NCBI RefSeq assembly: GCF_044647545.1
Contig: NZ_CP172818.1
DNA length: 64,000 nucleotides
Source: Escherichia coli
GTDB taxonomy: Bacteria; Pseudomonadota; Gammaproteobacteria; Enterobacterales; Enterobacteriaceae
Reading direction: 5' to 3' (one strand)
Part shown: one piece after another, positions 1 through 64,000 of the stretch
Layout of the letters: the number at the start of each line of letters is the position of its first letter
Numbering within the stretch: the stretch's first letter is position 1
Notes under the pieces: model-generated
Database searches by the model: none
What the model was told of the DNA's origin: nothing
The model's input: the letters and a program-made list of their open reading frames with translations, nothing else
Made by a program: the position numbers and the translations under genes

Positions 1-325
1 AAAAATTTTCTTCCTGCATCAAGAAAAATATTATCTTACAATTTGGGCCAAATAAATTTAGAAATCGTGACAAGGCAAATGAATTAATTAGAATCTTAAT
101 TTCACAAAACAAAATATTTATATCTTCATGGGGTAAAACAAAAATAATAAACATAACTCATTGTGTTTTTTGATTTTAATGACAATCTAAAAGGACTTAA
201 TTTAAGAGTAAAAACAAACTCTAAACCCAGTTCGGATAAAAGCTTGTCATCTTGATAGGTAATATATAGGTACATAGACACATCAGAACGATCACTTACT
301 CCAATATCATTGGCCAGGATACTAT

Positions 326-952
326 ATGACATACGATAGTGAATTCGGATCACATGTATCCCTATATCGGGATAGAATCAAACAGGTTATTGATGACTCC
401 CTAAACGAACATCTTAACTCAATGATTCTACGTGTTGATCTGCATGACCCAATTGATACAGAAAATATGGATAACCCATTCTTTCAACCCAGGGTTGACT
501 CTGGTGCTATATCTCGCTTTACCAGTGCGTTAAAAGCAAAGCTTAAACATGATAAGCATATTAAAACTCAACGGAAAGACTGGCCTGATAGTCGACATTC
601 CACTTTACGTTACGCATGGGTCAGAGAATATACCAAAAATAGAAAGCGGCATTACCATTTGATACTGTGTTTCAATCAGGATGCTTATTATCATTTAGGT
701 GATTACGACTTAAACCGTAACACGTTACGTACAATGATAACGACAGCTTGGTACAGTGCACTTGGCATCCCTATAGATAGCTCGGGGAAGTTAGTTAATT
801 ACCCGCCAAATGGCAAATACCTTCTCAATCGTAAAAGGGACAACTTTGAGCAGACTTATAGCGATTTGATGAATAGGGTGGATTACATGACCAAAGTAAG
901 GACTAAAATAGTCGGTGACGGAGACCGTAATTTCGGCTGCAGTCGCGGGTAA
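326..952 (+). CDS. yfjJ: YagK/YfjJ-family prophage protein (inovirus Gp2-like), 208 aa
   Basis: Intact 208-aa ORF; ATG at 326 with AGGA 6 nt upstream; recognised as the YfjJ/YagK family from the protein sequence; lies in the prophage-like island. Confidence 0.6.
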   Translation: MTYDSEFGSHVSLYRDRIKQVIDDSLNEHLNSMILRVDLHDPIDTENMDNPFFQPRVDSGAISRFTSALKAKLKHDKHIKTQRKDWPDSRHSTLRYAWVREYTKNRKRHYHLILCFNQDAYYHLGDYDLNRNTLRTMITTAWYSALGIPIDSSGKLVNYPPNGKYLLNRKRDNFEQTYSDLMNRVDYMTKVRTKIVGDGDRNFGCSRG

Positions 953-970
953 TTTATTTTTTACAACAAT

Positions 971-1007
971 GGCCTTTCTTATGGCTGGAAAGGCCTGATT
1001 TGTTTGT
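971..1007 (+). terminator. Stem-loop plus T-tract after yfjJ
   Basis: GGCCTTTC...GAAAGGCC stem followed by TGATTTGTTTG, directly 3' of the yfjJ stop. Confidence 0.5.
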
Positions 1008-1129
1008 ATTAAGATATCGGTAATCTTTTGATGGTTGGAAGCCCGTCCTGGTAGACGACCTAGCCTACCGAAGATGTGAGTTATTCAAAAATGTCGCTTT
1101 CCCGCGTTCCGTAGACAAACGTACCTAAA

Positions 1130-3319
1130 TCAATGTCGTCTAATACCGAGCGCGCGCCTGATAAACATCTGATCAACGTACCCAATCGATCTACTCCAAA
1201 TGTCCTGAGTATCCCGAAGATACTGGCTCAACTCATCCACATCAGCCTCGTCGGAAAATTCCAGCAAGTCTACCAGTCGGTGTAACGTCTGAATGGGAAT
1301 GCCAATCTCTTCTAAGGCATTGACACCTGGTGGTAGATGGAAACTTTCGAACGCCAATTTGACATGTGTGTAATCGACTTTGCTGCGTATACCACGCTTT
1401 ACAGCGTGGTGTTTAACTACATCCTCCATCAAGCTGAGCACCTTAGGTAGGGTATAGCCGAAGGTATTGGTTATGAGCTTCAAATCATTGTTGAGGGCAA
1501 TGGAAAGAGTACGTTTCTCCCCTTCAGAAATCCACTGTCGTGCATAATCGATCTGATTTTTCAGATATTCCGAATAACTTTCAGCACTTAAATAGCCGGC
1601 AAGTTTTGCGATCATGACATCCGTAGGCTTAACAGGGACCCCATTGCGACTGAACGTATGGGGAACCAGTCTGGCAATGATCTTTGCAAAGGTCTTGAGG
1701 AAGTTTGTCGCGGGAGTCCAGTGAAACACTAACGAGGAAAATTCGTTATCGTCCATCATCTCGAACATGCTTTGCAGCATTTCGAACTGCTCGACACGGA
1801 AGTACGAATGCTTCTTCACAAGGTCGATGGAAACACGGTCGTTTATGAAAACCTCATCAAAGCGATCCTGTGAAAACTCGGACAAGTGGTCTGGTTGAAC
1901 GCTGGCTAACAGGTTGATTGGGGTATCAATGCCCTGAATACCGAGCGGAATATCCACCTCTTGATTGAGATTGTCTTCCGGGATTTCCTCCAGGCAAAAG
2001 ATTTTGCCGACGAAGTGAACGCCCATGCGCCCGGCGCGACCTTTGATGTTCCCATGGGTGAATTTGTCAATGCTGCGAGTTCCATCGCGGTTGTCGTAGA
2101 TCACAACGTTCTTAGCGATAGTGTTGACTCCTTCAATGATCGTGGAGGTGCAGAGCAAAAAGCGCAGTTTTCCAGCATTGAATTGGTCGGCAGTGTATTG
2201 CTGCAGTGCCCTCGGTAGCGCGCCAAAATGCAAGCCAATACCGTTTCTAAGGGCGACTGTGTAATCCCAGTCGGCATCGAACTCTTCGCTGACCCAGTCG
2301 ACATGGGGATTCTCAGTCGGAGTGCCATGCCCAAGCCTGATCAGCTCGCGCGCCACCAGGCCCGCAACAGTTGGTGACTTGCAATAAATGATCGTTGCGT
2401 CGACACATGCGTGCGCGATTTCCCCCAGCGCTTTGAGCTTGGCTTTGTCGTCATTCGCTTTGATGCCGAACGTCTTAACATCTAGCGCGACTGTATTGAA
2501 GTCGGTAGAAACGAAAGTATGCGGATATCCAAGTTTTTCGAGACCGCGAATGCTGTTAACGAACGGTCCCGTCAGGTAAAACTGCCTGGAGACCTTAAGC
2601 AGTTTGCTTAACGCAATGTTGAGCTCGATGACTCGTTCGTCTTGATGATCAATGTCCCCGCTTTTCAGTTGTCGGAACGCCAACTTGTAAAACTCGTCAA
2701 TGACGAAGAGGTCAATGTCGACGATGTCGTCACGCTCGTTCACTCGCTCCTGAGTTAACACATAAACAGCCTGATCGGAATGGCACACTTGGGAACTGTG
2801 GTGGATGATCTGATATCGGTCACCGAATCGCTCTTGCAGTCGGCGACGGGTTTCGTCGGCAAGAGCCACGGTTGGAACAACCAGAACAAGCCGTTTCAAA
2901 GTTCCCATGCCGAGCAATGAATCGACGATTGCACTTTTGCCCATGCTTGTAGGTGCACTCAGCACCACGTTTTGACCAGACTTGAGCAGATCGAATATGT
3001 GGAACTGCATTGAGTGGAAAACATAACCATCCGAGAATGGCGTCCGGTATAGCTCAAGCACCCTCAGGTCATCCGGTGTCAGGCTGGTGAACTCCTTTTT
3101 GAGATACGGGAACAAACCTGATTTTCTCACCATATTTTTCAAAATTGTGGTGTGCTCGGAAAACCGCTCGCGCGAATCGAGAGCTCGCACGATCAAGTCC
3201 CGTCCCAAGTCATACGAAACAGGGTTAGACAACAGCTTGTTAACCGCAAACAGATAATTGAACGATGAGAAGTCCTCACCCTGCAGGCTATGTTTCGCCT
3301 GTTCATAGATCTCTGTCAT
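1130..3319 (-). CDS. yfjK: SF2 DEAD/DEAH-box helicase, 729 aa (probable AbpB)
   Basis: 729-aa ORF; Walker A APTSMGKS, DExx-like VIDEF, helicase C-terminal motifs TSTIIEGVN and GRAGRMG visible in the translation; overlaps upstream yfjL by 4 bp. Confidence 0.85.
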   Translation of the reverse strand: MTEIYEQAKHSLQGEDFSSFNYLFAVNKLLSNPVSYDLGRDLIVRALDSRERFSEHTTILKNMVRKSGLFPYLKKEFTSLTPDDLRVLELYRTPFSDGYVFHSMQFHIFDLLKSGQNVVLSAPTSMGKSAIVDSLLGMGTLKRLVLVVPTVALADETRRRLQERFGDRYQIIHHSSQVCHSDQAVYVLTQERVNERDDIVDIDLFVIDEFYKLAFRQLKSGDIDHQDERVIELNIALSKLLKVSRQFYLTGPFVNSIRGLEKLGYPHTFVSTDFNTVALDVKTFGIKANDDKAKLKALGEIAHACVDATIIYCKSPTVAGLVARELIRLGHGTPTENPHVDWVSEEFDADWDYTVALRNGIGLHFGALPRALQQYTADQFNAGKLRFLLCTSTIIEGVNTIAKNVVIYDNRDGTRSIDKFTHGNIKGRAGRMGVHFVGKIFCLEEIPEDNLNQEVDIPLGIQGIDTPINLLASVQPDHLSEFSQDRFDEVFINDRVSIDLVKKHSYFRVEQFEMLQSMFEMMDDNEFSSLVFHWTPATNFLKTFAKIIARLVPHTFSRNGVPVKPTDVMIAKLAGYLSAESYSEYLKNQIDYARQWISEGEKRTLSIALNNDLKLITNTFGYTLPKVLSLMEDVVKHHAVKRGIRSKVDYTHVKLAFESFHLPPGVNALEEIGIPIQTLHRLVDLLEFSDEADVDELSQYLRDTQDIWSRSIGYVDQMFIRRALGIRRH

Positions 3320-4932
3320 ACGACCTCTCTCACCTTCTCATCAACTAATTGGGTTAACCGCTCAAGACTCGGGGCTGGATAAATGAATACGTGGATGCAA
3401 AGATTCGCAAACGGCGAATCCTCGATGAGGTCAGCCGCGAATTTTTCGAACAGCACCGCTGTTTCTTTCTCCAGGTCATCCTCGAACCCCGGCGTTTCAG
3501 GCTCGGTTAGTAGATTAGAGTCGTAGCCCACGAACAGAACAAACGTGAAACGATCGAGGTGAGCATCGAAAGGTTGGCTGCCATCAAGAATTTCGTCAAT
3601 GTCGTGGCGAAGCAGGTAGTTATCGTCTTTAATGTCGAGGATTTTTTTGCGCGCGGTATCGATGCAATCCGAAATGTCCTCGTACAACTGATCCCGTATC
3701 TCCGGCAATCTGACGGCAATGTTAATATCAGTCACCAACTCGCTGAAGCCAATCCAAAGCTGATCACCTTCTGGATCGCGGCGAACGATATGCACGTTTT
3801 CAAGAATTTTTTCGGCCCCTGCTTTTTCCACGTATAGCATGCAAGGAATAGGCTGGCTTTCGTGGTGCTGCCGGATCGTTGCGTGCAACAGCACTCGACC
3901 CAAAAATTCGCTGACGTCATGGAGCGATTTGAAGACGGAATTCTTTAGTCGTTCTCGCTTTTCAATGAATGTCAGTTTATGAATATCAGACATTTCTTTT
4001 GGTCGGAGAAAAACCTCATCCAACCATTGACAGACGTTATCCGCGATGTGCTTGTAGCGGTATTTCTTAAGTGAGTACTGCTGATGTAGAACCTGGCCTT
4101 TACGCTTAGCGCAGACCGAAGCCATAGGCGCTCTAAATGGCGTAAGGATGTGGGGTAAGTCCCGTTTGACGTAGATTTTGCGGCCTGACCGAGATTGGTC
4201 ATCTTCGACACGCTGCTTGAACCACTCAAGTAGGTCTGGTCGTAAGTAGGACTTGTCATCAGCACTGTGAATGCGTCGAGAATGCTCGCCCTTGCGCGTC
4301 ACAGTATCAAGGATGCGGCACCAAATGTCTTCGGCGACGGTTTCGGAACTGAGAATGACCCCATGTAGATCTTGGGAGGCCAGCCGTATGTTCTTGATCC
4401 CTAGAAGTTCCAGTTCGCGCAGGGATGAAAACACTTCCCATGTAGCCGCATCGATCCAATCTGAAACGCTTATACCTGAGTCTGTTAAAAAATTGTCTGT
4501 GCGTTTGTTGAGGTCATCGATGAGTTCCTGTCGACCTGGCTTATCTAGTCGGGCGTTTGGGCTGATCGTCAAGTACTCAAGGGTTTTGTTGACCTTTTCC
4601 TCTGTGACGATGGAGTACCTACGTCCAAGGGACAGGTCAGACTCACACTGCATTGATTTGTGCAAAATTGAACTGCAGGGGATCGTCTTTTTATCAGCAC
4701 CTTTTGAATTCTGAACGATGTCCGAAATGTTCCAACGTGTTTTGCCGGTGCTTTTTACCTGAACGAAGTCGATGTATCCATCAGATACAATGTCGATATC
4801 GTCTGTGACCTCGCAGCGCACACTGCGGATAGTCTTGTCACGAAGCATTCGGGTGACATGGTAAGCGGCTACGCAGTCCTGAAATAAGAAACCGTGCTTG
4901 GCGGCTACTCCGCCTGAATCGTTCGACTCCAT
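3316..4932 (-). CDS. yfjL: Helicase-partner protein, 538 aa (probable AbpA)
   Basis: 538-aa ORF whose stop overlaps the yfjK start (3316-3319), indicating translational coupling; length and sequence match my recollection of YfjL. Confidence 0.8.
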   Translation of the reverse strand: MESNDSGGVAAKHGFLFQDCVAAYHVTRMLRDKTIRSVRCEVTDDIDIVSDGYIDFVQVKSTGKTRWNISDIVQNSKGADKKTIPCSSILHKSMQCESDLSLGRRYSIVTEEKVNKTLEYLTISPNARLDKPGRQELIDDLNKRTDNFLTDSGISVSDWIDAATWEVFSSLRELELLGIKNIRLASQDLHGVILSSETVAEDIWCRILDTVTRKGEHSRRIHSADDKSYLRPDLLEWFKQRVEDDQSRSGRKIYVKRDLPHILTPFRAPMASVCAKRKGQVLHQQYSLKKYRYKHIADNVCQWLDEVFLRPKEMSDIHKLTFIEKRERLKNSVFKSLHDVSEFLGRVLLHATIRQHHESQPIPCMLYVEKAGAEKILENVHIVRRDPEGDQLWIGFSELVTDINIAVRLPEIRDQLYEDISDCIDTARKKILDIKDDNYLLRHDIDEILDGSQPFDAHLDRFTFVLFVGYDSNLLTEPETPGFEDDLEKETAVLFEKFAADLIEDSPFANLCIHVFIYPAPSLERLTQLVDEKVREVV

Positions 4933-5190
4933 TTAGACATCCGTGACAATTTTGCGAAAATTAAGGAGATGTTATGACACAGTCCAATCGGATCACTGCA
5001 TCATCACCAGTGATCTAAATACTTCACAGCCATTCTCGGTCGCAGGTATCAAGCTTTTCAGGATTCCACAAATATTGTAACCCTGACGTCTAATTTGGTT
5101 ATATAACATACTGCCCCAACTAACGTAAGGTAGGCACAGCCTTAATCAAGGTTTTGGTTTTCAAATAGTTCAGAGCTGAGACCGCCAACC

Positions 5191-5238
5191 GCACTATGGC
5201 ACTATGGCACTATGGCACTATGGCACTATGGCACTATG
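5191..5238. repeat. Tandem repeat (GCACTATG) x6
   Basis: Six perfect head-to-tail copies of an 8-bp unit read directly, between yfjM and the yfjL upstream region. Confidence 0.95.
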
Positions 5239-5291
5239 GCACCGCCAGCGATTGTAATCACACTTGATATTATAAAACACAGTTGCACGCA

Positions 5292-5555
5292 TTATTTCCT
5301 GGTTGGTAGGGTCATATCTCGATGCTCTTTGAGCAATGTCAACATCGCGTGTTCATGGCTTTCTATATTGTTGATGCCTTGCCCATCCGGACCCCACTCC
5401 TTATAGCTCATCATGATGGCTTGTTTTGGGCTCTCTGCTCGTTCTGTTTCGACGTAGAATTTTTTCTTGTCTGCTGGCGAATAATTACTAAGTATCGAGT
5501 TGCTGCTTGGTGAGATCAGGAAGAGGTTACCGAAACGATGGACATCATCCCCCAT
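5292..5555 (-). CDS. yfjM: Small prophage protein, 87 aa
   Basis: 87-aa ORF in the expected position between yfjL and rnlA; length matches YfjM; coding status not independently supported. Confidence 0.5.
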
Positions 5556-5696
5556 TTTGTGGACTGCCCCCCCGGTAGACGATCCTGCCCTATAGTTGGA
5601 GTGCCCCCTATTCAGGTGGCTAAATTTAGCAAATCAATACACTTCAGGGGGGTATTATTGTAGAGTTTCCCCATATGTTTCTATGGGATCCAGGAA

Positions 5697-6770
5697 ATGA
5701 CAATCAGGAGTTACAAAAACTTAAATCTGGTCAGGGCAAATATCGAGACTGAATCCAGACAATTCATTGAAAATAAAAACTATTCAATCCAATCAATTGG
5801 TCCTATGCCAGGGTCAAGGGCTGGGCTTCGGGTCGTATTTACCAGACCAGGGGTTAACTTGGCAACTGTGGACATTTTTTATAACGGGGACGGTTCGACT
5901 ACAATTCAATATCTCACTGGAGCCAATCGTTCTCTGGGCCAAGAGTTAGCGGATCATCTTTTTGAAACCATCAATCCTGCTGAATTTGAGCAGGTAAATA
6001 TGGTACTGCAAGGATTTGTAGAGACAAGCGTTCTACCTGTACTTGAGCTATCAGCAGATGAATCGCATATAGAGTTCAGAGAACACTCTCGTAACGCTCA
6101 TACCGTAGTGTGGAAAATTATTTCCACCAGCTATCAGGACGAATTGACTGTGAGCCTGCATATCACAACAGGTAAGCTCCAGATTCAGGGCCGACCGCTG
6201 TCATGTTACAGAGTTTTCACGTTTAACTTGGCAGCCCTGCTTGATTTACAGGGTTTGGAGAAAGTGCTAATCCGCCAGGAGGATGGTAAAGCTAATATTG
6301 TTCAACAGGAGGTTGCCCGCACTTACTTGCAGACTGTAATGGCCGATGCTTACCCGCATCTCCACGTGACTGCCGAAAAATTGCTCGTTTCAGGGCTATG
6401 TGTTAAACTCGCCGCCCCTGATTTGCCTGACTACTGTATGTTACTTTATCCTGAACTACGCACCATTGAAGGTGTCTTAAAAAGTAAGATGAGTGGGTTA
6501 GGCATGCCAGTACAGCAGCCGGCAGGTTTTGGAACTTACTTTGATAAACCTGCTGCTCATTACATTCTGAAACCGCAATTTGCAGCTACTCTTAGACCGG
6601 AACAGATTAACATCATCAGCACAGCCTATACTTTTTTTAATGTGGAACGTCATTCTCTGTTCCACATGGAAACTGTGGTCGATGCCAGCCGTATGATTTC
6701 TGATATGGCCCGGTTGATGGGTAAAGCCACTAGAGCGTGGGGAATAATCAAGGACTTATATATTGTTTGA
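5697..6770 (+). CDS. rnlA: RnlA toxin (RNase LS), 357 aa
   Basis: 357-aa ORF recognised as RnlA; followed by an overlapping small antitoxin gene. Confidence 0.9.
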   Translation: MTIRSYKNLNLVRANIETESRQFIENKNYSIQSIGPMPGSRAGLRVVFTRPGVNLATVDIFYNGDGSTTIQYLTGANRSLGQELADHLFETINPAEFEQVNMVLQGFVETSVLPVLELSADESHIEFREHSRNAHTVVWKIISTSYQDELTVSLHITTGKLQIQGRPLSCYRVFTFNLAALLDLQGLEKVLIRQEDGKANIVQQEVARTYLQTVMADAYPHLHVTAEKLLVSGLCVKLAAPDLPDYCMLLYPELRTIEGVLKSKMSGLGMPVQQPAGFGTYFDKPAAHYILKPQFAATLRPEQINIISTAYTFFNVERHSLFHMETVVDASRMISDMARLMGKATRAWGIIKDLYIV

Positions 6771-7134
6771 AATCACCGGAATTAACGTCTCAGGGGCTCT
6801 AAAAGCTGTCGTTATGGCGACCGGCTTCGAGAACCCTTTGTCCTCAGTTAATGAAATTGAGACGAAACTTTCTGCCCTACTGGGTAGTGAGACCACTGGT
6901 GAAATCCTTTTTGACCTCTTGTGCGCTAACGGTCCAGAGTGGAACCGCTTCGTTACGCTGGAAATGAAATATGGCCGGATCATGCTGGATACGGCCAAAA
7001 TTATTGATGAGCAGGACGTTCCGACACATATCCTGAGCAAACTGACTTTTACTTTACGTAATCATCCTGAGTACCTAGAAGCCTCTGTTTTGTCTCCCGA
7101 TGATGTACGCCAAGTCCTGTCAATGGATTTTTGA
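6763..7134 (+). CDS. rnlB: RnlB antitoxin, 123 aa
   Basis: 123-aa ORF overlapping the rnlA 3' end by 8 bp, the typical type II toxin-antitoxin arrangement. Confidence 0.85.
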   Translation: MFEITGINVSGALKAVVMATGFENPLSSVNEIETKLSALLGSETTGEILFDLLCANGPEWNRFVTLEMKYGRIMLDTAKIIDEQDVPTHILSKLTFTLRNHPEYLEASVLSPDDVRQVLSMDF

Positions 7135-7435
7135 AACTCTTCTTTCTAAACGAACCAGTATAGAATTCGCCCTTTTGGCATGATATTAACTTGTCCAATA
7201 TGATCAAATAGCATTAACCCCCCCTCACAACGTCCTGCATAGGGAACACGTTTTCCCCTGTGCACCCACGACTAAATTTCCCCCCCTTTAAACTTCTCAA
7301 TAATGTCACCAATTTTCTGGAAATCCTATGATGCCTTTCCCGGTAAATGGTGCTGTGAGTTCAGAAAGATTCTGCAATCTATGTGCATTGAAAAAATCTT
7401 CAGATAGATATCATTCTCCTGAACAATCCGATGAA

Positions 7436-7470
7436 CGGCAGAACCTCGCGGTTCTGCCGTTTTTGTTTTA
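7436..7470 (+). terminator. Terminator-like hairpin in the yfjP leader
   Basis: CGGCAGAAC...GTTCTGCCG stem followed by TTTTTGTTTTA, about 20 nt upstream of the yfjP RBS; a diverged copy recurs at 15269-15300. Confidence 0.5.
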
Positions 7471-7488
7471 CTTTTCAGAGGAGTGGTG

Positions 7489-8352
7489 ATGAAAAATTTT
7501 GAAGTTCTGCAGCCACTACAGAACTCCCTTTCCGGTCTACCGCTATGGGTATCTGAACGTATATTGCAGCAGATAAATCAGTTAACCCACTACGAGCCAG
7601 TGATCGGCATCATGGGTAAAACTGGGGCGGGAAAGAGTAGCCTTTGCAATGCCCTGTTTGCCGGTGAAGTATCGCCGGTCAGCGATGTAGCGGCCTGTAC
7701 ACGTGATCCTTTACGCTTTCGCCTGCAGATTGGAGAACACTTTATGACCATCGTGGATCTGCCCGGCGTGGGCGAAAGTGGCGTTCGCGATACCGAGTAT
7801 GCTGCGCTGTACCGCGAACAACTTCCCCGGCTCGACCTGATTCTGTGGCTGATTAAGGCTGATGATCGGGCACTGGCGACTGATGAGCATTTTTACCGTC
7901 AGGTGATTGGCGAAGCATACCGGCATAAGATGCTGTTTGTTATCAGCCAGTCAGACAAAGCTGAACCCACCAGCGGTGGAAATATCCTTTCCACAGAGCA
8001 GAAACAAAATATCAGCCGCAAAATCTGCCTGCTGCATGAGCTATTCCAGCCCGTGCATCCGGTGTGTGCCGTGTCGGTTCGCCTGCAGTGGGGACTAAGG
8101 GTGATGGCAGAGCGGATGATTAAGTGTCTGCCGCGTGAGGCCAGCAGCCCGGTAGTAGCGCTACTGCAACATCCCTTTCGAACAACGGTAGCCCGGGAGC
8201 AGGCACGTGACGATTTCGGTGAAACCGTAGGTGCCATACTCGATACGGTAAGCACCTTTCCCCTTATTCCCGCCCCGGTGCGGACCATTATTCAGGCCGT
8301 GCGTTCCTCGGTGGTGTCAGTGGCCCGCGCTGTCTGGGATTTCTTCTTCTGA
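7489..8352 (+). CDS. yfjP: Prophage GTPase, 287 aa
   Basis: G1/Walker A GKTGAGKSS and G3 DLPGVG motifs; ATG at 7489 preceded by GAGGAG (the listed ORF begins 6 nt earlier at an in-frame GTG). Confidence 0.85.
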   Translation: MKNFEVLQPLQNSLSGLPLWVSERILQQINQLTHYEPVIGIMGKTGAGKSSLCNALFAGEVSPVSDVAACTRDPLRFRLQIGEHFMTIVDLPGVGESGVRDTEYAALYREQLPRLDLILWLIKADDRALATDEHFYRQVIGEAYRHKMLFVISQSDKAEPTSGGNILSTEQKQNISRKICLLHELFQPVHPVCAVSVRLQWGLRVMAERMIKCLPREASSPVVALLQHPFRTTVAREQARDDFGETVGAILDTVSTFPLIPAPVRTIIQAVRSSVVSVARAVWDFFF

Positions 8353-8443
8353 GTGTTTAATTCTGCCCTATTATTCTCCGAGCCCTGTCGCAAGTGCGGC
8401 AGGGCTTTCTTTATTTGTTTTACCCATACTGAGGAGTCTGCTT

Positions 8444-9263
8444 ATGACCCGTCTGGCTTCGCGCTTTGGCGCTGCAAACCAGATACGCCGTGACCGTCCG
8501 CTGACACATGAAGAACTGATACGCCATGTACCCAGTATTTTTGGGGAAGACCGGCACATCCCGCAGTGAACGGTATGCGTACATTCCCACCATTACCGTC
8601 CTGGAAAATCTGCAGCGGGAAGGCTTTCAGCCGTTCTTCGCCTGCCAGACCCGTGTGCGCGACCCGGGCCGCCGGGGATACACAAAACACATGCTGCGTC
8701 TGCGGCGGGCCGGAGAGATAAACGGAGAACATGTCCCTGAAATTATTCTGCTCAACTCTCATGACGGTACCTCCAGCTACCAGATGCTGCCGGGTTACTT
8801 CAGGTTCGTCTGCCAGAACGGGTGCGTCTGTGGCCAGTCTCTGGGGGAAGTGCGTGTTCCACACCGGGGAAATGTAGTGGAGAAAGTTATCGAAGGGGCT
8901 TACGAGGTGGTGGGCGTGTTTGACCGGATAGAGGAGAAGCGTGATGCCATGCAGTCGCTGGTCCTGCCGCCACCGGCACGCCAGGCGCTGGCACAGGCGG
9001 CACTGACTTACCGTTATGGTGACGAACATCAGCCCGTCACCACCGCCGACATTCTGACGCCGCGACGCCGGGAGGATTACGGTAAGGACCTGTGGAGCGC
9101 ATATCAGACCATCCAGGAGAATATGCTGAAAGGCGGGATTTCCGGTCGCAGTGCCAGAGGAAAACGTATCCATACCCGGGCCATTCACAGCATTGATACC
9201 GACATTAAGCTCAATCGCGCATTGTGGGTGATGGCAGAAACACTGCTCACGCAACTGCAGTAG
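8444..9263 (+). pseudogene. yfjQ: DUF932-family protein, frameshifted near codon 41
   Basis: ATG at 8444 with GAGGAG RBS encodes MTRLASRFGAAN... for 41 codons, then TGA at 8567-8569; the remaining 245 aa continues in the +1 frame; total span 820 nt is not a multiple of 3. Confidence 0.65.
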
Positions 9264-9479
9264 ACGTTTCATGTTGCCACGTTGTTAATATCGGACACCA
9301 CCTGTCCGCATCGCTATGTGCTCGTGTGCCTCAATCCCCCGGTTATAGCTTTTAACCCCCGTTACATCTGGCTTTTGCAGAAATAAAAAATAGTTTCTGC
9401 GTTGTCCATACCCTGTCCGCCCCCCTCTTTAAAGTAATCACATCATTTTCAGTCAGTTAACTTTCCTGGAGAATCTCTC

Positions 9480-10181
9480 ATGACACAGGCAGAACGCCGC
9501 CATGACCGGCTGGCTGTCAGGCTGTCACTGATAATCAGCCGTCTGGTTGCGGGTGAAACGTTGAGCGTGCGCAAACTGGCGGCTGAGTTTGGCGTGTCAG
9601 TGCGCACGCTGCGGCGTGATTTTCGTGAACGACTGATGTATCTGGACCTGGAGTATCAGTCCGGATACTGCCGCTTACGCACTGCTGGCAGTGAGATGCA
9701 GATGGTGCCCGACGTGCTTATCTTTGCCCACCGCAGCGGGCTGGCCGGGCTTTTTCCCGGCCTTGACCGCCGTCTGGTGAATGCACTGCTGATGTGCGAT
9801 GAGTCTCCCTGCGTGATAGCACCAGCCAATCCGGTTCCTTCGCCTTCAGGAGCATTGTCTTTCTGGAGACTGATTCAGGCCATTACCGGGCGCAGGCGGG
9901 TGACGCTGATTGCAGAGGGGCGACGCTGTGAGCGCCTAGCTCCCTGCCGGTTACTCATCCACCAGCAGACCTGGTATCTGGTGGCTGAACACGAAGGGCA
10001 TATCGCCGTATTCACACTTGATGAAATCCATCTGATTCAGCCTTTGCAGGAGACTTTTCGCCGCAATGACAGTCTGTGTCGCCTGGTTGAAGACCCGGTC
10101 TTCATTCAGGCCTTACCCCATTTTCGCTTTATCCAGCATTCACTGCTTACGTTTGTTCCGGCCGACAGCCCACCGGAATAG
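9480..10181 (+). CDS. yfjR: HTH plus WYL-domain transcriptional regulator, 233 aa
   Basis: N-terminal HTH-like segment ([21 protein letters not shown]) and a WYL motif ([11 protein letters not shown]) visible in the translation. Confidence 0.85.
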
Positions 10182-10221
10182 CGCAGGCGTTGTTATCAAC
10201 CCGGCAACATGGAGGAGCCCA

Positions 10222-10458
10222 GTGCCCGTTATTGCCATTATCGCCATTGTTATCATCGTCATCATTCTGAACAAAACCGGAGTGTCCGACAGCCTCACGG
10301 CCCTGACACTTGCAACCGTTGCCGCACTACTGACGGGAGGTGGTGCAGCCGGTGCTGCCAGTGTCGCGCTGACGCCGTTCGTCGGCGTGCCGGTGGGTAT
10401 TTTTGTGGGAATTTATGTCTTTGCCAAAGTGGTTCGTCTGATTTCAGGGAAAAAATAA
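10222..10458 (+). CDS. ypjK: Small hydrophobic membrane protein, about 78 aa
   Basis: GTG start at 10222 preceded by GGAGGA; two hydrophobic segments; stop overlaps the yfjS start (TAATG). Confidence 0.55.
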   Translation: MPVIAIIAIVIIVIILNKTGVSDSLTALTLATVAALLTGGGAAGAASVALTPFVGVPVGIFVGIYVFAKVVRLISGKK

Positions 10459-10901
10459 TGAAACGTAAAACACTACCTCTGCTGGCGCTGGTTGCCACCT
10501 CTCTGTTTCTGAGCGCCTGCGATGACAGGAGTGATGACCTCAAAGCTATCAGTAAATTTAAGGACCTCACGCCCCCGCGCTTCAGCGATGTGGTCAGCCG
10601 TCAGGATGATGTCAGCGAAGAATGGTCACAGGTTGGCTTCTCATCCGGTCTCACCCTGCAGGTCTTACGTACCCGTGAGTCGCCCGATGGTTGCGAGGGT
10701 GGCAGTTACTACTATCTGGTAGATATGGAGGAGAAAACCGTCCAGCCGCTGATGAATGCGCTTTGTATTGCCGACAATATCAAACTGGAATACCACGAAG
10801 TTACGGACCCGTATACGAAAGAAAAATACTTCGAATATTCCCATGACGGCAAACTGATGGGACGGCTGCTGATACCGTCAAACCCTGATAACCGGGAATA
10901 A
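10458..10901 (+). CDS. yfjS: Lipoprotein, 147 aa
   Basis: Signal peptide with lipobox LSAC; ATG at 10458; the longer listed ORF from 10209 is an upstream extension in the same frame. Confidence 0.8.
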   Translation: MKRKTLPLLALVATSLFLSACDDRSDDLKAISKFKDLTPPRFSDVVSRQDDVSEEWSQVGFSSGLTLQVLRTRESPDGCEGGSYYYLVDMEEKTVQPLMNALCIADNIKLEYHEVTDPYTKEKYFEYSHDGKLMGRLLIPSNPDNRE

Positions 10902-10924
10902 AAACAACGAGAAAGGAGACATAA

Positions 10925-11392
10925 ATGAAAATACGTTCACTAAGCCGGTTTGTACTGGCAAGTACAATGTTCGCCAGCTTTACAGCCTCTGCGGTCCCCG
11001 GACTCTGGCAACAGGGGTACGGTCAGGGCAATGCGGAATACAGTGTGACGGATGCCAGCGGAAAGATGTTTACCATCAACTGCACGGGAAATCCGGACCA
11101 GAACGGTATTTACCAGCACTCGGTTTTTCTGATCCTCGCCGGGGATAAAACGGTCAGCTCGCATGATGACAGTACCGGCATCACAGTGGTGATGGACCAT
11201 AAGCAATATGCCATTCCCTCAACCCTTGGCTGGCGTAACGGAGATAATGCCTGGTTCAGCTTCATCATGGATATCCGTAAGGCCCGGCAGTTCGACGTCT
11301 ACGTCAATGACCAGAAAGTTGGATCGTTTAACCCTGATGTTCGGAATGCACAAAAGGTCCTGCCAACATTAGCGGACTGCACTAACGACTGA
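10925..11392 (+). CDS. yfjT: Secreted/periplasmic protein, 155 aa
   Basis: Intact ORF with N-terminal signal peptide; RBS GGAGA upstream. Confidence 0.8.
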   Translation: MKIRSLSRFVLASTMFASFTASAVPGLWQQGYGQGNAEYSVTDASGKMFTINCTGNPDQNGIYQHSVFLILAGDKTVSSHDDSTGITVVMDHKQYAIPSTLGWRNGDNAWFSFIMDIRKARQFDVYVNDQKVGSFNPDVRNAQKVLPTLADCTND

Positions 11393-11787
11393 CGGCTGCG
11401 CCTTCCCTACCATAACAACCCTGATTGCCTCCGGCGGTCGGGGGTTTCTTTTTTCTCCTTAATCTCCAGAGGTAGGCCACGTACTTTCGAACGATGAGCG
11501 CAGTGGTCAGTTTTTTTCAGATATATTTATCTTTTTTTGGCTGTAAGCTCCGCTGTGAGCGCAGGCTGTGTGAAAACTCCTGATCACTTCTTGGTCTAAG
11601 CGATGGTTTCATATGATCAACCATTCTTGATAAACCCATGCGACGAACTGACTTTTTCATTAAAATTAGAAATATACGAATGAATACTGCGGATACCGAC
11701 ATGGCCAATCACATTCAAGGACAAGGCAGGCACCAGGTGACATTACTCCCTGATGCACTGGATGATTTTGTCACTGAAGATAACTTA

Positions 11788-11931
11788 AGTAAGTTTAATC
11801 AGTTCATCACGGGTCGGTGGCATATCGAGATAATTAATTATTGTCGGTTCGTTGCCGTTGTTATGAAGCATCTCCAGCGTGTTGCGTGAGGTGCCACAGG
11901 CCGGGTTGTGATAGATGGTAATGTTGCTCAT
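11788..11931 (-). pseudogene. Arsenate reductase ArsC N-terminal fragment (47 codons)
   Basis: Reverse-strand translation MSNITIYHNPACGTSRNTLEM... matches the ArsC N-terminus and then hits a premature stop. Confidence 0.7.
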
Positions 11932-11943
11932 ATCAGTATCTAA

Positions 11944-12935
11944 TTACAAAGTGACAGAGAGCCGCCACGCCAGCGCGGCCAGAGTGACAAACAGCACCGG
12001 CACAGTCATGACAATGCCGGTACGGAAGTAATATCCCCAAGTGATTGTCATATTTTTCTGGGCAAGCACATGCAGCCACAGCAGAGTTGCCAGACTGCCA
12101 ATCGGGGTGATTTTCGGGCCTAAATCACAGCCAATCACATTGGCATAAATCATTGCCTCTTTGACGACGCCAGTCGCCGTACTCCCGTCAATCGACAGCG
12201 CACCAATCAGCACCGTCGGCATATTGTTCATCACTGATGAGAGAAATGCCGTCAAGAAGCCGGTGCCGAACGTCGCTGCCCATAACCCCTTGTCTGCCAG
12301 CAGATTCAGCACGCCAGACAGGTACTCCGTGAACCCTGCATTGCGCAGGCCATAGACCACGATGTACATGCCCAGTGAGAAAATAACGATCTGCCATGGC
12401 GCACCGCGCAGGACTTTTCCGGTGTTGATCGAATGACCTCTTTTCGCCACCACAAACAGCACTGCTGCGCCAGCGGCCGCTATCGCACTGACCAGGATTC
12501 CCTGCGGCTCCAGAAAGAAGAAACCGACAAGCAGCAATAACAGGACAATCCAGCCCGCCCTGAAGGTTGCCAGATCCTTGATCGCACTGGCAGGCGTCTT
12601 CAGCAGCGAAACTTAATACGTTGCCGGAATAACTCTGCGAAAGAAGAGATACAGCATAATCAGCGTGGCCGCAATCGCTGCCGCATCCACGGAGATCATA
12701 ACGGAGGCGTACTGCGCAAAGCTCAGACCGAAGAAGTCCGCCGAGACGATATTCACCAGGTTAGAAACAATGAGCGGCAGGCTGGCCGTATCTGCAATAA
12801 ATCCTGCAGCCATGACAAAGGCCAGTGTCGTGCCCTGGCTGAACCCAGTGCGATCAGCATCGCAATCACAATCGGCGTCAGGATCAGCGCGGCGCCGTCA
12901 TTGGCAAACAACGCATCAACAGCGGCACCGAGCAA
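11944..12935 (-). pseudogene. Arsenite efflux pump ArsB, N-terminally truncated and frameshifted
   Basis: Three reverse-strand ORF fragments (197, 66 and 60 aa) in different frames, all ArsB-like membrane sequence; the N-terminal roughly 100 aa is missing where AT-rich DNA begins. Confidence 0.8.
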
Positions 12936-13094
12936 GACTTTCCAGGTGAACAGCGCTCTAGGTAGGAACTTTGTCGTTGATAGAGTCTTCAGCCATCAAC
13001 ACTGTATCGAGTAATGAAATTGGTTGCTAGAAAGTCGATGATTTGTTGCGTATGATTAAAAATCAACCTTAAAGGCTTTATACATGGATTTGCT

Positions 13095-14798
13095 ATGGCT
13101 TTTGTATCAGAAAGAGAAATTGTAAGAAAGATATTTAGCAAAAAAATTGACTTTACGATCTTGGCATTTTTCTATATTTCCTCTATTTTTTTTCTTCTTT
13201 GTAGTGGCGTTCTCTTTCAATATTTTACCGCTGCCTTCACAAAAGGTAATTGTTATGAATGCTCAATGAAACTTGATTACATAAAACAATTTTATTTTTC
13301 ACTGGAAACCGCATGGTACCTCATATCTGCTGTTGCAGTATTTATTGCATCTGTTTTTATACAGCATAGAATTAAAGCTTATTTAACATTATTAGCTATT
13401 ACATGGATTGTACTAACAATAACAGATGTGGCGTTAATACACGCCTTAGACAATATAGCCATGAATAATATTTTGTTAAATATACTATATAATCTTTTTG
13501 GGGCGATTTTATTGTCACTGTTTATGTGTTTATCAAATTCCCTCCTTTTCCACCTTAATAAGATAAAACATATTCCAATGATTTTATCGGCAATGATTCC
13601 ATTAGTTTCCGCAATAATAATAGCCATACTCATAACCGCTGTTATATATTTATTGTTTGCCCGGCAGGCGGTAGAGATTGAGATGGATATATCTGAAGGT
13701 TCAGACATCGCATATGTAGGTGTAAAAGATAATGAGGAATCATTTGGGTTTTTAAATGATAAAAAAACAGACACACCAACGTATCTGGATGTAATCAAAA
13801 ATGGTAGTTTGATATATAATGATACACAGGGTTTAAGTGGTGCTGATATTTATATTGTCTCCGGTTGTTATGCCCTTCCAGATTTACTTCGCAATGTACC
13901 GCTTGATGCTAAAAAATCTTTTCTGAATGTAAAAAAGCTAGAAATCACACAGAAACTTCCAATGATGGGGTTCATACAAGGTGAATCCGCTGATGTGATG
14001 CCTAAAGCAGCATCCAGGTTAAGTTTGAGCAAGCAAGATGATAAATTTATGCTAGCCTCAAGTGTTACTGACTCTCAAATAAAATTTAAATCAAACAATG
14101 CACAATTGATGGTTGCTTTCGCATTTATGCCAATAACAACGAATGGTATTTTACATGATTATACATACGATATAATAATAAATGATAAAAAATATAAAAT
14201 TGAAAATCATGTTGCACCTCTATCTAGGCTTGATAAAAATAAGAAGATGAAGTGTGAATACCAGCAAATATCGGATTTAACAAATACGTATAACATTAAT
14301 GCAAATTACTTAACGGGTTTTTTACTTGTCCTAAAACCAGATGATATTATTAATTACAACAATAGCCCTTCCGTACTACTCAAGACTGATTTTGCGTTCT
14401 ATAAAAAAACATACCAGAAGCTTGATAAAATATATGATGACATAAGCAATGGAAAATTATCTTCACTGAGAGCAACAGGTATCTCCCAGTTTAGTATCAA
14501 CGGGAAACATTTGTCGTTAAGGCCAGAATCGGAGATTATTATTTCTGAAGGGAGTTTGTATGGACTAGTTAATAAAAGCAAAAAAATCAAAATATATGGC
14601 ACAGCAGATCTTGTTTTTGTTGATAACAAGATAATGAACCTTCGTAAAATAACTTATTTGCAATCTAAGCTAGAAATTTTTGGTTCTTCTATTATGGATA
14701 TATTAAAGTATATATTTGGTTTAGGTCTGCTAGCAATTTCTATAAAATTCATTCATTCTTACTTTAAGAATGATGTGAATGAAAATTTATTCTTGTAA
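13095..14798 (+). CDS. yfjW: AT-rich inner-membrane protein, 567 aa, function unknown
   Basis: 567-aa ORF; strongly hydrophobic N-terminal about 190 aa followed by a hydrophilic Asn/Lys-rich domain; very low GC. Confidence 0.75.
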   Translation: MAFVSEREIVRKIFSKKIDFTILAFFYISSIFFLLCSGVLFQYFTAAFTKGNCYECSMKLDYIKQFYFSLETAWYLISAVAVFIASVFIQHRIKAYLTLLAITWIVLTITDVALIHALDNIAMNNILLNILYNLFGAILLSLFMCLSNSLLFHLNKIKHIPMILSAMIPLVSAIIIAILITAVIYLLFARQAVEIEMDISEGSDIAYVGVKDNEESFGFLNDKKTDTPTYLDVIKNGSLIYNDTQGLSGADIYIVSGCYALPDLLRNVPLDAKKSFLNVKKLEITQKLPMMGFIQGESADVMPKAASRLSLSKQDDKFMLASSVTDSQIKFKSNNAQLMVAFAFMPITTNGILHDYTYDIIINDKKYKIENHVAPLSRLDKNKKMKCEYQQISDLTNTYNINANYLTGFLLVLKPDDIINYNNSPSVLLKTDFAFYKKTYQKLDKIYDDISNGKLSSLRATGISQFSINGKHLSLRPESEIIISEGSLYGLVNKSKKIKIYGTADLVFVDNKIMNLRKITYLQSKLEIFGSSIMDILKYIFGLGLLAISIKFIHSYFKNDVNENLFL

Positions 14799-15268
14799 CG
14801 CATTTGGCTCCAATTGGAGCCTTTTTATGACTATTTATTAAAATATCCTAAGTTAAGCCTGTTTTTAAAGCAGGCTTGAGCGTGAAGCGGACACTCATAC
14901 CTGCTTTAAAGTGGCGTTTTTGTCGTTACCCATACCTATATTTTCTGTTGTTTAACTGCCAGAACTGAGCGGTTGAAAAGCCAGAAATATGCCGAGCCAG
15001 CGGCATGGAAGCGCCAGCAGCTGTTGAATGGAGTACTGTAGGCAAATGGTGCCGTAACCGGCTTTCGTACTGAAAGGTTCTGTCTATCCCATCCCTTCTC
15101 TTGTATCTAACATTTAGTTGTGAATAGCTACTGTAAATGCCCCTACAAAATGAACCATTATTTTTAGAGGGCGTCTGGCACTCCAACTTCCGCTTTTGGC
15201 ACAGAACGGCCTATCAGCAATATAAAAGCATTCAGATATATATCATTTCTACAAACATACCCGATTAA

Positions 15269-15300
15269 CGGCAGAATCTCAGGATTCTGCCGCTTTTTTA
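15269..15300 (+). terminator. Terminator-like hairpin, second copy of the yfjP-type leader
   Basis: CGGCAGAATC...GATTCTGCCG stem plus T-run; flanks align with 7399-7492. Confidence 0.45.
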
Positions 15301-15321
15301 TTATTTTTCAGGGGAGTAGTA

Positions 15322-15695
15322 ATGAGCAACTCTGAAGGTTGGTAGTCATTTTAGCAAACGCTTTCTGGTCTGCCGCAGTGGGCATCGGCTGATTGCGTAG
15401 CAGGGCCACTGGTATCTGCCGGTATCACCGACATTAACATTGAAGACGACCAGGGCATTCACGTCCGCCTGATAGTTCGTGATGCCGAAGGTCGGATGGT
15501 TGGCGGGCATGGAACTTTGAACCGGACGCCGGTGAAGGTTTTAACCGCTATATCCACAGGTCAGGCATCCGCACCGACACCTTCCCCCGCTGACTCCGAA
15601 TCATTTACCAGCAACATTTCACCTTCCCAAACGCGCTTTATTACCTCATACGCCAGCCATCGCCGCTGGCGTTTTTTATTCACGGAGACATACCC
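15322..15695 (+). pseudogene. Degenerate remnant beginning with a yfjP-like N-terminus
   Basis: ATG after the duplicated leader gives MSNSEGW then stop; downstream frames retain ...QTLSGLPQW..., resembling YfjP residues 12-20, but no intact ORF. Confidence 0.4.
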
Positions 15696-16154
15696 ATGAC
15701 AACACAGACACAGTACGACCTCGTACCCGCTAACGGATCCGAATTTGAGTTGAGCGTAACGCAGGTACCCGATGAACAGCATATCCGCTTCTGGCCGCAG
15801 CACTTTGGCACCATCCCGCAGTGGATAACGCTGGAACCGCGCATTTTCGCCTGGATGGACCGCTTCTGTGATGAGTACTGCGGGGGTATCTGGTCCTTTT
15901 ACACGCTCAGCAATGGCGGAGCGTTTATGGCTCCTGATGCTGACGGTGACGATAAATGGCATTTGCTCAACGGCATGAATGGCAATGGTGCGGAAATGAG
16001 CGCGGAAGCCGCAGGTATCGCTGTCTGCCTGATTGAATATAGCCATCACGCCTGCCTCACCGAATGCGATGCCATGACGGAGCACTATTACCGCCTGCGG
16101 GATTACGCTCTGCAGCACCCTGAATCCAGCGCCATTATGCGCATTATTGATTAA
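15696..16154 (+). CDS. yfjX: Antirestriction protein (ArdB/KlcA-like), 152 aa
   Basis: 152-aa ORF recognised as YfjX-family antirestriction protein. Confidence 0.85.
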   Translation: MTTQTQYDLVPANGSEFELSVTQVPDEQHIRFWPQHFGTIPQWITLEPRIFAWMDRFCDEYCGGIWSFYTLSNGGAFMAPDADGDDKWHLLNGMNGNGAEMSAEAAGIAVCLIEYSHHACLTECDAMTEHYYRLRDYALQHPESSAIMRIID

Positions 16155-16162
16155 GGATACTC

Positions 16163-16645
16163 ATGATGGAACAGTCACTCATCCCACAGACACCGGTACT
16201 TCCACTGACCGCACAACGCACGGTAAAACGCGCCTTAACGCTGCTTGACCGACACCTGCGCGAAACAGGCGTGGCATTCACCTCCACTCAGGCTGCTCGT
16301 GACTGGCTGAAGCTGAAAATGGCGGGGCTGGAGCGTGAAGAATTTATGATGCTGTATCTGAACCAGCAGAACCAGTTGATTGCCCACGAAACCCTGTTTG
16401 CCGGTTCTATTAGCAGTACCGAGGTACATCCCCGTGAGGTGGTCAAACGCGCCCTGTATTTCAATGCAGCAGCAGTGATACTGGCGCATAACCACCCCTC
16501 CGGCGACACTACTCCCAGCCAGGCAGATAAGACTATAACGCAGCGTCTGGTGCAGGCGCTTCAGCTCGTTGATATCCGTGTCCCTGACCATCTGATTGTT
16601 GGTGGCAGGCAAATCTATTCGTTCGCAGAACACGGTCTGCTTTGA
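16163..16645 (+). CDS. yfjY: RadC-like JAB-domain protein, 160 aa
   Basis: JAB/MPN metal-binding motif HNHPSGD visible in the translation. Confidence 0.85.
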   Translation: MMEQSLIPQTPVLPLTAQRTVKRALTLLDRHLRETGVAFTSTQAARDWLKLKMAGLEREEFMMLYLNQQNQLIAHETLFAGSISSTEVHPREVVKRALYFNAAAVILAHNHPSGDTTPSQADKTITQRLVQALQLVDIRVPDHLIVGGRQIYSFAEHGLL

Positions 16646-16854
16646 GGTATTACATGAGAATTATCAGTAAACGCCGGGCAATGACGATATACCGCCAGCA
16701 TCCTGAGTCCCGAATCTTTCGCTACTGCACCGGAAAATATCAGTGGCACGGTAGCGTCTGTCATTACACCGGCAGGGATGTTCCGGATATCACAGGAGTC
16801 CTGGCTGTGTACGCCGAACGCCGCAGGACCGCAGCGGACCGTATGCTTGACTGA
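16642..16854 (+). CDS. ypjJ: DUF987 small protein
   Basis: Small ORF overlapping the yfjY stop by 4 bp; conserved position ahead of the toxin-antitoxin pair; exact start uncertain. Confidence 0.65.
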   Translation: MRYYMRIISKRRAMTIYRQHPESRIFRYCTGKYQWHGSVCHYTGRDVPDITGVLAVYAERRRTAADRMLD

Positions 16855-16891
16855 TGAGTATCACCCTGAACTGACAATAAAGAGGTTATGA

Positions 16892-17209
16892 ATGAGCAAC
16901 ACCACATGGGGCCTGCAGCGAGATATCACGCCGCGCCTGGGAGCACGTCTGGTGCAGGAGGGCAACCAGCTGCACTATCTGGCTGACCGGGCCAGTATCA
17001 CCGGTAAGTTTAGTGACGCCGAATGTCCTAAGCTGGATGTGGTATTTCCACATTTTATCAGCCAGATAGAGTCGATGCTGACCACTGGTGAACTGAATCC
17101 CCGCCATGCCCAATGCGTCACCCTGTACCACAACGGTTTTACCTGCGAAGCCGATACTCTTGGTAGTTGCGGCTACGTATACATCGCTGTTTACCCCACT
17201 CAACGCTAA
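16892..17209 (+). CDS. yfjZ: CbeA-family type IV antitoxin, 105 aa
   Basis: 105-aa ORF recognised as YfjZ/CbeA family; immediately upstream of the cognate toxin. Confidence 0.85.
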
Positions 17210-17229
17210 CTAATTTCACGAGAGCAAGC

Positions 17230-17559
17230 ATGAACACTCTACCTGCTACAATTTCGCAGGCGGCGAAGCCCTGCCTGTCGCCAGTGGCTGTCTGGCAAAT
17301 GCTACTGACACGCCTGCTGGAACAACACTATGGCCTGACACTGAACGACACGCCGTTCAGTGATGAAACTGTTATTAAGGAACATATCGATGCTGGTATC
17401 ACTCTGGCCGATGCAGTCAATTTTCTGGTGGAAAAGTACGAACTGGTACGTATCGATCACAGAGGATTTTCGTGGCAACAACAGTCTCCATATATTTCCG
17501 TAGTAGATATTCTGCGAGCAAGGCGCTCTACCGGCTTGCTAAAAACTAATGTGAAATAA
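17230..17559 (+). CDS. ypjF: CbtA-family type IV toxin, 109 aa
   Basis: ATG at 17230 ([10 protein letters not shown]...); the listed ORF has an N-terminal extension. Confidence 0.85.
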
Positions 17560-17923
17560 ACGCTTAAATACAGAGCAGACTGAAGGAAAGCAAAATGCTA
17601 ATCTCATAGACGAAGAGACTCCCGCTGTAACCTCCCCTCCCCCGAAAAAACCTGACATTTTCTTTTAGGACCAACAATGGGACCAAAATGAAAATTGAAC
17701 TGAAGATTACAATCAATTTAACAACAAGTTACACAACCAATTCAACTCCCGCCAGCTCCACCAATCATGATTGGACGGTGTAAGGACAACACCAATAAAA
17801 ACAGGAAGTTAGCAGTCTCAGCAGGACACCGACCAGACGGTGAGGAGACAAAAAAGGATACGCAAAGGAGCCGCGGCCCCTGGTGATATGAAAGCCCACA
17901 GATGTGGGCTTTTTCGTTGATGG

Positions 17924-29839: not shown

Positions 29840-31108
29840 ATGTATGATTTTGTGATTATTGGCGGCGGCATCATCGGCATGTCGACCGCCATGCAACTGA
29901 TTGATGTTTATCCGGATGCCCGCATTGCGTTGCTGGAAAAAGAGTCCGGCCCGGCCTTTCATCAGACGGGCCACAACAGCGGCGTGATCCATGCCGGGGT
30001 CTATTACACGCCCGGTAGCCTGAAGGCACAGTTTTGCCTGGCGGGAAACCGCGCCACCAAAGCCTTTTGCGATCAAAACGGCATTCGCTATGACAACTGC
30101 GGCAAGATGCTGGTCGCCACCTCTGAACTCGAAATGGAACGGATGCGCGCGTTGTGGGAACGCACGGCGGCGAACGGTATCGAGCGCGAGTGGTTAAACG
30201 CCGAGGAACTGCGCGAGCGCGAACCGAATATCACCGGGCTCGGCGGCATTTTTGTGCCGTCCAGCGGCATTGTCAGCTATCGCGAAGTGACGGCGGCGAT
30301 GGCAAAAATCTTCCAGGCCAGAGGCGGCGAGATTATTTATAACGCCGAAGTCAGCGCCCTCAGTGAGCATAAAAACGGCGTGGTGATACGTACCCGTCAG
30401 GGCGGTGAATATGAAGCATCGACGCTGATTAGCTGTTCCGGGCTGATGGCTGACCGGCTGGTGAAAATGCTCGGCCTCGAACCGGGCTTTATTATCTGCC
30501 CGTTCCGTGGCGAGTATTTCCGCCTTGCGCCGGAGCATAACCAGATTGTTAACCACCTGATTTACCCCATTCCCGACCCCGCGATGCCATTTTTGGGCGT
30601 GCATCTCACCCGCATGATCGATGGCAGCGTGACCGTCGGGCCAAACGCGGTGCTGGCTTTCAAACGTGAAGGCTATCGCAAGCGCGACTTCTCATTTAGC
30701 GACACGCTGGAGATTTTGGGCTCGTCGGGGATTCGCCGGGTGCTGCAAAACCATCTACGCTCAGGACTGGGCGAGATGAAAAACTCGCTGTGCAAAAGCG
30801 GCTATCTGCGGCTGGTGCAAAAGTATTGTCCCCGGCTTTCGTTAAGCGATCTCCAGCCCTGGCCCGCCGGTGTGCGGGCGCAGGCGGTATCGCCGGACGG
30901 CAAGCTGATTGACGATTTTCTGTTTGTCACCACCCCGCGCACGATCCACACCTGCAATGCGCCCTCCCCGGCAGCGACATCAGCAATTCCTATTGGTGCG
31001 CATATTGTCAGCAAGGTACAAACGCTGTTGGCAAGCCAGAGTAACCCCGGACGCACGCTGCGAGCGGCACGTAGTGTGGATGCCTTACACGCCGCATTTA
31101 ATCAATAA
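29840..31108 (+). CDS. lhgO: L-2-hydroxyglutarate oxidase/dehydrogenase, 422 aa
   Basis: Starts MYDFVIIGGGIIG (FAD-binding GxGxxG); ATG at 29840. Confidence 0.9.
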   Translation: MYDFVIIGGGIIGMSTAMQLIDVYPDARIALLEKESGPAFHQTGHNSGVIHAGVYYTPGSLKAQFCLAGNRATKAFCDQNGIRYDNCGKMLVATSELEMERMRALWERTAANGIEREWLNAEELREREPNITGLGGIFVPSSGIVSYREVTAAMAKIFQARGGEIIYNAEVSALSEHKNGVVIRTRQGGEYEASTLISCSGLMADRLVKMLGLEPGFIICPFRGEYFRLAPEHNQIVNHLIYPIPDPAMPFLGVHLTRMIDGSVTVGPNAVLAFKREGYRKRDFSFSDTLEILGSSGIRRVLQNHLRSGLGEMKNSLCKSGYLRLVQKYCPRLSLSDLQPWPAGVRAQAVSPDGKLIDDFLFVTTPRTIHTCNAPSPAATSAIPIGAHIVSKVQTLLASQSNPGRTLRAARSVDALHAAFNQ

Positions 31109-31130
31109 CCTTTGAAAACAGGACGTAACA

Positions 31131-32579
31131 ATGAAACTTAACGACAGTAACTTATTCCGCCAGCAGGCGTTAATTAACGGGGAGTGGCTGGACGCCAACA
31201 ATGGCGAAGTCATCGAGGTCACTAATCCGGCAAACGGCGACAAGCTGGGTAGCGTACCCAAAATGGGCGCTGATGAAACCCGCGCCGCTATCGACGCCGC
31301 CAACCGCGCCCTGCCCGCCTGGCGTGCGCTCACCGCCAAAGAACGCGCCAACATTCTGCGCAACTGGTTCAATTTGATGATGGAGCATCAGGACGATTTA
31401 GCGCGCCTGATGACCCTCGAACAGGGCAAACCGCTGGCGGAAGCGAAAGGCGAAATCAGCTACGCAGCCTCTTTTATTGAGTGGTTTGCCGAAGAAGGCA
31501 AACGTATTTATGGCGATACCATTCCCGGTCATCAGGCCGACAAACGCCTGATTGTTATCAAACAGCCGATTGGCGTTACCGCCGCCATCACGCCGTGGAA
31601 CTTCCCGGCGGCGATGATTACCCGTAAAGCAGGTCCGGCGCTGGCGGCAGGCTGCACGATGGTGCTGAAGCCCGCCAGTCAGACGCCGTTCTCTGCGCTG
31701 GCGCTGGCAGAACTGGCGATTCGCGCGGGCGTTCCGGCTGGCGTGTTTAACGTGGTCACCGGTTCGGCGGGCGCGGTCGGTAACGAACTGACCAGCAACC
31801 CGCTGGTGCGCAAGCTGTCGTTTACCGGCTCGACCGAAATTGGCCGTCAGTTAATGGAACAGTGCGCGAAAGACATCAAAAAAGTGTCGCTGGAGCTGGG
31901 CGGCAACGCACCGTTTATTGTCTTTGACGATGCCGATCTCGATAAAGCCGTGGAAGGCGCGCTGGCCTCGAAATTCCGTAACGCCGGGCAAACCTGCGTC
32001 TGCGCCAACCGCCTGTATGTGCAGAACGGCGTGTATGACCGCTTTGCCGAAAAATTGCAGCAGGCGGTGAGCAAACTGCACATCGGCAACGGGCTGGAGA
32101 AAGGCGTCACCATCGGGCCGCTGATCGATGAAAAAGCGGTAGCAAAAGTGGAAGAGCATATTGCCGATGCGCTGGAGAAAGGTGCGCGTGTGGTTTGCGG
32201 CGGTAAAGCGGATGAACGCGGCGGCAACTTCTTCCAGCCGACCATTCTGGTGGACGTTCCAGCCAACGCCAAAGTGTCGAAAGAAGAGACGTTCGGCCCC
32301 CTCGCCCCACTGTTCCGTTTTAAAGATGAAGCCGATGTGATTGCGCAAGCCAATGACACCGAGTTTGGCCTTGCCGCCTATTTCTACGCCCGTGATTTAA
32401 GCCGCGTCTTCCGCGTGGGCGAAGCGCTGGAGTACGGCATCGTCGGCATCAATACCGGCATTATTTCCAATGAAGTGGCCCCGTTCGGCGGCATTAAAGC
32501 CTCGGGTCTGGGTCGTGAAGGTTCGAAGTATGGCATCGAAGATTACTTAGAAATCAAATATATGTGCATCGGTCTTTAA
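31131..32579 (+). CDS. gabD: Succinate-semialdehyde dehydrogenase (NADP+), 482 aa
   Basis: Aldehyde dehydrogenase family sequence recognised as GabD. Confidence 0.95.
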   Translation: MKLNDSNLFRQQALINGEWLDANNGEVIEVTNPANGDKLGSVPKMGADETRAAIDAANRALPAWRALTAKERANILRNWFNLMMEHQDDLARLMTLEQGKPLAEAKGEISYAASFIEWFAEEGKRIYGDTIPGHQADKRLIVIKQPIGVTAAITPWNFPAAMITRKAGPALAAGCTMVLKPASQTPFSALALAELAIRAGVPAGVFNVVTGSAGAVGNELTSNPLVRKLSFTGSTEIGRQLMEQCAKDIKKVSLELGGNAPFIVFDDADLDKAVEGALASKFRNAGQTCVCANRLYVQNGVYDRFAEKLQQAVSKLHIGNGLEKGVTIGPLIDEKAVAKVEEHIADALEKGARVVCGGKADERGGNFFQPTILVDVPANAKVSKEETFGPLAPLFRFKDEADVIAQANDTEFGLAAYFYARDLSRVFRVGEALEYGIVGINTGIISNEVAPFGGIKASGLGREGSKYGIEDYLEIKYMCIGL

Positions 32580-32592
32580 CTGGAGAACGCGA

Positions 32593-33873
32593 ATGAGCAG
32601 CAATAAAGAGTTAATGCAGCGCCGCAGTCAGGCGATTCCCCGTGGCGTTGGGCAAATTCACCCGATTTTCGCTGACCGCGCGGAAAACTGCCGGGTGTGG
32701 GACGTTGAAGGCCGTGAGTATCTTGATTTCGCGGGCGGGATTGCGGTGCTCAATACCGGGCACCTGCATCCGAAGGTGGTGGTCGCGGTGGAAGCGCAGT
32801 TGAAAAAACTGTCGCACACCTGCTTCCAGGTGCTGGCTTACGAACCGTATCTGGAGCTGTGCGAGATTATGAATCAGAAGGTGCCGGGCGATTTCGCCAA
32901 GAAAACGCTGCTGGTTACGACCGGTTCCGAAGCGGTGGAAAATGCGGTGAAAATCGCCCGCGCCGCCACCAAACGTAGCGGTACTATCGCCTTTAGCGGT
33001 GCGTATCACGGGCGCACGCATTACACGCTGGCGCTGACCGGTAAGGTGAACCCATACTCTGCGGGCATGGGGCTGATGCCGGGTCATGTTTATCGCGCGC
33101 TTTATCCTTGCCCGCTGCACGGCATAAGCGAGGATGACGCTATCGCCAGCATCCACCGGATCTTCAAAAATGACGCCGCGCCGGAAGATATCGCCGCCAT
33201 CGTGATTGAGCCCGTTCAGGGCGAAGGCGGTTTCTACGCCGCGACGCCAGCCTTTATGCAGCGTTTACGCGCGCTGTGTGACGAGCACGGGATCATGCTG
33301 ATTGCCGATGAAGTGCAGAGCGGCGCAGGGCGTACCGGCACGCTGTTTGCGATGGAGCAGATGGGCGTTGCGCCGGATCTTACCACCTTTGCGAAATCGA
33401 TCGCGGGCGGCTTCCCGCTGGCGGGCGTCACCGGGCGCGCGGAAGTGATGGATGCCGTCGCACCGGGCGGACTGGGTGGCACCTATGCCGGTAACCCGAT
33501 TGCCTGCGTAGCGGCGCTGGAAGTGTTGAAGGTGTTCGAGCAGGAAAATCTGCTGCAAAAAGCCAACGTTCTGGGGCAGAAGCTGAAAGACGGATTGCTG
33601 GCGATCGCCGAAAAACACCCGGAGATCGGCGACGTACGCGGGCTGGGGGCGATGATCGCCATCGAGCTGTTTGAAGATGGCGATCCCAGCAAACCGGACG
33701 CAAAACTCACCGCCGAGATCGTGGCACGCGCCCGCGATAAGGGTCTGATTCTTCTCTCCTGCGGCCCGTATTACAACGTGCTGCGCATCCTTGTACCGCT
33801 CACCATTGAAGACGCTCAGATCCGTCAGGGTCTGGAGATCATCAGCCAGTGTTTTGCTGAGGCGAAGCTGTAG
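32593..33873 (+). CDS. gabT: 4-aminobutyrate aminotransferase, 426 aa
   Basis: Class III aminotransferase sequence recognised as GabT. Confidence 0.95.
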   Translation: MSSNKELMQRRSQAIPRGVGQIHPIFADRAENCRVWDVEGREYLDFAGGIAVLNTGHLHPKVVVAVEAQLKKLSHTCFQVLAYEPYLELCEIMNQKVPGDFAKKTLLVTTGSEAVENAVKIARAATKRSGTIAFSGAYHGRTHYTLALTGKVNPYSAGMGLMPGHVYRALYPCPLHGISEDDAIASIHRIFKNDAAPEDIAAIVIEPVQGEGGFYAATPAFMQRLRALCDEHGIMLIADEVQSGAGRTGTLFAMEQMGVAPDLTTFAKSIAGGFPLAGVTGRAEVMDAVAPGGLGGTYAGNPIACVAALEVLKVFEQENLLQKANVLGQKLKDGLLAIAEKHPEIGDVRGLGAMIAIELFEDGDPSKPDAKLTAEIVARARDKGLILLSCGPYYNVLRILVPLTIEDAQIRQGLEIISQCFAEAKL

Positions 33874-33899
33874 CACCGCACCATGCCGGAGGCGACGCT

Positions 33900-34030
33900 T
33901 TGCGGCTTGTCCGGCCTACGAGAATCCAGGTCGGATAAGGCGTTTACGCCGCATCCGACAATCTGTACGTGAACAGGAATAAATCTATGTCGGCCGGATA
34001 AGGCGGAGCCGCTCTCCGGCAAAAAGAACC
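33900..34030. repeat. REP/BIME elements between gabT and gabP
   Basis: GCCGGATGCGGCGTAAACGCCTTATCCGACCT-type palindromic units in both orientations. Confidence 0.6.
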
Positions 34031-34109
34031 AATAACAATTAAACGCGTGACCCGACGCGGGAAATGTCGGGGCGCTCTCCCAAGTGACACACTTTCGAGA
34101 GGATTCAGG

Positions 34110-35510
34110 ATGGGGCAATCATCGCAACCACATGAGTTAGGCGGCGGGCTGAAGTCACGCCACGTCACCATGTTGTCTATTGCCGGTGTTATCGGCGCAA
34201 GTCTGTTTGTCGGTTCCAGCGTCGCCATCGCCGAAGCGGGCCCGGCGGTATTACTGGCCTATCTGTTCGCCGGATTACTGGTGGTTATGATTATGCGGAT
34301 GTTGGCGGAAATGGCGGTTGCCACGCCCGATACCGGTTCGTTTTCCACCTATGCCGATAAAGCCATTGGCCGTTGGGCGGGCTATACCATCGGCTGGTTG
34401 TACTGGTGGTTTTGGGTACTGGTTATCCCACTGGAAGCCAACATCGCCGCCATGATCCTGCACTCGTGGGTTCCAGGCATTCCCATCTGGTTATTTTCCC
34501 TGGTCATTACCCTCGCCTTGACTGGCAGTAATTTATTAAGCGTTAAAAACTACGGCGAATTTGAGTTCTGGCTGGCGCTGTGCAAAGTCATCGCTATCCT
34601 GGCCTTTATTTTCCTTGGTGCAGTCGCAATTAGCGGTTTTTACCCTTATGCCGAAGTGAGCGGGATCTCAAGATTGTGGGATAGCGGCGGCTTTATGCCC
34701 AACGGCTTCGGTGCGGTATTAAGCGCGATGTTGATCACCATGTTCTCGTTTATGGGCGCAGAAATTGTCACTATTGCCGCCGCGGAATCTGACACGCCGG
34801 AAAAACATATTGTCCGCGCCACCAACTCGGTTATCTGGCGTATTTCTATCTTCTATTTGTGCTCTATTTTTGTCGTCGTGGCATTAATACCGTGGAATAT
34901 GCCGGGGCTGAAAGCCGTTGGATCTTATCGCTCGGTTCTGGAGTTGCTCAATATTCCCCATGCGAAATTAATCATGGACTGCGTGATATTACTTTCCGTA
35001 ACCAGTTGCCTGAACTCGGCGCTGTATACCGCTTCCAGAATGCTCTACTCCTTAAGCCGTCGCGGTGATGCGCCCGCGGTAATGGGTAAAATCAACCGCA
35101 GTAAAACCCCGTATGTGGCGGTATTACTCTCCACCGGCGCGGCATTTTTAACGGTGGTGGTGAATTATTACGCGCCTGCGAAAGTGTTTAAATTTCTGAT
35201 CGACAGCTCCGGTGCTATCGCCCTGCTGGTTTATTTAGTCATCGCCGTTTCACAATTGCGGATGCGCAAAATTCTGCGAGCAGAAGGAAGCGAAATTCGC
35301 CTGCGGATGTGGCTTTATCCGTGGCTCACCTGGCTGGTCATCGGCTTTATTACCTTTGTGTTGGTAGTGATGCTATTCCGCCCGGCGCAACAGTTAGAAG
35401 TGATCTCCACCGGCTTATTAGCGATAGGGATTATCTGTACCGTGCCAATTATGGCTCGCTGGAAAAAGCTGATAATGTGGCAAAAAACACCCATTCATAA
35501 TACGCGCTGA
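34110..35510 (+). CDS. gabP: GABA permease, 466 aa
   Basis: ATG at 34110 (MGQSSQPHEL...); APC-family transporter. Confidence 0.9.
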   Translation: MGQSSQPHELGGGLKSRHVTMLSIAGVIGASLFVGSSVAIAEAGPAVLLAYLFAGLLVVMIMRMLAEMAVATPDTGSFSTYADKAIGRWAGYTIGWLYWWFWVLVIPLEANIAAMILHSWVPGIPIWLFSLVITLALTGSNLLSVKNYGEFEFWLALCKVIAILAFIFLGAVAISGFYPYAEVSGISRLWDSGGFMPNGFGAVLSAMLITMFSFMGAEIVTIAAAESDTPEKHIVRATNSVIWRISIFYLCSIFVVVALIPWNMPGLKAVGSYRSVLELLNIPHAKLIMDCVILLSVTSCLNSALYTASRMLYSLSRRGDAPAVMGKINRSKTPYVAVLLSTGAAFLTVVVNYYAPAKVFKFLIDSSGAIALLVYLVIAVSQLRMRKILRAEGSEIRLRMWLYPWLTWLVIGFITFVLVVMLFRPAQQLEVISTGLLAIGIICTVPIMARWKKLIMWQKTPIHNTR

Positions 35511-35530
35511 TAATGATCAGGAGTCACACC

Positions 35531-36193
35531 ATGACCATTACCTCTCTGGATGGCTATCGCTGGCTGAAGAACGATATTATTCGCGGTAATTTTCAACCGG
35601 ATGAAAAATTACGGATGAGTTTGCTGACATCGCGTTATGCACTTGGCGTTGGGCCGTTACGGGAAGCTCTTTCGCAACTGGTGGCGGAACGGCTGGTCAC
35701 GGTGGTGAATCAAAAAGGGTATCGGGTGGCGTCTATGTCAGAGCAGGAGCTGCTCGATATTTTCGACGCCCGCGCCAATATGGAAGCGATGCTGGTGAGT
35801 CTGGCGATTGCCCGCGGTGGCGATGAATGGGAGGCAGACGTTCTCGCAAAAGCGCATCTGCTCAGTAAGCTTGAGGCCTGTGACGCCAGTGAGAAAATGC
35901 TTGATGAGTGGGATCTGCGTCATCAGGCGTTTCATACTGCAATTGTGGCGGGCTGTGGTTCTTACTATTTGCTGCAAATGCGTGAACGGTTGTTTGATCT
36001 GGCAGCGCGTTATCGCTTTATCTGGCTGCGGCGAACAGTGCTTTCGGTGGAAATGCTGGAAGATAAACACGATCAGCACCAGACCCTGACTGCGGCGGTA
36101 CTGGCGCGAGATACCGCGCGCGCCAGTGAGTTAATGCGCCAGCATTTACTGACGCCAATTCCCATTATCCAGCAGGCGATGGCTGGCAATTAA
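35531..36193 (+). CDS. csiR: GntR-family regulator CsiR, 220 aa
   Basis: ATG at 35531 (MTITSLDGYR...) with CAGGAG RBS. Confidence 0.85.
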   Translation: MTITSLDGYRWLKNDIIRGNFQPDEKLRMSLLTSRYALGVGPLREALSQLVAERLVTVVNQKGYRVASMSEQELLDIFDARANMEAMLVSLAIARGGDEWEADVLAKAHLLSKLEACDASEKMLDEWDLRHQAFHTAIVAGCGSYYLLQMRERLFDLAARYRFIWLRRTVLSVEMLEDKHDQHQTLTAAVLARDTARASELMRQHLLTPIPIIQQAMAGN

Positions 36194-36643
36194 CTACTCT
36201 TCAGGAATACGCAACACTTGCCCCGGGTAAATTTTATCCGGGCTTTTTAGCATCGGTTTATTCGCTTCGAAGATTTTATTGTACAGATTAGCGTTACCGT
36301 AGACCTGTTTGGAAATGGCACTCAGAGTGTCGCCAGACTTAACGGTATAAAACTGGCTGGCAGTGGCTGGTGTCGCCGTTTTCACCTGATCATCGACACT
36401 GGCAATACCGGAAATATTCCCCACCGCAACAAGGATTTTCTCCTTCGCCTCCTGACTTAAGCCGTCACCCGTGACCGTCGCTTTGCCGTCGGCAATTTGA
36501 ATGTTCACTTTATCGGCATCAGGTATACCGGTTTTGTTCAGATGCTCCTGCACCTTCTTCGCCTGATCGTCTTTATCGTGCTGACCTGTAACCGCGTCCC
36601 AGAGTTTTTCTCCGGCATCTTTCACAAAATTGAACAGACCCAT
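36194..36643 (-). CDS. kbp: Potassium-binding protein Kbp (BON plus LysM), 149 aa
   Basis: Start [11 protein letters not shown] at 36643 with GAGGT RBS; LysM-like C-terminus. Confidence 0.85.
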
Positions 36644-36726
36644 AGCTACCTCATTCGTTAACGGAAACACTCAGAAAGTGTAGCAGAGGAACGCGGCGCG
36701 TTAACGCCGCGGGGGTGAGCACAGGT

Positions 36727-36885
36727 TTAATCGCGGGTTTGCACCCAAAACGCGTGAATCAAACCGGGGATATACCCAAGCAGTGTCAGCAGAATATTAA
36801 TAATGAACGCCCAACCGAACCCTTTACCGAGCAGCACGCCGAGCGGCGGCAGAATGATGGTGATGACGATTCTCCAGAAACCCAT
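36727..36885 (-). CDS. yqaE: Small membrane protein YqaE (Pmp3 family), 52 aa
   Basis: Reverse-strand translation MGFWRIVITIILPPLGVLLGKGFGWAFIINILLTLLGYIPGLIHAFWVQTRD. Confidence 0.8.
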   Translation of the reverse strand: MGFWRIVITIILPPLGVLLGKGFGWAFIINILLTLLGYIPGLIHAFWVQTRD

Positions 36886-37067
36886 ATGTACTCCCTATAA
36901 GAAAATTACTCATTGTTTAAAAAGAGATTTTATCTCTTAAGCGTAGTAATTTTAGCGGAGCCTGCCAGTTTCAGCTTACGCTTTTACTCTCATTTACGCT
37001 GCTGAGGCTGGTATATGTTGCATTTTTAGTTTAGAGTTTGCTTAATTTAGAAAATACTTAAATAACT

Positions 37068-37367
37068 ATGACTGAACTCGCGCAATTACAGGCCAGTGCC
37101 GAACAGGCAGCGGCCTTATTGAAAGCAATGAGCCACCCTAAACGATTGCTGATTCTGTGCATGCTTAGCGGTTCCCCCGGCACCAGCGCGGGAGAGCTGA
37201 CTCGCATTACCGGACTGAGTGCCTCTGCGACATCACAGCATCTCGCTCGTATGCGGGACGAAGGGCTTATCGACAGCCAACGGGATGCCCAACGCATTCT
37301 ATATTCCATTAAAAATGAGGCGGTAAATGCCATTATCGCCACCCTGAAAAATGTCTATTGTCCGTAA
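37068..37367 (+). CDS. ygaV: ArsR-family transcriptional regulator, 99 aa
   Basis: HTH ArsR-like sequence; operon with ygaP. Confidence 0.85.
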   Translation: MTELAQLQASAEQAAALLKAMSHPKRLLILCMLSGSPGTSAGELTRITGLSASATSQHLARMRDEGLIDSQRDAQRILYSIKNEAVNAIIATLKNVYCP

Positions 37368-37376
37368 GGAGTCACT

Positions 37377-37901
37377 ATGGCTTTGACAACCATTTCGCCG
37401 CATGATGCACAAGAATTAATCGCACGCGGCGCAAAGTTAATCGATATTCGTGACGCTGATGAATATCTTCGTGAACATATTCCTGAAGCAGATCTGGCTC
37501 CATTATCCGTGCTGGAACAGTCAGGTCTTCCGGCTAAATTATGTCGCGAGCAAATTATATTCCACTGCCAGGCAGGTAAACGCACCAGTAATAACGCCGA
37601 TAAATTAGCAGCGATTGCCGCCCCCGCAGAAATCTTTTTACTCGAAGATGGGATTGATGGCTGGAAAAAAGCAGGATTACCAGTAACGGTAAATAAATCT
37701 CAACCCTTGCCGTTAATGCGCCAGGTGCAGATCGCTGCGGGTGGTTTAATATTAATCGGCGTTATACTGGGTTATACCGTAAATAGCGGTTTCTTCTTAT
37801 TAAGCGGCTTTGTTGGTGCCGGGTTACTGTTTGCAGGAATTAGCGGTTTTTGTGGGATGGCAAGGTTGTTAGATAAGATGCCGTGGAACCAACGAGCTTG
37901 A
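37377..37901 (+). CDS. ygaP: Membrane-anchored rhodanese (thiosulfate sulfurtransferase), 174 aa
   Basis: Rhodanese active-site Cys motif (CQAGKRT) plus C-terminal transmembrane segments. Confidence 0.85.
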
Positions 37902-37947
37902 GAAGCGACGCCGGACGCGCCATAGCGGCGGCATCCGGCCTCAGTAA

Positions 37948-38352
37948 TTAGATCAGGAAATCGTCGAGAGATTTACCTTCTGCCAGCGCCTGAGCGATTG
38001 GCTTCGGTGTACGGCCCTGACCGGTCCAGGTTTTAGTTTCACCGTTAACATCGGTGAATTTATATTTCGCCGGACGCGGCTGGCGTTTTTTACCAGCGCG
38101 TGGGGCGGCCGCGGAGCTATTACCCAATAACTCTTCCGGGTTAATTCCGTCAGCTTTCATCAGCTCCAGCCAGGTGCTAATTTTTTCCTGGCGCTCTGCC
38201 AGTTCACGCTGCTGCTGTTCTTCTTCTTCACGTCTTTCTTTAGTGACAACCCTGAATTTTTCGAGCATTTCTTCAAGAACGTCAATGGAGAATTCGCGAG
38301 CCATCGCACGGAGGGTGCGAATGTTATTTAAACTTTGTAACATTACGGACAT
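37948..38352 (-). CDS. stpA: H-NS paralogue StpA, 134 aa
   Basis: Sequence recognised as StpA. Confidence 0.9.
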
Positions 38353-39019
38353 AATAAAGAAAACCTTTTAACGCCAAAACAAAAAAGTATTTCGTCGCGT
38401 AGTGTAAGCGATCACTTATTATATTTCCACAAAATTTAATCTATTTACAGTCCTGCGCGAGATTATTTCAGCTGTTATTTTCTGAAACTCTCAGAATAAT
38501 TTCAAGATTATATATTAGCCATTTTGATGAGTAATTTCGGTTATTTGTGAGCAGAGCGGCGCTCTCTGCTCGCTAATTCCGCAAGCCTGACAAAACAAAA
38601 ATGAATAAAAATGCAATTTAACCGAATAAATGGAAACACCCCTCACTGGTGCTTTCTGCTGTCAATGTACATTTTCTGGCATAAAAAATGCTGAAAATGA
38701 CCCGGTCACGACATACACCGAATTCTCTACGCTTATAGCGTTACCTCACCCCCAAACCTTCATGAGTGATAATAAAGGTAAACACATATCCAATTGATTT
38801 AATTAAAAATAAATTATATCGGCATGTAAAAATCCACAATGTACAAAAAACGCGCCGTTACGGAATATTTTATCTACAAAAACAGATTAAATAAAAATTT
38901 TTCACTAATTGATTAGTCATAGCCAGCGATATACGCTATGCGAAAATGCAGATGGCAATGAGATCCACTGCTTTCACCTCCATTAACATCCCATTACGCT
39001 TTTATTAAGGAGCATTAGC

Positions 39020-39469
39020 ATGTTCTCACCGCAGTCACGCTTGCGTCATGCAGTTGCAGATACGTTCGCGATGGTTGTTTACTGTTCTGTCGTGAACATG
39101 TGTATTGAAGTTTTCCTCTCCGGAATGAGCTTCGAACAGTCTTTTTATTCCAGATTGGTAGCGATTCCGGTGAACATCTTAATTGCATGGCCATACGGTA
39201 TGTACCGCGATCTGTTTATGCGCGCAGCACGCAAAGTTAGCCCGTCGGGCTGGATAAAAAATCTGGCGGATATCATGGCTTATGTGACGTTCCAGTCACC
39301 GGTGTATGTGGCGATCTTGTTAGTGGTGGGCGCAGACTGGCATCAGATTATGGCGGCAGTCAGTTCAAACATCGTTGTTTCGATGTTGATGGGGGCGGTT
39401 TATGGCTACTTCCTCGATTATTGCCGCCGACTGTTTAAAGTCAGCCGTTACCAGCAGGTAAAAGCCTGA
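39020..39469 (+). CDS. alaE: L-alanine exporter AlaE, 149 aa
   Basis: Sequence recognised as AlaE/YgaW. Confidence 0.85.
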
Positions 39470-39482
39470 CCCTTCTTTTCGC

Positions 39483-39512
39483 GACTGGCATCGCCAGTCG
39501 CGTCTTTAACTG
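39483..39512. terminator. Hairpin between convergent alaE and ygaC
   Basis: GCGACTGGC-ATC-GCCAGTCGC inverted repeat between convergent stops. Confidence 0.5.
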
Positions 39513-39850
39513 GCTTCGCCAAATAAACCATTCAAATAACGTTCAAGCGCAACACGCGAACTAAAGCCATGTGGGATACCGTAATGCTCATGACGTTCAC
39601 CCGCTAAATAGAGCGGAAATTGCTGGTAATGATCGCAAGTTTTAATATCGGAAGCGGGTTCAGCCAGTGTTGAACTACGTTCTTTTAATGTTGGATGAAT
39701 CACCAGGGCGGTACGTCCCATTCGCGCTTCGCGATTAACATAGACATAATTTTCCCCACGGCGGTAACCATACGCTTTCTGGGTTACCACATCGACAGTA
39801 AAACCGACTTTTTCAAGTACGCGCGCCACCTCGTCTGGTCGTAAATACAT
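39506..39850 (-). CDS. ygaC: Uncharacterized protein YgaC, 114 aa
   Basis: Sequence recognised as YgaC. Confidence 0.8.
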
Positions 39851-40001
39851 ATTTGATCCTCGTTATTATCAACCGCGGGCCTACCTTACCTGATTGCGCA
39901 TTCACAACGCTTTCAGAAAAGTCCATAAAGCCGCGATGAACCTCAGTTAAGAAAATTATGGTCTACACTGAAAATTACATCGAATTCTAATGGGGGATCA
40001 T

Positions 40002-40331
40002 ATGTTTAACCGACCGAACCGCAACGACGTTGATGATGGCGTGCAGGATATCCAGAATGATGTCAATCAATTAGCTGACAGTCTCGAATCTGTATTGAAG
40101 TCCTGGGGCAGCGACGCCAAAGGGGAAGCCGAAGCCGCTCGTAGTAAAGCGCAGGCTCTACTGAAAGAAACCAGGGCGCGGATGCATGGTCGTACTCGCG
40201 TCCAGCAAGCCGCGCGCGATGCCGTTGGCTGCGCGGATTCTTTTGTTCGTGAAAGACCCTGGTGTAGTGTGGGTACAGCGGCAGCGGTGGGTATTTTTAT
40301 CGGCGCACTGTTAAGCATGCGCAAATCGTAG
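40002..40331 (+). CDS. ygaM: ElaB/YgaM-family membrane-anchored protein, 109 aa
   Basis: ATG at 40002 (MFNRPNRNDV...) with GGGGGA RBS; C-terminal transmembrane anchor. Confidence 0.8.
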   Translation: MFNRPNRNDVDDGVQDIQNDVNQLADSLESVLKSWGSDAKGEAEAARSKAQALLKETRARMHGRTRVQQAARDAVGCADSFVRERPWCSVGTAAAVGIFIGALLSMRKS

Positions 40332-40361
40332 TGCAAAAATGATAATAAATACGCGTCTTTG

Positions 40362-40390
40362 ACCCCGAAGCCTGGCTTCGGGGTTTCTTC
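40362..40390 (+). terminator. Intrinsic terminator after ygaM
   Basis: CCCCGAAGCC-TGG-CTTCGGGG hairpin followed by TTTCTTC. Confidence 0.7.
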
Positions 40391-40584
40391 ATTATGCCCG
40401 GCAAAAAAACACAAAAATCCCCTACCCCGTTGAGCCATTCATCGGTGGCGTAATCAATCTAAAATTCCCATATCTTGTGTGGTTGAATCTTTTTTCAACT
40501 ACATCTAGTATCTCTGTATCAACAGAGAGACAACCCGACGCGTATCATCGCGCCGTATCTTCATTTTAAACGGAAATACGAATC

Positions 40585-40830
40585 ATGCGCATTACTATTT
40601 ACACTCGTAACGATTGCGTTCAGTGCCACGCCACCAAACGGGCGATGGAAAACCGGGGCTTTGATTTTGAAATGATTAATGTCGATCGCGTTCCTGAAGC
40701 GGCAGAAGCGCTGCGTGCTCAGGGCTTTCGTCAGTTGCCGGTTGTGATTGCAGGCGATCTTAGCTGGTCTGGTTTCCGCCCGGACATGATCAATCGTCTG
40801 CATCCAGCGCCACACGCGGCCAGTGCATGA
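40585..40830 (+). CDS. nrdH: Glutaredoxin-like protein NrdH, 81 aa
   Basis: CVQC redox motif. Confidence 0.9.
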
Positions 40831-41237
40831 GCCAGCTCGTCTACTTTTCCAGCAGCTCCGAAAATACGCAGCGTTTTATCGAACGTTTAGGGCTGCCCGC
40901 GGTGCGCATCCCGCTCAATGAGCGGGAACGGATTCAGGTAGACGAGCCTTACATCCTGATCGTGCCCTCTTACGGCGGCGGCGGTACGACTGGCGCGGTG
41001 CCACGACAGGTCATTCGCTTTTTAAACGACGAGCATAACCGGGCGTTGCTGCGCGGCGTTATTGCTTCGGGTAATCGCAACTTTGGTGAGGCATATGGCC
41101 GCGCCGGAGATGTGATTGCCCGGAAATGCGGCGTGCCGTGGCTGTACCGCTTTGAACTCATGGGTACGCAAAGCGATATCGAAAACGTTCGTAAAGGAGT
41201 AACCGAATTTTGGCAACGACAACCGCAGAACGCCTGA
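40827..41237 (+). CDS. nrdI: Flavodoxin-like NrdI, 136 aa
   Basis: Sequence recognised as NrdI; overlaps the nrdH stop. Confidence 0.9.
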
Positions 41238-43354
41238 CGCAGGAAACGATGGATTATCACGCTCTGAATGCGATGCTTAACCTTTACGATAGCGCAGGTC
41301 GCATTCAGTTCGATAAAGATCTCCAGGCAGTAGACGCCTTTATGACGACGCATGTGCGTCCGAACAGTGTGGCCTTCAGTAGCCAGCAGCAGCGCCTGAA
41401 CTGGCTGGTTAACGAAGGTTACTATGATGAAAGTGTCCTTAATCGCTACTCTCGCGATTTTGTCATTACGCTGTTTGCCCACGCGCACGCCAGCGGTTTT
41501 CGTTTCCAGACATTCCTCGGAGCATGGAAGTTTTACACCAGCTATACGTTGAAGACATTCGACGGTAAGCGTTATCTGGAAGATTTTGCCGATCGCGTCA
41601 CGATGGTGGCGCTGACGCTGGCACAAGGCGATGAAACACTGGCGACGCAGCTCACTGATGAGATGCTGTCAGGACGCTTTCAGCCAGCCACGCCAACATT
41701 CCTCAACTGCGGTAAGCAGCAGCGCGGCGAACTGGTTTCCTGTTTTCTGCTGCGTATTGAAGACAATATGGAGTCGATTGGCCGGGCAGTAAATTCCGCA
41801 CTACAACTGTCGAAACGCGGCGGCGGCGTAGCATTTTTGCTGTCGAATCTGCGGGAAGCGGGCGCGCCAATTAAACGTATTGAAAATCAATCTTCTGGCG
41901 TGATTCCGGTGATGAAAATGCTGGAAGACGCATTTTCCTATGCTAACCAACTCGGCGCGCGTCAGGGGGCTGGGGCAGTCTATTTACATGCTCATCATCC
42001 CGATATTCTGCGTTTTCTCGATACAAAACGGGAAAATGCCGACGAAAAAATCCGCATTAAAACACTGTCGCTGGGCGTGGTGATCCCGGATATCACTTTC
42101 CATCTGGCAAAAGAGAATGCGCAGATGGCGCTGTTTTCGCCTTATGACGTAGAGCGAGTTTATGGCAAACCGTTTGCCGATGTCGCCATCAGCGAACGCT
42201 ATGACGAACTGGTTGCCGATGAACGCATTCGCAAAAAATACCTCAACGCCCGTGATTTCTTCCAGCGACTGGCAGAGATCCAGTTTGAGTCTGGCTATCC
42301 GTACATCATGTATGAAGACACGGTTAACCGTGCTAACCCTATCGCCGGGCGCATAAATATGAGCAATCTCTGCTCAGAAATTTTGCAGGTTAACAGCGCC
42401 TCAGAATATGACGAGAATCTCGACTATGCTCGTACAGGCCATGATATTTCCTGCAATCTAGGGTCGTTGAATATTGCCCACACAATGGATTCCCCCGACT
42501 TTGCCCGCACGGTAGAGACTGCCGTACGCGGTTTAACGGCGGTGTCAGATATGAGTCATATCCGCAGCGTGCCGTCCATCGAAGCCGGAAATGCCGCCTC
42601 ACACGCCATCGGTCTGGGGCAGATGAATTTACACGGTTATCTGGCGCGAGAAGGCATCGCTTATGGTTCGCCGGAAGCACTGGATTTCACCAATCTCTAT
42701 TTCTATACCATCACCTGGCACGCACTGCGTACCTCGATGTTGCTGGCGCGCGAACGCGGTGAAACCTTCGCCGGGTTCAAACAGTCACGCTATGCCAGTG
42801 GTGAATATTTCAGCCAATATCTGCAAAGTAACTGGCAGCCGAAAACGGCGAAAGTTGGCGAACTGTTTGCCCGTAGTGGTATTACGTTACCTACCCGTGA
42901 GATGTGGGCGCAGCTGCGCGACGACGTGATGCGCTATGGCATATACAACCAGAATCTCCAGGCGGTGCCGCCAACCGGTTCTATCTCTTATATCAACCAT
43001 GCCACGTCGAGTATTCATCCGATTGTGGCGAAAGTAGAGATACGCAAAGAGGGCAAAACAGGACGCGTTTACTACCCTGCCCCGTTTATGACTAACGAAA
43101 ATCTGGCGCTGTATCAGGACGCTTACGAAATCGGCGCAGAAAAGATCATCGACACCTACGCGGAAGCGACTCGCCATGTCGATCAGGGGCTGTCGCTGAC
43201 GCTGTTTTTCCCCGATACCGCCACCACTCGCGATATCAACAAAGCGCAGATTTACGCCTGGCGCAAAGGTATCAAAACGCTCTATTACATCCGCCTGCGT
43301 CAGATGGCGCTGGAAGGCACTGAAATTGAAGGCTGCGTCTCCTGTGCACTTTAA
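41210..43354 (+). CDS. nrdE: Class Ib ribonucleotide reductase alpha subunit, 714 aa
   Basis: Sequence recognised as NrdE. Confidence 0.95.
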
Positions 43355-44323
<969 letters not shown>

Positions 44324-44678
44324 GGGGGTTATTTTCAAAAATATCACTACCCGCTGCAGGGAAATAATTCCCGCCAAATAGCTTTATATCACGCAAATAA
44401 TTTGTGGTGATCTACACTGATACTCTGTTGCATTATTCGCCTGAAACCACAATATTCAGGCGTTTTTTTGCTATCTTTGACAAAAAATATCAACTTTTCT
44501 CGATTTGCTCTCAGCCCTTATATCATGGGAAATTCCGGCGATTTGCTCACATCAATATTCATGCCACATTTGCCATCAGGGGTTGCCTCAGATTCTCAGT
44601 ATGTTAGGGTAGAAAAAAGTGACTATTTCCATTGGGTAATGTATCGACATAAACAAATAACAGGAATCTTTCTATTGC

Positions 44679-45881
44679 ATGGCAATTAAATTAGAAATTA
44701 AAAATCTTTATAAAATATTTGGTGAGCATCCACAGCGAGCTTTCAAATATATCGAACAAGGACTTTCAAAAGAACAAATTCTGGAAAAAACTGGGCTATC
44801 GCTTGGCGTAAAAGACGCCAGTCTGGCCATTGAAGAAGGCGAGATATTTGTCATCATGGGATTATCCGGTTCGGGTAAATCCACAATGGTACGCCTTCTC
44901 AATCGCCTGATTGAACCCACCCGCGGGCAAGTGCTGATTGATGGTGTGGATATTGCCAAAATATCCGACGCCGAACTCCGTGAGGTGCGCAGAAAAAAGA
45001 TTGCGATGGTCTTCCAGTCCTTTGCCTTAATGCCGCATATGACCGTGCTGGACAATACTGCGTTCGGTATGGAATTGGCCGGAATTAATGCCGAAGAACG
45101 CCGGGAAAAAGCCCTTGATGCACTGCGTCAGGTCGGGCTAGAAAATTATGCCCACAGCTACCCGGATGAACTCTCTGGCGGGATGCGTCAACGTGTGGGA
45201 TTAGCCCGCGCGTTAGCGATTAATCCGGATATATTATTAATGGACGAAGCCTTCTCGGCGCTCGATCCATTAATTCGCACTGAGATGCAGGATGAGCTGG
45301 TAAAATTACAGGCGAAACATCAGCGCACCATTGTCTTTATTTCTCACGATCTCGACGAAGCTATGCGTATTGGTGACCGAATTGCCATTATGCAAAATGG
45401 TGAAGTGGTGCAGGTTGGTACACCGGATGAAATTCTTAATAATCCGGCGAATGATTATGTCCGTACCTTCTTCCGTGGCGTCGATATTAGTCAGGTATTC
45501 AGTGCGAAAGATATTGCTCGCCGGACACCGAACGGCTTAATTCGTAAAACCCCCGGCTTCGGCCCGCGTTCGGCACTGAAATTATTGCAGGATGAAGATC
45601 GCGAATATGGCTACGTCATCGAACGTGGTAATAAGTTTGTCGGCGCAGTGTCTATCGATTCGCTTAAAACCGCGTTAACGCAGCAGCAAGGTCTTGATGC
45701 GGCGCTGATTGATGCGCCGTTAGCGGTCGATGCACAAACGCCTCTTAGCGAGTTGCTCTCTCATGTCGGACAGGCACCCTGTGCGGTGCCCGTGGTCGAC
45801 GAGGACCAACAGTATGTCGGCATCATTTCGAAAGGAATGCTGCTGCGCGCTTTAGATCGTGAGGGGGTAAATAATGGCTGA
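44679..45881 (+). CDS. proV: Glycine betaine/proline ABC transporter ATPase, 400 aa
   Basis: Walker [13 protein letters not shown] signature LSGGMRQR, C-terminal CBS domains. Confidence 0.95.
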
Positions 45882-46938
45882 TCAAAATAATCCGTGGGAT
45901 ACCACGCCAGCGGCGGACAGTGCTGCACAATCCGCAGACGCCTGGGGTACACCGGCTGCTGCACCGACTGACGGCGGTGGTGCTGACTGGCTGACCAGTA
46001 CGCCTGCGCCAAACGTCGAGCATTTTAATATTCTCGATCCGTTCCATAAAACTCTGATCCCGCTCGACAGTTGGGTCACTGAAGGGATCGACTGGGTCGT
46101 TACCCATTTCCGTCCCGTCTTCCAGGGCGTGCGCGTTCCGGTTGATTATATCCTCAACGGTTTCCAGCAATTGCTGCTGGGTATGCCCGCGCCGGTGGCG
46201 ATTATCGTTTTCGCTCTCATCGCCTGGCAGATTTCCGGGGTCGGAATGGGCGTGGCGACGCTGGTTTCGCTGATTGCCATCGGCGCAATCGGTGCCTGGT
46301 CGCAGGCCATGGTTACCCTGGCGCTGGTGTTAACCGCCCTGCTGTTCTGTATCGTCATAGGTTTGCCGTTGGGGATCTGGCTGGCGAGAAGTCCGCGAGC
46401 GGCGAAAATTATTCGTCCACTGCTTGATGCCATGCAGACCACGCCCGCGTTTGTTTATCTGGTGCCAATCGTCATGCTGTTTGGTATCGGCAACGTGCCG
46501 GGCGTGGTGGTGACGATCATCTTTGCGCTGCCGCCGATTATCCGTCTGACGATTCTGGGAATTAACCAGGTTCCGGCGGATCTGATTGAAGCCTCGCGCT
46601 CATTCGGTGCCAGCCCGCGCCAGATGCTGTTCAAAGTTCAGTTACCGCTGGCGATGCCAACCATTATGGCGGGCGTTAACCAGACGCTGATGCTGGCCCT
46701 TTCTATGGTGGTCATCGCCTCGATGATTGCCGTCGGCGGGCTGGGTCAGATGGTACTTCGCGGTATCGGTCGTCTGGATATGGGGCTTGCCACCGTTGGC
46801 GGCGTCGGGATTGTGATCCTCGCCATTATCCTCGACCGCCTGACGCAGGCCGTTGGGCGCGACTCACGCAGTCGCGGCAACCGTAGATGGTACACCACTG
46901 GCCCTGTTGGTCTGCTGACCCGCCCATTCATTAAGTAA
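45874..46938 (+). CDS. proW: Glycine betaine/proline ABC transporter permease, 354 aa
   Basis: Sequence recognised as ProW; overlaps the proV stop. Confidence 0.95.
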
Positions 46939-46994
46939 CTCTGCACTTGCCCGGTAACGCCGGGCATATCACCCTGCCAAAAAAAGGAATAACA

Positions 46995-47987
46995 ATGCGA
47001 CATAGCGTACTTTTTGCGACAGCGTTTGCCACGCTTATCTCTACACAAACTTTTGCTGCCGACCTGCCGGGCAAAGGCATTACTGTTAATCCGGTTCAGA
47101 GCACCATCACCGAAGAAACTTTCCAGACGCTGCTGGTCAGCCGCGCGCTGGAGAAATTAGGTTATACCGTCAATAAACCCAGCGAAGTGGATTACAACGT
47201 TGGCTACACCTCGCTTGCTTCCGGCGATGCAACCTTCACCGCAGTGAACTGGACGCCACTGCATGACAACATGTACGAAGCTGCCGGTGGCGATAAGAAA
47301 TTTTATCGTGAAGGAGTATTTGTTAACGGCGCGGCACAGGGTTACCTGATCGATAAGAAAACCGCCGACCAGTATAAAATTACCAACATCGCGCAACTTA
47401 AAGATCCGAAGATCGCCAAACTGTTCGATACCAACGGCGACGGTAAAGCGGATTTAACCGGCTGTAACCCAGGCTGGGGCTGCGAAGGTGCGATCAACCA
47501 CCAGCTTGCCGCGTATGGACTGACCAATACCGTGACGCATAATCAGGGGAACTACGCAGCGATGATGGCTGACACCATCAGTCGTTACAAAGAGGGTAAG
47601 CCGGTGTTTTACTACACCTGGACGCCGTACTGGGTGAGTAACGAACTGAAACCGGGGAAAGATGTGGTCTGGTTGCAGGTGCCGTTCTCCGCACTGCCGG
47701 GCGATAAAAATGCCGATACCAAACTGCCGAATGGCGCGAATTACGGCTTCCCGGTCAGTACCATGCATATCGTTGCCAACAAAGCCTGGGCCGAGAAAAA
47801 CCCGGCAGCAGCGAAACTGTTTGCCATTATGCAGTTACCAGTGGCAGATATTAACGCCCAGAACGCCATTATGCATGACGGCAAAGCCTCAGAAGGCGAT
47901 ATTCAGGGCCACGTTGATGGCTGGATCAAAGCCCACCAGCAGCAGTTCGATGGCTGGGTGAATGAGGCGCTGGCAGCGCAGAAGTAA
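46995..47987 (+). CDS. proX: Glycine betaine-binding periplasmic protein, 330 aa
   Basis: ATG at 46995 ([11 protein letters not shown]... signal peptide). Confidence 0.9.
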
Positions 47988-47990
47988 TTT

Positions 47991-48060
47991 TTATTCGGGC
48001 GGATAAGGCGTTTTTGCCTCATCCGCCGCTCTGTACACAATGCCTGATGCGACGCTGGTG
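47991..48060. repeat. REP-like palindromic elements after proX
   Basis: GGCGGATAAGGCG...GCCTCATCCGCC-type units. Confidence 0.5.
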
Positions 48061-48178
48061 CGTCTTATCATACCTACAAACCACACCGCACATTTCAACA
48101 ATCTATCTTTCATCCCATATTCATCAACATCCGCTATTATTGATTTCCAGCTTAATCATCACCTGATGAACAAAAATA

Positions 48179-49363
48179 ATGACTAAACCTAATCATGAGC
48201 TTAGCCCGGCGCTGATCGTGCTGATGTCTATCGCCACCGGTCTGGCGGTAGCCAGTAACTATTACGCCCAGCCATTGCTCGACACCATCGCGCGTAACTT
48301 TTCCCTTTCCGCCAGTTCGGCAGGCTTTATTGTTACCGCCGCGCAGTTGGGCTATGCCGCAGGTCTGCTGTTTCTTGTTCCCCTCGGTGATATGTTTGAA
48401 CGCCGCCGCCTGATTGTCTCGATGACCTTACTGGCGGCAGGCGGCATGTTAATCACTGCCAGCAGTCAGTCGCTGGCGATGATGATCCTCGGTACGGCAT
48501 TAACCGGTTTATTCTCAGTCGTGGCACAAATTCTGGTTCCGCTGGCAGCGACGCTGGCTTCACCGGACAAACGCGGCAAAGTGGTCGGCACCATTATGAG
48601 CGGGCTGCTGTTGGGGATCTTGCTGGCACGGACCGTTGCCGGATTGCTGGCGAGTCTCGGTGGCTGGCGAACTGTCTTTTGGGTCGCTTCGGTATTAATG
48701 GCACTGATGGCGCTGGCGTTATGGCGTGGTCTGCCACAAATGAAATCAGAAACCCACCTCAACTACCCACAGTTGTTGGGTTCCGTTTTCAGCATGTTTA
48801 TCAGCAATAAGATCCTGCGCACCCGCGCGTTGCTGGGCTGCCTGACCTTTGCCAACTTCAGCATTCTCTGGACCTCAATGGCCTTTTTGCTTGCCGCTCC
48901 ACCTTTTAACTACAGCGATGGTGTAATTGGTCTGTTTGGGCTTGCGGGAGCTGCCGGAGCGTTGGGCGCTCGTCCGGCGGGCGGTTTTGCCGATAAGGGC
49001 AAATCACACCACACCACAACTTTCGGCCTGCTGCTGCTGTTACTTTCATGGCTGGCTATCTGGTTTGGACACACTTCTGTACTGGCGCTGGTTATCGGCA
49101 TCCTGGTGCTGGACCTCACCGTGCAGGGGGTGCACATCACTAACCAGACGGTAATTTATCGAATTTACCCCGATGCGCGTAATCGCCTGACTGCAGGTTA
49201 CATGACCAGCTACTTTATTGGCGGTGCTGCCGGTTCGCTAATTTCAGCCTCAGCCTGGCAACATGGCGGTTGGGCTGGCGTTTGTCTGGCTGGCGCGACG
49301 ATTGCCCTGGTTAACTTACTGGTCTGGTGGCGAGGTTTTCATCGTCAGGAAGCCGCAAATTAA
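48179..49363 (+). CDS. ygaY: MFS transporter, 394 aa
   Basis: Intact 394-aa ORF with multiple transmembrane segments. Confidence 0.8.
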   Translation: MTKPNHELSPALIVLMSIATGLAVASNYYAQPLLDTIARNFSLSASSAGFIVTAAQLGYAAGLLFLVPLGDMFERRRLIVSMTLLAAGGMLITASSQSLAMMILGTALTGLFSVVAQILVPLAATLASPDKRGKVVGTIMSGLLLGILLARTVAGLLASLGGWRTVFWVASVLMALMALALWRGLPQMKSETHLNYPQLLGSVFSMFISNKILRTRALLGCLTFANFSILWTSMAFLLAAPPFNYSDGVIGLFGLAGAAGALGARPAGGFADKGKSHHTTTFGLLLLLLSWLAIWFGHTSVLALVIGILVLDLTVQGVHITNQTVIYRIYPDARNRLTAGYMTSYFIGGAAGSLISASAWQHGGWAGVCLAGATIALVNLLVWWRGFHRQEAAN

Positions 49364-49486
49364 GCAATCAGCAACCGTTTTCGTGGCTTTACACTTATAA
49401 GGGTGTTAAGAAGCCCATCAGTCTGATAAGGTTAAGATATTCATTCAGTCTATTTATAATATTAACAATCGTTAAGCGTACACTCT

Positions 49487-50224
49487 ATGGAAAGCCCTAC
49501 TCCACAGCCTGCTCCTGGTTCGGCGACCTTCATGGAAGGATGCAAAGACAGTTTACCGATTGTTATTAGTTATATTCCGGTGGCCTTTGCGTTCGGTCTG
49601 AATGCGACCCGTCTGGGATTCTCTCCTCTCGAAAGCGTTTTTTTCTCCTGCATCATTTATGCAGGCGCGAGCCAGTTCGTCATTACCGCGATGCTGGCAG
49701 CCGGGAGTAGTTTGTGGGTTGCTGCACTGACCGTCATGGCAATGGATGTTCGCCATGTTTTGTATGGCCCGTCACTGCGTAGCCGTATTATTCAGCGTCT
49801 GCAAAAATCGAAAACCGCCCTGTGGGCATTTGGCCTGACGGATGAGGTTTTTGCCGCCGCAACCGCAAAACTGGTACGCAATAATCGCCGCTGGAGCGAG
49901 AACTGGATGATCGGCATTGCCTTCAGTTCATGGTCATCGTGGGTATTTGGTACGGTAATAGGGGCATTCTCCGGCAGCGGCTTGCTGCAAGGATATCCCG
50001 CCGTTGAAGCAGCATTAGGTTTTATGCTTCCGGCACTCTTTATGAGTTTCCTGCTCGCCTCTTTCCAGCGCAAACAATCTCTTTGCGTTACCGCAGCGTT
50101 AGTTGGTGCCCTTGCAGGCGTAACGCTATTTTCTATTCCCGTCGCCATTCTGGCAGGCATTGTCTGTGGCTGCCTCACTGCGTTAATCCAGGCATTCTGG
50201 CAAGGAGCGCCCGATGAGCTATGA
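49487..50224 (+). CDS. ygaZ: AzlC-family branched-chain amino acid exporter subunit, 245 aa
   Basis: Sequence recognised as YgaZ. Confidence 0.85.
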
Positions 50225-50549
50225 GGTTTTGCTGCTTGGGTTACTGGTTGGCACGGCGAATTATTGCTTCCGCTATTTGCCGCTGCGCCTGCGTGTGGGT
50301 AATGCCCGCCCAACCAAACGTGGCGCGATAGGCATATTGCTCGACACCATTGGCATCGCCTCGATATGCGCTCTGCTGGTTGTCTCTACCGCACCAGAAG
50401 TGATGCACGATACACGCCGTTTCGTGCCCACACTGGTCGGCTTCGCGGTACTGGGTGCCAGTTTCTATAAAACACGCAGCATTATCATCCCAACACTGCT
50501 TAGTGCGCTGGCCTACGGGCTCGCCTGGAAAGTGATGGCGATTATATAA
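50214..50549 (+). CDS. ygaH: AzlD-family exporter subunit, 111 aa
   Basis: Overlaps the ygaZ stop; small hydrophobic protein. Confidence 0.85.
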
Positions 50550-50639
50550 CCCACAAGAATCATTTTTCTAAAACAATACATTTACTTTATTTGTCACTGT
50601 CGTTACTATATCGGCTGAAATTAATGAGGTCATACCCAA

Positions 50640-51170
50640 ATGGATAGTTCGTTTACGCCCATTGAACAAATGCTAAAATTTCGCGCCAGCCGCCACGAAG
50701 ATTTTCCTTATCAGGAGATCCTTCTGACTCGTCTTTGCATGCACATGCAAAGCAAGCTGCTGGAGAACCGCAATAAAATGCTGAAGGCTCAGGGGATTAA
50801 CGAGACGTTGTTTATGGCGTTGATTACGCTGGAGTCTCAGGAAAACCACAGTATTCAGCCTTCTGAATTGAGTTGTGCTCTTGGATCATCCCGTACCAAC
50901 GCGACGCGTATTGCCGATGAACTGGAAAAACGCGGTTGGATCGAACGTCGTGAAAGCGATAACGATCGCCGCTGCCTGCATCTGCAATTAACGGAAAAAG
51001 GTCACGAGTTTTTGCGCGAGGTTTTACCACCGCAGCATAATTGCCTGCATCAACTCTGGTCCGCGCTCAGCACAACAGAAAAAGATCAGCTCGAGCAAAT
51101 CACCCGCAAATTGCTCTCCCGTCTCGACCAGATGGAACAAGACGGTGCGGTTCTCGAAGCGATGAGCTAA
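50640..51170 (+). CDS. mprA: MarR-family repressor MprA/EmrR, 176 aa
   Basis: Sequence recognised as EmrR. Confidence 0.9.
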
Positions 51171-51296
51171 CGCGTCATCTCGCTCAAAAATCCAGATTTA
51201 TAAAAGAAAAAATGACTGGCCAGCATCGCAACATGCTGGCCTTTTTGGCAAGCAGGTCGGCTCAGCCGATGAGTTAAGAAGATCGTGGAGAACAAT

Positions 51297-52469
51297 ATGA
51301 GCGCAAATGCGGAGACTCAAACCCCGCAGCAACCGGTAAAGAAGAGCGGCAAACGTAAGCGTCTGCTCCTCCTTCTCACCTTGCTCTTTATAATTATTGC
51401 CGTAGCGATAGGGATTTATTGGTTTTTGGTACTGCGTCATTTCGAAGAAACCGATGACGCATACGTGGCAGGGAATCAGATTCAAATTATGTCTCAGGTG
51501 TCTGGCAGCGTGACGAAAGTCTGGGCCGATAACACCGATTTTGTAAAAGAAGGCGACGTGCTGGTCACTCTCGACCCGACAGATGCTCGCCAGGCATTTG
51601 AAAAAGCCAAAACGGCACTGGCTTCCAGCGTTCGCCAAACCCACCAGCTGATGATTAACAGCAAACAGTTGCAGGCGAATATTGAGGTGCAAAAAATCGC
51701 CCTCGCGAAAGCACAAAGCGACTACAACCGCCGTGTGCCGCTGGGCAATGCCAACCTGATTGGTCGCGAAGAGCTGCAACACGCCCGCGACGCCGTCACC
51801 AGTGCCCAGGCACAACTGGACGTCGCTATTCAACAATACAATGCCAATCAGGCGATGATTCTGGGGACGAAACTGGAAGATCAGCCTGCCGTGCAACAGG
51901 CTGCCACCGAAGTACGTAACGCCTGGCTGGCGCTGGAGCGTACCCGTATTGTCAGTCCGATGACCGGTTATGTCTCCCGCCGCGCGGTACAGCCTGGGGC
52001 GCAAATTAGCCCAACGACGCCGCTGATGGCGGTCGTTCCAGCCACCAATATGTGGGTGGATGCCAACTTTAAAGAGACGCAGATTGCCAATATGCGTATC
52101 GGTCAATCGGTCACCATCACCACCGATATTTACGGCGATGATGTGAAATACACCGGAAAAGTGGTTGGTCTGGATATGGGCACAGGTAGCGCGTTCTCAC
52201 TGCTTCCGGCGCAAAATGCGACCGGTAACTGGATCAAAGTCGTTCAGCGTCTGCCTGTGCGTATTGAACTGGACCAGAAACAGCTGGAGCAATACCCGCT
52301 GCGTATCGGTTTATCCACGCTGGTGAGCGTCAATACCACTAACCGTGACGGTCAGGTACTGGCAAATAAAGTACGTTCCACACCGGTAGCGGTAAGCACC
52401 GCGCGTGAAATCAGCCTGGCACCTGTCAATAAACTGATCGACGATATCGTAAAAGCTAACGCTGGCTAA
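51297..52469 (+). CDS. emrA: Multidrug efflux membrane fusion protein EmrA, 390 aa
   Basis: ATG at 51297 (MSANAETQTP...). Confidence 0.9.
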   Translation: MSANAETQTPQQPVKKSGKRKRLLLLLTLLFIIIAVAIGIYWFLVLRHFEETDDAYVAGNQIQIMSQVSGSVTKVWADNTDFVKEGDVLVTLDPTDARQAFEKAKTALASSVRQTHQLMINSKQLQANIEVQKIALAKAQSDYNRRVPLGNANLIGREELQHARDAVTSAQAQLDVAIQQYNANQAMILGTKLEDQPAVQQAATEVRNAWLALERTRIVSPMTGYVSRRAVQPGAQISPTTPLMAVVPATNMWVDANFKETQIANMRIGQSVTITTDIYGDDVKYTGKVVGLDMGTGSAFSLLPAQNATGNWIKVVQRLPVRIELDQKQLEQYPLRIGLSTLVSVNTTNRDGQVLANKVRSTPVAVSTAREISLAPVNKLIDDIVKANAG

Positions 52470-52485
52470 TCCAGAGGTGCGTGTG

Positions 52486-54024
52486 ATGCAACAGCAAAAA
52501 CCGCTGGAAGGCGCGCAACTGGTCATTATGACGATTGCGCTGTCACTGGCGACATTCATGCAGGTGCTGGACTCCACCATTGCTAACGTGGCGATCCCCA
52601 CTATCGCCGGGAATCTGGGCTCATCGCTCAGCCAGGGAACGTGGGTAATCACTTCTTTCGGGGTGGCGAATGCCATCTCGATCCCGCTTACCGGCTGGCT
52701 GGCAAAGCGCGTCGGGGAAGTGAAACTGTTCCTCTGGTCCACCATCGCCTTTGCTATTGCGTCGTGGGCGTGTGGTGTCTCCAGCAGCCTGAATATGCTG
52801 ATCTTCTTCCGCGTGATTCAGGGGATTGTCGCCGGGCCGTTAATTCCGCTTTCGCAAAGTCTATTGCTGAATAACTACCCGCCAGCCAAACGCTCGATCG
52901 CGCTGGCGTTGTGGTCGATGACGGTGATTGTCGCGCCAATTTGCGGCCCGATCCTCGGCGGGTATATCAGTGACAATTACCACTGGGGCTGGATATTCTT
53001 CATCAACGTACCGATTGGCGTGGCGGTGGTGTTGATGACACTGCAAACCCTGCGCGGACGCGAAACCCGCACCGAACGGCGGCGGATTGATGCCGTGGGG
53101 CTGGCACTGCTGGTTATTGGTATCGGCAGCCTGCAGATTATGCTCGACCGCGGTAAAGAGCTGGACTGGTTCTCATCACAGGAAATTATCATCCTCACCG
53201 TGGTGGCGGTGGTGGCTATCTGCTTCCTGATTGTCTGGGAGCTGACCGACGATAACCCGATAGTCGATCTGTCGTTGTTTAAGTCGCGCAACTTCACCAT
53301 CGGCTGCTTGTGTATCAGCCTCGCGTATATGCTCTACTTCGGCGCGATTGTTCTGCTGCCGCAGTTGTTGCAGGAGGTCTACGGTTACACGGCAACGTGG
53401 GCAGGTCTGGCCTCTGCGCCGGTAGGAATTATTCCGGTGATCCTGTCGCCGATTATCGGCCGCTTCGCGCATAAACTGGATATGCGGCGGCTGGTAACCT
53501 TCAGCTTTATTATGTATGCCGTCTGCTTCTACTGGCGTGCCTATACCTTTGAACCGGGTATGGATTTTGGCGCGTCGGCCTGGCCGCAGTTTATCCAGGG
53601 TTTTGCGGTGGCCTGCTTCTTTATGCCGCTAACCACCATTACGCTGTCCGGTTTGCCACCGGAACGACTGGCGGCAGCATCGAGCCTCTCCAACTTTACG
53701 CGAACGCTGGCGGGGTCTATCGGCACGTCGATAACCACGACCATGTGGACCAACCGCGAGTCGCTGCACCATGCGCAGTTGACTGAGTCGGTAAACCCGT
53801 TCAACCCGAATGCCCAGGCGATGTACAGTCAACTGGAAGGGCTTGGGATGACGCAACAGCAGGCATCAGGCTGGATTGCCCAGCAGATCACCAATCAGGG
53901 GCTGATTATTTCCGCCAATGAGATCTTCTGGATGTCAGCCGGGATATTCCTCGTCCTGCTGGGGCTGGTGTGGTTTGCTAAACCGCCATTTGGCGCAGGT
54001 GGCGGCGGAGGCGGTGCGCACTAA
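52486..54024 (+). CDS. emrB: Multidrug efflux MFS pump EmrB, 512 aa
   Basis: ATG at 52486 (MQQQKPLEGA...). Confidence 0.9.
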   Translation: MQQQKPLEGAQLVIMTIALSLATFMQVLDSTIANVAIPTIAGNLGSSLSQGTWVITSFGVANAISIPLTGWLAKRVGEVKLFLWSTIAFAIASWACGVSSSLNMLIFFRVIQGIVAGPLIPLSQSLLLNNYPPAKRSIALALWSMTVIVAPICGPILGGYISDNYHWGWIFFINVPIGVAVVLMTLQTLRGRETRTERRRIDAVGLALLVIGIGSLQIMLDRGKELDWFSSQEIIILTVVAVVAICFLIVWELTDDNPIVDLSLFKSRNFTIGCLCISLAYMLYFGAIVLLPQLLQEVYGYTATWAGLASAPVGIIPVILSPIIGRFAHKLDMRRLVTFSFIMYAVCFYWRAYTFEPGMDFGASAWPQFIQGFAVACFFMPLTTITLSGLPPERLAAASSLSNFTRTLAGSIGTSITTTMWTNRESLHHAQLTESVNPFNPNAQAMYSQLEGLGMTQQQASGWIAQQITNQGLIISANEIFWMSAGIFLVLLGLVWFAKPPFGAGGGGGGAH

Positions 54025-54033
54025 GTACAACTA

Positions 54034-54061
54034 AGCCAGTTCATTTGAACTGGCTTTTTTC
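54034..54061 (+). terminator. Intrinsic terminator after emrB
   Basis: AGCCAGTTCA-TT-TGAACTGGCT hairpin followed by TTTTTT. Confidence 0.75.
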
Positions 54062-54087
54062 AATTAATTGTGAAGATAGTTTACTGA

Positions 54088-54603
54088 CTAGATGTGCAGT
54101 TCCTGCAACTTCTCTTTCGGCAGCGCCAGTTCTTCGTTGCTGTTGATGCGCACGTCACGTTCCAGAATGCTACGCGCAATATCCTGCGCTTCCTGCAACG
54201 AGTGCATCTGGTAAGTGCCACACTGGTAGACGTTCAGTTCCGGGATCTGATTCTGATCCTGCACTTTCAGCACGTCTTCCATTGCCGCTTTCCAGGCATC
54301 AGCGACACGCTGCTCATCTGGCGTACCAATCAGACTCATATAAAAACCGGTGCGGCAGCCCATTGGCGAGATATCGATAATCTCTACGCCATTACCGTTA
54401 AGATGGTTACGCATAAAACCAGCAAACAGGTGCTCCAGGGTATGGATCCCTCTTTCTGGCATCACTTCTTTGTTCGGCACGCAGAAGCGCAGATCGAACA
54501 CGGTGATTGCGTCGCCATGCGGGGTGTTCATTGTTTTCGCCACCCGAACTGCAGGCGCTTCCATCCGGGTATGATCGACTGTGAAGCTATCTAACAACGG
54601 CAT
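54088..54603 (-). CDS. luxS: S-ribosylhomocysteine lyase LuxS, 171 aa
   Basis: Sequence recognised as LuxS. Confidence 0.95.
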
Positions 54604-54671
54604 TTAGCCACCTCCGGTAATTTTTTTAAAAATTTTCTGAACTCTTTCTTCCCAGGCGAGTCTGAGTATAT

Positions 54672-54743
54672 GAAAGACGCGCATTTGTTATCATCATCCC
54701 TGAATTCAGAGATGAAATTTTGGCCACTCACGAGTGGCCTTTT
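54672..54743 (+). ncRNA. micA: MicA (SraD) small regulatory RNA
   Basis: GAAAGACGCGCATTTGTTATCATCATCCCTGAATTCAGAGATGAAATTTTGGCCACTCACGAGTGGCCTTTTT between luxS and gshA, ending in a terminator hairpin. Confidence 0.85.
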
Positions 54744-54752
54744 TCTTTTCTG

Positions 54753-56336
<1,584 letters not shown>

Positions 56337-56381
56337 TTAATTAGCATAACTGTAATGGTGACCATATGTGCAGGCCTACAA

Positions 56382-64000: not shown

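Follow-up and report, generated by a model that had tools for sequence, protein, structure and literature searches.

The two genes analysed here, abpA (yfjL) and abpB (yfjK), are, judged by their sequences, the already known AbpAB anti-phage operon of Escherichia coli K-12, and they very probably form a two-gene system of the Hachiman type (I-B) in which a helicase-licensed Cap4 nuclease degrades DNA indiscriminately and brings about abortive infection. The identity is assigned because both sequences are identical to the characterised AbpA and AbpB. All 538 residues of AbpA correspond to residues 28-565 of chain A of PDB entry 8ZUE, and all 729 residues of AbpB to chain B, at 100% identity in both cases, and these chains are titled "Anti-bacteriophage protein A/B". 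This entry is presumably the 3.1 Å structure of Cui et al. 2025. The RefSeq names are likewise abpA (WP_000445380.1) and abpB (WP_000136402.1).

The original prediction, which had named AbpAB as the probable identity of the pair, now stands on firmer ground, and the comparison with AbpA/AbpB sequences that it proposed gave full-length identity of 100%, ruling out low identity. It had also correctly held that the pair was probably not new, as both structure and mechanism are published, but its date of 2023 for the description of AbpA/AbpB needs correction. According to its citation in PMC12278908 and PMC13064477, the first description is that of Yasui et al. in 2014 (Genes Genet Syst 89:51), and the 2023 paper (Sasaki et al., PMC10732053) is a follow-up on the triggers of the system. 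AbpAB counts among the few defence systems that E. coli K-12 has of its own, and it serves as the reference for Hachiman type I-B.

Identity and setting of the operon

The gene identity, domain make-up, catalytic residues, loss of the DUF1837 motif and operon layout described here come directly from the analysis of the window, which is the whole stretch of 64,000 nucleotides of E. coli DNA under study. The two genes, with coordinates as in the ORF list, are given in Table 1 together with the other features of the locus. The DNA of the abpAB region is 100% identical to that of K-12 genomes, where the locus belongs to the cryptic prophage CP4-57 of E. coli K-12 MG1655, and the locus was found at 99% identity or more in 362 E. 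coli genomes, nearly all of them apparently K-12-lineage or laboratory strains. The genes in and around the locus are yfjJ, abpB, yfjM and rnlAB, with rnlA and rnlB adjoining abpAB and yfjM in between, in line with the predicted position beside RnlAB in a prophage-like island. The plus-strand ORFs inside abpA and abpB, all of 147 aa or less, were treated as antisense noise.

Table 1. Features of the abpAB locus and its surroundings, with positions in the window
Feature	Position	Strand	Evidence
abpB (yfjK, hamB), 729 aa, SF2/Ski2-like helicase, sensor and motor	1130..3319	-	8ZUE chain B; PADLOC HamB1 E=4.2e-220
Helicase motif II (Walker B) DEFY, AbpB residues 208-211	2687..2698	-	translation
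Helicase motif I (Walker A) APTSMGKS, AbpB residues 122-129, including K128 (GKS 127-129)	2933..2956	-	translation
ATGA, overlap of abpA stop and abpB start	3316..3319	-	sequence; also stated in PMC10732053 and PMC11914072
abpA (yfjL, hamA), 538 aa, nuclease effector	3316..4932	-	8ZUE chain A; PADLOC HamA1 E=2.8e-266
HamA/DUF1837 domain PF08878, AbpA residues 294-519	3376..4053	-	Pfam E=5.9e-41
E378, F396 and E398 in the D...ExK catalytic columns of short HamAs	3739..3801	-	alignments
Cap4-type dsDNA endonuclease domain PF14130, AbpA residues 6-215	4288..4917	-	Pfam E=3.1e-54
Codons of the Cap4 catalytic triad D45, Q58, K60	4753..4800	-	read from translation
359-bp region upstream of abpA, presumed promoter/leader	4933..5291	-	position
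Perfect inverted repeat GATCACTG-N9-CAGTGATC	4991-5015	-	conserved in Enterobacter plasmid copy
8-bp tandem repeat GCACTATG, six copies	5191-5238	-	sequence
yfjM, 87 aa	5292..5555	-	95% identical to residues 555-641 of a 641-aa DUF262 protein of pAR0468_1
rnlA	5697..6770	+	
rnlB	6763..7134	+	

Within a single operon abpA precedes abpB, a layout that matches Fig. 1A of PMC10732053 and PMC11914072. The minus-strand sequence across the junction is ...GAGAGAGGTCGTATGACAGAG, in which the TGA stop and the ATG start have four bases in common, and a Shine-Dalgarno-like purine-rich GAGAGAGG lies 5-12 nt ahead of the abpB ATG. Both this stop/start overlap and the lengths of the two ORFs had been part of the original prediction and are confirmed. 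From the 4-bp overlap we infer that translation of abpA and abpB may be coupled; such ATGA junctions are common in operons and not remarkable in themselves.

Domains and catalytic residues of AbpA and AbpB

In AbpA, the Cap4 domain, of the PD-(D/E)xK type, is the active nuclease, and the DUF1837 domain is a scaffold that binds AbpB. The Cap4 D-Q-K residues are kept in all full-length long-form AbpA homologues of 500-574 aa (36 of 36), and D45A, Q58A and K60A each abolish defence and DNA cleavage (PMC10732053, PMC11914072). The D-E-K residues of DUF1837 are absent from every one of the 36 long-form homologues. Where short HamAs read GFDxVH...LWLGEAKFY in the motif alignment, AbpA reads ILENVH...LWIGFSELV, with E..FxE in place of D..ExK. 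Read from these motifs, the DUF1837 domain of AbpA is catalytically dead, in agreement with PMC12278908 and PMC11914072, the call being made from the alignment to short HamA homologues with GFDxVH...GEAKFY and from published structural statements rather than from a direct alignment to E138/K140. Truncation of DUF1837 leads to loss of AbpB binding in pull-down assays (PMC11914072).

[quoted passage not shown] One apparent giant multi-DUF1837 protein (P0046, 7162 aa, 15 matched stretches) was rejected and its match taken as compositional; it starts with the charged low-complexity unit KEAADSVSESVDEVVRDAKEAAEA..., which recurs from about residue 167. The N-terminus of AbpA additionally has weaker PADLOC matches to LmuA/DUF4297 models, and the NCBIfam search gave no model for AbpA.

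AbpB is the sole helicase of the pair, with the Pfam domains DEAD (residues 104-210) and Helicase_C (365-433), and its NCBIfam matches are to helicases only, all far below threshold. The APTSMGKS Walker A motif named for yfjK in the original prediction is present. The substitutions K128A, D208A and E209A abolish defence (PMC10732053, PMC11914072), and the triple mutant G127A/K128A/S129A loses both defence and ATPase activity (PMC11914072). All the checks that the original prediction proposed are already in print, namely comparison with AbpAB, plaque assays with T-even phages and many more, and the Walker A mutant K128A (PMC10732053, PMC11914072).

Comparison with Hachiman and other nuclease systems

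PADLOC assigns the pair to Hachiman type I from a full-length HamA1 match and an adjacent, co-oriented HamB1. The pair is a member of Hachiman under the current classification, which the original prediction had left unrecognised. It has the components of type I, namely a DUF1837 HamA protein and an adjacent co-oriented HamB SF2 helicase, as well as the arrangement of type I-B, an N-terminal Cap4 with an intact triad fused to an inactive DUF1837, and the AbpA DUF1837 does not have the PD-(D/E)xK residues of type I-A. AbpAB was classed as Hachiman type I-B by Cui et al. 2025 (PMC11914072) and proposed as a Hachiman variant by Tuck et al. (PMC12278908), while Sasaki et al. 2023 described it as 'not a direct equivalent' of Hachiman, pointing to its identity of about 16% with the reference HamA/HamB and to its additional Cap4 domain (PMC10732053). 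Plasmids of Enterobacter, Rhizobium and Roseomonas also carry an AbpA-like gene followed by a same-strand DEAD/DEAH helicase, with identities as low as 23%.

Hachiman type I-A (ECOR31 HamAB, PDB 8VX9, Tuck et al. 2024, PMC12278908) and AbpAB have in common a two-gene operon for a DUF1837 protein and an SF2/Ski2-like helicase, a 1:1 heterodimer formed through the N-terminal helical domain of the helicase, and a DNA-damage trigger followed by non-specific DNA degradation and abortive infection. However, the nuclease of type I-A is DUF1837 itself (E138/K140), whereas in AbpAB this site is dead (E378..F396-x-E398) and the fused Cap4 cuts. Type I-B has been published as a case of a dead nuclease domain turned adaptor, letting the helicase control a different, fused nuclease. 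AbpB is also much shorter than ECOR31 HamB (729 versus 1174 aa), having no WH and OB-fold domains according to Cui et al. (PMC11914072), and the ATPase is stimulated by short dsDNA in AbpAB, in contrast to 3' ssDNA ends in type I-A. At the sequence level AbpB matches 8VX9_B weakly (E=1e-7 over one motif block), and the ECOR31 HamA chain 8VX9_A was not reached even at E<=1 in PDB searches with AbpA as a single sequence or with a 21-sequence profile of its C-terminal domain.

The CBASS effector Cap4 (PF14130 plus SAVED) has the same N-terminal restriction-endonuclease-like fold and metal-binding triad positions as AbpA (PMC10732053). Cap4 has a SAVED sensor, whereas AbpA works without SAVED or cyclic-oligonucleotide signalling, its nuclease being licensed by the helicase partner; no SAVED domain was found in AbpA by Pfam, and no CD-NTase gene was found among the neighbours yfjJ, abpB, yfjM and rnlAB. 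Similarly, LmuA models of Lamassu match the N-terminal nuclease of AbpA at E-values down to 5.8e-14, and in both systems a DNA-sensing ATPase holds a nuclease in check. The partner in Lamassu is the SMC/Rad50-like LmuB/C, whereas that of AbpA is an SF2 helicase, and the DUF1837 adaptor is specific to Hachiman. An SMC-like LmuB/LmuC partner was not found, and the one LmuB-named model with a match to AbpA owed it to its DUF4297 nuclease region only (E=1e-3).

Mode of action and the region upstream of abpA

That the two proteins form a complex, act as ATPase, helicase and nuclease, respond to the triggers named below and bring about abortive infection is known from published experiments on exactly these proteins. 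AbpA and AbpB form a 1:1 complex in which the dead DUF1837 docks on the N-terminal helical (TPR-like) domain of AbpB and the Cap4-type domain of AbpA touches RecA1 of AbpB. Neither subunit suffices by itself, AbpA for cutting DNA or AbpB for unwinding it; once they are joined, ATP hydrolysis by AbpB, which DNA stimulates, powers unwinding and licenses the metal-dependent Cap4 (D45/Q58/K60) to degrade phage, plasmid or host DNA alike. Cryo-EM of the AbpAB heterodimer at 3.1 Å, an ATPase stimulated by dsDNA and unwinding by the complex only have been reported, as well as Mg/Co/Zn-dependent breakdown of dsDNA, ssDNA, plasmid and genomic DNA, which D45A or K60A abolishes (PMC11914072). In cells, AbpAB remains silent until replication or repair intermediates arise, the known triggers being ssDNA-bound T4 Gp32, mitomycin C, norfloxacin, bleomycin and the loss of RecB or RecC; what the structure of DNA and protein that switches the complex on consists of is inferred. 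Activation by Gp32, the T4 ssDNA-binding protein, and by DNA damage has been published, and the triggered system stops growth, the infected cell dying ahead of phage release. Co-expressed, the two genes have been reported to protect against phages that include the T-even group, phiX174 and T1, by abortive infection (PMC10732053, PMC11914072).

The copy of abpAB on the Enterobacter asburiae plasmid pAR0468_1 (L005; abpA at 6001-7617, helicase at 7614-9803) has 93% DNA identity and keeps the 4-bp overlap, and its homology to the window is a single block of DNA from 5560 to 1115. Its match to the DUF262 protein of this plasmid marks yfjM as what is left of the 3' end of a GmrSD-like (DUF262) gene, which stands ahead of abpA in the intact cassette; yfjM itself probably lies outside the working AbpAB system. 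A consensus scan for promoters and terminators gave a lower number of sites than shuffled sequence did. Between yfjM and abpA it picked up nothing convincing as a sigma-70 site on the minus strand; the only promoter-like site on that strand was at 5683-5654, upstream of yfjM. Eight plasmid matches at 80-90%, apparently to diverged abpAB, were really to a 62-bp IS3-like fragment near 5230-5291. The copy number of GCACTATG varies among K-12-type genomes, being 6, 7 or 10. As far as checked, the yfjM remnant and the strain-variable repeat count are new observations, although minor.

Of the alternatives, the one with most weight, which we still consider unlikely, is that the operon, in its native single copy in K-12, is mostly silent, a leftover of a truncated defence cassette that adds little to phage resistance. 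The 5' truncation of the K-12 cassette, with yfjM as the 3' fragment of the upstream gene, would favour it, as would the missing clear sigma-70 promoter upstream of abpA and the apparent restriction of nearly all 362 E. coli carriers to K-12-lineage or laboratory strains. From the chromosome, AbpAB leaves the T4 plating efficiency unchanged and lowers the burst size by only about 10%, and strong defence comes from plasmids (PMC10732053). However, neither ORF is disrupted, their products are identical to the proteins with in vitro activity, and the operon under its native promoter on the low-copy pACYC184 protects MG1655 delta-hamAB 10- to 10,000-fold (PMC11914072); moreover, this alternative bears on the level of expression and not on the identity of the system. 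A bolder proposal, to which we give a low probability, is that K-12 abpAB is the surviving half of a four-gene cassette (two GmrSD-like DUF262 genes, then abpA-abpB, intact on pAR0468_1), its expression being set by a rearranged upstream region that includes the variable 8-bp repeat and the palindrome. If true, this would account for the weak phenotype from the chromosome and point to a so far undescribed functional link between a type IV restriction enzyme and Hachiman.

Abortive infection through degradation of the cell's own DNA has also to be weighed against direct, selective destruction of replicating phage DNA with survival of the cell, which is improbable. Lysogenisation by Sp5 is reduced while its lytic plating is not, and cultures grow normally at low MOI, as expected of direct immunity, but at high MOI cultures collapse prematurely with T4 and TP041, Gp32 alone or DNA-damaging drugs in the absence of phage arrest growth with viable counts below 1%, and E. 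coli genomic DNA is degraded no less readily than phage DNA by the purified complex (PMC11914072). In type I-A Hachiman, loss of host nucleoid DNA in infected cells was seen by single-cell imaging (Tuck et al., PMC12278908).

It is highly improbable that AbpB is an RNA helicase and that the system senses or acts on RNA, even though its AlphaFold model resembles DEAD-box RNA helicases such as DDX19B (PMC10732053) and the RNA helicases Ski2/Mtr4 are among its PDB sequence matches. After 8ZUE_B, Pol theta/Hel308-type DNA helicases rank highest among these matches. The ATPase responds to 52-bp dsDNA, whereas 21-nt ssRNA does not stimulate it, and it is DNA that the complex unwinds, as duplexes, and degrades (PMC11914072); the RNA phage Qbeta is unrestricted (PMC10732053). 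Lastly, the "helicase pair" of the original prediction holds for YfjK/AbpB only, and that both genes encode helicases can be dismissed almost entirely, as YfjL/AbpA, a Cap4-type nuclease fused to HamA/DUF1837, has matches in nuclease-type families only (Cap4_nuclease, HamA/DUF1837, LmuA/DUF4297), none of them to a helicase or P-loop family.

Identity and organization of the abpAB locus

Positions 1000-5700 of the window were 100% identical in megablast to E. coli K-12 MG1655 and strains derived from it, in which the matching genes are annotated abpB, abpA, yfjM and rnlA. Along their entire length, AbpA (YfjL, HamA) and AbpB (YfjK, HamB) are also 100% identical to chains A and B of PDB 8ZUE, which bear the names "Anti-bacteriophage protein A" and "B" in the deposit; the locus is the same system as the characterised AbpAB, and this match of DNA and proteins fully settles the identity of the genes. 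AbpAB is known from earlier work, in which its structure and biochemistry have been characterised. The original prediction (AbpAB, not new) was thus right in substance, but it missed the Hachiman classification, and the description it dated to 2023 was preceded by Yasui et al. 2014.

The two minus-strand ORFs lie exactly where they had been placed, and their 4-bp overlap is the ATGA at 3316-3319, formed by the TGA stop of abpA and the ATG of abpB (minus-strand reading ...GAGAGAGGTCGTATGACAGAG), with a purine-rich Shine-Dalgarno-like stretch immediately 5' of the abpB ATG. The overlap is also present in the Enterobacter plasmid copy, at 93% DNA identity. Because ATGA overlaps of 4 bp are routine at operon junctions, the translational coupling that we infer from it is plausible. 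The location beside RnlAB also holds, and the "prophage-like island" is annotated as cryptic prophage CP4-57, with the gene order ssrA, intA, yfjH, alpA, yfjI, yfjJ, abpB, abpA, yfjM, rnlAB, yfjP and onwards. The remaining window is ordinary K-12 chromosome, including ypjA, gabDTP, nrdHIEF, proVWX, emrRAB, luxS and gshA, through to the arg/ser tRNA cluster.

Table. Features of the abpAB locus and of the remaining window
Feature	Position	Strand	Description
abpB	1130..3319	-	ORF, 729 aa
abpA	3316..4932	-	ORF, 538 aa
Cap4 dsDNA endonuclease domain PF14130	AbpA residues 6-215		Pfam E=3.1e-54
HamA/DUF1837 domain PF08878	AbpA residues 294-519		Pfam E=5.9e-41
GATCACTG-N9-CAGTGATC	4991-5015		perfect inverted repeat, 59-83 nt 5' of abpA ATG
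GCACTATG x6	5191-5238		perfect 8-bp tandem repeat
ISEc16-like stretch	about 5230-5291		62 bp
yfjM	5292..5555	-	small ORF (87 aa) between abpAB and rnlAB
rnlA	5697..6770	+	adjoins abpAB, yfjM in between
rnlB	6763..7134	+	adjoins abpAB, yfjM in between
yfjP	7483-8352	+	GTPase
yfjR	9480-10181	+	WYL-domain regulator model match
yfjW	13095-14798	+	567-aa ORF
ypjA	17924..22621	-	1565-aa ORF, autotransporter adhesin
GGATCCGGAGTC...	18864-18927		imperfect 12/24-bp tandem repeat
tRNA and sRNA matches	47997-48074	+	
tRNA and sRNA matches	54672-54743	+	
tRNA and sRNA matches	57650-58244	-	

Domain architecture and Hachiman subtype

The pair had been called a helicase pair; AbpA is no helicase, since Pfam assigns to it a Cap4 and a HamA/DUF1837 domain, and the helicase is AbpB, with DEAD and Helicase_C domains. 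Residues 122-129 of AbpB (729 aa) form the motif APTSMGKS, motif II (DEFY) occupies residues 208-211, and all residues shown to be essential by mutagenesis (AbpA D45, Q58 and K60; AbpB K128, D208 and E209) are present in the window translation. In PADLOC, AbpA matches HamA1 (E=2.8e-266) and AbpB matches HamB1 (E=4.2e-220), both end to end, with weaker matches of the AbpA N-terminus to LmuA/DUF4297. After 8ZUE_B, the nearest solved relatives of AbpB by sequence are SF2 helicases of the Pol theta/Hel308/Ski2 type, and also ECOR31 HamB (8VX9_B, E=1e-7).

Hachiman type I, as defined in PADLOC/DefenseFinder, consists of a DUF1837 protein and an adjacent SF2 helicase, both of which are present here. 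Queried exhaustively with AbpA residues 254-538, HMMER returned 87 representative homologues. In the short HamA proteins (about 261-311 aa) the alignment shows GFDxVH...LWLGEAKFY, a D...ExK signature of the PD-(D/E)xK type, and at these columns AbpA reads ILENVH...LWIGFSELV, placing E378, F396 and E398 there. Among 72 aligned sequences, Cap4 D-Q-K is kept in 36/36 long forms (500-574 aa) and DUF1837 D-E-K in none of the 36, while most complete short HamA forms keep D-E-K. The ECOR31 HamA chain could not be aligned directly to AbpA by sequence or profile, so the equivalence to E138/K140 rests on the shared motif. These alignments reproduce the published loss of the DUF1837 catalytic motif in AbpA: the HamA-like domain has been described as catalytically inactive (PMC12278908), and the motif as lost in HamA proteins of type I-B/C/D (PMC11914072). 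The catalytic DUF1837 of type I-A is thus absent from AbpA, and the locus is the I-B variant, with an intact Cap4 triad and a dead DUF1837. CBASS is excluded, as AbpA has no SAVED domain and there is no CD-NTase gene, and so is Lamassu, as there is no SMC-like partner.

Given an identity of roughly 16%, Sasaki et al. hesitated to treat AbpAB as the equivalent of Hachiman (PMC10732053). This distance is real in our own searches, which reached ECOR31 HamB only weakly and its HamA chain not at all; the relationship has since been settled by profile matches, structure and function. In canonical Hachiman, DNA damage is sensed by a heterodimer of the nuclease HamA and the helicase HamB (Tuck et al. 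2024, PMC12278908). Cui et al. 2025 (PMC11914072), who named the subtype I-B, solved the K-12 complex at 3.1 A as a 1:1 heterodimer in which DUF1837 binds AbpB at its TPR-like N-terminal domain and Cap4 contacts RecA1. In their assays, 52-bp dsDNA stimulated the ATPase, whose activity was about ten-fold higher in the complex, and only the complex unwound or degraded DNA. Degradation extended to dsDNA, ssDNA and plasmid, phage and host DNA, took place with Mg, Co or Zn, and was abolished by D45A or K60A. For AbpAB homologues, a 2025 preprint reports 1:1 complexes and NTPase-dependent cleavage, and the BASEL paper lists among the bona fide defences of K-12 "Hachiman type I... also known as AbpBA".

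Among the results of Yasui et al. 2014 are the first demonstration that co-expressed AbpA and AbpB block many dsDNA phages, the interaction of the two proteins, and escape of T4 by mutation of gene 41. Sasaki et al. 2023 (PMC10732053) reported that the block extends to phiX174 and, for Sp5, to lysogenisation as well as induction, but not to RNA phage Qbeta; that the mode is abortive infection; and that Q58A, K60A, K128A, D208A and E209A abolish defence. In the same work, toxicity was triggered by T4 Gp32 competent for ssDNA binding, as well as by mitomycin C, norfloxacin, bleomycin, and recB or recC deletion, the drugs and deletions acting independently of RecA and LexA.

The yfjM remnant and the region upstream of abpA

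On pAR0468_1, an Enterobacter asburiae plasmid, two intact DUF262 (GmrSD-like) genes precede abpA, the second (641 aa) directly upstream. In the comparison with plasmid region 3740-5665, YfjM corresponds to residues 555-641 of this second protein at 95% identity. DNA homology between K-12 and the plasmid forms a single block from window 5560 to 1115, and so ends right at the yfjM "start". In K-12, yfjM is the 3' remnant of a DUF262/GmrSD-like gene, and the K-12 cassette [DUF262-DUF262-abpA-abpB] is therefore 5'-truncated and joined to rnlAB.

The 359-bp region 5' of abpA, up to the yfjM stop, contains the GCACTATG repeat. Its copy number varies among otherwise identical genomes (10 in MB06021, 7 in TUM1509), and the Enterobacter plasmid has about 3.5 degenerate copies. 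The palindrome GATCACTG-N9-CAGTGATC, also kept on that plasmid, could be an operator or an RNA hairpin. The stretch between the repeat and the yfjM stop is 87% identical to a region annotated as IS3-like ISEc16 transposase in E. coli plasmids; this match explains the "8 plasmid hits" of the megablast search, which were misleading.

Distribution and other features of the window

The K-12-type locus (at least 99% identity) was found in 362 of 5,426 complete E. coli genomes, and the carriers among the genomes listed are overwhelmingly K-12-lineage or laboratory strains. Large plasmids of Enterobacter asburiae and Citrobacter freundii carry copies at 96.7% protein identity. Homologues of the long form that are distant, at 23-31% identity, are present on Salinivibrio, Roseomonas and Rhizobium plasmids, with a co-oriented helicase gene 3' of the homologue in the latter two and no listed gene in the stretch downstream in Salinivibrio. 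Among 50,697 phage records there was a single weak match. Additionally, the Bacillus thuringiensis CT-43 plasmid record HM037272.1 (36163-36750) has a fragment, annotated hypothetical, 95% identical to AbpA residues 343-538; identity this high to an enterobacterial sequence points to contamination or a chimeric assembly.

YfjP, encoded in the same island immediately 3' of rnlAB, scores weakly in PADLOC against LeoBC (E=3e-6) and LeoA (E=1e-3), which are dynamin-like candidate defence proteins. YfjR matches a WYL-domain regulator model listed by PADLOC as CRISPR-associated signalling (E=5e-34) and is possibly a regulator within CP4-57. The gene yfjW, named merely "protein YfjW" in RefSeq, had no match among PADLOC models and lies in a patch where the AT content rises sharply (GC about 0.32-0.33, against about 0.5 around it). 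Four tRNA genes form a tandem array with a 140-bp period, accompanied by a fifth (four tRNA-Arg and one tRNA-Ser in RefSeq); the scan also found the MicA sRNA and a naRNA4 match barely above threshold (60 vs 59.5 bits), and all of these are ordinary K-12 features. The short repeat GGATCCGGAGTC... lies within ypjA.

Follow-up and report, generated by a model that had tools for sequence, protein, structure and literature searches.

An 8-bp tandem repeat upstream of abpA in Escherichia coli K-12 lies within the relic of an IS3-family element and is probably a neutral VNTR

Intergenic VNTRs that arise by slipped-strand mispairing are used for the MLVA typing of E. coli. Among the contingency loci of Haemophilus and Neisseria, hif carries TA repeats between the −35 and −10 elements and nadA a TAAA tract upstream of the promoter. 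The array described here, which consists of GCACTATG units in front of the abpA gene of E. coli K-12, has features of both. As in MLVA-type VNTRs, its copies are perfect and stand head to tail between identical flanks, and its length changes by whole units among relatives as well as among laboratory lineages; as in slippage VNTRs, it can be traced to a short proto-repeat (GTGC..GTGC) in a single-copy ancestor. It differs from the MLVA loci in that, of 5426 complete E. coli genomes, none outside the K-12 lineage has it, which makes it of little use for species-wide typing, and in that it is located inside an IS relic, its origin being reconstructable step by step. With the contingency loci it shares a unit length not divisible by 3, a mutable copy number and a position upstream of an abortive-infection-type defence gene. 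Unlike these, it lies outside a −35/−10 pair, outside the open reading frames of the gene strand and away from known regulator sites, and it comprises just six 8-bp units, which are stable in about 99% of the assemblies.

The array and its neighbours

The window, by which we mean the whole 64-kb stretch of DNA analysed, is the E. coli K-12 island CP4-57. In it, Tandem Repeats Finder (TRF) places the GCACTATG array at 5191..5242 with a period of 8, 6.5 copies, 100% matches, no indels and a score of 104. Direct reading of these 52 bp gives six full GCACTATG units (5191-5238) followed by a partial one, GCAC (5239-5242), in agreement with the perfect sixfold 8-bp repeat noticed in an earlier sequence-only reading of the same DNA. 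On the minus strand, which is the coding strand of both flanking genes, yfjL and yfjM, the unit reads CATAGTGC. The position given in that reading was also correct: 259 bp separate the edge of the array from the ATG of abpA (yfjL), downstream of it at 4932 (minus strand), and the array starts 49 bp downstream of the stop codon of yfjM (5292-5294). A pattern of 3 units with up to 2 mismatches matched only the array in the 64-kb window and nothing in 100 dinucleotide-preserving shuffles; an array of six copies cannot have arisen by chance.

Downstream, the array is followed first by abpA (yfjL; 3316..4932, minus strand, RefSeq annotation), which encodes a HamA-type nuclease (PADLOC HamA1, E = 2.8e-266). 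It overlaps by 4 nt with abpB (yfjK; 1130..3319, minus strand), encoding a HamB-type DEAD/DEAH helicase (PADLOC HamB1, E = 4.2e-220). The downstream operon thus has the adjacent HamA (DUF1837) and HamB helicase genes by which a Hachiman system is recognized; AbpAB is regarded by its authors as related to classical Hachiman but not equivalent to it (PMC10732053). On the other side of the array lies yfjM (5292..5555, minus strand), which the alignment of its C-terminus to the full-length gene identifies as the 87 C-terminal codons of a 641-aa GmrSD-family (DUF262/DUF1524) gene. In K-12 the GmrSD homology breaks at window 5560, adjoining rnlAB, of which rnlA is found at 5697-6770 on the plus strand in the gene list of the window.

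Several properties that could have given the unit a function of its own were considered. An Rfam search of the array region at a permissive threshold yielded no family, the only match being a meaningless one to a miRNA (E = 0.25). Folded as single-stranded DNA, the array has less structure than shuffled controls (z = +1.7), which makes instability driven by hairpins, or a structured RNA, unlikely. Inspection of the unit led us to reject a sigma-54 motif (the GC at the −12 position is absent), an NF-I-like TGGCA motif and methylation sites for Dam or Dcm (neither GATC nor CCWGG is present).

Some other features of the window may be recorded here. A segment at 8250-9350, which comprises the 3′ end of yfjP and yfjQ (DUF932), is only 79.8% identical to MG1655 and all other K-12 genomes, the rest of window 1-11500 differing from MG1655 at about 5 positions. 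Its best match among the 5426 E. coli genomes is to strain BS-04 (97.1%), and the segment looks as if it had been acquired by allele replacement or gene conversion. At 57650-58149 TRF finds a tandem array with a period of 140 bp (3.6 copies, 96% matches), the unit of which resembles a tRNA gene plus spacer; this is probably a tRNA gene cluster. At 18864-18927 there is an imperfect repeat, GGATCCGGAGTCGGGTCTGGTTTC, with a period of 12/24 bp (2.3-4.5 copies, 78-84% matches, TRF).

Homology to ISEc16 and the alleles of relatives

The array is embedded in about 200 bp (5112..5311, minus strand) that align, on either side of it, to the right end of ISEc16, an element of the IS3 family. Opposite the array, the alignment shows just one unit-like sequence in ISEc16, and the array takes the place of the codons for the conserved ...RWRRHSA... 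motif at the C-terminus of the transposase. With the array reduced to a single unit, the relic becomes one minus-strand frame, in which 30 of 40 amino acids (75%) are identical to the ISEc16 C-terminus and which, after these last ~40 codons, ends at the same stop codon as in ISEc16 (5144..5142, minus strand). The terminal inverted repeat of the relic extends from 5112 to about 5150 (minus strand), starts with TG and matches the right inverted repeat of ISEc16 at about 26 of 39 positions, the inverted repeats of ISEc16 beginning TGATC...GTGGACAC..CTAAG.

With its right inverted repeat, its terminal transposase codons and its stop codon the relic is like ISEc16; it differs in being identical to no IS found, its best matches being copies of the ISEc16 family. 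At the DNA level the identity to elements annotated as ISEc16 is 80-88%, and for the shared inverted repeat and terminal codons about 80-86%. A query covering 4933-5500 gave, besides the K-12-type loci dealt with below, eight short matches in the 5426 complete E. coli genomes, all at 86-88% identity and falling on the ISEc16 transposase gene at its 3′ end. About 160 bp of the ~1.24-kb element have survived; the left end and the catalytic domain are absent, and transposition is for this reason impossible. Judged from what is left of it, the stretch 5112-5311 is a dead IS relic. The IS homology ends at about 5311, where the remnant of the GmrSD gene starts, and the last ~6 codons of yfjM together with its stop codon fall into IS-derived sequence.

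The ancestral transposase sequence at this place, GTGC-CATA-GTGC (codons ..R-W-R-C-H-S-A..), is a 4-bp direct repeat with a spacing of 8 bp, a classic seed for slippage.

A search of a plasmid collection with the collapsed relic led to plasmids from Enterobacter asburiae and Citrobacter freundii, the fetched loci of which are identical to each other. The order on these plasmids is an intact 641-aa GmrSD-type gene, the relic, abpA and abpB, with an overall identity to K-12 of 93%. The full-length GmrSD-type gene is also present in several chromosomes that encode the plasmid-type AbpA. On one of the plasmids (L016) the intact GmrSD-family gene (DUF262 + DUF1524) is located at 7163-9088. Where the GmrSD-type gene is intact, abpAB forms part of a more extensive island that also encodes a further DUF262 protein, a helicase and a DNA methyltransferase.

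In the 12 plasmid-type loci that were read (2 plasmids and 10 chromosomes, with identical AbpA in all) the array has 3.5 or 4.5 units and occurs in three alleles that mix GCACTACG and GCACTATG, namely (GCACTACG)2(GCACTATG)1, (GCACTACG)3(GCACTATG)1 and (GCACTACG)2(GCACTATG)2. The index has this protein in 734 blocks, and the analysis covered 10 of the places. In Providencia alcalifaciens (L029), whose AbpA is 90% identical, the same relic with the same junction contains a single diverged unit. The alleles are thus graded, from 1 unit in ISEc16 and Providencia via 3.5/4.5 units in the plasmid type to 6.5-10.5 units in the K-12 type. In the abpA homologues from Aeromonas and Pseudomonas that were examined, the relic is absent, and the flank plus unit pattern found no match in the GTDB set, which has a single genome for each species. 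Two arrays that fitted the 3-unit pattern, one in Anaerolineae and one in a gammaproteobacterial MAG, have different flanks and were set aside as unrelated and coincidental.

Between K-12 and the plasmid type, abpA is 96.5% and abpB 90.5% identical. The left part of the relic is 91.1% identical and the right part, the 66 bp upstream of the array, 98.5%. The 179 bp proximal to abpA (4933..5111, minus strand), which take in the 5′ leader and the candidate promoter described below, are 98.9% identical, which is above both coding sequences and suggests either a constrained leader or promoter, or a patch of recent recombination.

The site just upstream of abpA is a recurrent target of IS elements in the relatives: in four loci (L018, L020, L021 and L026) different intact elements, with transposases of the rve or the DDE_Tnp_1 type, interrupt the GmrSD-type gene or the spacer upstream of abpA.

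Copy number in the K-12 lineage

Among the 5426 complete E. coli genomes, the 4933-5500 query has 362 full-length matches, essentially all of them in K-12 derivatives. Units were counted with synthetic 5.5- and 7.5-copy queries, from the identity bands relative to the native 6.5-copy query. Most K-12 derivatives (357 genomes) have 6.5 units; 7.5 units (7 full ones) are present in 3 genomes, NEB 5-alpha, ER2796 and TUM1509, and one genome each has 8.5 units (mip270_04, from manure) and 10.5 units (MB06021, from seawater). Direct inspection of the variant sequences showed arrays of perfect whole units between identical flanks. A scan of metagenomes recovered six contigs, all K-12-like and all with 6.5 units.

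Changes in copy number have also been caught in the laboratory. Anton et al. listed for ER2796 an 8-bp insertion "between yfjL-yfjM", with a footnote that it is absent from the derivative ER3413 (Anton et al., 2015; PMC4444293, S1 Table). The lengths of the two genomes differ by exactly +4 +1 −8 bp, the sum of the known changes, and the difference arose within a few laboratory steps in a dam-deficient background. In a macrophage-evolved clone the change "+GCACTATG intergenic (−258/+102)" was reported (PMC4709186). In a gut evolution study a yfjL/yfjM intergenic mutation of unstated nature became more frequent and passed from mouse to mouse (PMC10340439). A text search of the literature with the single unit returned unrelated primer matches only, and with a string of 2 units nothing.

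Six independent changes can be counted in K-12, all of them gains (four of +1, one of +2 and one of +4), although the pair ER2796/ER3413 could alternatively be read as a loss; contractions were not seen among the 362 K-12-type assemblies. That all are gains could hint at selection or could reflect mutational bias alone.

One might suspect that the copy-number differences are artefacts of assembly or sequencing and that the array is in fact invariant. MB06021 has a 1-bp indel nearby, a typical long-read error, and a number of the variants come from one assembly each. This explanation is nevertheless scarcely credible: the variant arrays differ by perfect whole units with intact flanks, the +8-bp change was called from reads in two independent published studies (PMC4709186, PMC4444293), the −8 bp is accounted for exactly by the lengths of ER2796 and ER3413, and the natural relatives have three distinct alleles. 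The array is mutable and still gains copies in K-12. The prediction that the repeat would be prone to slippage has therefore held in K-12 genomes, in natural relatives and in published laboratory lineages. In the comparison of copy number across E. coli genomes, proposed in the sequence-only reading as a check, the number does vary (6.5, 7.5, 8.5 and 10.5), and one allele is shared by 357 of the 362 assemblies (~99%). Since the sublines of K-12 have been apart for decades, the rate to be deduced from this single prevailing allele would be far below that of true contingency loci.

Promoters, reading frames and the probable neutrality of the array

A candidate promoter of abpAB (yfjLK), TAGACG-18-TGGAAT, lies outside the relic at 5063..5092 (minus strand). 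By genomic SELEX, Shimada et al. found an RpoD peak in the yfjL-yfjM spacer and proposed a constitutive promoter with this sequence (Shimada et al., 2014; PMC3946193); the two hexamers are a sequence prediction, and the position is that of a low-resolution SELEX peak plus the motif. SELEX peaks of minor sigma factors map, after conversion of the coordinates, to about window 5029 and 5095 (PMC5493296). A match for the transcription start of abpA, whether by coordinate or by gene, was not found in the supplementary data of Kim et al. 2012. Promoter scans of the region detected weak sites only and, with the consensus, none at the array.

The array is situated 99-150 bp upstream of the candidate −35 element. 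With 52 bp it exceeds the ~30-bp span of a sigma-70 promoter, and the sequences at its junctions are the same at any copy number. Hence no −35/−10 pair can straddle the array, and only the distance between elements flanking it can be changed. The suggestion of the sequence-only reading that copy number might alter promoter spacing finds no support in this arrangement, and the array does not have the placement of a contingency-locus repeat, at which a change in length alters a reading frame or the spacing between −35 and −10.

What a change in distance could still do is shift, in 8-bp steps of ~0.76 helical turn, the spacing and phase between a regulator or upstream element located beyond the array, on the relic's right part or where yfjM ends, and the core promoter, and thereby tune expression stochastically, in the manner of the nadA TAAA tract. 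The array is indeed upstream of abpA on the path of transcription from yfjM, its copy number varies with all changes in K-12 being gains, the 66 bp upstream of it are highly conserved, and a mutation in the yfjL/yfjM spacer spread in mouse-gut populations (PMC10340439). We nonetheless consider this mode of control quite unlikely. The DNA upstream of the array is the remnant of a transposase gene with no known or predicted regulator site, the distance to the candidate −35 element is large, and one allele prevails in many separately kept K-12 lineages. The one-unit locus of Providencia and the loci with 3-4 units retain the same proximal promoter region, and AbpAB is functional when expressed without the array: a HindIII fragment (pST4-1) that ends at window 5051-5056, and so does not include it, still confers AbpAB defence from pBR322, where a vector promoter may drive the genes (PMC10732053). 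The higher conservation of the proximal 179 bp (98.9%), as compared with the left part of the relic (91.1%), fits a function that resides in these 179 bp and not in the relic. The phase variation of the defence operon envisaged in the sequence-only reading would thus seem to be at odds with the anatomy of the locus as well as with the one allele common to 357 of the 362 assemblies.

The units themselves might act as weak promoters or binding elements. Each unit gives rise, on the abpA strand, to TGcCATAGT, which resembles an extended −10 element, and more units could then mean more entry of RNA polymerase or a longer leader, and graded control. A PWM scan does find GTGATT-17-(TG)CATAGT at the upstream junction of the array, but its score of 6.8 bits is low, on a par with the other weak candidates of the region, and the site is unaffected by copy number. 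The internal units have no −35-like partner (≤3 bits), the consensus scan gives no promoter at the array, the SELEX peak centres are ~100-200 bp off, and the units of the relatives are mostly CGTAGTGC, with a weaker −10-like hexamer. A role of this kind is very unlikely.

A change in reading frame, the other possibility raised, was not borne out either. Within the array, each of the three frames of the minus strand, on which abpA is encoded, contains TAG. No stop codon closes any of the three plus-strand frames across the array, and an ATG is present in each unit, from which one could conclude that the array encodes part of a small protein or shifts its frame. The only open reading frame that crosses the array, plus strand 5212-5406, has an (ALWHYGTM)n repeat and runs antisense to the transposase relic and yfjM. 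The ATG of the last unit stays in frame with it at every copy number, only the N-terminal extension varying; the frame is never switched on or off. A ribosome-binding site is not evident in the sequence, and in Providencia the frame is broken (15 codons). A small protein made or controlled by the array therefore has next to no likelihood.

That the length of the array tunes the expression of AbpAB as a Hachiman-type abortive-infection system, longer alleles being favoured under some conditions, is decidedly unlikely; if true, it would explain why the changes are all gains and why a yfjL/yfjM mutation rose and spread between mice during gut colonisation with transferable prophages present. Taken together, the regulatory readings are unlikely. 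The array is most probably a neutral VNTR made by slippage within a dead IS, and not a regulatory device. This assessment follows from its location in junk DNA that encodes nothing, some 100 bp away from the candidate promoter on its upstream side, where it can alter neither the internal spacing nor the frame of any element. As the mechanism that made it, we infer slippage.

We propose the following origin. An IS3-family element related to ISEc16 would have entered the locus just upstream of abpA, where a GmrSD-type defence gene has its 3′ end, and would then have been deleted except for ~160 bp of its right end. Slipped-strand mispairing between the GTGC direct repeats may have duplicated the 8-bp unit CATAGTGC, and further slippage, adding and removing units, may have led to 3-4 units in the Enterobacter/Citrobacter type and to 6 homogeneous units in K-12, where occasional gains to 7, 8 or 10 units appear to continue.

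If the array is neutral, as is likely, little is at stake biologically. Only if copy number altered AbpAB expression would the array be relevant to the balance of cost and benefit of the defence system; should the tuning be true, this would be a rare enterobacterial defence system under the control of a simple-sequence repeat, made from the debris of an IS. For work with K-12, the array provides a marker in 8-bp steps by which stocks can be distinguished (NEB 5-alpha, ER2796 and TUM1509 by their 7 full units), and calls of "intergenic yfjL/yfjM +8 bp" in resequencing of K-12 should be expected as background rather than as adaptive changes. Beyond this, the locus offers a clean and fully reconstructable case in which a decaying transposase gene with a 4-bp direct repeat gave birth to a microsatellite.

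Follow-up and report, generated by a model that had tools for sequence, protein, structure and literature searches.

Two overlapping genes in the stretch of Escherichia coli DNA analysed here (64,000 nucleotides; hereafter the window) were originally predicted to encode RnlA and RnlB, a known anti-phage toxin-antitoxin pair. Their position directly beside the helicase operon yfjLK was taken to make positions 1130–7134 a compact defence cluster. The locus raises the question of whether the pair is RnlAB itself or a relative, and whether the genes gathered around it constitute one defence system or several.

The rnlA and rnlB genes and their products

The two open reading frames (ORFs) are as follows:
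5697..6770, plus strand: rnlA, encoding RNase LS (the RnlA toxin), ATG start, 357 aa
6763..7134, plus strand: rnlB, encoding the RnlB antitoxin, TTG start, 123 aa, annotated at the same coordinates in RefSeq

According to the six-frame ORF list the genes share 8 nt. The TTG at 6763 is the sole start codon that the rnlB frame offers between the upstream stop (6745–6747) and the ATG at 6814, and a Shine-Dalgarno-like AAGGA lies 8 nt 5' of it. Neither ORF carries a disrupting mutation at the sequence level. Searches with phmmer against all PDB chains aligned RnlA without gaps to 6y2p_A/4i8o_A, with 357 of 357 residues identical (E-value 1.7e-239), and RnlB to 6y2p_C, also without gaps and with 123 of 123 residues identical (5.9e-78); the matches lie far beyond chance. 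The original prediction had placed an RnlA-RnlB pair at 5697–7134 and proposed comparison with the characterised proteins as its check, poor identity being what would speak against it. Both ORFs were found at exactly these coordinates and the identity is 100%.

All domain assignments agree with this identification. Four Pfam families were detected in RnlA, each above its gathering cut-off: RnlA_toxin_N (residues 6–88), RnlA_toxin (98–183), RnlA-toxin_DBD (203–325) and HEPN_RnaseLS (234–337). This corresponds to the three-domain architecture of the family, an NTD and an NRD followed by the C-terminal, Dmd-binding HEPN domain. RnlB matches RnlB_antitoxin (PF15933; 9e-29), also above the gathering threshold. 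The RnlA residues R255, E258, R318 and H323, found by mutagenesis to be essential for catalysis (PMC8266594), are all present, with R318-H-S-L-F-H323 forming the HEPN Rx4H motif, and none of the four varies across 14 aligned RnlA homologues of 38–76% identity. As in type II toxin-antitoxin systems, toxin and antitoxin ORFs are adjacent and overlapping, and the co-crystal 6Y2P holds both of the identical chains. The models of PADLOC-DB 2.0 and NCBIfam gave no match to either RnlA or RnlB, whereas Pfam detects the pair; this reflects the content of the libraries and is no evidence against the identification.

Compared with the RnlA-RnlB pair of E. coli K-12 (PDB 4I8O, 6Y2P–6Y2S, 7AEX), the window encodes identical proteins with the same 8-nt overlap, TTG start and CP4-57 context. 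There is no difference within 5697–7134, whereas the surrounding island departs from K-12 in yfjQ (8479–9260) and at 11572–11789. Judged by this identity, the locus is an already known system, RnlAB itself and not a relative of it. We put at roughly 97% the probability that 5697–7134 is the rnlA-rnlB type II toxin-antitoxin operon of the E. coli K-12 cryptic prophage CP4-57, present as an autonomous cassette beside AbpAB; no feature of the sequence speaks to the contrary.

Scans for transcription signals returned two pattern matches in and beyond the operon:
6423..6452, plus strand: candidate internal rnlB promoter, a weak sigma-70-like TTGCCT-18-TATCCT inside rnlA, from a relaxed scan
7433..7462, plus strand: strong terminator-like hairpin with a 13-bp stem and a T-run, from a consensus scan

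The sigma-70-like site, a match by pattern alone that carries no evidence of function, sits ~300 nt 5' of rnlB. The passages of PMC5535158 and PMC7167474 that cite Otsuka et al. 2010 describe a promoter for rnlB that is regulated independently and situated within rnlA, ~280 nt ahead of rnlB. Upstream of rnlA neither the consensus nor the relaxed scan yielded a convincing sigma-70 promoter. The hairpin, at which rnlAB transcription may end, is located 300 nt 3' of rnlB and immediately before the start of yfjP, outside the DNA that rnlAB loci have in common. The whole rnlB–yfjP spacer (7135–7482; 350 nt) likewise falls outside this conserved DNA; it contains a 53-aa ORF (7328..7489) and C-rich runs at 7220–7290.

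Activity, relatives and role of the RnlAB pair

The anti-phage activity ascribed to the locus in the original prediction is borne out by the literature on the identical proteins, from which the following course of events would apply to the pair in the window. RnlA would act as a three-domain HEPN endoribonuclease; both this activity and its toxicity in the absence of RnlB have been demonstrated experimentally for the identical RnlA (PMC8266594, PMC5308261). In uninfected cells RnlB would keep the toxin inactive, the structures showing a HEPN dimer whose canonical form is bound by RnlB, with the active site blocked (PMC8266594). RnlB is labile (PMC5308261), and its continuous synthesis would be needed, in part from its own promoter within rnlA. 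Upon the shut-off of host transcription by T-even phages RnlB would disappear, and free RnlA, stimulated by RNase HI, would degrade phage mRNAs late in infection and so abort phage growth; in T4 infection RnlB is indeed lost following the shut-off of host expression and free RnlA degrades most T4 mRNAs at the late stage, while RNase HI, besides stimulating free RnlA, aids the recruitment of RnlB (PMC5308261). Wild-type T4 would escape by means of Dmd, a replacement antitoxin that binds RnlA, the restriction being visible with dmd mutants only (PMC5308261, PMC8266594). The final element of this scheme concerns location: rnlAB is an autonomous cassette of ~1.48 kb, which the island carries in its defence slot beside the independent AbpAB (Hachiman-variant) nuclease-helicase. 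Whereas the preceding steps come from literature experiments on these exact proteins, this last one alone derives from the present analysis. Since the window is not plain reference K-12, with its recombination patches (see below), the RNase HI, Lon and ClpXP background of the host strain is assumed. The gene order, with the toxin first, is of the 'reverse' type (PMC7167474; also PMC5535158), and both papers also give the CP4-57 location.

RnlA relatives were collected from the protein database; among the proteins sharing short exact words with the query there were 173. Sequence identity to RnlA was 73–76% in Proteus, Morganella and Providencia, ~53–61% in Vibrio and Shewanella, and ~40% in Pseudomonas and others; no relative was found in deposited phage genomes. 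The gene context was inspected for four relatives:
Proteus mirabilis (L003–L005): RnlB-domain gene directly downstream with the same 8-nt overlap; integrase nearby; no abpAB
Pseudomonas aeruginosa (L006–L008): RnlB-domain gene directly downstream; integrase in L006 and L007; no abpAB
Vibrio alginolyticus (L009): RnlB-domain gene directly downstream; integrase nearby; no abpAB
Metagenome protein of 78% identity (L013/L014): RnlB-domain gene directly downstream with the same 8-nt overlap; AlpA-type gene in L013; no abpAB

The toxin-then-antitoxin order is kept in all four, which amounts to five further taxa or contigs. Like RnlAB, the pairs from Proteus, Morganella, Providencia, Vibrio, Shewanella and Pseudomonas comprise a toxin of ~357 aa with the four Pfam domains and invariant catalytic residues, followed directly by an RnlB-like gene. 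They differ from it in their sequence (38–78% identity) and in that they do not adjoin abpAB; all are found on integrative elements, and we found no experimental characterisation of any of them. One of the P. aeruginosa pairs (L006) occupies the distal end of an int/HTH_17/DUF3987 island. The closest distinct system that has been characterised is LsoA-LsoB from plasmid pOSAK1 of E. coli O157:H7 (PDB 5HY3). It resembles RnlAB in that a HEPN endoribonuclease toxin precedes its antitoxin, and in acting against T4 and being inhibited by T4 Dmd (PMC5308261). However, LsoA is only ~20% identical to RnlA, over residues 66–340, and LsoAB resides on small mobilizable plasmids, whereas RnlAB is part of a chromosomal prophage.

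Within E. coli, rnlAB DNA is present in 362 of 5426 complete genomes (RefSeq annotation rnlA/rnlB). All copies are chromosomal and at least 99% identical, and among the records listed the carriers are mostly K-12 or laboratory derivatives. This distribution bears on the view that RnlA is primarily a housekeeping mRNA-decay enzyme of E. coli (RNase LS) with RnlB as its regulator. The introduction of PMC8266594 does state that RnlA regulates endogenous gene expression post-transcriptionally, notably the synthesis of adenylate cyclase. However, ~93% of the complete E. coli genomes lack rnlAB, which is therefore not core, the carriers are largely K-12 or laboratory-derived with near-identical copies, and the pair is prophage cargo with relatives of 76–78% identity in other genera. 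We have rejected a housekeeping role on account of this absence and regard it as highly improbable. Somewhat more can be said for rnlAB being chiefly an addiction or stabilisation module that retains the CP4-57 island or its cargo region, with phage defence as a side effect, since at every locus examined the pair is part of an integrative element or borders one, beside an integrase or AlpA-type gene, and an association with mobile DNA is general among type II toxin-antitoxin systems (PMC7167474). Yet the documented phenotype of these exact genes is the exclusion of T4 dmd mutants, and the dedicated inhibitor Dmd encoded by T4 implies selection by phage (PMC5308261, PMC8266594). We consider addiction unlikely to be the chief role, bearing in mind that addiction and defence are not mutually exclusive.

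The abpAB genes and the limits of the rnlAB cassette

The helicase operon yfjLK was found next to rnlAB, where it had been expected, and is flanked by the probable remains of another gene:
1130..3319, minus strand: abpB (yfjK), a Ski2-like DEAD/DEAH helicase and the HamB partner of AbpA, with Pfam DEAD and Helicase_C domains
3316..4932, minus strand: abpA (yfjL), a Cap4-type nuclease domain fused to HamA (DUF1837)
5292..5555, minus strand: yfjM, 87 aa, with Pfam GmrSD_C (GmrSD-type, DUF1524)

The overlap between abpB and abpA is 4 nt, and RefSeq names the latter 'anti-bacteriophage protein AbpA' and the former abpB. AbpA scores with Pfam Cap4_nuclease (1e-55) and HamA (4e-41). PADLOC assigns AbpA to HamA1 (2.8e-266) and AbpB to HamB1 (4.2e-220), and the two proteins are full-length, identical matches to the cryo-EM entry PDB 8zue_A/8zue_B. 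A HamA nuclease-family protein and a HamB Ski2-like helicase are thus encoded in one operon, the arrangement of Hachiman/AbpAB systems, and AbpA is the effector of this AbpAB/Hachiman-variant defence system. The activity of AbpAB against phages is experimentally established (PMC10732053, PMC11914072, PMC12278908), it is activated by T4 Gp32 or DNA damage (PMC10732053), and the CP4-57 copy is the exact subject of PMC11914072. Whether AbpAB should be called Hachiman proper or a Hachiman variant is disputed (PMC10732053 versus PMC12278908). Mechanistically it is unrelated to RnlAB: AbpAB pairs a DNA nuclease with a helicase and responds to phage SSB or DNA damage, whereas in RnlAB an RNase is set free when its antitoxin decays (PMC10732053, PMC12278908).

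The product of yfjM covers only positions 77–126 of the 138-position GmrSD_C profile and is probably a remnant, namely the C-terminal domain of a GmrSD-type (type IV) restriction endonuclease, which makes the gene a probable decayed third defence gene. No full-length ancestor of yfjM was found, all relatives retrieved being fragments of 47–100 aa. The gene accompanies abpAB in Tenebrionibacter and in a metagenome contig, with DNA identity of 80% against 94–97% for abpB and abpA; its N-terminus spans the module breakpoint described below. The N-terminus of the Tenebrionibacter copy differs, and its reading frame stops earlier. In another metagenome contig (L012) a related fragment of 78 aa adjoins tniQ and a Cas_Csy2-like gene, a locus that may be the end of a CRISPR-associated transposon. 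A 78-aa ORF downstream of rnlB in contig L013 was tested for similarity to yfjM and is not yfjM-like. A perfect tandem octamer repeat (GCACTATG) in 6.5 copies occupies 5191–5242, upstream of abpA in the space that separates it from yfjM. The homologous locus of Tenebrionibacter has only ~1.5 copies, and this is therefore a variable-number repeat in a putative abpA control region.

With AbpAB, the GmrSD remnant and RnlAB gathered within 6 kb, the region has the composition of a defence island. As a description of gene content, the compact defence cluster proposed for 1130–7134 holds: both AbpAB and RnlAB are anti-phage in the literature, and the GmrSD remnant lies between them. Comparison of the window with fetched loci by blastn divides the cluster as follows:
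5658..7134, plus strand: mobile rnlAB cassette, the DNA common to rnlAB loci of other taxa
5521..5657, no strand assigned: junction that separates the rnlAB cassette from the abpB-abpA-yfjM' module, matching neither set of relatives

The cassette reaches from a point 39 nt 5' of the rnlA start codon to the stop codon of rnlB, and it is over this span alone that the window matches the P. mirabilis loci and metagenome contigs L013/L014, at 76–78% identity. The other module, 1115–5520, takes in abpB, abpA and the greater part of yfjM. It shares 93% identity with contig L011, from Tenebrionibacter intestinalis, and with contig L010, from a metagenome; for the encoded proteins the figures are 98% (AbpA) and 95% (AbpB). 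The alignment to Tenebrionibacter breaks at ~5520, inside yfjM. In place of rnlAB, both contigs carry genes for a DUF4391 protein, a UvrD-like helicase, an N6/N4 methyltransferase and a ResIII/RE_endonuc protein. The junction at 5521–5657 must hold the rnlA promoter region.

As judged from these alignments, 1130–7134 is not one functional unit; it is two independently mobile modules juxtaposed in a defence-cargo slot, because each module occurs elsewhere without the other. That rnlAB and abpAB, together with yfjM, form one integrated and co-regulated defence system might be suggested by their adjacency and divergent orientation around a short region (4933–5696), by their equal counts in E. coli (362 genomes each) and by the action of both upon T4. 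The equal counts, however, reflect clonal K-12 descent because all copies are at least 99% identical. Furthermore, rnlAB occurs without abpAB in Proteus, Vibrio, Pseudomonas and metagenome contigs, abpB-abpA-yfjM' at 93% DNA identity adjoins a methyltransferase/ResIII cluster in Tenebrionibacter, and in the literature each of AbpAB and RnlAB is active alone. Given that each module stands alone elsewhere, we have rejected a single integrated system, to which we would assign a very low probability. A broader reading treats the yfjJ–yfjP stretch of CP4-57-type islands as a dedicated slot for defence cargo, its cassettes being exchanged at a breakpoint that recurs within yfjM (~5520), and adds that RnlAB, responding to transcription shut-off, and AbpAB, responding to phage SSB or DNA damage, are layered or synergistic by way of the shared control region 4933–5696. 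The slot and the breakpoint are the observed part of this reading; taken as a whole, with its synergy, it is quite improbable.

The CP4-57 island and its defence-cargo slot

The two juxtaposed modules are carried by a familiar island. Positions 1–8478 of the window are base-for-base those of the E. coli K-12 CP4-57 prophage (strain GM4792), in which RefSeq gives the order intA, yfjH, alpA, yfjI, yfjJ, abpB, abpA, yfjM, rnlA, rnlB, yfjP, yfjQ, yfjR and onward. Islands with yfjJ homologues of 93–96% identity carry other cargo immediately after yfjJ. In E. coli 2273-PO3 the position contains what is left of a BREX system, brxL together with a pglZ pseudogene interrupted by IS5; in NCTC11121, at the same ssrA site, it holds a type I restriction-modification system accompanied by a DUF4268 gene. 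With four examples in all, the post-yfjJ slot of int-alpA-yfjI-yfjJ islands behaves as a hotspot for defence cargo.

Downstream of rnlAB the window departs from K-12. In yfjQ (DUF932; 8444–9265) the segment from 8479 to ~9260 is only ~75% identical to the K-12 gene; with the DUF932 gene found in other E. coli islands, such as that of SMS-3-5, it agrees at 99.5%. Read from the K-12 start codon at 8444, the frame stops after 41 codons; the longest ORF (8526..9263) encodes 245 aa, versus 273 aa in K-12. The exact K-12/yfjQ mosaic was found in no complete RefSeq E. coli genome, the best full-length match being 97.1% (strain BS-04). A second patch with ~16 substitutions relative to K-12 is located at 11572–11789, just to the left of ars-pseudogene remnants, and 9261–16398 is otherwise identical to K-12. 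On this pattern of identity, the window is best described as K-12 CP4-57 with a recombination or gene-conversion patch in yfjQ.

The genes beyond rnlAB (7483–10181: yfjP, yfjQ and yfjR) include a GTPase gene, yfjP, with weak similarity to PADLOC LeoBC/LeoA, and yfjR, whose product is a WYL-domain regulator (strong PADLOC WYL match, 5e-34). GTPase and WYL-type domains of this kind are often associated with defence loci. Elsewhere in the window we noted a tRNA gene with a CAT anticodon (25622–25697), a REP-derived naRNA4 barely at the Rfam threshold (47997–48074), the MicA sRNA (54672–54743), and four identical tRNA-Arg(ACG) genes with a tRNA-Ser(GCT) gene (57653–58244). The RNA gene content of the remaining window is unremarkable at this place in the K-12 chromosome.

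RnlAB has long been studied as a toxin-antitoxin system that demonstrably acts against phages and that is opposed by a dedicated phage counter-defence, Dmd. The genes in the window are the same as those of that work; all four defence proteins, RnlA, RnlB, AbpA and AbpB, already have solved structures. Some defence annotators would nevertheless miss rnlAB, the HMMs of PADLOC-DB 2.0 and NCBIfam including no model that detects it. What is mildly new here is contextual, namely the limits of the cassette, the breakpoint inside the GmrSD remnant and the variable defence cargo that follows yfjJ. Any treatment of 1130–7134 as a single system should allow for the juxtaposition of independently mobile cassettes.

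Follow-up and report, generated by a model that had tools for sequence, protein, structure and literature searches.

The insertion sequences IS10 and IS50 are reportedly protected from external promoters through fold-back inhibition of read-through transcripts, as Davis, Simons and Kleckner are said to have described in 1985. At the left end of IS200, a terminator acts against impinging transcription, a stem-loop in the tnpA 5' UTR sequesters the SD, and an antisense RNA, art200, is present. In P. aeruginosa, the AlpA protein has its binding element between the -35 and the -10, and an intrinsic terminator lies immediately 5' of the first gene. The module that runs from a GTPase gene to a CbtA-type toxin is among the most widespread island backbones of E. 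coli (CP4-6, CP4-44, CP4-57, and many pathogenicity or defence islands). The toxin-antitoxin pair ending this module is reported to lack self-regulation.

The window analysed in this study is a stretch of 64,000 nucleotides, and the locus within it is the prophage-like island CP4-57 of E. coli K-12. The initial annotation had noticed that the region before yfjP recurs further downstream. Pairwise alignment of 7399-7492 with 15231-15325 gave an identity of 80.2% (77/96) and a score of z = 13.1 against 1000 shuffles. A longer alignment, 7399-7553 with 15231-15386, gave 74.5% identity and z = 15.7, and the likeness reaches into yfjP for about 60 nt. For the 16-nt core TTCAGAYAKATATYAT, 0.17 occurrences were expected in the window and two were counted. 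Chance similarity of the two copies was ruled out by these z values of 13-16. The hairpin, T-run, GAGGAG, and ATG of copy 1 were found where they had been placed, and copy 2 was also located, with its start at 15231 instead of 15233, a shift of 2 nt to the left. In each copy, a canonical terminator-like hairpin lies between a promoter-like box and an SD. The two copies are thus confirmed as diverged homologues (75-80%) of the 5' end of one module type. The second GTPase gene is reduced as had been claimed, only about 64 nt of it being kept in copy 2, and the relic reads MSNSEGW*SF*QTLSGLPQW as given before, followed by an in-frame run into a DUF905 C-terminal fragment. The comparison with ykfA and yeeP gave a divided answer: K-12 ykfA carries the same leader, but K-12 yeeP is 5'-truncated and is without it.

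Features of the two leader copies and of the adjoining module parts (positions in the window)
Feature	Position	Strand	Basis or detail
Copy 1 promoter-like block	7387..7414	+	TTGAAA 7388-7393, TTCAGA 7399-7404, TATCAT 7409-7414, 15-nt spacer; conservation in 50 leaders
Copy 1 anti-SD (TCTCC) and box 2 (CTGAAC)	7415..7424	+	RNAfold pairing; arm-duplex permutation
Copy 1 GC-rich hairpin, CGGCAGAAC..GTTCTGCCG	7433..7462 (core 7436-7459, loop TCGC)	+	13 pairs, 7 GC
Copy 1 T-run TTTTTGTTTT after the hairpin	7460..7469	+	T-run on this strand only
Copy 1 box 3 (TTCAG), SD GAGGAG 7478-7483, start codon 7489-7491	7474..7491	+	yfjP annotation; predicted fold
yfjP, GTPase family gene	7489..8352	+	First ~64 nt (to 7553) within the repeated unit
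Terminator-like hairpin between yfjP and yfjQ	8380..8407	+	12 pairs, 8 GC
Terminator-like hairpin just 3' of yfjT, end of the proximal half-module	11419..11445	+	
Module-interrupting segment (second cargo slot)	11456..15183	.	K-12: yfjU/yfjV arsenic-gene relics and yfjW
Copy 2 upstream extension ACGGCCTATCAGCA...	15184..15230	+	Common to I4 and leaders of intact GTPase genes
Copy 2 core block TTCAGATATATATCAT	15231..15246	+	TATCAT 15241-15246
Copy 2 anti-SD/box 2	15247..15256	+	Box 2 ACAAAC (decayed) in K-12, ATGAAC (intact) in I4
Copy 2 hairpin CGGCAGAATC-TCAG-GATTCTGCCG	15269..15292	+	Compensatory C-G to U-A change relative to copy 1
Copy 2 T-rich tract, TTCAG, SD GGGGAG, ATG 15322-15324	15293..15324	+	
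GTPase 5'-end relic	15322..15386	+	85.6% identity to intact genes elsewhere
DUF905 C-terminal fragment, in frame with the relic	15442..15595	+	Relic and fragment annotated as pseudogene ypjI (b4644)
Second hairpin, T-run, GGAG, and ATG junction	15650..15672	+	Directly 5' of yfjX/lfgA (ATG 15696)

The leader is found 5' of yfjP/ykfA/yeeP-type GTPase genes on chromosomes and plasmids of Enterobacterales, in 56 distinct versions including that of K-12 ykfA. At blastn sensitivity, about 570 of 5426 E. coli genomes carry it ahead of GTPase genes, and it was also found in 10 other genera, in IMG/VR 'viral' contigs, and in metagenomes. Genes of the yeeP type (about 50% identity) are headed by it as well, including copies in plasmid records. 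Its order is as follows: the invariant TTGAAA-15-TATCAT block with TTCAGA in the spacer, the anti-SD, the GC hairpin with its T-run, TTCAG, the SD, and the ATG. The upstream neighbours vary every time (rnlB, perR, CBASS, IS elements, a kinase, ImmA, an mcr-1 context), and the leader marks the exact border between a variable cargo slot and the conserved backbone.

No match to the leader was found in Rfam 15 at the gathering thresholds. Below threshold, the hits were unrelated terminator-bearing sRNA models (sbrA, 23 bits against a cut-off of 45 bits) and implausible snoRNA, miRNA, or CRISPR-repeat models. The published literature on yfjP, ykfA, lfgA/B, and DUF932 islands does not mention it. 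The repeated 95-base stretch is apparently a control region that was not described before. A leader peptide or upstream ORF was considered and rejected: the 53-aa ORF at 7328-7489 begins in non-conserved sequence, and alignment gaps of 1-2 nt at five places indicate that no reading frame is kept in the leader. Within yfjP, synonymous differences in codons 2-8 were 0.24 against 0.45 downstream; such a reduction is often seen near start codons.

Among 50 distinct leaders, conservation begins abruptly at the position equivalent to 7387, 19 nt ahead of the core, and no variation occurs in TAT.AT or in two A's of the -35-like hexamer. TTGAAA and TATCAT are kept in register across leaders with a 15-bp spacer, which is outside the 16-18 bp promoter criterion. 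A consensus promoter scan made no call at 7387-7414 because it accepts only spacers of 16-18 nt. Genomic SELEX (Shimada 2014) placed in vitro RpoD holoenzyme sites, at spacer-level resolution, in the rnlB-yfjP, perR-ykfA, and yfjW-yfjX spacers. The same study predicted TTGAAA-15-TATCAT as the promoter for both yfjP and ykfA; for the yfjW-yfjX spacer its prediction was TTGGCA-19-TATAAA, which falls at about 15196-15226. The block can also be read as a leftward promoter (ATGATA-16-TTGAAT), and a rightward direction is the one adopted in the model below. Readings as sigma-54, sigma-E, or extended -10 promoters were rejected by eye for wrong spacing or missing bases. TTCAGA within the spacer may be a regulator site.

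The copy 1 stem has a loop of 4 nt and the copy 2 stem has 10 pairs with 6 GC, and a U-tract follows each directly. In 41 of 53 distinct leaders, the hairpin reaches -10 kcal/mol or better and the next 10 nt include at least 6 U. Pairing is preserved in 92.4% of cells across 34 sequences, double compensatory changes were found in 5 of 10 pairs, and the covariation score was reached by 0 of 500 shuffles. Three deep lineages have unrelated stems at the hairpin position, each again followed by a U-tract, and stems without relation to this one occur in yeeP-type and Salmonella-type leaders. Wobble cells are balanced (G-U 15, A-C 13), so the stem alone is silent on which strand folds; strand assignment via wobble pairs or via sense versus antisense folding energy was uninformative. 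The attenuator-like role given to the hairpins in the initial annotation is a prediction from sequence.

A second pairing encloses this hairpin. RNAfold gave a helix of 7409-7423 with 7474-7488, joining the anti-SD region to the SD. Over all 52 arm pairs, cognate duplexes had a mean of -10.2 kcal/mol against -8.0 kcal/mol for permuted ones (z = -6.8). When permutation was confined to the yfjP type, z was -3.7; within the yeeP type alone, where there is little variation, it was -0.9. The control, pairing the 5' arm with coding sequence, gave z = -1.0. Covariation of the outer helix in fixed columns is modest, with double changes in 2-3 pairs, and RNAalifold on a plain alignment recovered only the GC hairpin because the register of the outer helix shifts between lineages. 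A hairpin-less lineage (leaders L053 and L086) retains only the anti-SD:SD stem. The computed unpaired probability of -13..+3 rose from 0.37 to 0.55 when the 5' arm was left out, which is consistent with translational masking. Pairing of box 1 (TTCAGA) with box 2 was rejected because yeeP-type leaders show joint changes of boxes 2 and 3 (CGTGAA/TTCACG) with TTCAGA unchanged in box 1.

These observations bear on a simpler account, namely an ordinary cargo terminator next to an ordinary RBS, in which the leader would be conserved only because a conserved module begins there, with the anti-SD pairing incidental. The hairpin is indeed textbook-like, and in two leaders (L024, L026) the ATG lies about 99 nt beyond the end of a co-oriented gene. 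However, the leader is constant while the upstream genes change and often lie on the opposite strand, and its 28-bp non-coding block is conserved above the protein across lineages that are 50% identical in amino acids. Furthermore, the anti-SD covaries with the SD while the control region does not, and the anti-SD stem is retained in the lineage without a terminator. We consider this account improbable.

The region might instead act as DNA. Since TTCAGA is complementary to TCTGAA in codons 4-5, the whole -90..+17 region could form one long imperfect hairpin and serve as a single-strand origin or promoter during single-stranded replication or transfer, as do plasmid Frpo and the Ff minus-strand origin. 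On the islands, a protein labelled 'inovirus Gp2 family' is also annotated as rolling-circle replication-associated, the module contains leading-region-type genes (antirestriction, DUF932, RadC), and the region binds RNA polymerase in vitro. However, a lineage-controlled test gave no support for the pairing of box 1 with codons 4-5 (z = -0.7 for yfjP-type leaders). The paired 3' arm consists of the SD and start codon and so suggests a role in translation, and the hairpin-less variants are short. This role is very improbable.

Mapped transcript ends were then compared with the leader. No ends at yfjP or copy 2 were present in the covered parts of the Cappable-seq, SMRT-Cappable-seq, ROSE, Term-seq, and Kim 2012 TSS tables, the Cappable-seq part being the + strand up to about 0.5 Mb. 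For ykfA, the only starts directed toward the gene in Kim 2012 are weak and lie at -265 and -506 nt. The Term-seq table of Adams 2021 that was examined has no + strand 3' end within 2767064-2791241, a region of low expression, and the Term-seq tables have none at 2767681-2767690, the hairpin position in MG1655, which could reflect low expression. The covered part of the Cappable-seq data does contain antisense starts at ykfA, at U00096.2 268186 (2 nt 5' of the ATG, score 4.9), 268110, and 268258.

The antisense starts raise the reading that the leader is the target of a cis-antisense RNA, by which a small RNA made on the opposite strand from near the start codon would pair with the SD and leader, as with art200 of IS200 or RNA-OUT of IS10, and the sequence conservation would reflect this RNA. 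The hairpin is equally good on both strands, copy 2 retains about 64 nt of dead coding sequence, and codons 2-8 are low in synonymous variation, a feature generally common near starts. By eye, no in-register antisense -10/-35 pair is conserved across lineages in the early coding region, and no U-tract follows the GC hairpin on the antisense strand. In the part of the Cappable-seq data covered, the antisense starts are weak and come from ykfA only. We regard this reading as quite improbable.

The reading favoured here, with a probability of roughly 0.5, is that the leader is a promoter plus attenuator/insulator control region of the CP4-57/CP4-6-type backbone operon, resembling the left end of IS200. 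Three layers are proposed. The first would be the 28-bp DNA block, a promoter-like element that would bind sigma-70 RNA polymerase. The second would be the intrinsic-terminator hairpin and its U-tract, about 30 nt 5' of the start codon. The third would be the segment from the -10-like hexamer to the hairpin, complementary to the SD/start region. Transcripts arriving from cargo genes would be halted at the hairpin, and RNA that leaks through would hold the anti-SD and be untranslatable. RNA from the block's own promoter, with a predicted start near 7421, would lack the anti-SD yet still meet the terminator, so that the operon would be nearly silent unless some factor relieved termination. A terminator 3' of an operon's own promoter requires a relief mechanism.

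One refinement of this model specifies such relief. The leader would be a promoter-proximal antitermination cassette with a constitutive promoter, and an island-encoded factor would be loaded onto RNA polymerase at TTCAGA. In the manner of lambda Q at PR'-tR' and of P. aeruginosa AlpA at PalpB-tB, this factor would then take polymerase past the leader terminator and those further inside the module. The most conserved bases sit between the -35-like and -10-like hexamers, the same position as the P. aeruginosa AlpA element, and RNA polymerase unaided binds all three K-12 copies in vitro. Additional terminator-SD-ATG junctions are arrayed on the same strand (8380, 11419, 15650). In the intact module L017 of E. 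coli 504239, 13 terminator-like sites were counted against 5.0 +/- 2.3 expected, 12 of them on the + strand, and the stem found here at 15650-15672 is kept there at 13366-13388. The islands also encode AlpA-family and WYL regulators. On the other hand, a search of the PDB with E. coli AlpA returned no RNA-polymerase-bound antiterminator chain and only 8c3t, an unrelated 'AlpA family' entry at E = 0.56, so the name common to both AlpAs is not evidence. The P. aeruginosa motif GGGACGN5GGTA is unlike TTCAGA, and Term-seq has no abundant short terminated RNA. The refinement is possible but on the unlikely side. Its extension, that the leader is the entry to an unrecognised processive-antitermination circuit in which an island factor at TTCAGA switches on the whole GTPase-antirestriction-toxin module together, for example after excision or transfer, is still less likely. 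The terminated leader RNA of about 45 nt might also act as a small RNA itself.

The presence of two leaders in one island was examined against the intact module. The backbone order is GTPase, DUF932, WYL regulator, then further on DUF905, antirestriction, RadC/JAB, DUF987, and the CbtA-type toxin pair. The first two thirds of L017 (8989-13061, leader to yfjT) map once, to 7387-11455, and the last third (13161-15256, DUF905 to toxin) maps once, to 15442-17538. Homology ends at 11455 and restarts at 15442, about 100 bp of the canonical module is absent from the window, and no gene family occurs twice; duplication is limited to the leader and 64 nt of the GTPase gene. The single mapping without a doubled family indicates one module's set of genes, which a 4-kb segment divides after yfjT; this segment terminates in the second leader and GTPase stub. 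The initial annotation had proposed an assembly from two related elements. Two homologous module 5' ends do exist, but no second module was found. A lineage test for two donor elements gave no discrimination, since both half-modules stand at much the same distance (81-85%) from all other modules.

In the wild strain I4, both junctions are the same as in K-12, with different genes between them, an HNH endonuclease and others. Identical junctions around different cargo indicate that the split was inherited, complete with a second cargo slot, and did not arise by a recent accident in K-12. We propose that CP4-57 has two leaders because the ancestor of the K-12 and I4 islands gained a segment ending in a second leader and GTPase stub, in frame with DUF905. 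This event would have divided the module, opened the second cargo slot, and put yfjX to ypjF behind a leader copy of their own. From the split arrangement in K-12 and I4, leader duplication seems to be a means of gaining a second cargo slot with control of the distal genes unchanged.

With a conserved control region at the module head, the question of when these 'cryptic' modules are expressed becomes open to experiment. Such a region could also explain how defence or resistance cargo may be swapped upstream with the backbone undisturbed. The leader is a candidate for a new RNA-motif entry, and ypjI is better annotated as an in-frame GTPase-start::DUF905 fusion relic behind a full leader.

Parts of this locus were already known. 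The ykfA/yfjP/yeeP paralogy and the paralogy of the toxin-antitoxin ends among the CP4-6, CP4-44, and CP4-57 modules have been recognised, and the copy 2 relic with the DUF905 fragment is the named pseudogene ypjI (b4644). Its annotation omits the GTPase start codon behind a full second leader, the in-frame fusion, and the leader as a conserved family. With the lambda/Stx PR'-tR' region and its Q protein, and with PalpB-tB and AlpA of P. aeruginosa, the leader shares a promoter able to bind polymerase on its own, a conserved element in the -35/-10 interval, an intrinsic terminator just 5' of the first gene, and further terminators downstream. It differs in that E. coli AlpA has no detectable sequence relation to the P. 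aeruginosa AlpA of the solved complex, and in that no short terminated RNA was detected for the leader by Term-seq. As in IS10 and IS50, a segment complementary to the RBS lies 5' of the element's own predicted start (near 7421), so only outside transcripts would be masked; IS10 has no terminator at the corresponding place. The likeness favoured in the model above is with IS200, where a mobile element shields its first gene by a boundary intrinsic terminator and an SD-hiding inverted repeat, its own promoter is weak, and an antisense start lies near the first codons, which may exist for the leader too. The two share no sequence similarity, and the functions of the leader are those predicted from its sequence. 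IS200 protects a transposase, whereas the leader would protect a GTPase that heads a 12-gene island operon, and the terminator of the leader is nested in the loop of the SD-sequestering stem, whereas that of IS200 lies upstream of the stem.

The window is E. coli K-12 DNA, and the part of the island CP4-57 from yfjJ onward occupies its first ~18 kb (MG1655 coordinate = window + 2,760,221). The leader of the GTPase gene yfjP, described in the initial annotation as hairpin, T-run, GAGGAG and ATG, matches that description base for base at 7436-7491. The proposed duplication was also verified, as copy 1 and copy 2 are 80.2% identical (77/96; z = 13 against shuffles). The likeness extends to 7553/15386 (74.5% overall, z = 16), and the 16-nt core TTCAGAYAKATATYAT is present in the window at both copies and nowhere else. 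Six 8-bp tandem units GCACTATG lie in the abpA-yfjM spacer (5183-5246). The other Rfam matches in the window, naRNA4, MicA and a tRNA gene cluster (47997-48074, 54672-54743, 57656-58244), are normal K-12 features with no connection to the leader.

Features of the two leader copies and alignment of K-12 to the intact module (L017)
Feature	Window	L017	Remark
ATT..AA (K-12 TTGAAA)	7388-7393		two A's invariant in 50/50
A/T-rich stretch			between ATT..AA and TTCAGA
TTCAGA	7399-7404
Y-A-K-A			between TTCAGA and TAT(C/T)AT
TAT(C/T)AT	7409-7414		five positions invariant
Five variable bases, then TGAA			3' of TAT(C/T)AT
GC hairpin, U-rich tract, TTCA(G), SD, ATG			order 3' of the block
Copy 1 hairpin	7436-7459
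Copy 1 T-run	7460-7469
Copy 1 SD GAGGAG	7478-7483
yfjP ATG	7489
Copy 2 hairpin	15269-15292
Copy 2 ATG	15322
Module, first piece	7387-11455	8989-13061	83.8% identity
Module, second piece	15442-17538	13161-15256	81.1% identity
Second leader	15231-15382	9001-9153	85.6% identity

The leader is a family and extends beyond a local repeat. At blastn sensitivity, ~570 of 5426 complete E. coli genomes have it upstream of genes for a 'GTPase family protein'. It also precedes such genes in Buttiauxella, Kluyvera, Citrobacter, Siccibacter, Tenebrionibacter, Mangrovibacter, Cedecea and others, and in IMG/VR 'viral' contigs and metagenomes; in total, over all types, 56 distinct versions were collected. The same leader lies upstream of K-12 ykfA (CP4-6); yeeP (CP4-44) is truncated at the 5' end, and the truncation took the leader as well. 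The yeeP-type (E. coli/Klebsiella plasmid and metagenome records) and Salmonella-type GTPase genes, with ~50% protein identity, keep the layout with different sequences. The DNA upstream of the leader is different each time (rnlAB, perR, a CBASS operon, a heat-resistance island, IS elements, a kinase, ImmA, an mcr-1 context), and its genes are frequently on the opposite strand. Because the upstream genes vary every time, the leader marks where a variable cargo slot ends and a conserved backbone begins. Both the CP4 module paralogy and pseudogene ypjI were known before; Rfam has no entry for the leader as a conserved non-coding family, and no mention of it was found in the literature.

The intact module of E. 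coli 504239 (L017, 6.3 kb) carries the leader, GTPase, DUF932, WYL, ypjK, yfjS, ykfB, DUF905, antirestriction, JAB, DUF987, antitoxin and toxin, and K-12 aligns to it in three pieces. The CP4-57 module has one copy per gene family, and the duplicated part is the leader plus 64 nt of the GTPase gene only. In the ypjI pseudogene (15322-15595), GTPase codons 1 to ~22, now with two stop codons, continue in frame into the C-terminal two thirds of a DUF905 protein. The initial annotation had proposed assembly from two related elements. Two such elements must have contributed sequence, but the outcome is one module cut in two, not two modules, as each gene family occurs once. The island at ssrA in the wild strain I4 (L019) is the same as that of K-12. 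Both share the break after yfjT, with homology up to 11561, 106 bp beyond the canonical break, and the leader-stub-DUF905 junction, first stop codon included; therefore the split is inherited. Slot 1 of I4, upstream of leader 1 (L019 16081-20424), holds a CBASS-like set (SAVED, JAB/MPN, E1-like, nucleotidyltransferase), and slot 2, from yfjT to leader 2 (L019 25019-31978), a series of HNH endonuclease and hypothetical genes; the K-12 cargo is abpAB/yfjM/rnlAB and ars relics/yfjW, respectively. I4 and K-12 are 92-97% identical in the distal part and only 84% in the proximal half. The split creates a second exchangeable cargo slot, with a leader again at its right edge. Two leader copies are also present on one 56-kb contig (IMGVR_UViG_2563366805_000004), and double-leader arrangements may recur outside the K-12 lineage.

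Conservation of the promoter-like block (7387-7414) was determined with 50 distinct leaders aligned on the core. Nothing is conserved upstream of position -20, where the onset is abrupt. Part of the leaders was retrieved by a pattern fixing CAGAYAKATATYAT...TGAA, which leaves as unbiased only the columns upstream of it. In 29 yfjP-type genes, synonymous differences at codons 2-8 (7492-7512) are about half those further downstream (0.24 vs 0.45), and codon 5 is GAA in every case. By genomic SELEX, RpoD holoenzyme binding sites were reported in all three leader-bearing K-12 spacers (rnlB-yfjP, perR-ykfA, yfjW-yfjX) at whole-spacer resolution, with TTGAAA-15-TATCAT as the authors' own prediction for the first two (Shimada et al. 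2014). The 15-nt spacer is unusual, and a consensus scan did not call the block as a promoter. If the block is a promoter, transcription would start near 7421, and the operon's own RNA would lack the anti-SD segment and retain the hairpin. A mapped start for the block was not found in the Cappable-seq (+ strand, first ~0.5 Mb) or Kim 2012 tables. At ykfA, Cappable-seq within that range gave antisense starts only: four published starts lie opposite ykfA (L020 6887-7127), one at codon 25, one 2 nt before the ATG, one immediately after TATCAT, and a strong one ~165 nt upstream. They suggest that transcription near the leader is divergent or antisense. The Kim 2012 table has weak starts directed toward ykfA, 265 and 506 nt upstream. 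That the leader is the target of an antisense RNA would fit the opposite-strand starts; we regard it as rather improbable.

The hairpin is supported by covariation. Among 34 yfjP-type sequences, 92% of hairpin cells are paired and 5/10 pairs show compensatory double changes (e.g. C-G 21 / U-A 11); the observed score was reached by 0/500 shuffles and by no slid control. At the hairpin position, yeeP-type leaders have the stem CCCCGC(C)...GCGGGG and Salmonella-type leaders GGCAGCAG...CTGCTGTC, each followed by a U-tract on the sense strand only. The strand is not assignable from the stem alone because the wobble cells are balanced (G-U 15 vs A-C 13). That the leader is a single-strand origin or promoter is very improbable. 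In the Term-seq tables, no 3' end coincides with the hairpin. Most lineages, but not all, have the terminator.

RNAfold pairs 7409-7423 (AUCAUUCUCCUGAA) with 7474-7488 (UUCAGAGGAGUGGUGAU), which buries the SD. An alignment-free duplex test was used because the helix register shifts among lineages. Cognate 5'/3' arm duplexes average -10.2 kcal/mol vs -8.0 +/- 0.3 for permuted partners (z = -6.8, n = 52; z = -3.7 within the yfjP type), and the control of the 5' arm against coding sequence gave z = -1.0. The arms change together, as in CAUCAC/GUGAUG, CAUU/AAUG, CAUAUAU/AUAUAUG, CAUCUCC/GGAGAUG, CUGAA/UUCAG and CGUGAA/UUCACG. In two metagenomic leaders (L053, L086) the GC hairpin is wholly absent, leaving the block and a simple anti-SD:SD stem; SD masking is therefore kept more widely than the terminator. 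This predicted pairing is the most widely kept RNA feature of the leader. A plain terminator with incidental pairing would account for the hairpin and U-tract; the cognate arm preference and the hairpin-less leaders make it unlikely.

The reading with about an even chance is that the leader is the promoter and attenuator/insulator of the backbone operon. Cargo-derived transcription would end at the hairpin, RNA leaking through would carry the anti-SD and escape translation, and own-promoter RNA would be terminated unless some factor acts. Homology, conservation, covariation and junctions were observed here and polymerase binding is taken from the literature; all that concerns RNA ends and the relief of termination is inferred. 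As a putative protective leader of a known kind, the element is useful and testable, and unsurprising in principle.

Strong + strand terminator-like hairpins follow yfjP (8380-8407) and yfjT (11419-11445), and a hairpin, T-run, GGAG and ATG junction lies directly 5' of yfjX/lfgA (15650-15672), its stem kept in the intact module (L017 13366-13388). That module has 13 terminator-like sites vs 5.0 +/- 2.3 expected, nearly all co-directional.

The closest known system to the promoter-attenuator arrangement is the IS200 left end, where a terminator blocks incoming transcription, a stem sequesters the SD and there is an antisense RNA. The fold-back inhibition of IS10/IS50 is a parallel for the masking of external transcripts alone. 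The layout is also like that of promoter-proximal antitermination cassettes such as lambda PR'-tR' and P. aeruginosa PalpB-tB: polymerase binds the putative promoter unaided, a conserved element lies between the hexamers, and a terminator directly precedes the first gene. In this refinement, to which we give a rather low probability, a hypothetical factor would relieve the leader terminator. The further terminator-SD-ATG junctions within the gene array (8380-8407, 11419-11445, 15650-15672) favor such a cassette. Between E. coli AlpA and the solved P. aeruginosa complex, no relationship was detected.

Follow-up and report, generated by a model that had tools for sequence, protein, structure and literature searches.

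The right arm of CP4-44/CP4-6/CP4-57-type islands and tRNA-linked PAIs is the described arrangement to which the yfjP-yfjT region is most readily compared. It comprises YeeP/YkfA/YfjP, YafZ/YfjQ, KlcA/YfjX, YeeS/RadC, YeeT and YeeU-YeeV, and the same backbone is carried by the SRL PAI, the PAIs of UPEC 536 and STEC islands (PMC6980539, PMC6174562). In CP4-44 and the SRL PAI, the surface gene Ag43 (flu) occupies a slot between the GTPase gene and the DUF932/antirestriction genes (PMC6980539). A further relative is the leading region of F-like plasmids, which contains yubP/DUF932, DUF905, ArdB/KlcA-type antirestriction, ssb and psiB genes and in which yubP adjoins oriT on F. BrxR/CapW-type WYL regulators, which combine an N-terminal HTH with a WYL domain and head variable gene sets, provide the third comparison.

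The window analyzed here is a stretch of 64,000 nucleotides from Escherichia coli contig NZ_CP172818.1. Its positions 1-20995 are the E. coli cryptic prophage CP4-57 in a K-12-like copy, ~99% identical to K-12 CP4-57 once conversion tracts are set aside. All six ORFs lie co-oriented on the + strand where the initial annotation had placed them, and their positions and identities (yfjP, yfjQ, yfjR, ypjK, yfjS and yfjT) agree with the RefSeq annotation of K-12 CP4-57 (Table 1). The flanking genes were likewise correctly named, with rnlAB upstream and ars and glutaredoxin-domain pseudogenes downstream, and the remark that no function had been demonstrated still holds for all six genes, five of which remain on the y-ome list (PMC11551758). 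The six genes are a stretch of the backbone conserved throughout a large family of genomic islands in E. coli and other enterobacteria, and they resemble the typical CP4-type arm in families, orientation and order. This copy differs from that arm in three ways: it has the yfjR-ypjK-yfjS-yfjT cassette, which is less common and occurs in ~10% of E. coli genomes; its DUF932 gene is dead and mosaic; and it breaks off behind yfjT, with a second, truncated arm further on. The interval is probably best described as one piece of the conserved right arm that integrative islands of the CP4-57/CP4-6/CP4-44 type have in Enterobacterales, rather than as a self-contained six-gene system.

Table 1. Features of the island right arm and its surroundings, in positions of the window.
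Feature	Position	Strand	Description
Leader, ~100 nt	7391..7491	+	conserved; starts right arm of island
Leader box TTCAGATAGATATCAT	7399-7414	+	
Leader GC hairpin and T-run	7433-7462	+	-22.8 kcal/mol, z = -5.9; then RBS GAGGAG and yfjP ATG
yfjP	7489..8352	+	Era/Der-like P-loop GTPase, 287 aa, YeeP/YkfA/YfjP family
Hairpin and T-run, yfjP/yfjQ gap	8380..8407	+	intrinsic-terminator-like; -23.4 kcal/mol, z = -5.5
yfjQ pseudogene	8444..9263	+	DUF932, PF06067; paralogue-converted tract and 2-bp deletion
yfjR 5' region	9264..9479	+	candidate operators; terminal ~95 nt conserved
Candidate operator CGGACA-N5-TGTCCG	9292-9308		yfjR 5' region
Candidate operator TGTCC-N6-TGTCC	9402-9418		direct repeat; yfjR 5' region
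yfjR	9480..10181	+	HTH(DeoR-type)-WYL transcription regulator, 233 aa
ypjK	10222..10458	+	GTG start; 78 aa; predicted small hydrophobic inner-membrane protein
yfjS	10458..10901	+	lipoprotein, 147 aa, lipobox LSAC
FliA-promoter-like motif within yfjS	10753..10777	+	2 positions off the FliA promoter inside yafY
yfjT	10925..11392	+	secreted periplasmic protein, 155 aa, YfjT/YkfB family PF27224, two conserved Cys
Hairpin and T-run 3' of yfjT	11419..11443	+	terminator-like; -18.7 kcal/mol
Second leader copy and 7-codon GTPase stump	15223..15345	+	stump MSNSEGW then stop; hairpin -17.5 kcal/mol
Backbone continuation	15433..17559	+	K-12 annotation, coordinates shifted by -2003: DUF905 remnant; yfjX/lfgA antirestriction; yfjY/lfgB RadC/JAB; ypjJ DUF987; yfjZ-ypjF CbeA/CbtA-type toxin-antitoxin pair

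The intact order, seen in many genera as well as in WG5 and UPEC_U013, runs GTPase, DUF932, yfjR, ypjK, yfjS, yfjT, DUF905, antirestriction, RadC/JAB, DUF987, CbeA and CbtA. Co-oriented right-arm synteny was found in the annotation of K-12 and five other islands and in a tblastn panel of 50 loci. Of the left arm, alpA, yfjI and yfjJ were seen upstream in four cases (K-12, pNDM-CIT, L020 and L021), with the P4-type integrase beyond the stretches read. In the window the arm stops right after yfjT, at a junction that stems from truncation or insertion and does not mark a functional end. The gene types that directly follow yfjT in intact relatives are those of the backbone continuation. The second leader copy with its GTPase stump, a structure also seen in L019, L020 and L024, opens another right arm, a truncated one, and the right side of the region is composite. 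Known defence cargo resides in the variable regions flanking the block: the window has AbpAB and RnlAB there, pNDM-CIT has CBASS and Lit, UPEC_U013 has TIR plus helicase, and O103 has Dpd.

The genes were initially described as tightly packed, which is true of yfjR-ypjK-yfjS-yfjT only (spacings of 40, -1 and 23 nt, the ypjK/yfjS overlap being TAATG with 1 bp in common); yfjP and yfjQ are separated by 91 nt with a strong terminator hairpin inside, and yfjQ and yfjR by 216 nt. The terminator-like leader hairpin noted at the outset is real, being followed by a T-run and showing compensatory changes in relatives (5/8 stem pairs). By an nhmmer profile, practically all related loci with a GTPase gene have the leader directly 5' of it. 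In type-B loci another stem takes the place of this one, and the leader matches no Rfam family. WG5 and UPEC_U013 keep the hairpin of the yfjP/yfjQ gap with compensatory changes, and the WG5 counterpart of the hairpin 3' of yfjT sits between ykfB and ykfF. Strong terminator-like hairpins occur at three sites (5' of yfjP, 3' of yfjP and 3' of yfjT). Since polymerase could read through them or be antiterminated, they do not prove that the units are transcribed separately.

YfjP matches Pfam MMR_HSR1 (E = 1.4e-15) and, weakly, Dynamin_N, and its NCBIfam matches are restricted to the G domain. The gene evolves with dN/dS of 0.11-0.20, and the GTPase gene occurs in only 79 plasmid records. The frameshift reported for yfjQ was confirmed: the loss of 2 bp near 8558, which turns ATCTCC into ATCC, splits the gene into ORFs 8444-8569 and 8526-9263. 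The initial annotation overlooked that bases ~8471-9247 form a gene-conversion tract derived from a paralogous island copy. Other strains have DUF932 paralogues that match this tract at 99.5-100% identity, compared with only ~73% for K-12 yfjQ. Judged by its reading frame and this tract, yfjQ in the window is a dead mosaic; intact copies of the family have a dN/dS of 0.03. The family is 66% identical to yubP, the F-plasmid leading-region gene. At least 5,000 plasmids carry DUF932, and 87% of these are conjugative.

The yfjR operon is the one coherent sub-unit of the block. YfjR contains Pfam HTH_DeoR at residues 14-50 (E = 1.6e-5) and WYL at 131-186 (E = 3.2e-5); its N-terminal ~57 residues are nearly invariant among homologues at 50-100% identity, and the WYL half is divergent. 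The ~95 nt 5' of yfjR are kept whatever gene precedes, as in O103:H2, where the GTPase gene stands there instead of DUF932. Genomic SELEX (gSELEX) identified the regulator's own operon as its single target (PMC8249747), and ChIP-exo did not detect YfjR DNA binding (PMC8464067). YfjR resembles BrxR/CapW-type regulators in its HTH-WYL architecture and in heading a variable gene set, and it is probably autoregulated at the repeats upstream of its gene (PMC8249747). Unlike them, YfjR is shorter, a WCX domain was not reported by the Pfam search, neither the single sequence nor the homologue profile matched a solved WYL regulator in the PDB, and the genes that follow encode small envelope proteins and no known defence system.

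Lipoproteins with Asp at +2 are kept in the inner membrane by Lol avoidance. YfjS, originally proposed to be a lipoprotein, has a lipobox with Asp at +2, so inner-membrane retention is predicted. YpjK has 2-3 hydrophobic segments, in keeping with its earlier description, a C-terminus resembling VraH (NF033835, E = 6e-6, under the curated cut-off) and a dN/dS of 0.00-0.09. A signal peptide was found in YfjT, which was rightly called secreted. The profile and structure searches recommended for YfjQ, YfjS and YfjT yielded families (PF06067, phrog_5248 at E = 4e-5, and PF27224, respectively) and no informative fold: the AF2 model of YfjQ (pLDDT 82) gave no convincing match, YfjS matched no solved structure, and fold searches with YfjT returned nothing informative. 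The FliA-like motif within yfjS has the -10 element GCCGACAA, compared with GCCGATAA in the yafY promoter; the FliA promoter inside yafY drives ykfB in CP4-6 (PMC4183435).

The gene sets 3' of yfjR are of at least seven kinds in 50 loci, and nearly all genes in this slot encode a signal peptide, lipobox or membrane segment. Elsewhere the slot includes one gene with an Ivy domain and another of Ag43-like type; the yfjR homologue of L033 lies directly 5' of an Ag43-like autotransporter gene. The window's own envelope cargo showed no Ivy domain that would place it among the lysozyme inhibitors. As with Ag43 in CP4-44 and the SRL PAI (PMC6980539), a surface or envelope gene stands between the GTPase gene and DUF932/antirestriction genes, but where Ag43 is an adhesin subject to OxyR/Dam phase variation, the window's cargo consists of three small inner-membrane and periplasmic proteins that have a WYL regulator of their own.

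These features have a bearing on an alternative that appears unlikely, namely that yfjR-ypjK-yfjS-yfjT alone constitute an inducible anti-phage or entry-exclusion cassette, in which YfjR would repress until infection or DNA damage and the envelope proteins would then block DNA entry or kill via the membrane. Known superinfection-exclusion and entry-exclusion proteins are of small hydrophobic, inner-membrane lipoprotein or periplasmic kinds, as is this cargo. The regulator's architecture, the conserved 5' region with which the cassette moves as a unit, and the variability of the downstream genes, typical of arms-race cargo, point the same way. Against it stand the lack of resemblance of YfjR to any solved WYL regulator, the absence of a PADLOC model for the cargo proteins and the absence of YfjT homologues from 50,697 phage records searched by tblastn. 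Furthermore, the Ivy-like and Ag43-like occupants of the slot point away from phage defence and towards protecting the envelope or converting the surface, and deletion of ykfB, the only test found, had no motility phenotype (PMC4183435).

The initial annotation proposed a single undescribed accessory or defence system of all six genes. On this view, which now seems very improbable, a GTPase and a DUF932 effector would act together with envelope proteins under a WYL regulator. Its appeal derives from one island subfamily of ~15 genera and from purifying selection on all six genes (dN/dS 0.00-0.20). In that subfamily, which takes in E. coli, Citrobacter, Kluyvera, Siccibacter, Mixta and Mangrovibacter among others, the six genes keep strict synteny between variable cargo regions, with their proteins 80-98% identical. 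Such strict synteny would also suit a functional unit. WYL regulators are frequent companions of defence systems, and YfjR does match the PADLOC WYL model PDLC01457 (E = 5e-34); that model is generic, YfjP gives only weak G-domain matches to LeoBC/LeoA, and YfjQ, YpjK, YfjS and YfjT have zero matches, so that the six proteins do not correspond to components of a known anti-phage system in PADLOC-DB v2. The proposed co-occurrence, which holds within the subfamily, fails overall: among 5,426 complete E. coli genomes, DUF932 is present in 4,917 (median 3 copies per genome) and the GTPase gene in ~4,900, whereas yfjR is present in 535, ypjK-yfjS-yfjT in 529 and the entire 5-kb interval in 376, an approximately tenfold gap. 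Thousands of DUF932-bearing conjugative plasmids lack the other five genes. Nor is the order kept, since O103:H2 and at least nine more loci of a genome scan have the sequence GTPase, yfjR-like gene, cargo, DUF932, and the cargo 3' of yfjR is exchanged. K-12 CP4-6 retains ykfA, ypjK, yafY and ykfB with no space for an intact yfjR, and in the window yfjQ is dead while the other five genes are intact. When a given pair of loci is compared, dS is discordant between neighbouring genes, a sign of mosaic recombination, and terminators lie between the units. The block consists of at least three separable units, yfjP, yfjQ and the yfjR operon.

That the region is merely decaying cryptic-prophage DNA with no current function is the least credible reading, since the yfjQ pseudogene, the adjacent ars, glutaredoxin-domain and DUF905 remnants, the scarred composite right side and the classification of CP4-57 as cryptic are outweighed by the low dN/dS of all six families across islands, five of six intact ORFs, and a leader, hairpins and yfjR 5' region kept across genera.

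Under the right-arm interpretation, the first unit would be an Era/dynamin-like GTPase lying behind a terminator-bearing leader and followed by a second terminator, and the second a DUF932 protein of the yubP family, dead in the window. In the third, YfjR would probably repress until its WYL domain senses a signal, thereby controlling exchangeable small envelope proteins predicted to lie in the inner membrane (YpjK, and YfjS as a lipoprotein) and the periplasm (YfjT). By analogy with a plasmid leading region, the arm as a whole may serve island establishment and maintenance after transfer. In a tblastn comparison with F positions 46-68 kb, homologues were found for DUF932 and, outside the six-gene interval, for DUF905 and antirestriction (66%, 55% and 32% identical, respectively, and co-oriented), and none for YfjP, YfjR, YpjK, YfjS or YfjT. 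The island differs in having no ssb, psiB, ParB-like or hok genes, and the F leading region in having no GTPase, WYL regulator, envelope cassette or CbtA/CbeA pair. It is the homology of these three families to F leading-region genes on which the establishment role leans.

The yfjR cassette itself would represent regulated cargo that converts or protects the envelope, as opposed to a defence acting on nucleic acids in the cytoplasm. Two broader, linked readings, possible but tentative, are that the YfjR family forms an undescribed module carried by islands and widespread in Enterobacterales, and that regulated read-through of terminators governs expression of the whole right arm. The latter is suggested by the conserved ~100-nt leader, with its box and terminator, and by the hairpins between backbone genes. 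In the former, a WYL sensor-regulator whose DNA-binding head is invariant and whose operator is fixed would drive interchangeable small periplasmic or inner-membrane cassettes, whether YpjK/YfjS/YfjT or Ivy-like or Ag43-like proteins, and incoming DNA, DNA damage or envelope attack may induce cassette proteins that protect or convert the cell envelope.

The six genes from yfjP to yfjT of cryptic prophage CP4-57 probably constitute a backbone made of separable units. Positions 1-20995 of the window align end to end with CP4-57 of K-12 MG1655 at 98.3% identity, and identity to strain BS-04 over the same stretch is 99.2%. All six ORFs named in the initial annotation were found, each on the + strand. 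One base is common to ypjK and yfjS, within TAATG. The packing is not uniformly tight as had been described, since 216 nt separate yfjQ from yfjR and a hairpin stands between yfjP and yfjQ. The upstream neighbours are rnlA-rnlB, and downstream lie pseudogenes of an arsenic transporter and of a glutaredoxin-domain protein. Mismatches to K-12 also cluster at 17.5-21 kb (17500-20995), 3' of ypjF into the ypjA region.

Features of the six-gene block and its right side in the window
Feature	Position	Strand	Description
Leader	7391-7491		about 100 nt
Leader hairpin	7433-7462		-22.8 kcal/mol, z = -5.9
yfjP	7489-8352	+	ORF present
yfjP-yfjQ hairpin	8380-8407		12-bp GC stem and T-run; -23.4 kcal/mol, z = -5.5
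yfjQ	8444-9263	+	ORF region present, frameshifted
CGGACA-N5-TGTCCG	9292-9308		TGTCC repeat 5' of yfjR
TGTCC-N6-TGTCC	9402-9418		TGTCC repeat 5' of yfjR
yfjR	9480-10181	+	ORF present
ypjK	10222-10458	+	GTG start after GGAGG
yfjS	10458-10901	+	ORF present
FliA-promoter-like motif	10753-10777		within yfjS
yfjT	10925-11392	+	ORF present
Third hairpin	11419-11443		after yfjT
Second leader copy	15223-15324		full copy: box TTCAGAYAKATATYAT, terminator hairpin, RBS, ATG

YfjR combines an HTH_DeoR domain with a WYL domain, and its full length is covered by a match to the PADLOC 'WYL' model (E = 5e-34); in a PDB sequence search, neither YfjR nor a 19-homologue profile matched any solved WYL regulator. 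Among homologues that are 50-100% identical, the HTH (roughly the first 57 residues) hardly varies and the WYL half diverges, a pattern that fits a fixed operator and a variable sensor. The ~95 nt 5' of yfjR stay conserved even at loci with a different gene upstream. Directly after yfjR, at least seven different gene sets were found across 50 loci from about 40 species, and nearly all of these genes encode a signal peptide, lipobox or membrane segment. They include YpjK/YfjS/YfjT, further YfjT-like proteins, a membrane protein with a GYF domain, a 1046-aa Ag43-like autotransporter (locus L033) and a protein with the Pfam Ivy lysozyme-inhibitor domain (locus L048, 3620-4555; E = 1.2e-6). A secreted protein of ~300-350 aa occupies the slot in some genera (L048, also L045, L047 and L054). 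Nine alternative cargo proteins matched no named NCBIfam family, and Pfam ruled out a 227-aa protein of strain SMS-3-5 as Ivy-like.

In the window, the products following YfjR are the hydrophobic 78-aa YpjK, the lipoprotein YfjS and YfjT, with its signal peptide and pair of conserved cysteines. The YfjS lipobox carries Asp at +2; lipoproteins with Asp at this position stay in the inner membrane under the Lol-avoidance rule, and retention of YfjS there is therefore predicted. A Foldseek search of YfjT against AFDB50 returned only uncharacterised YfjT/YkfB relatives, and tblastn found no match in 50,697 phage records, which means that YfjT is no common phage moron. In genomic SELEX, YfjR is listed with a single target, its own operon (PMC8249747), and ChIP-exo, under its conditions, detected no YfjR binding (PMC8464067). 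In CP4-6, ykfB is driven by a FliA promoter inside yafY (PMC4183435). The counterpart motif in yfjS differs at two positions, one of them a T-to-C change in the -10 element.

The yfjR operon is the one coherent sub-unit of the block. YfjR probably represses this operon until a signal binds to its WYL domain, whereupon the envelope proteins under its control would alter or protect the envelope; an envelope role is favoured because the Ivy-like and Ag43-like alternatives point to that compartment and away from cytoplasmic nucleic-acid defence. A tentative possibility is that WYL control governs an exchangeable module for envelope protection, and that read-through of terminators may regulate the arm as a whole. 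That the cassette is instead an anti-phage or exclusion device appears unlikely. PADLOC gave no convincing system match, recognising YfjR as a generic WYL protein and YfjP as a weak LeoBC/LeoA hit, and matched none of YfjQ, YpjK, YfjS and YfjT.

YfjQ belongs to the DUF932 family (PF06067), and its counterpart in the F plasmid is yubP, a leading-region gene adjoining oriT. The HMM and structure searches called for in the initial annotation gave this family assignment but no meaningful structure match for YfjQ, YfjS or YfjT; PDB sequence searches with these three proteins, YfjR and the YfjR profile were likewise without a meaningful match, and a fold search with the predicted YfjQ structure (pLDDT 82) gave no convincing one. 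The invariant residues of YfjQ (R73, H83, N105, D108, G109, R121, C124, N126, H141, Q225 and N258) suggest, by inference, an enzyme or metal site. DUF932 homologues (25-43% identical; L008-L011) are carried by jumbo phages of Erwinia, Yersinia, Serratia, Cronobacter and Xanthomonas, and phages of Flavobacterium, Curvibacter and Roseobacter hold them among small uncharacterised genes. Differences between the window and K-12 are concentrated in yfjQ, where bases ~8471-9247 are only ~73% identical to the K-12 gene, against 99.5-100% to DUF932 genes that other strains, such as SMS-3-5, have at other loci. These bases are a gene-conversion tract of ~770 bp from the DUF932 gene of a paralogous island; a shorter one, sharing its 3' end, is present in strain BS-04. 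The loss of 2 bp near 8558 (ATCTCC to ATCC) breaks the frame inside the tract, so the frameshift first reported for yfjQ is correct, and the gene is also a mosaic, and dead.

YfjP is an MMR_HSR1 (Era/Der-like) GTPase whose resemblance to dynamin and LeoBC/LeoA is weak and confined to the G domain. On the 5.9-kb ColE1-type mobilisable plasmid NZ_CP041419.1 (locus L012, 2784-5177), a GTPase 40% identical to YfjP adjoins an EcsC-family gene and a hypothetical gene of 144 aa, a small setting in which partners of the GTPase might be easier to identify. The terminator-like hairpin initially noted ahead of the block is real and forms part of a leader with five elements, in order box TTCAGAYAKATATYAT, a short spacer, the hairpin with its T-run, an RBS and the GTPase start codon. 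At essentially all related loci with a GTPase gene, an nhmmer profile placed this leader directly 5' of that gene. Its stem shows double compensatory changes at 5/8 pairs, and one sub-family of islands has another GC stem at the same position. Because an Rfam search of 6700-11800 at the E-value threshold returned only chance-level matches (VrrA, sbrA), the leader lies outside known RNA families. The box may act in protein binding, as a promoter element or as a recombination arm; in a sigma-70 consensus scan, promoter-like sites were no more frequent than in shuffled sequence. Action of E. coli AlpA on the leader as an AlpA-type antiterminator stays speculation because the sole match in an AlpA sequence search, one 'AlpA family' structure, was non-significant (E = 0.56).

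The distributions of these parts bear on whether they make one accessory system, as originally proposed. With queries at least 80% covered, yfjR occurs in 535 and ypjK-yfjS-yfjT in 529 of 5,426 complete E. coli genomes, as against 4,917 for DUF932 (median 3 copies each); the whole 5-kb interval is present in 376. About 360 of the genomes with yfjR/ypjK-yfjS-yfjT are at ≥99% identity, and almost all of those sampled are laboratory lines of K-12. Among plasmid records, at least 5,000 carry a YfjQ match at ~66% identity, and 87% of these are conjugative, whereas the GTPase matches only 79. Co-inheritance, which had been put forward as a check, holds in one island sub-family, where the genes keep strict synteny, with 80-98% identity, in E. 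coli, Citrobacter, Kluyvera, Siccibacter, Mixta, Mangrovibacter and other genera, but over the genomes as a whole abundance is unequal, and the order changes: in O103:H2 and at least nine further loci in a genome scan it runs GTPase, yfjR-like gene, envelope genes, DUF932, so that DUF932 comes after the cassette and not before it. In related locus L022, dS is 0.06 for yfjR versus 1.38 for yfjP and 1.23 for yfjT; such discordance between neighbours in the same two loci indicates mosaic recombination inside the block. K-12 CP4-6 keeps ykfA, ypjK, yafY and ykfB with no room for an intact yfjR, and in the window yfjQ is dead while the other five genes are intact. A single six-gene system is thus very improbable, despite the synteny and the strong purifying selection on all six genes (dN/dS 0.00-0.20). 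The same selection makes it scarcely credible that the region is functionless decay.

The right arm, the co-oriented backbone from leader and GTPase onward, extends further in intact relatives, where yfjT is directly followed by DUF905, antirestriction (ArdB/KlcA type), RadC/JAB, DUF987 and CbeA-CbtA genes, all co-oriented. Published accounts describe the same set on the Shigella SRL PAI, UPEC 536 PAIs and STEC islands (PMC6980539, PMC6174562). In the window, an ars remnant and yfjW interrupt the arm after yfjT, and the boundary once taken there as the end of a unit is a truncation or insertion scar instead. Directly after the second leader copy come a 7-codon GTPase-gene stump (MSNSEGW*), a DUF905 remnant and yfjX through ypjF; three related loci (L019, L020 and L024) share the second-leader/stump structure. 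Since the second leader, the stump and the later genes follow the interruption, the right side of CP4-57 is a composite of two right arms. In locus L053 (from 2217), the GTPase N-terminus is fused in frame to the DUF932 C-terminus, a deletion derivative that shows the arm to be prone to internal deletions. The DUF932, DUF905 and antirestriction families of the arm resemble the F plasmid leading region (66%, 55% and 32% identity to the F genes, respectively), and the arm probably serves island establishment and maintenance after transfer.

Variable regions lie on both sides of the six genes, and recognised defence genes are found in them. Before the GTPase gene lie abpAB, a GmrSD-domain remnant and rnlAB in the window and K-12, a CBASS-like set (nucleotidyltransferase, ThiF-family, Mov34/JAB and SAVED genes) in the Citrobacter plasmid pNDM-CIT, a TIR-domain protein and helicase in UPEC_U013, and Dpd in O103:H2; after yfjT, Lit and TerB-domain genes in pNDM-CIT take the place held by the ars remnant and yfjW in the window and K-12. 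The pNDM-CIT variable regions span 3250-7593 and 12209-16861 (L013). In the window, abpA, the GmrSD-domain remnant and rnlAB span 3316-7134, with the partner abpB annotated upstream and reaching the first bases. The gene preceding the GTPase differs from locus to locus and is therefore outside the backbone. These regions look like two defence-cargo hotspots, and the six genes are the conserved stretch between them. In SMS-3-5 (L005, 3143-7508), dynamin-family, RdcB-family and patatin-like phospholipase genes lie between GTPase and DUF932, another cargo set in that slot; two secreted proteins follow.

The locus and its paralogues had been annotated and the backbone noted on many islands, and the six genes are still without an assigned function (PMC11551758). 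The present analysis establishes their anatomy, homologies, distributions and recombination pattern; new are the division of the interval into separable units, the connection to the F leading region through yubP, the finding that yfjQ is both mosaic and dead, the conserved leader with its second copy, the composite right side, and the arrangement of YfjR regulator followed by exchangeable envelope genes. These are among the most widespread uncharacterised E. coli genes, and their status as backbone and not cargo changes which experiments are worthwhile. The yfjR operon is best approached as a small cassette of a regulator plus envelope genes. DUF932, found in ~90% of complete E. coli genomes and also on conjugative resistance plasmids by the thousand, is best examined in F itself, as a candidate for a role in establishment during conjugation. 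The search for defence genes should turn to the variable hotspots flanking the block, and CP4-57 deletion phenotypes are to be interpreted in the knowledge that its right side is a scarred two-arm composite.

Follow-up and report, generated by a model that had tools for sequence, protein, structure and literature searches.

The gene at positions 8444–9263 of the window (i.e., the whole analysed stretch of 64,000 nucleotides from an Escherichia coli chromosome) is split by a frameshift, and the locus raises the question of whether this break belongs to a living cell or to the deposited record. The preliminary description of the locus named three options: a mutation that truly inactivates the gene, a sequencing error, and a slippery site. 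In the analysis presented here an error tied to the chimeric nature of the record is favoured, the slippery site is rejected, and a genuine mutation is kept as a minority reading.

Reading frames and position of the missing bases

In the ORF listing, the first open reading frame (8444..8569, plus strand) starts with the ATG at 8444, opens with MTRLASRFGAAN and comprises 41 codons (MTRLASRFGAANQIRRDRPLTHEELIRHVPSIFGEDRHIPQ) before the stop TGA at 8567–8569, while the second (8526..9263, plus strand, 245 codons) lies in the +1 frame. The whole span measures 820 nt, compared with 822 nt and 273 aa in intact homologues, and instead of the single intact ORF of ~273 aa seen in YfjQ or WP_001234504.1 the locus holds fragments of 41 + 245 codons. 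The frameshift, as initially reported, is therefore present in the record. The whole Pfam DUF932 domain (PF06067) is carried by the 3′ fragment, which matched profile positions 4–227 of 227 with E = 1.4e−51 and 175.9 bits (gathering cut-off 23 bits) and is by this score a member of the family.

Alignment with intact paralogues, proposed earlier as a way of locating the indel, was able to do so: against K-12 yfjQ, the locus of E. coli BS-04 and the paralogue of strain 144/Ecol_881, exactly 2 bases are absent, at 8558..8561 (plus strand), where the window reads ATCC, the intact paralogue ATCTCC and K-12 GAATCC. Over 8555–8564 the window has CACATCCCGC, the paralogue CACATCTCCCGC and K-12 CACGAATCCCGC. 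The codons for Ile39 (ATC, 8558–8560) and Ser40 (8559–8561) share two bases at this point; frame 0 is homologous to the intact protein as far as codon 39, and codons 40–41 (PQ), directly ahead of the TGA, are already out of frame. A shift after codon 41, as first described, was thus right as to the approximate place and inexact as to the codon, the frame breaking after codon 39. Similarly, the 245 residues said to continue the protein do so from residue 12 onwards, as residues 12–245 (234 aa, SRSERYAY...) correspond to residues 40–273 of the intact protein and the first 11 are out-of-frame overlap.

The neighbours of the split gene (rnlA, rnlB, yfjP, yfjR, ypjK, yfjS, and yfjT) are those of the K-12 cryptic prophage CP4-57, and the order rnlA-rnlB-yfjP-yfjQ-yfjR-ypjK-yfjS-yfjT reproduces the locus context of K-12 YfjQ (b2633), of the YafZ/DUF932 family, whose paralogues occur in cryptic prophages and islands. 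A literature search on the function of YfjQ/DUF932 gave nothing useful, most matches to the name yfjQ referring to an unrelated Mg2+ transporter of Bacillus. An antisense ORF of 276 codons (8442–9272, minus strand) covers all of yfjQ and was regarded as a mechanical ORF.

Search for the deletion in other genomes

An 86-bp query laid over the site found no exact full-length match among ~1,366 records, all of which differ from it solely by two extra bases. With a 44-bp junction-specific query no match was obtained in 5,426 complete E. coli genomes, and the exact 28-mer over the deletion was absent from the GTDB representative genomes and from metagenome contigs. Ecol_881-type genomes matching the chromosomal part of the window at ≥ 99% were represented by 65 records. 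At the protein level, the exact 245-aa and 41-aa products were located on one NCBI contig, the source chromosome itself (4,499,902 bp).

These searches bear directly on the slippery site, that is, on a programmed +1 (or −2) ribosomal frameshift yielding a full-length DUF932 protein. The arrangement does resemble prfB-type +1 frameshifting in that a stop codon follows soon after the shift point: the 0-frame UGA lies a few codons past it, and a protein of nearly full length would result from a +1 shift after Ile39. However, reading AUC-CCG-CAG-UGA codon by codon revealed no slippery codon, since +1 re-pairing is impossible at each step (AUC/UCC, CCG/CGC, CAG/AGU). The prfB site combines CUU-UGA with a Shine-Dalgarno-like element, and neither this nor any other stimulatory element has a counterpart in the window. 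Every examined homologue is in frame at the site, and with the junction missing from the 5,426 E. coli genomes, the GTDB representatives and the metagenomes, nothing about it is conserved. Programmed frameshifting was considered effectively refuted.

Paralogue-type core of yfjQ

The mosaic structure of the gene was scored at the 236 sites in 8471–9245 that differ between K-12 yfjQ and its paralogue. The window carries the K-12 base up to 8470 and again from 9242, and the paralogue base at every informative site in 8479–9222, apart from three columns at the deletion. A K-12-type allele orthologous to b2633 is consequently not found along the full length, K-12 bases occurring only outside 8471–9241. 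The patch (8479..9222, plus strand) is, except for the 2-bp loss, identical to the intact DUF932 gene WP_001234504.1, which in strain 144 and Ecol_881 lies in a different island, adjoining antirestriction-yeeS-yeeT-cbeA. Its two ends fall inside blocks where both sequences are identical, of 8 bp (8471–8478) on the left and 19 bp (9223–9241) on the right. The gene accordingly deserves the name yfjQ, given to it at the outset, for the ~27 nt at its start and the ~22 nt at its end, which it shares with K-12, while 8479–9222 is of paralogue type. Compared with K-12 YfjQ, the locus has the same context and a strong DUF932 match, but its core is just 69.7% identical and the frame is broken by the 2-bp loss.

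Chimeric composition of the window

The left part of the window (1..17743, yfjJ to ypjF) is the CP4-57 prophage segment, with zero differences from K-12 MG1655 outside two patches; all its proteins other than YfjQ and YfjU are 100% identical to those of K-12. The second patch (11572..11789), in yfjU, holds 16 differences from K-12, and in Ecol_881-type genomes a 226-bp fragment located elsewhere, next to a copy of IS1182, has 99.6% identity to the interval 11559–11784. The last two differences of this patch (11786 and 11789) have neither the K-12 nor the Ecol_881 base.

The chromosome to the right of the prophage (17741..64000, ypjA to recA) is of Ecol_881 type. Identity to Ecol_881 is 100.000% for 17741–40386 (0 differences in 22,646 bp) and 99.987% for 40396–64000 (3 differences in 23.6 kb), compared with ~97% identity to K-12 over 17741–64000. 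The switch from K-12 to Ecol_881 falls at the right attachment core of the prophage. In Ecol_881 itself, ssrA abuts ypjA, which indicates a lineage without CP4-57.

A further discordance lies at 40387..40395, between ygaM and nrdH, where an insertion of 1,875 bp (two genes), present in all listed Ecol_881-type matches, is lacking in the window. The insertion encodes a carboxymuconolactone decarboxylase family protein and a PLP-dependent aminotransferase (PdxR-like). The resulting ygaM-nrdH junction 'TTTCTTCATTATGCCCGGC', together with an extra A at 40413, was found in no other complete E. coli genome, and the best match spanning the junction in the 5,426 complete genomes reached 88.5%. There are 2 indel differences from Ecol_881 in 17741–64000, both at structural discordances with K-12: that at 40413 adjoins the missing 1,875-bp insertion, and the other is located at 58070. 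The latter is a 1-bp deletion relative to Ecol_881 in the spacer by tRNA-Arg (58072–58148), at the breakpoint of a length difference of the K-12 tRNA-Arg array. A private T/C difference was seen at 58250, beside a tRNA-Ser gene.

Relative to K-12, the window tracks Ecol_881 exactly through an insertion of ~100 bp (24136–24237) and a deletion of ~270 bp (57812–58070), which implies that the method by which the record was built handled indels of this size. The 1.9-kb insertion and the absence of the 17.7-kb prophage were not incorporated. The listed Ecol_881-type genomes measure 4.69–5.31 Mb and K-12 4.64 Mb, compared with the 4,499,902 bp of the source chromosome. A generally poor assembly was ruled out by screening 56 K-12 proteins against the window (tblastn), all of which were found at full length in one frame, except for YfjQ and the variable ypjB/ypjC.

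Natural recombination routes

Conversion of yfjQ by a paralogue, the initial reading of the mosaic, was dropped because the right flank comes from a lineage without CP4-57; the end blocks of 8 and 19 bp and the identity of 69.7% also tell against it. RecA-dependent exchange needs roughly ≥ 25 bp of identity and low divergence, and is strongly suppressed at a divergence such as that between these paralogues. Flanking identity of this kind was not found here, where the blocks measure 8 bp and 19 bp and identity across the tract is 69.7%. The idea of a K-12 recipient whose right flank was exchanged by homologous recombination was likewise rejected, as CP4-57 would be retained only if the crossover fell within the ~23-bp att core. 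A natural ygaM-nrdH allele without the insertion was set aside as well, no genome exceeding 88.5% across the junction.

If the record were nevertheless faithful, it would describe a hybrid in which an Ecol_881-type E. coli took up K-12 CP4-57 by site-specific integration at ssrA and yfjQ was then overwritten by the 30%-diverged paralogue through a microhomology-bounded conversion; the frameshift would then stem from a heteroduplex in which two 2-nt loops, GA and TC, compensated each other until both were removed during resolution. We regard this scenario as highly improbable. For a natural origin, several unlikely events would have to coincide: a K-12 CP4-57 free of mutations would have been captured horizontally, two conversions bounded by microhomology would have taken place, 1.9 kb would have been lost precisely while leaving an odd junction, and the genome would have ended up ~0.5 Mb smaller than those of its relatives.

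Records of E. coli BS-04 and BS-01

Full-length RefSeq matches to the locus were limited to E. coli BS-04 (NZ_CP172819.1) and BS-01 (NZ_CP172816.1), both deposited in RefSeq as 'complete genomes' and originating from broiler stool; a literature search on the BS-series genomes was unproductive. Like the window, BS-04 has a CP4-57 stretch (24.9 kb) that is 100% K-12 outside a non-K-12 yfjQ core, and BS-01 has a non-K-12 yfjQ core whose compared flanks (~100 bp on each side) carry K-12 bases. The BS-04 patch shares its right end with the window (9223–9241), and its left end (8559–8572) abuts the frameshift site of the window, a place at which clipping of a local alignment would be expected. The three records differ in the core itself, as BS-04 has an internal stop in the patch and no 2-bp loss, while BS-01 has a third, intact foreign allele. 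In addition, ypjA is K-12-identical in BS-04 and of Ecol_881 type in the window. Both BS-04 and BS-01 may be reference-derived assemblies too.

Origin of the 2-bp loss

Judging from its composition, the record is a chimera with a K-12 backbone, and the yfjQ core appears to be a paralogue from another strain painted onto that reference. All the chimeric features are accounted for together if data from another strain were made into a consensus on the K-12 reference. Such a consensus would have been laid on K-12 MG1655 from reads or contigs of an Ecol_881-type strain without CP4-57. The K-12 sequence would be kept unaltered in regions to which nothing from the sample could be mapped; wherever orthologues map, the sample sequence would be written, with large insertions not recoverable; and where a paralogue in the sample is similar enough to align, it would overwrite the reference, which in the case of yfjQ would be the intact DUF932 gene of the other island. 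The window has what a reference-guided chimera should have in this respect. Its reference-only region, CP4-57, consists of reference sequence and is absent from the sample lineage (ssrA-ypjA in Ecol_881), the shared regions carry sample sequence (46 kb of Ecol_881) and lack a large insertion (1,875 bp), and the reference-only region contains paralogue islands (the yfjQ patch and that at 11572–11789) whose sequences sit at other loci in Ecol_881-type genomes.

Reference-carry-over assemblies, with their mis-mapped paralogues, are the closest kind of artefact that we can name for the frameshift. The window resembles them in keeping the reference where the sample has none, in the missing sample insertions, in a paralogue painted over genes with ends where a local alignment would stop, and in small indels at discordances between reference and sample. 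It differs from them in its correct rendering of medium indels (about +100 bp and −270 bp).

The 2-bp loss itself would follow from the same process. At the site, K-12 (CAC-GA-ATC-CCGC) and the paralogue (CAC-ATC-TC-CCGC) can be aligned free of mismatches as CAC[GA]ATC[--]CCGC vs. CAC[--]ATC[TC]CCGC, which an aligner could write as 'delete GA, insert TC'; a deletion applied without the insertion, i.e., a half-applied complex variant, would leave exactly the CACATCCCGC of the window. The frameshift sits in the stretch with the poorest alignment of the paralogue to K-12 yfjQ. In the 44 bp ahead of the site (8515–8557) the two are ~50% mismatched, and an alignment of the paralogue to K-12 with minimap2-like scoring placed four indels in gene positions 92–116 (8535–8561 of the window), the frameshift lying inside this cluster. 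The loss is therefore most probably an artefact of a K-12-guided assembly and not a biological mutation, and the frameshift most likely exists in no cell. What the comparisons show directly is the chimeric composition, the source of the patches, the place and uniqueness of the deletion, and the lack of a frameshifting signal.

Several observations tell against this conclusion. The pipeline is inferred from the sequence and not from reads, and so is the step at which the deletion would have arisen in it. About ten other places in the patch that call for paired indels were rendered correctly, and no obvious pipeline would follow the ~100-bp insertion and the ~270-bp deletion and still behave exactly like this. 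All of the ~50 other tested K-12 genes are full length in one frame, so that the record is not generally error-ridden. Moreover, loss of one TC from the ATCTCC of the paralogue describes the sequence equally well and is plausible as spontaneous slippage.

This last point is the core of the main rival, a real deletion, which we consider unlikely. A TC would have been lost from ATCTCC by replication slippage, and two places are conceivable: the DUF932 paralogue of the isolate, with its reads later painted onto yfjQ, or a yfjQ that is truly recombinant. In either case the product would be an ordinary pseudogene in the remnant of a mobile element. In favour of this, the site is a two-unit TC repeat, the protein cluster contains many truncated or partial DUF932 products, BS-04 carries an annotated pseudogene (with an internal stop) at the locus, and no gene is broken elsewhere in the window. 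Against a real deletion, the junction occurs in 0 of the 5,426 complete genomes, including those of Ecol_881 type (the 65 records at ≥ 99%), and in neither the GTDB representatives nor the metagenomes. The loss is also placed in the least alignable stretch of the patch, within a demonstrably chimeric record, and the other indel differences from Ecol_881 are likewise found at discordances between reference and sample.

A random base-calling or consensus error, independent of the chimerism and in an otherwise correct gene, would fit one isolated indel seen on one contig only. However, indels in homopolymer runs are the usual type of sequencing error, whereas the missing bases form a dinucleotide, and no other gene is broken in 64 kb. 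The position coincides with a block of ambiguous alignment as well as the left end of the BS-04 patch, which argues instead for a mapping-related cause, and an independent error of this sort is very improbable.

Meaning for the locus and for the record

For the biology of E. coli the frameshift means little, as it would at best be another dead copy of a DUF932 gene of unknown function in a cryptic prophage. Its practical value is one of data quality: the deposited complete chromosome of 4.50 Mb appears to be a K-12 reference painted with another strain, and what this record suggests about the presence of genes, pseudogenes, prophage content or recombination is not to be trusted. The same distrust extends to at least two RefSeq assemblies of the same pattern, BS-04 and BS-01. 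Scans that treat such records as natural genomes would mistake artefacts for mosaics, gene conversions and frameshifts.

Follow-up and report, generated by a model that had tools for sequence, protein, structure and literature searches.

A non-functional arsB-arsC operon relic at the yfjU/yfjV locus of a CP4-57-family island in Escherichia coli

Introduction

What is the broken arsenic-resistance sequence that lies within a genomic island of the Escherichia coli strain analyzed here, and how did it come to be there? The DNA that we analyzed, referred to below as the window, is a stretch of 64,000 nucleotides from contig NZ_CP172818.1 of assembly GCF_044647545.1. A previous sequence-only reading, made without database searches, had described positions 11788-12935 as a decayed arsB-arsC operon, a fossil overwritten by AT-rich DNA that marks an internal recombination junction of the island. 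From the analysis reported below, we are confident that this feature is a relic, no longer functional, of an arsH-arsR-arsB-arsC operon of the plasmid/island type that was once cargo after yfjT in an ssrA-integrated, CP4-57-family island, and that it corresponds to yfjU and the yfjV pseudogene of E. coli K-12.

Results

We found that the window contains a single contiguous piece of an ars operon on the minus strand, at 11785-12954, which runs from arsB codon 94 to the arsB stop codon, through a 12-nt spacer, and into arsC codons 1 to 48. Alignment to an intact ars operon was one of the checks that the sequence-only reading had proposed. When window positions 12954-11780 were aligned to positions 3870-5045 of the reference operon (L005, plasmid p16005813A), in which a divergent arsH is followed by arsR, arsB (429 aa), and arsC (141 aa), the fragments were collinear with arsB-arsC at 94.8% nucleotide identity, with a single 1-nt gap. 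In the terms of the intact operon, the relic retains arsB from nt 279 to the stop codon, the native spacer, and arsC from nt 1 to about nt 147. The arsB pseudogene (11944-12954, minus strand) is the counterpart of K-12 yfjV' (b2641) and holds codons 94 to 429 of 429 with the natural stop; the arsC 5' fragment (11785-11931, minus strand), the counterpart of K-12 yfjU (b2638), has 48 codons followed by TAA and is without residues 51 to 141. Since the native 12-nt spacer between them (11932-11943, minus strand) is preserved in the collinear alignment with intact operons, the arsB and arsC fragments represent one contiguous operon piece.

Protein-level searches gave the same picture. The open reading frames on the minus strand are a 48-codon frame at 11931-11785 and ArsB-like pieces at 12935-12753, 12813-12613, and 12537-11944. 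In tblastn searches with intact queries, ArsB residues 130 to 429 matched at 94.3% identity (E 7e-167), ArsB residues 92 to 134 matched in a second frame (E 1.5e-13), and ArsC residues 1 to 47 matched at 89% (E 1e-24). The Pfam ArsB profile PF02040 matches all three ArsB-like pieces (E 9e-69, 3e-19, and 2e-8), covering profile positions 98 to 419 of 423, and the largest piece aligns to positions 232 to 425 of 426 in NCBIfam with 314.5 bits, under the TIGR00935 cutoff of 415. Homology to the ArsB family (PF02040; TIGR00935/NF011980) is therefore present, and a complete frame of ~429 codons with the full set of transmembrane segments is absent, as is the operon context of an upstream arsR repressor and promoter. 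The tblastn searches detected no arsR, arsH, arsB 5' end, or arsC 3' end anywhere in the 64-kb window. The lone ArsR-family match in the window, at 37104-37304, is weak (30% identity to the plasmid ArsR) and unrelated to the relic; it is probably a resident ArsR/SmtB-type regulator.

The proposal of a decayed arsB-arsC operon in the island is thus borne out, with both minus-strand fragments identified far beyond chance by tblastn, Pfam, NCBIfam, and DNA alignment. The interval first proposed, 11788-12935, falls short: the homology extends from 11785/11787 to 12954, the earlier reading having gone no further than the last ORF piece and its TTG.

Several lesions separate the relic from intact genes. 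As the reading had recognized, the ArsB N terminus is gone: codons 1 to 93 (nt 1 to 278) are missing. The sole frameshift is a 1-nt deletion at 12843-12845 (minus strand; plus-strand CCC versus CCCC in intact genes), at arsB nt 390, and an in-frame TAA at 12613-12615 (minus strand) replaces the GAC codon for Asp207. The pieces at 12613-12813 and 11944-12537 share one reading frame and are parted by this TAA, so the ArsB sequence, which had been described as split across three frames, consists of three ORF pieces in only two frames. The arsC frame was said to stop at codon 47; residues 1 to 47 do match ArsC, but the ORF has 48 codons and ends at a TAA at 11785-11787, which is codon 49. The arsC fragment reads MSNITIYHNPACGTSRNT and retains the HNPACGTS motif with the catalytic Cys12. 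It matches positions 1 to 47 of 141 in the NCBIfam model for glutaredoxin-dependent arsenate reductase (NF007456), with scores against the full-length ArsC models (NF007456/TIGR00014) of 88.6 bits for a cutoff of 242 and 56 for a cutoff of 106, and the full 141-residue fold is not present. Its Pfam Glutaredoxin score is 24.1 bits, compared to a cutoff of 22.9. R773-type ArsC proteins have an Arg60/Arg94/Arg107 triad region, which is absent from the 48-codon fragment. Judged from these lesions, the relic is predicted to confer no arsenic resistance.

We also found nothing that pointed to a second function for the region on the other strand, in the other frames, or in the Rfam, promoter, and terminator scans. 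Pfam detected no domains in antisense or alternative-frame ORFs of the region, the Rfam scan of the region returned no family near its gathering score, and in the scan for an excess of promoters and terminators, promoter-like sites were not enriched.

The relic locus is that of yfjU (b2638) and yfjV' (b2641) in E. coli K-12 MG1655, flanked by yfjT and yfjW in the cryptic prophage CP4-57, an identity that the sequence-only reading had missed. The window shares with the K-12 locus the site between yfjT and yfjW, both breakpoints, and a near-identical sequence. In a base-by-base comparison, window positions 11790-12954 are 100% identical to K-12, with 0 differences continuing on to 17744; positions 1-20000 are 98.4% identical to MG1655 with gene order unchanged, and the differences at the locus itself are 16 substitutions, all within 11572-11789. 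The 2-kb region was matched end to end in 362 of 5,426 complete E. coli genomes, essentially all of them K-12 derivatives. The NC_000913.3 annotation lists yfjV as a pseudogene and yfjU as a CDS of 104 aa, "putative arsenate reductase-like protein." PGAP calls the arsC piece a partial glutaredoxin-domain pseudogene and the arsB piece an arsenic transporter that is [quoted passage not shown] The fossil ars operon is thus a real feature, and an ordinary one that was catalogued before in K-12, where yfjV' has served as a neutral pseudogene integration site (PMC3467084). As a pseudogene pair known from the best-annotated bacterial genome, the relic counts for little beyond housekeeping. What our analysis adds to the K-12 annotation is the exact lesions and breakpoints, an IS1182 relic at the arsC end, and a portable yfjW cassette at the arsB end; further additions are an intact counterpart operon in a sister island, that of E. 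coli B379, and a strain-specific allele of the IS/arsC junction that is probably derived by conversion.

At its arsC end, the ars piece is fused to the left-end relic of an IS1182-family element (11546-11784, plus strand), which comprises the terminal inverted repeat (~11546-11579), the 5' leader, and transposase codons 1 to 28 (ATG at 11701) and is cut internally at 11784. The left end of an intact IS1182-family element matches window positions 11559-11784 at 99.6% identity, and over positions 11562-11784 the two are 100% identical. We found the intact element in 82 genomes of E. coli (e.g., SWHEFF_68, NZ_CP055022.1); its transposase passes NCBIfam NF033551 (423.6 bits versus a cutoff of 270), and its pair of inverted repeats was found in the intact copy. 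The window relic, in contrast, holds 239 of about 1,790 bp and has neither a DDE domain nor a right inverted repeat, so it cannot transpose. No right end of the element was found within the window. The outer end of the relic is uncertain and could lie anywhere from 11546 to 11562, E. coli I4 sharing IR-like sequence up to about 11560. In I4 (L016, ~5060-5082), there is no IS, yet a 16-nt sequence like the outer inverted repeat stands where the window relic begins (11546-11561); this sequence may be what is left of a solo IR, or it may be a site that the IS prefers as a target.

Since the IS1182 element is cut internally, the break on the arsC side is not an IS-end junction. This left junction (11780-11789) joins the IS interior, on the side of transposase codon 28, to arsC codons 48 to 50. 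The K-12 crossover falls within a 3-nt microhomology, ATA/TAT (11780-11782; ATA on the plus strand), with the surrounding sequences being GAAGATAAC for the IS and CCCATATCTG for the arsC reverse complement. This microhomology would fit an illegitimate deletion that removed the remainder of the IS and arsC codons 51 to 141. K-12 YfjU is composed of ArsC residues 1 to 50 followed by 54 residues of antisense-IS1182 read-through.

At the arsB end, the last arsB-homologous base is 12954 (nt 279), and cassette DNA begins at 12955; locating this breakpoint relative to yfjW, the other check proposed from the sequence, places it at 12954/12955, upstream of yfjW and 140 bp from its start codon (ATG at 13095). 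The GC content drops here from 53% in the relic to 31.5% in an AT-rich cassette of 1.9 kb (12955-14844, plus strand), which contains yfjW (13095-14798) together with its upstream region and a terminator hairpin and which occupies the place of the arsB 5' end, arsR, and arsH. The cassette is 88 to 91% identical at the nucleotide level to sequences in Mangrovibacter (L015) and in Logan contigs L017 and L018. All three of these relatives have their right end at 14844, and the left ends map to 12947-12974 (12947, 12972, and 12974). To the left of the cassette lies an IS21 element in Mangrovibacter and, in L017, an IS3-family element no more than about 2 nt from the arsB breakpoint; immediately to its right, two of the three relatives (Mangrovibacter and L018) have a tyrosine recombinase gene. 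A tblastn search found no tyrosine recombinase remnant downstream of yfjW in the window. A microhomology of up to 4 nt (CAGC) is possible at this right junction, where the sole relative that reaches so far, L017, has the end of the IS3-family element. YfjW homologues (44 to 93% aa identity) occur in Mangrovibacter, Serratia, Klebsiella, Salmonella, and Enterobacter; YfjW has no match in Pfam, NCBIfam, or PADLOC, and some sources name its homologues "DUF1761 domain-containing."

The coincidence of the arsB truncation with the left terminus of the cassette suggests that arsB codons 1 to 93, arsR, and arsH were lost when the cassette arrived or through a deletion at its end. The description of the operon as overwritten by AT-rich DNA thus applies to the arsB end, which does adjoin 31.5% GC DNA, but not to the arsC end, which is fused to the IS1182-family relic; and because the cassette is discrete and has a common right end, the overwriting was most likely an insertion, or a deletion at the cassette end. 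Likewise, the break that had been proposed as one internal recombination junction is real, but there are two junctions.

Beyond the cassette, the backbone common to other islands (the DUF905/antirestriction module) resumes only at about 15254-15442. The intervening sequence of about 410 bp, at 14845-15253, was found only in K-12-type genomes. The slot after yfjT in CP4-57-family ssrA islands is thereby seen as a layered junkyard of IS1182 relic, ars relic, yfjW cassette, and ~400 bp of further DNA.

The closest relatives of the ars relic are intact operons on plasmids and in another island. A megablast search of PLSDB matched 344 plasmids, the best matches being arsB-arsC on plasmids of Leclercia, Enterobacter, and Klebsiella (about 95% identity, with 99% of the query covered), and the plasmid arsH-arsR-arsB-arsC operons (e.g., p16005813A, NZ_MK036891.1) are collinear with the relic at ~95% nucleotide identity. 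These operons are intact and regulated, with arsR and a divergent arsH, whereas the window copy is truncated and frameshifted and has an internal stop. E. coli B379 (NZ_CP090456.1) has an ssrA-integrated island with intA, alpA, yfjJ, and yfjP-, yfjQ-, and yfjR-like genes, as in the island family of the window, and this island carries an intact arsH-arsRBC operon that is 94.1% identical to the remnant at the nucleotide level and has a like orientation to the backbone. The B379 operon sits between yfjJ and yfjP, whereas the window relic lies after yfjT, and we rejected B379 as a positional ancestor because its operon is in this different slot. In E. coli I4, a yfjP-yfjT backbone is followed by unrelated cargo, with homology to the window ending at about 11545-11561. 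Together, the I4 and B379 layouts indicate that the slot after yfjT is variable and that this type of ars operon is recurrent cargo of the island family. The B379 island (L012, 1-26091) also holds a flagellin gene, TnpB, two group II introns, and several IS elements; its contents show heavy remodeling of the island family, in a sister island where the ars operon type occurs intact.

We considered whether the remnant could instead be a decayed duplicate of the E. coli chromosomal arsRBC operon. The K-12 chromosomal operon has a like gene order, its arsBC matches the reference operon in more than 4,700 genomes, and both it and R773 arsRDABC have the ArsB permease and glutaredoxin-coupled ArsC families in common with the relic, the likeness of R773 being one of family. 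However, the nucleotide identity of chromosomal arsBC to the reference operon type is only about 79%, compared to ~95% for the remnant, and the nearest relatives of the remnant are arsH-arsRBC operons on plasmids or islands, namely, those of other genera and that of the B379 ssrA island. We therefore rejected a chromosomal duplicate on the basis of identity and think such an origin extremely improbable compared to horizontal acquisition of the operon as cargo.

Four intact operons, themselves 93 to 98% alike, match the relic at identities of 94.9%, 94.5%, 94.1%, and 91.8%. The remnant-specific branch has 22 changes that are nonsynonymous or create a stop, against 13 synonymous ones, compared to 20 and 57, respectively, in the four intact lineages together (Fisher P = 3e-4), which shows relaxed constraint on the remnant. 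The interpretation of the region as a fossil operon thus stands: the piece is collinear with an intact arsB-spacer-arsC, the rest of the operon is missing from the window, and the piece carries a frameshift, stops, and an excess of nonsynonymous changes.

The 16 substitutions that distinguish the window from K-12 also distinguish it from BS-04, its closest relative, which has the K-12 allele at the junction. All of them fall either in the IS1182 relic or within the first 5 nt on the arsC side, and they render 11562-11784 100% identical to the active IS1182, while the outer inverted repeat (11546-11561) is still of the K-12 type. The last three changes, at 11783, 11786, and 11789, are spaced at 3 nt and yield both the TAA stop and a perfect 8-bp palindrome, ACTTAAGT (11783-11790); the two on the arsC side, 11786 and 11789, are not templated by the IS. 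The nearest active IS to the K-12 version of the relic is ~94% identical. Because PLSDB has no active IS nearer to it than its best match of 93.8%, the K-12 relic looks old and decayed rather than like a second IS variant. The window junction allele was not found in the 5,426 complete E. coli genomes, and a degenerate 41-nt pattern for the window allele or an intermediate one gave 0 matches in IMG/VR and 0 in GTDB species representatives; in JGI/ENA metagenomes, the degenerate pattern gave 6 matches, all 6 of them the K-12 allele.

Discussion

How the window strain came by this junction allele can be given only a tentative answer. We propose, as a possibility a little short of even, that an active copy at another place in the genome "refreshed" the old IS1182 relic to 100% identity through gene conversion, with the tract ending at the IS/arsC fusion in the mutation cluster at 11783, 11786, and 11789. 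The competing explanation is that the allele, meaning both the IS1182 identity and these three changes, is an assembly or consensus artifact, such as would arise if reads from an active IS1182 were recruited to the relic. Its absence from every database searched (complete E. coli genomes, GTDB representatives, IMG/VR, and JGI metagenomes), the K-12 allele in BS-04, and the lack of an IS template for both arsC-side changes would all be in line with such an error. However, the converted tract halts where IS homology halts and leaves a K-12-type outer inverted repeat, as gene conversion predicts, and exactly this IS is in circulation in E. coli as active copies. In addition, the strain has other clear patches of recombination relative to K-12, in yfjQ (8479-9222) and ypjA (17745-19316), which indicate that mosaic exchange is normal for it. 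Taking this evidence together, we consider an artifact unlikely. If gene conversion did occur, the locus would be a natural case in which a dead relic was rewritten by an active IS and in which repair at the edge of homology was error-prone or involved a template switch, and it would show incidentally that the 104-aa YfjU ORF of K-12 is dispensable.

The junction allele also bears on whether the YfjU fragment is a functional small protein, thioredoxin-fold or arsenate reductase-like, as the K-12 CDS entry implies. In favor of such a protein are the retention of a 104-aa CDS in NC_000913.3, the HNPACGTS motif with Cys12, and a Pfam Glutaredoxin score above the cutoff. On the other hand, only residues 1 to 50 of YfjU are derived from ArsC, the other 54 being translated antisense from the IS1182 relic; the fragment scores far under both cutoffs for full-length ArsC; the region of the three arginines is gone; and PGAP labels the fragment a partial pseudogene. 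In the window, the YfjU frame is interrupted by stops at both codon 49 and codon 63, compared to a 104-codon read-through in K-12, so the long ORF is not conserved even among near-identical islands. The conversion and two adjacent point changes appear to have closed the K-12 read-through in the window strain. We therefore think a functional YfjU highly improbable, and the breakage of its frame in a close relative argues for annotating yfjU as a pseudogene fragment rather than a CDS.

Our view of how the two truncations arose, and in what order, is inferred from their end-points, and the history that they suggest is as follows. An IS1182-family element would have inserted downstream of arsC or within its 3' part, and an illegitimate deletion through the 3-nt microhomology would then have joined the region of transposase codon 28 to arsC codon 50, with the loss of most of the IS and of arsC codons 51 to 141. 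The promoter-proximal part, arsH, arsR, and arsB codons 1 to 93, would have been lost at the left terminus of the yfjW cassette, by its insertion or by an associated deletion. With no promoter, regulator, or intact ORF, the remaining piece would have drifted neutrally, and later, in the window strain, the IS1182 relic may have been overwritten from an active copy. Neither intermediate that this history predicts, an intact IS next to arsC or a longer arsB next to yfjW, was present among the 5,426 complete E. coli genomes.

Two other patches set the window apart from K-12. The yfjQ patch has about 225 differences from K-12, including indels, and the K-12 start frame is disrupted; the longest yfjQ ORF in the window starts at 8526 (245 aa), and yfjQ of BS-04 is annotated as a pseudogene with an internal stop. 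The recombination-like patch in ypjA has about 70 differences from K-12, and its start coincides almost exactly with the right end annotated for CP4-57.

Follow-up and report, generated by a model that had tools for sequence, protein, structure and literature searches.

The known lfgABCDE operon of the CP4-57 island in Escherichia coli and its relatives on islands and plasmids

The five-gene block at positions 15696–17559 of the window (the whole 64,000-nt stretch of E. coli DNA analysed) is the already known lfgABCDE operon of CP4-57, an ordinary locus rather than a new one. Considered jointly, the data make it probable (roughly 85%) that lfgABCDE is the final transcription unit ahead of attR in CP4-57, which is integrated at ssrA, and serves as an establishment-and-retention module.

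Identity and gene products of the block

The block comprises five ORFs, all on the + strand, separated by gaps of 8, 8, 37 and 20 bp, and its limits had been placed exactly in the first-pass annotation. The DNA is an exact substring of the K-12 MG1655 chromosome (NC_000913.3 2775919–2777782, 100% identity), where the matching segment is annotated as lfgA, lfgB, ypjJ, yfjZ and ypjF. All five proteins match a single Pfam family each, with scores well over the curated cut-off, and together with the K-12 annotation these matches bear out the co-directional yfjX, yfjY, ypjJ and yfjZ as well as ypjF, and their families, as first named. The genes are as follows:

15696..16154, + strand: lfgA (yfjX), ArdB/KlcA-family antirestriction protein, 152 aa (PF03230, PDB, PHROG, K-12 identity)
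16163..16645, + strand: lfgB (yfjY), RadC-like JAB/JAMM protein, 160 aa (PF04002, PDB 2QLC, motif)
16654..16854, + strand: ypjJ, DUF987 protein, 66 aa, C-terminally frameshifted (PF06174, DNA alignment)
16892..17209, + strand: yfjZ (lfgD), CbeA/YeeU-family type IV antitoxin, 105 aa (PF06154, structures)
17230..17559, + strand: ypjF (lfgE), CbtA-family type IV toxin, 109 aa (PF06755, literature)

Called mechanically, two of the ORFs start further upstream, ypjJ at TTG 16642 and ypjF at TTG 17167. The dN/dS ratio is 0.08–0.25 for every gene in pairwise comparisons with four other cassettes, indicating five genuine genes under purifying selection and no chance ORFs. Antisense ORFs (105–185 aa) across the block were without any Pfam match and were treated as spurious. 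No credible RNA family was found in or beside the block using Rfam (whole window at gathering thresholds; 14700–18100 at E ≤ 1), and a sigma-70 scan gave no promoter-like site on the + strand, with counts not above those in shuffles. The yfjX-ypjF block has been called one operon and cloned as a five-gene unit near attR (PMC5371832; PMC10846083); in 2024 it was renamed lfgABCDE and characterised (PMC10846083).

LfgA matched PF03230 (Antirestrict; 135.6 bits, cut-off 25, E 6.9e-40, profile positions 2–92 of 92) and the PHROG anti-restriction family (E 1.6e-54), and a sequence search of the PDB retrieved 2WJ9 (E 4.8e-72, residues 11–152) and KlcA 2KMG (E 8.9e-23). The depositor's name for 2WJ9 is "intergenic-region protein"; we take it to be ArdB. 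YfjX is an ArdB/KlcA-family protein with a predicted antirestriction function, and in the literature, relief of type I restriction in vivo is described for ArdB/KlcA homologues.

LfgB matched PF04002 (RadC; 157.3 bits, cut-off 22.1, E 2e-46) and PDB 2QLC (E 1.4e-26), and its zinc motif HNHPSGDTTPSQAD (HxHx7Sx2D, residues 109–122) is intact and kept in all five cassettes. Against NCBIfam NF000642, the equivalog model of full-length RadC/YicR, it scored 165.7 bits, below the cut-off of 180, with a match covering only profile positions 71–211 of 212, while it exceeded the threshold of the subfamily model TIGR00608 (156.3 against 133.85). By these scores, LfgB is a short RadC paralogue of the mobile-element kind, distinct from the housekeeping RadC. 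It has been reported to be a protease that degrades the antitoxin/repressor MqsA in vitro; according to PMC10846083, activity against MqsA and casein appeared only after long (overnight) incubation, and contaminating proteases could not be strictly excluded by the authors.

YpjJ matched PF06174 (138.7 bits, cut-off 25, E 6.1e-41), but in the full-length test it was found to lack the 73-aa form with the C-terminus GPYxxLxSxTLN. DNA alignment with the four other cassettes located a 1-bp deletion after 16823, with a TGA at 16848–16850 in the ancestral frame, and the deletion exchanges the last 17 residues for 10 unrelated ones. The 26 full-length DUF987 homologues are 73–76 aa long (exactly 73 aa in 23), and every one keeps the conserved C-terminus and ends in TLN, one with two extra residues. 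The K-12 YpjJ, which is used as the DUF987 representative, is thus a frameshifted copy, and for tests of the family YkfH or YeeT would serve better. A PDB sequence search with YpjJ gave no match. An AlphaFold2 model of intact DUF987 had a mean pLDDT of 90, with only 2 of 5 models confident and a shallow alignment; since a Foldseek search of the PDB with it returned nothing significant (best E 0.6, TM 0.33), the fold does not point to a function for DUF987. The proposal of a prophage antirepressor role for DUF987 proteins has been tested by others, with a negative result for dicBp (PMC10448788).

YfjZ matched PF06154 (CbeA_antitoxin; 176.0 bits, E 2.5e-52), and its residues 1–105 match the solved YfjZ structures 2EA9 and 2JN7. 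YpjF matched PF06755 (CbtA_toxin; 223.4 bits, E 4.9e-67); a PDB sequence search with it gave no match, and there is no solved toxin structure. The antitoxin gene precedes the toxin gene on one strand with a 20-bp gap, which is the CbeA/CbtA arrangement. As a type IV system, a CbeA/CbtA pair is defined by a toxin directed at FtsZ/MreB and an antitoxin that works without toxin binding. YpjF is toxic, gives lemon-shaped cells, binds FtsZ and blocks division, and is neutralised by YfjZ; for the family member CbtA, binding of MreB as well as FtsZ is reported (PMC5371832). Wen et al. found the pair to be weakly expressed and without autoregulation, and antitoxin deletion mutants to be viable (PMC5371832), properties unlike those of a classical addiction module.

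Upstream region and island end

Four features precede lfgA:

15322..15593, + strand: ypjI, DUF905 pseudogene, homologue of ykfF (pseudogene in NC_000913.3; frameshifted DUF905 in RefSeq)
15431..15440, + strand: ACATTAACAT, ACAT-N2-ACAT motif (read from the sequence; MqsA footprint in PMC10846083)
15521..15533, + strand: ACCG-N5-CGGT palindrome, 163 bp 5' of lfgA (read from the sequence)
15650..15678, + strand: terminator-like hairpin with an 8-bp G+C-rich stem, 7-nt loop and T run (scan)

Three-frame translation of ypjI showed a YkfF-like peptide broken across frames by stops. DUF905 lies upstream of ArdB in 20 of 33 related loci, and ypjI is a decayed sixth member of the cassette. Neither this pseudogene, nor the ypjJ frameshift, nor the 2024 renaming (PMC10846083) had been mentioned in the first-pass annotation. 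Through the decay of both ypjI and ypjJ, the CP4-57 copy of the module is no longer intact, a point against the proposed module role.

MqsA has been found to shift and footprint DNA upstream of lfgA (EMSA and footprinting). The ACAT-N2-ACAT motif lies 256–265 bp upstream of lfgA in the present sequence as against 245–252 bp in that study, in which the ACCG-N5-CGGT palindrome was also considered and was not needed for MqsA binding (PMC10846083). The hairpin is located 18 bp before the lfgA start codon, directly 5' of the GGAGA ribosome-binding site, with a folding energy of -16.8 kcal/mol (z = -3.9). Its stem is the same in CP4-6 and in an E. hormaechei island, with a varying loop, and was found exactly in 13 of 31 related loci; as the stem is invariant wherever present, covariation can neither support nor refute the hairpin.

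Beyond the block lies the attachment site, and two defence systems are found elsewhere on the same island:

17741..17764, + strand: CP4-57 attR core, matching the 3' end of ssrA perfectly (TTCAACTCCCGCCAGCTCCACCAA; alignment)
1130–4932: Hachiman HamA/HamB (= AbpA/AbpB; PADLOC, E 1e-220 to 1e-266)
5697–7134: RnlAB

The attR core was aligned with both K-12 sites, attL and the degenerate attR (psaA), and with the unoccupied ssrA site of a strain of ST648. It begins 181 bp past the ypjF stop, which makes the cassette the terminal module of the island. Compared with K-12 CP4-57, the DNA is the same over the block and upstream back to yfjW, the ypjI pseudogene and the ypjJ frameshift being common to both copies. 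The context alone differs: the ssrA repeat at attR, degenerate in K-12, is perfect in the present sequence, and to the right of attR lies chromosome of the ST648 type, 1–10% diverged from K-12. A K-12-identical island with a pristine attR is seen in an ST648-type chromosome. The coexistence of antirestriction and defence functions on one island, which had been the reason for recording the block, holds with Hachiman and RnlAB. None of the five cassette proteins matched any of 5027 PADLOC models, with which AbpA/AbpB (HamA/HamB), as positive control, did match.

Related cassettes and their distribution

The same gene order was found in CP4-6, CP4-44, an E. hormaechei island and pNDM-CIT, with amino-acid identities of 57–90%. 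The check proposed at first pass, a comparison with the yeeS-yeeV and ykfG-ykfI cassettes, thus found the order kept, at this identity and with the dN/dS values given above. Three of these cassettes compare as follows: 1) CP4-6 of K-12 (ykfF-yafX-ykfG-ykfH-yafW-ykfI) has the same six-gene order and strand, with amino-acid identities to CP4-57 of 76% (ArdB), 78% (RadC), 90% (DUF987), 84% (antitoxin) and 78% (toxin). CP4-6 also keeps the hairpin in front of ArdB, and the cassette is likewise at the island end, adjoining thrW, but CP4-6 retains an intact DUF905 (YkfF, 79 aa) and a 73-aa DUF987 (YkfH), both lost in CP4-57. 2) CP4-44 of K-12 (yeeS-yeeT-cbeA-cbtA-yeeW), the prototype type IV TA system, shares the order RadC-DUF987-antitoxin-toxin at 58–74% amino-acid identity; it has no ArdB or DUF905 gene, yeeR lies upstream of yeeS, both the antitoxin (122 aa) and the toxin (124 aa) are longer, and there is an extra yeeW downstream. 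3) The conjugative plasmid pNDM-CIT (IncHI1A, MOBH) carries the five genes in the present order at 70–90% amino-acid identity. This cassette is plasmid-borne, without DUF905 or the upstream hairpin, and is followed by an orphan DNA methyltransferase and a RES-Xre TA system. In 2024, Samuel et al. reportedly found that anti-defence islands in plasmid leading regions cluster ArdB/KlcA with small establishment genes. Such islands resemble the present block in combining antirestriction and small establishment genes on transferred DNA, whereas CP4-57 is an integrative island and is not known to have an oriT or relaxase.

At least part of a 2.4-kb query was matched by 3440 of 5426 complete E. coli genomes, at up to 6 places per genome, and with the order shared by CP4-6 and CP4-44 this agrees with the initial description of the cassette as known and recurrent. 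Plasmid records matching the query numbered 1367, of which 1237 were typed conjugative, and in most of the sampled rows the match was confined to the JAB segment of radC; many conjugative plasmids thus carry RadC JAB genes. In IMG/VR, 51 viral contigs have the cassette in the same gene order, and in the 33 loci with enough upstream DNA, CbeA was present in 33, RadC in 32, DUF987 in 29 and ArdB in 29; these related loci are mostly from Enterobacteriaceae and are not independent samples. A tRNA scan of the 51 loci gave four tRNA genes, too few to define att sites. Only one of 50,697 phage records carries the cassette, a 3.2-kb unannotated fragment with 70% identity, and the cassette occurs instead on islands that have P4-type integrases and on a conjugative plasmid of the IncHI type. 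The word "prophage" in the first-pass annotation does not stand, therefore, except as a historical label; the cassette is an island/plasmid module, not a phage one.

Role of the operon

The most likely role of lfgABCDE is that of an island establishment-and-retention module that was subsequently linked to the MqsRA/RpoS stress response. The predicted antirestriction protein would protect the element on entering a new host, and the toxin-antitoxin pair next to attR would make it costly for cells to lose the island; within E. coli, the MqsRA/RpoS response may since have become connected to the operon. A more elaborate version, in which RadC-JAB and DUF987 are functional partners of CbeA/CbtA in a four-part system (for example, with the JAB protease as the missing trigger or regulator of the type IV TA pair), ArdB was added as an entry factor, and the unit provides establishment and addiction for a CP4-type island that is still mobile, seems unlikely to us. 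Compatible with this version are the near-invariant synteny (RadC in 32 and DUF987 in 29 of the 33 loci, upstream of CbeA-CbtA) and the finding of a K-12-identical island and pristine attR in a chromosome unrelated to K-12.

Of the competing explanations, the one to be taken most seriously, though we doubt it, is that the operon has become purely a stress-response unit, domesticated by the host, in which MqsA represses, MqsR activation induces, and LfgB degrades MqsA and so frees rpoS, the antirestriction and TA genes being passengers without a mobile-element role. It draws on the EMSA shift and footprint of MqsA and its degradation in vitro (PMC10846083), on the presence of both ACAT-N2-ACAT and ACCG-N5-CGGT in the window, and on the approximately 100-fold loss of H2O2 resistance upon ypjF deletion (PMC5371832). 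However, this evidence comes from one group of collaborating laboratories, the LfgB assay in the available text of PMC10846083 includes no catalytic-dead control, and islands from other genera as well as an IncHI plasmid keep the five-gene order under purifying selection. Since the cassette is kept outside E. coli, selection for it there cannot stem from the MqsA circuit of E. coli.

Far less probable is a true phage moron or host-takeover block of temperate phages. PHROG families do exist for the ArdB, RadC and DUF987 proteins, the 51 IMG/VR viral contigs carry the cassette, and 4 of 5 sampled loci had tail-gene matches, with tail-fibre, baseplate-wedge or baseplate-hub genes within a few kb. 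But these tail genes are convergent, on the other strand, and 40 of the 51 contigs end less than 8 kb upstream of the toxin, placing the cassette at the predicted provirus edge, as would be expected if an adjacent island had been drawn into the provirus prediction; moreover, the single short phage record argues against a phage origin, and among the annotated genes in the yfjI-to-attR stretch of CP4-57 in the window there is none for phage structure or lysis. TA systems frequently act against phages, and the island also carries Hachiman and RnlAB, so that YfjZ/YpjF, possibly with JAB and DUF987, might form an abortive-infection system and the block itself be a defence locus. This we regard as the least probable explanation: the PADLOC search was negative for all five proteins, the titles and abstracts listed by literature searches mention no anti-phage phenotype of CbtA/CbeA, and the adjacent ArdB is an anti-defence, not a defence, protein.

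An establishment-and-retention module thus remains the preferred interpretation. The block alone adds nothing new, being a textbook locus of K-12 to which two papers are dedicated and for which structures of YfjZ and of an ArdB homologue have been solved; its value for annotation is that the cassette is an island/plasmid module and the last module before attR. The linkage of RadC, DUF987 and the TA pair, if functional, would bear on how type IV toxins become activated.

Gene content and identity of the block

The five co-directional genes described in the first-pass annotation were recovered at identical coordinates in the ORF list, and Pfam agreed with their assignment, each protein matching one family with a score far over the curated cut-off (5/5):

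15696-16154, + strand, lfgA (yfjX), ArdB-family ORF (PF03230 Antirestrict, 135.6 bits)
16163-16645, + strand, lfgB (yfjY), RadC-like JAB ORF (PF04002, 157.3 bits)
16642/16654-16854, + strand, ypjJ ORF (DUF987, PF06174, 138.7 bits)
16892-17209, + strand, yfjZ (lfgD) ORF (PF06154 CbeA_antitoxin, 176.0 bits)
17167/17230-17559, + strand, ypjF (lfgE) ORF (PF06755 CbtA_toxin, 223.4 bits)

The genes are separated, 5' to 3', by gaps of 8, 8, 37 and 20 bp, and the long antisense ORFs across the block have no family match. Among PDB entries, LfgA matches 2WJ9 (E 4.8e-72) and KlcA (2KMG, E 8.9e-23), LfgB matches the RadC JAB structure 2QLC (E 1.4e-26), and YfjZ matches its own solved structures (2EA9 and 2JN7); PDB held no solved relatives of YpjF or YpjJ. 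LfgB has an intact HxHx7Sx2D motif (residues 109-122) and passes the RadC subfamily model. Since it fails the equivalog model of full-length chromosomal RadC, with a match limited to profile positions 71-211, LfgB is, judging from its sequence, a short mobile-element paralogue of RadC.

The block is the yfjXY-ypjJ-yfjZF operon of the "cryptic prophage" CP4-57, because 15696-17559 is an exact substring of the annotated K-12 locus (NC_000913.3, 2775919-2777782). In a megablast search of 5,426 complete E. coli genomes with 15400-17800 as the query, K-12 strains carried this region at 99.8-100% identity, annotated as lfgA, lfgB, ypjJ, yfjZ and ypjF, and window 1-17744 is K-12 sequence except for two short patches. 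The observation is thus real, its reading correct and the finding already known, as had been claimed: the block is an exact K-12 copy, and the operon has been studied directly in two papers. Wen et al. (2017) cloned the same five genes as a single unit, located "near the right attachment site", and reported that YpjF is toxic, gives rise to lemon-shaped cells and interacts with FtsZ, and that YfjZ, YafW and CbeA each singly neutralise it (PMC5371832). In Fernandez-Garcia et al. (2024; PMC10846083), the operon was renamed lfgABCDE, MqsA was found to bind upstream of it, and deletion of lfgB led to sensitivity to H2O2, acid and heat; purified LfgB degraded MqsA in vitro upon overnight incubation, a result for which, according to the authors, contaminating proteases are not strictly excludable. 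Two motifs discussed in that paper are present in the window:

15431-15440, ACATTAACAT
15521-15533, ACCG-N5-CGGT

Upstream hairpin and damaged members of the cassette

Two further features lie upstream of lfgA:

about 15322-15593, ypjI, a DUF905 pseudogene and sixth cassette member
15650-15672, terminator-like hairpin followed by a T run (to 15678)

The hairpin follows the DUF905 pseudogene and immediately precedes the ribosome-binding site of lfgA; its folding energy is -16.8 kcal/mol (z = -3.9). Its stem is the same in the CP4-6 and Enterobacter islands, with a variable loop, and occurs exactly in 13 of 31 related loci; covariation is unusable because the stem never varies. The hairpin may be a putative attenuator of the lfg operon.

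In CP4-57, ypjJ has suffered a 1-bp deletion after 16823, which causes a frameshift, and the ancestral frame additionally holds a TGA at 16848-16850. As a consequence, the protein ends in 10 unrelated residues instead of the 17 conserved at its C-terminus. This conserved C-terminus was kept in all 26 full-length DUF987 homologues collected (23 of 73 aa, the other 3 of 75-76 aa). Comparison with these homologues therefore indicates that the K-12 reference YpjJ is a damaged copy, though annotated as intact. AlphaFold2 models residues 49-72 of intact DUF987 as a long beta hairpin, the part missing from CP4-57 YpjJ; the predicted fold has no analogue in PDB. A role of DUF987 as antirepressor of dicBp has been tested elsewhere, with a negative result (PMC10448788).

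Recurrence of the cassette on islands and plasmids

Comparison with the yeeS-yeeV and ykfG-ykfI paralogous cassettes showed that gene order matches that of the window block, both in CP4-6 (ykfF(DUF905)-yafX-ykfG-ykfH-yafW-ykfI) and in CP4-44 (yeeS-yeeT-cbeA-cbtA-yeeW) of K-12, with protein identities of 76-90% and 58-74%, respectively. Further copies in the same order are present in an island on the Enterobacter hormaechei chromosome and in the IncHI1A conjugative plasmid pNDM-CIT. In every cassette comparison dN/dS was 0.08-0.25 for every gene. We also retrieved 51 IMG/VR loci by toxin alignment and called their genes with small profile HMMs derived from the cassettes above, the common order being GTPase, DUF932, (YfjS, YfjT), DUF905, ArdB, RadC, DUF987, CbeA, CbtA, (YeeW). 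In 33 loci, mostly close relatives and hence non-independent samples, 2.3 kb or more of sequence precedes the toxin; of these, 33 encode CbeA, 32 RadC, 29 DUF987, 29 ArdB and 20 DUF905. The cassette is thus recurrent, as proposed.

Its designation as a prophage cassette, however, was not borne out. Only 1 of 50,697 sequenced phage records matches the block, this being a 3.2-kb unannotated fragment with 70% identity, and the CP4-57 stretch inside the window, from yfjI to attR, contains no gene annotated as phage structural. In IMG/VR, 40 of the 51 loci have under 8 kb of contig on the upstream side of the toxin, and in 4 of 5 sampled loci downstream ORFs on the opposite strand have matches among tail-fibre, baseplate-wedge or baseplate-hub families. 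These features place the cassette at the edge of provirus predictions, which appear to clip into a neighbouring island. Plasmid matches are more numerous (1,367 of 72,556 records), nearly all of them confined to a conserved 200 bp in the JAB domain of plasmid radC; complete cassettes were found in pNDM-CIT-type IncHI plasmids, F-prime plasmids and chromosome pieces filed as plasmids. We conclude that the cassette belongs to genomic islands of the P4-integrase type and to certain conjugative plasmids, and that "prophage" is a historical name.

The coexistence of antirestriction and defence functions on one island was upheld, as two systems share CP4-57 with the block:

1130-4932, AbpB and AbpA (Hachiman HamB, E 4e-220, and HamA, E 3e-266)
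5697-7134, rnlA-rnlB toxin-antitoxin

PADLOC contains no model for RnlAB, and its models gave no match to any of the five proteins of the block.

Island end, mosaic patches and possible role

The block forms the last module of the CP4-57 island, the right end of which lies just downstream:

17741-17764, attR core TTCAACTCCCGCCAGCTCCACCAA, 181 bp beyond the ypjF stop

In the window, attR repeats ssrA perfectly, but in K-12 it is degenerate. To the right of attR (17745-64000) the sequence diverges by 1-10% from K-12 and matches ST648-type genomes at 100% identity; in those genomes ssrA lies directly next to ypjA and the site is empty of the island. This combination of island, attR and right flank occurs in none of the 5,426 complete genomes of E. 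coli. Taken together, these sequence comparisons suggest that a K-12-type CP4-57 was recently acquired, site-specifically, by an unrelated lineage.

Within this flank, 30000-52000 aligns with ST648-type genomes at 100% identity, but in two pieces; about 1.86 kb present in those genomes is absent from the window, which is collinear with K-12 there. The ypjA autotransporter gene (17924-22621) is an allele different from that of K-12 (about 94-97% identity per kb), with indels in the proline-rich PDPK-type repeat (18875-18924) and a longer mechanical ORF (1565 aa from GTG). Rfam matches to naRNA4 (just over the gathering score), MicA and an Arg/Ser tRNA cluster (47997-48074, 54672-54743 and 57656-58244, respectively) are all expected for this chromosomal region.

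One patch of the island, in the yfjQ (DUF932) gene (8471-9241), shares 99.5% identity with its DUF932 counterpart in a different island family (IMG/VR loci L051 and L058). The yfjQ region is about 75% identical to K-12 over 901 bp (8400-9300) with flanks 100% K-12, and its longest ORF, starting at 8526, encodes 245 aa versus 273 aa in K-12. The patch has the appearance of a mosaic or of gene conversion between paralogous islands. The second patch (11572-11789), in the yfjT-yfjU region, has 16 substitutions relative to K-12 in otherwise identical surroundings and adjoins arsenate-reductase and arsenic-transporter pseudogenes. Directly upstream of the cassette, where G+C content is 32%, the 567-aa ORF yfjW (13095-14798) has no match in Pfam, NCBIfam or PADLOC.

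The present results and published work describe a co-transcribed unit encoding ArdB-family, JAMM-motif and decayed DUF987 proteins together with a type IV toxin-antitoxin pair, the toxin of which targets FtsZ. Its ancestral role would have been the establishment and retention of the island, with the antirestriction protein presumably acting at entry and the toxin-antitoxin pair beside attR acting against island loss. Against a classical addiction role, the pair shows low expression and no autoregulation, and its antitoxin is deletable (PMC5371832). The stress-response wiring through MqsA and LfgB may represent a later domestication.

Follow-up and report, generated by a model that had tools for sequence, protein, structure and literature searches.

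An intact, probably ancestral ygaY transporter gene in Escherichia coli and the apparently lineage-restricted pseudogene of K-12

An intact ygaY allele in the window

The gene at positions 48179..49363 (+ strand) of the window, the whole 64,000-nucleotide stretch of DNA that was analysed, is very probably an intact and ancestral allele of ygaY that encodes an MFS secondary transporter of the YnfM subfamily, with the K-12 pseudogene as its lineage-restricted derivative. The open reading frame (ORF) runs from ATG to TAA and codes for 394 aa. Its length is divisible by three, and no internal stops were found. The coding sequence is 100% identical at the nucleotide level, with coincident start and stop, to that of WP_022646012.1, annotated by PGAP as "MFS transporter" in FDAARGOS_497 and ECONIH1. 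Other ST648-like strains share this protein and have no in-gene difference from the window.

A hidden defect in the ORF was looked for and ruled out: stops and frameshifts are absent, and just three lineage-specific substitutions (N159S, D210N, and I305V), all conservative, set the window protein apart from five other alleles and orthologues. Measured against full-length orthologues, the gene has neither the frameshift nor the premature stop that would mark a pseudogene, and its 394 aa are the length found in the outgroups. A sequence-only reading of this DNA had described ygaY as an intact 394-aa MFS transporter, a description that the uninterrupted ORF and an MFS_1 score of 143.4 bits bear out. 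ygaY is already documented as a gene, with its annotation, family membership, and pseudogene status in K-12; thousands of genomes carry the intact MFS transporter annotation, and the K-12 status is curated. An intact ygaY tells nothing special about the window strain.

A single 7-bp lesion in the K-12 gene

The same reading had named ygaY as a pseudogene in K-12, and this is how it is recorded. In MG1655 the gene (b2681; UniProt P76628, formerly split into b2680/b2681) is a "pseudogene" in the curated record (2808316-2809493, 1,178 bp), and in another K-12 genome PGAP annotates the same stretch as "MFS transporter, frameshifted." The locus is shared with the window and lies between proX and ygaZ. 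Alignment of the two genes, proposed earlier as a check, gave 95.6% nucleotide identity with a single indel, a 7-bp deletion in K-12 at ORF positions 255-261. The window has at this site a perfect tandem 7-mer, GGCGGCA twice, at 48433..48446 (+; alignment columns 255-268) in the context CT-GGCGGCA-GGCGGCA-TG, which codes for part of LAAGGM (residues 85-90) in predicted TM3. K-12 is short of one GGCGGCA/GCGGCAT unit and keeps the other, whereas both are present in the window, where the ORF is complete. The loss of one unit from the TM3 coding region would be explained most simply by replication slippage.

The K-12 gene is not intact. The frameshift brings a stop at codon 89, the first frame contains 14 in-frame stops, and what is left are an 88-aa ORF and a 305-aa ORF. 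Function of these fragments is unlikely, since the protein would be split within predicted TM3. The new TGA in K-12 overlaps with what was the Met90 ATG (ATGTTGA; 3261-3267 of the K-12 locus sequence), and the 305-aa ORF starts where the 88-aa ORF ends, an arrangement like that of translational coupling.

Putting one 7-bp unit back into the K-12 gene gives a stop-free ORF of 394 codons. The repaired gene differs by 1 nt from the intact allele of E. coli C, and its product differs from the window protein at 4-5 of 394 residues. Because repair restores a clean ORF 1 nt away from that of E. coli C, the K-12 pseudogene is young and carries a single lesion. The E. coli C allele (1267-2451 of its locus sequence) has a G-to-T change at ORF position 262 (window 48440) that gives Gly88Cys and turns the repeat into GCGGCAT twice, followed by G. 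As the repaired K-12 gene is 1 nt from this allele, the GCGGCAT (G88C) background is probably the immediate progenitor of the K-12 deletion.

A different lesion was found in S115, an E. coli urine isolate. Its ygaY (1007-2172 of its locus sequence) is annotated as frameshifted and has a 19-bp deletion (ORF positions 252-270) that removes the whole 7-bp repeat region. This deletion is independent of that in K-12 and was found in the S115 genome only.

Frequency of intact and deleted alleles

Frequencies were determined in 5,426 complete E. coli genomes, a collection rich in laboratory strains. ygaY is present in 5,418 of them and at least 80% of the gene is covered in 5,413. A 120-nt junction probe identified the K-12 deletion junction in 353 genomes (6.5%; at least 99% match over a 120-base span). 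Both repeat copies are present in 5,056 genomes (93%; 90-95% match over a 127-base span), a figure that counts two repeat units at the lesion site and not the whole-ORF integrity of each allele. Eight genomes matched this probe at 80-90%, one of which was examined individually, and none matched at 95-99%. The same 353 genomes were recovered with a 43-nt probe that seeds only on the deletion junction. Another 789 match the junction probe over positions 1-29 only, as the Gly88Cys variant would; the one inspected, E. coli C, is intact.

All 19 junction genomes that were sampled are 4.58-4.70 Mb in size, and several are named K-12/MG1655 derivatives, laboratory constructs, or transconjugants. A deletion allele widespread in natural E. 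coli is ruled out by these data (353/5,426, with every sampled one K-12-like). Judged from the genomes probed, the frameshifted ygaY is a peculiarity of the K-12 lineage; the intact state is the norm and K-12 the exception.

Orthologues, polarity, and selection

Escherichia and Citrobacter have ygaY as a chromosomal core gene, located between proVWX and ygaZH. Full-length orthologues were identified in E. fergusonii (97% amino acid identity, 394 aa), E. marmotae (97%), E. albertii (94-95%, 393 aa), and Citrobacter (92%, 394 aa), and also in Shigella. The gene order proV-proW-proX-ygaY-ygaZ-ygaH-mprA(emrR)-emrA is common to the window, K-12, E. fergusonii, E. albertii, and Citrobacter. At the lesion site E. 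fergusonii, E. albertii, and Citrobacter all encode LLAAGGM, with codons that form no perfect repeat; among the species compared, the perfect 7-mer repeat is confined to E. coli. With full-length outgroups that have LLAAGGM at the site, the intact frame is ancestral.

Values of dN/dS (Nei-Gojobori) are 0.03-0.05 in all informative pairs, including window versus Citrobacter at a dS of 0.97, and point to strong purifying selection on ygaY. The allele is called functional because of this selection. The suggestion in the sequence-only reading that the strain keeps an ancestral functional allele stands on this footing, ancestral from the outgroups and functional from dN/dS, and it extends well past this strain, as about 93% of the genomes keep both repeat copies at the lesion site. 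ygaY joins the orphan transporter genes that are out of reach in K-12, as this reference strain has only a young pseudogene with one lesion. Repairing the 7 bp, or turning to a strain such as E. coli C or an ST648-like one, would make YgaY accessible.

Protein family and predicted mechanism

The translated product matches Pfam MFS_1 (PF07690) in two stretches with 143.4 bits against a cut-off of 33.4 (E = 1.1e-41), and it also passes the cut-off of MFS_4 (31.1 versus 26.3). BLASTP aligned it end to end with K-12 YnfM (~409 columns, 26% identity, E = 3e-19). In TCDB, YgaY (P76628) has the number 2.A.1.36.3 within the Acriflavin-sensitivity (YnfM) family, and its substrate is given as "Unknown" (PMC5417439). 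Full-length homology and the TCDB assignment both place YgaY in the YnfM family (TCDB 2.A.1.36). YnfM (b1596), which gives this family its name, shares the MFS fold and a similar length with YgaY but is encoded at another locus with other neighbours. Being a paralogue rather than an orthologue, YnfM gives no basis for assigning a substrate to YgaY.

Among proteins of known structure, a sugar efflux transporter (6kki) gave a weak, full-length match to residues 13-383 (E = 8e-4), and the glucose transporter GlcP (4lds) gave a weak match to the N-terminal half (E = 1.4e-7). Both are very distant and would indicate only the fold and a general alternating-access mechanism. A crude Kyte-Doolittle hydropathy profile has 11 clear peaks, and a weaker stretch at ~335-355 is the likely 12th helix; the end-to-end alignments with YnfM and 6kki are consistent with 12 helices. 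The strict motif A (G-x-x-x-D-R/K-x-G-R-R/K) is unmatched; the TM2-TM3 loop, where the motif is expected, has the variant GDMFERRR (residues 70-77).

Named NCBIfam equivalogs (Bcr/CflA, EmrD, Cmx, MhpT, etc.) reached at best 36-77 bits against cut-offs of 200-900, and none was passed. Assignment of a substrate was given up, as the NCBIfam scores are below cut-off, the PDB sequence matches are too distant, and the literature says "unknown." No transport phenotype of YgaY (acriflavine sensitivity or resistance) was found in the literature. At the family level, YgaY would be a proton-coupled carrier of about 12 helices that works by alternating access like other MFS proteins, presumably expressed in strains with the intact allele. 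Since the named proteins closest to it export drugs and sugars, small-molecule export is the more likely direction.

Neighbouring genes and expression signals

Upstream of ygaY is proX (46995..47987, +), which codes for the glycine betaine-binding protein and corresponds to a 993-bp coding sequence in FDAARGOS_497 that ends 191 bp before ygaY. No promoter-like (sigma-70-like) site passed a scan of this 191-bp proX-ygaY spacer (47988..48178, +), and the Shine-Dalgarno sequence of ygaY is weak (…GATGAACAAAAATAATG). Over its last 60 nt the spacer has the same sequence in K-12 and E. fergusonii and almost the same in E. albertii. A part of the spacer at ~47995-48080 (…GCCTGATGCGACGCTGGTGCGTCTTATCATACCTAC…) resembles a REP/BIME-type palindromic element.

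Downstream, 123 bp separate ygaY from ygaZ-ygaH (49487..50549, +), identified from the ORFs and from annotation in relatives as encoding an AzlC/AzlD-type L-valine exporter. A sigma-70-like site, TTAAGA-17-TATAAT (10/12 matches), was found in this gap at 49432-49460 (+). Its position suggests that ygaZH has its own promoter and is transcribed independently of ygaY.

The K-12 ygaY locus serves as a neutral integration site (PMC11566304, PMC12134211), and the Keio ygaY deletion serves as a pseudogene control (10.1101/072470). What is used as a neutral "ygaY pseudogene" site in K-12 is, in almost every E. coli outside K-12, a conserved gene under selection.

Alternative explanations

An intact ORF could be cryptic, either silenced (e.g., by H-NS/StpA) or untranslated, in which case its intactness would have no functional meaning. 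The scan of the upstream spacer and the weak Shine-Dalgarno sequence agree with this, as does work in K-12, where an H-NS bridge joins the proVWX downstream regulatory element (DRE) to the ygaY locus and ygaY transcript levels are low and StpA-insulated (10.1101/2023.07.10.548347). No cost of ygaY loss, or phenotype from it, is reported for K-12 in the literature. The same study nevertheless detected K-12 ygaY transcripts, which rose modestly after hyperosmotic shock (bioRxiv 10.1101/2023.07.10.548347), and the dN/dS of 0.03-0.05 is held from E. coli to Citrobacter (dS ~1) together with length and synteny. A permanently silent gene would not stay so preserved, and we regard a cryptic ygaY as quite unlikely. 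In a more specific proposal, the perfect repeat turns the TM3 region of ygaY into a hotspot of recurrent loss of function, hit by two independent deletions, and YgaY might have a condition-specific role tied to its conserved neighbours (e.g., osmolyte- or amino-acid-related export with ProU and YgaZH). This is speculative and, on balance, quite unlikely; if the condition-specific role were real, K-12 would lack a piece of physiology present in most E. coli.

The repeat raises two further readings of the K-12 allele. It might act as a contingency (phase-variable) switch, with K-12 caught in the OFF phase. A 7-mer that is perfect, within the gene, and perfect only among the E. coli alleles compared would suit such a switch, as would two independent frameshifting deletions at one spot (7 bp in K-12, 19 bp in S115). 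The one-copy allele, though, is limited to 353 K-12-like genomes, no three-copy allele occurs in the 5,426 genomes when probed on the window-type (GGCGGCA) rather than the GCGGCAT (G88C) background, and the S115 lesion is private and does not change the number of units. Known phase-variable loci, moreover, use many more than two repeat units. A switch is very improbable on these grounds. The polarity could also be reversed, with the single copy of K-12 ancestral and the 394-codon ORF produced by a 7-bp duplication that fused two frames. Only the formal symmetry of deletion and duplication speaks for this, and the outgroups refute it: E. fergusonii, E. albertii, and Citrobacter are full-length and encode LLAAGGM with non-repetitive codons. 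The full-length protein can also be aligned with other MFS transporters over its whole length, and frame 1 of K-12 has its 14 stops past the lesion. We give a duplication next to no credence and retain the reading of an ancestral intact gene from which K-12 lost one repeat unit.

Lineage of the window and other sites

The 20 kb around ygaY are ~100% identical to ECONIH1, MS6198, FDAARGOS_497, and "strain ST648," and 98.9% identical to SMS-3-5, which indicates that the window strain is ST648-like. We presume that this lineage belongs to phylogroup F, like its ST648-like relatives. Compared with others in the species, the window ygaY allele has diverged unusually far (dS = 0.145 versus both E. 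coli C and K-12), as would fit a deep-branching (phylogroup F-like) lineage. An ST648-like origin accounts for the finding that just 63 of 5,418 genomes share the allele at 99% identity or more.

ygaQ (26254-28506, +) is an uninterrupted ORF of 750 aa in the window. It had been called intact together with ygaY, correctly so, and the MG1655 ygaQ pseudogene (b4462) has the same length of 2,253 bp with three in-frame stops.

At window positions 40387-40395, in the ygaM/nrdH gap ~7.8 kb upstream of ygaY, nine bases (CTTCATTAT) replace a 1,875-bp cassette of two genes, coding for a MocR/PdxR-like PLP-dependent regulator and a carboxymuconolactone decarboxylase-family protein. The cassette is present in ECONIH1 and, judged from an identical 21,867-base span, in other close relatives. 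A 121-nt probe for the cassette-less junction reached at least 80% coverage in 0 of the 5,426 complete E. coli genomes. The junction could be a strain-specific deletion, could reflect a source genome outside the collection, or could be an artefact.

At ~57650-58149 of the window, self-BLAST and the ECONIH1 annotation identified four near-identical tRNA-Arg genes in tandem followed by a tRNA-Ser gene. This array is the ordinary argQZYV-serV cluster.
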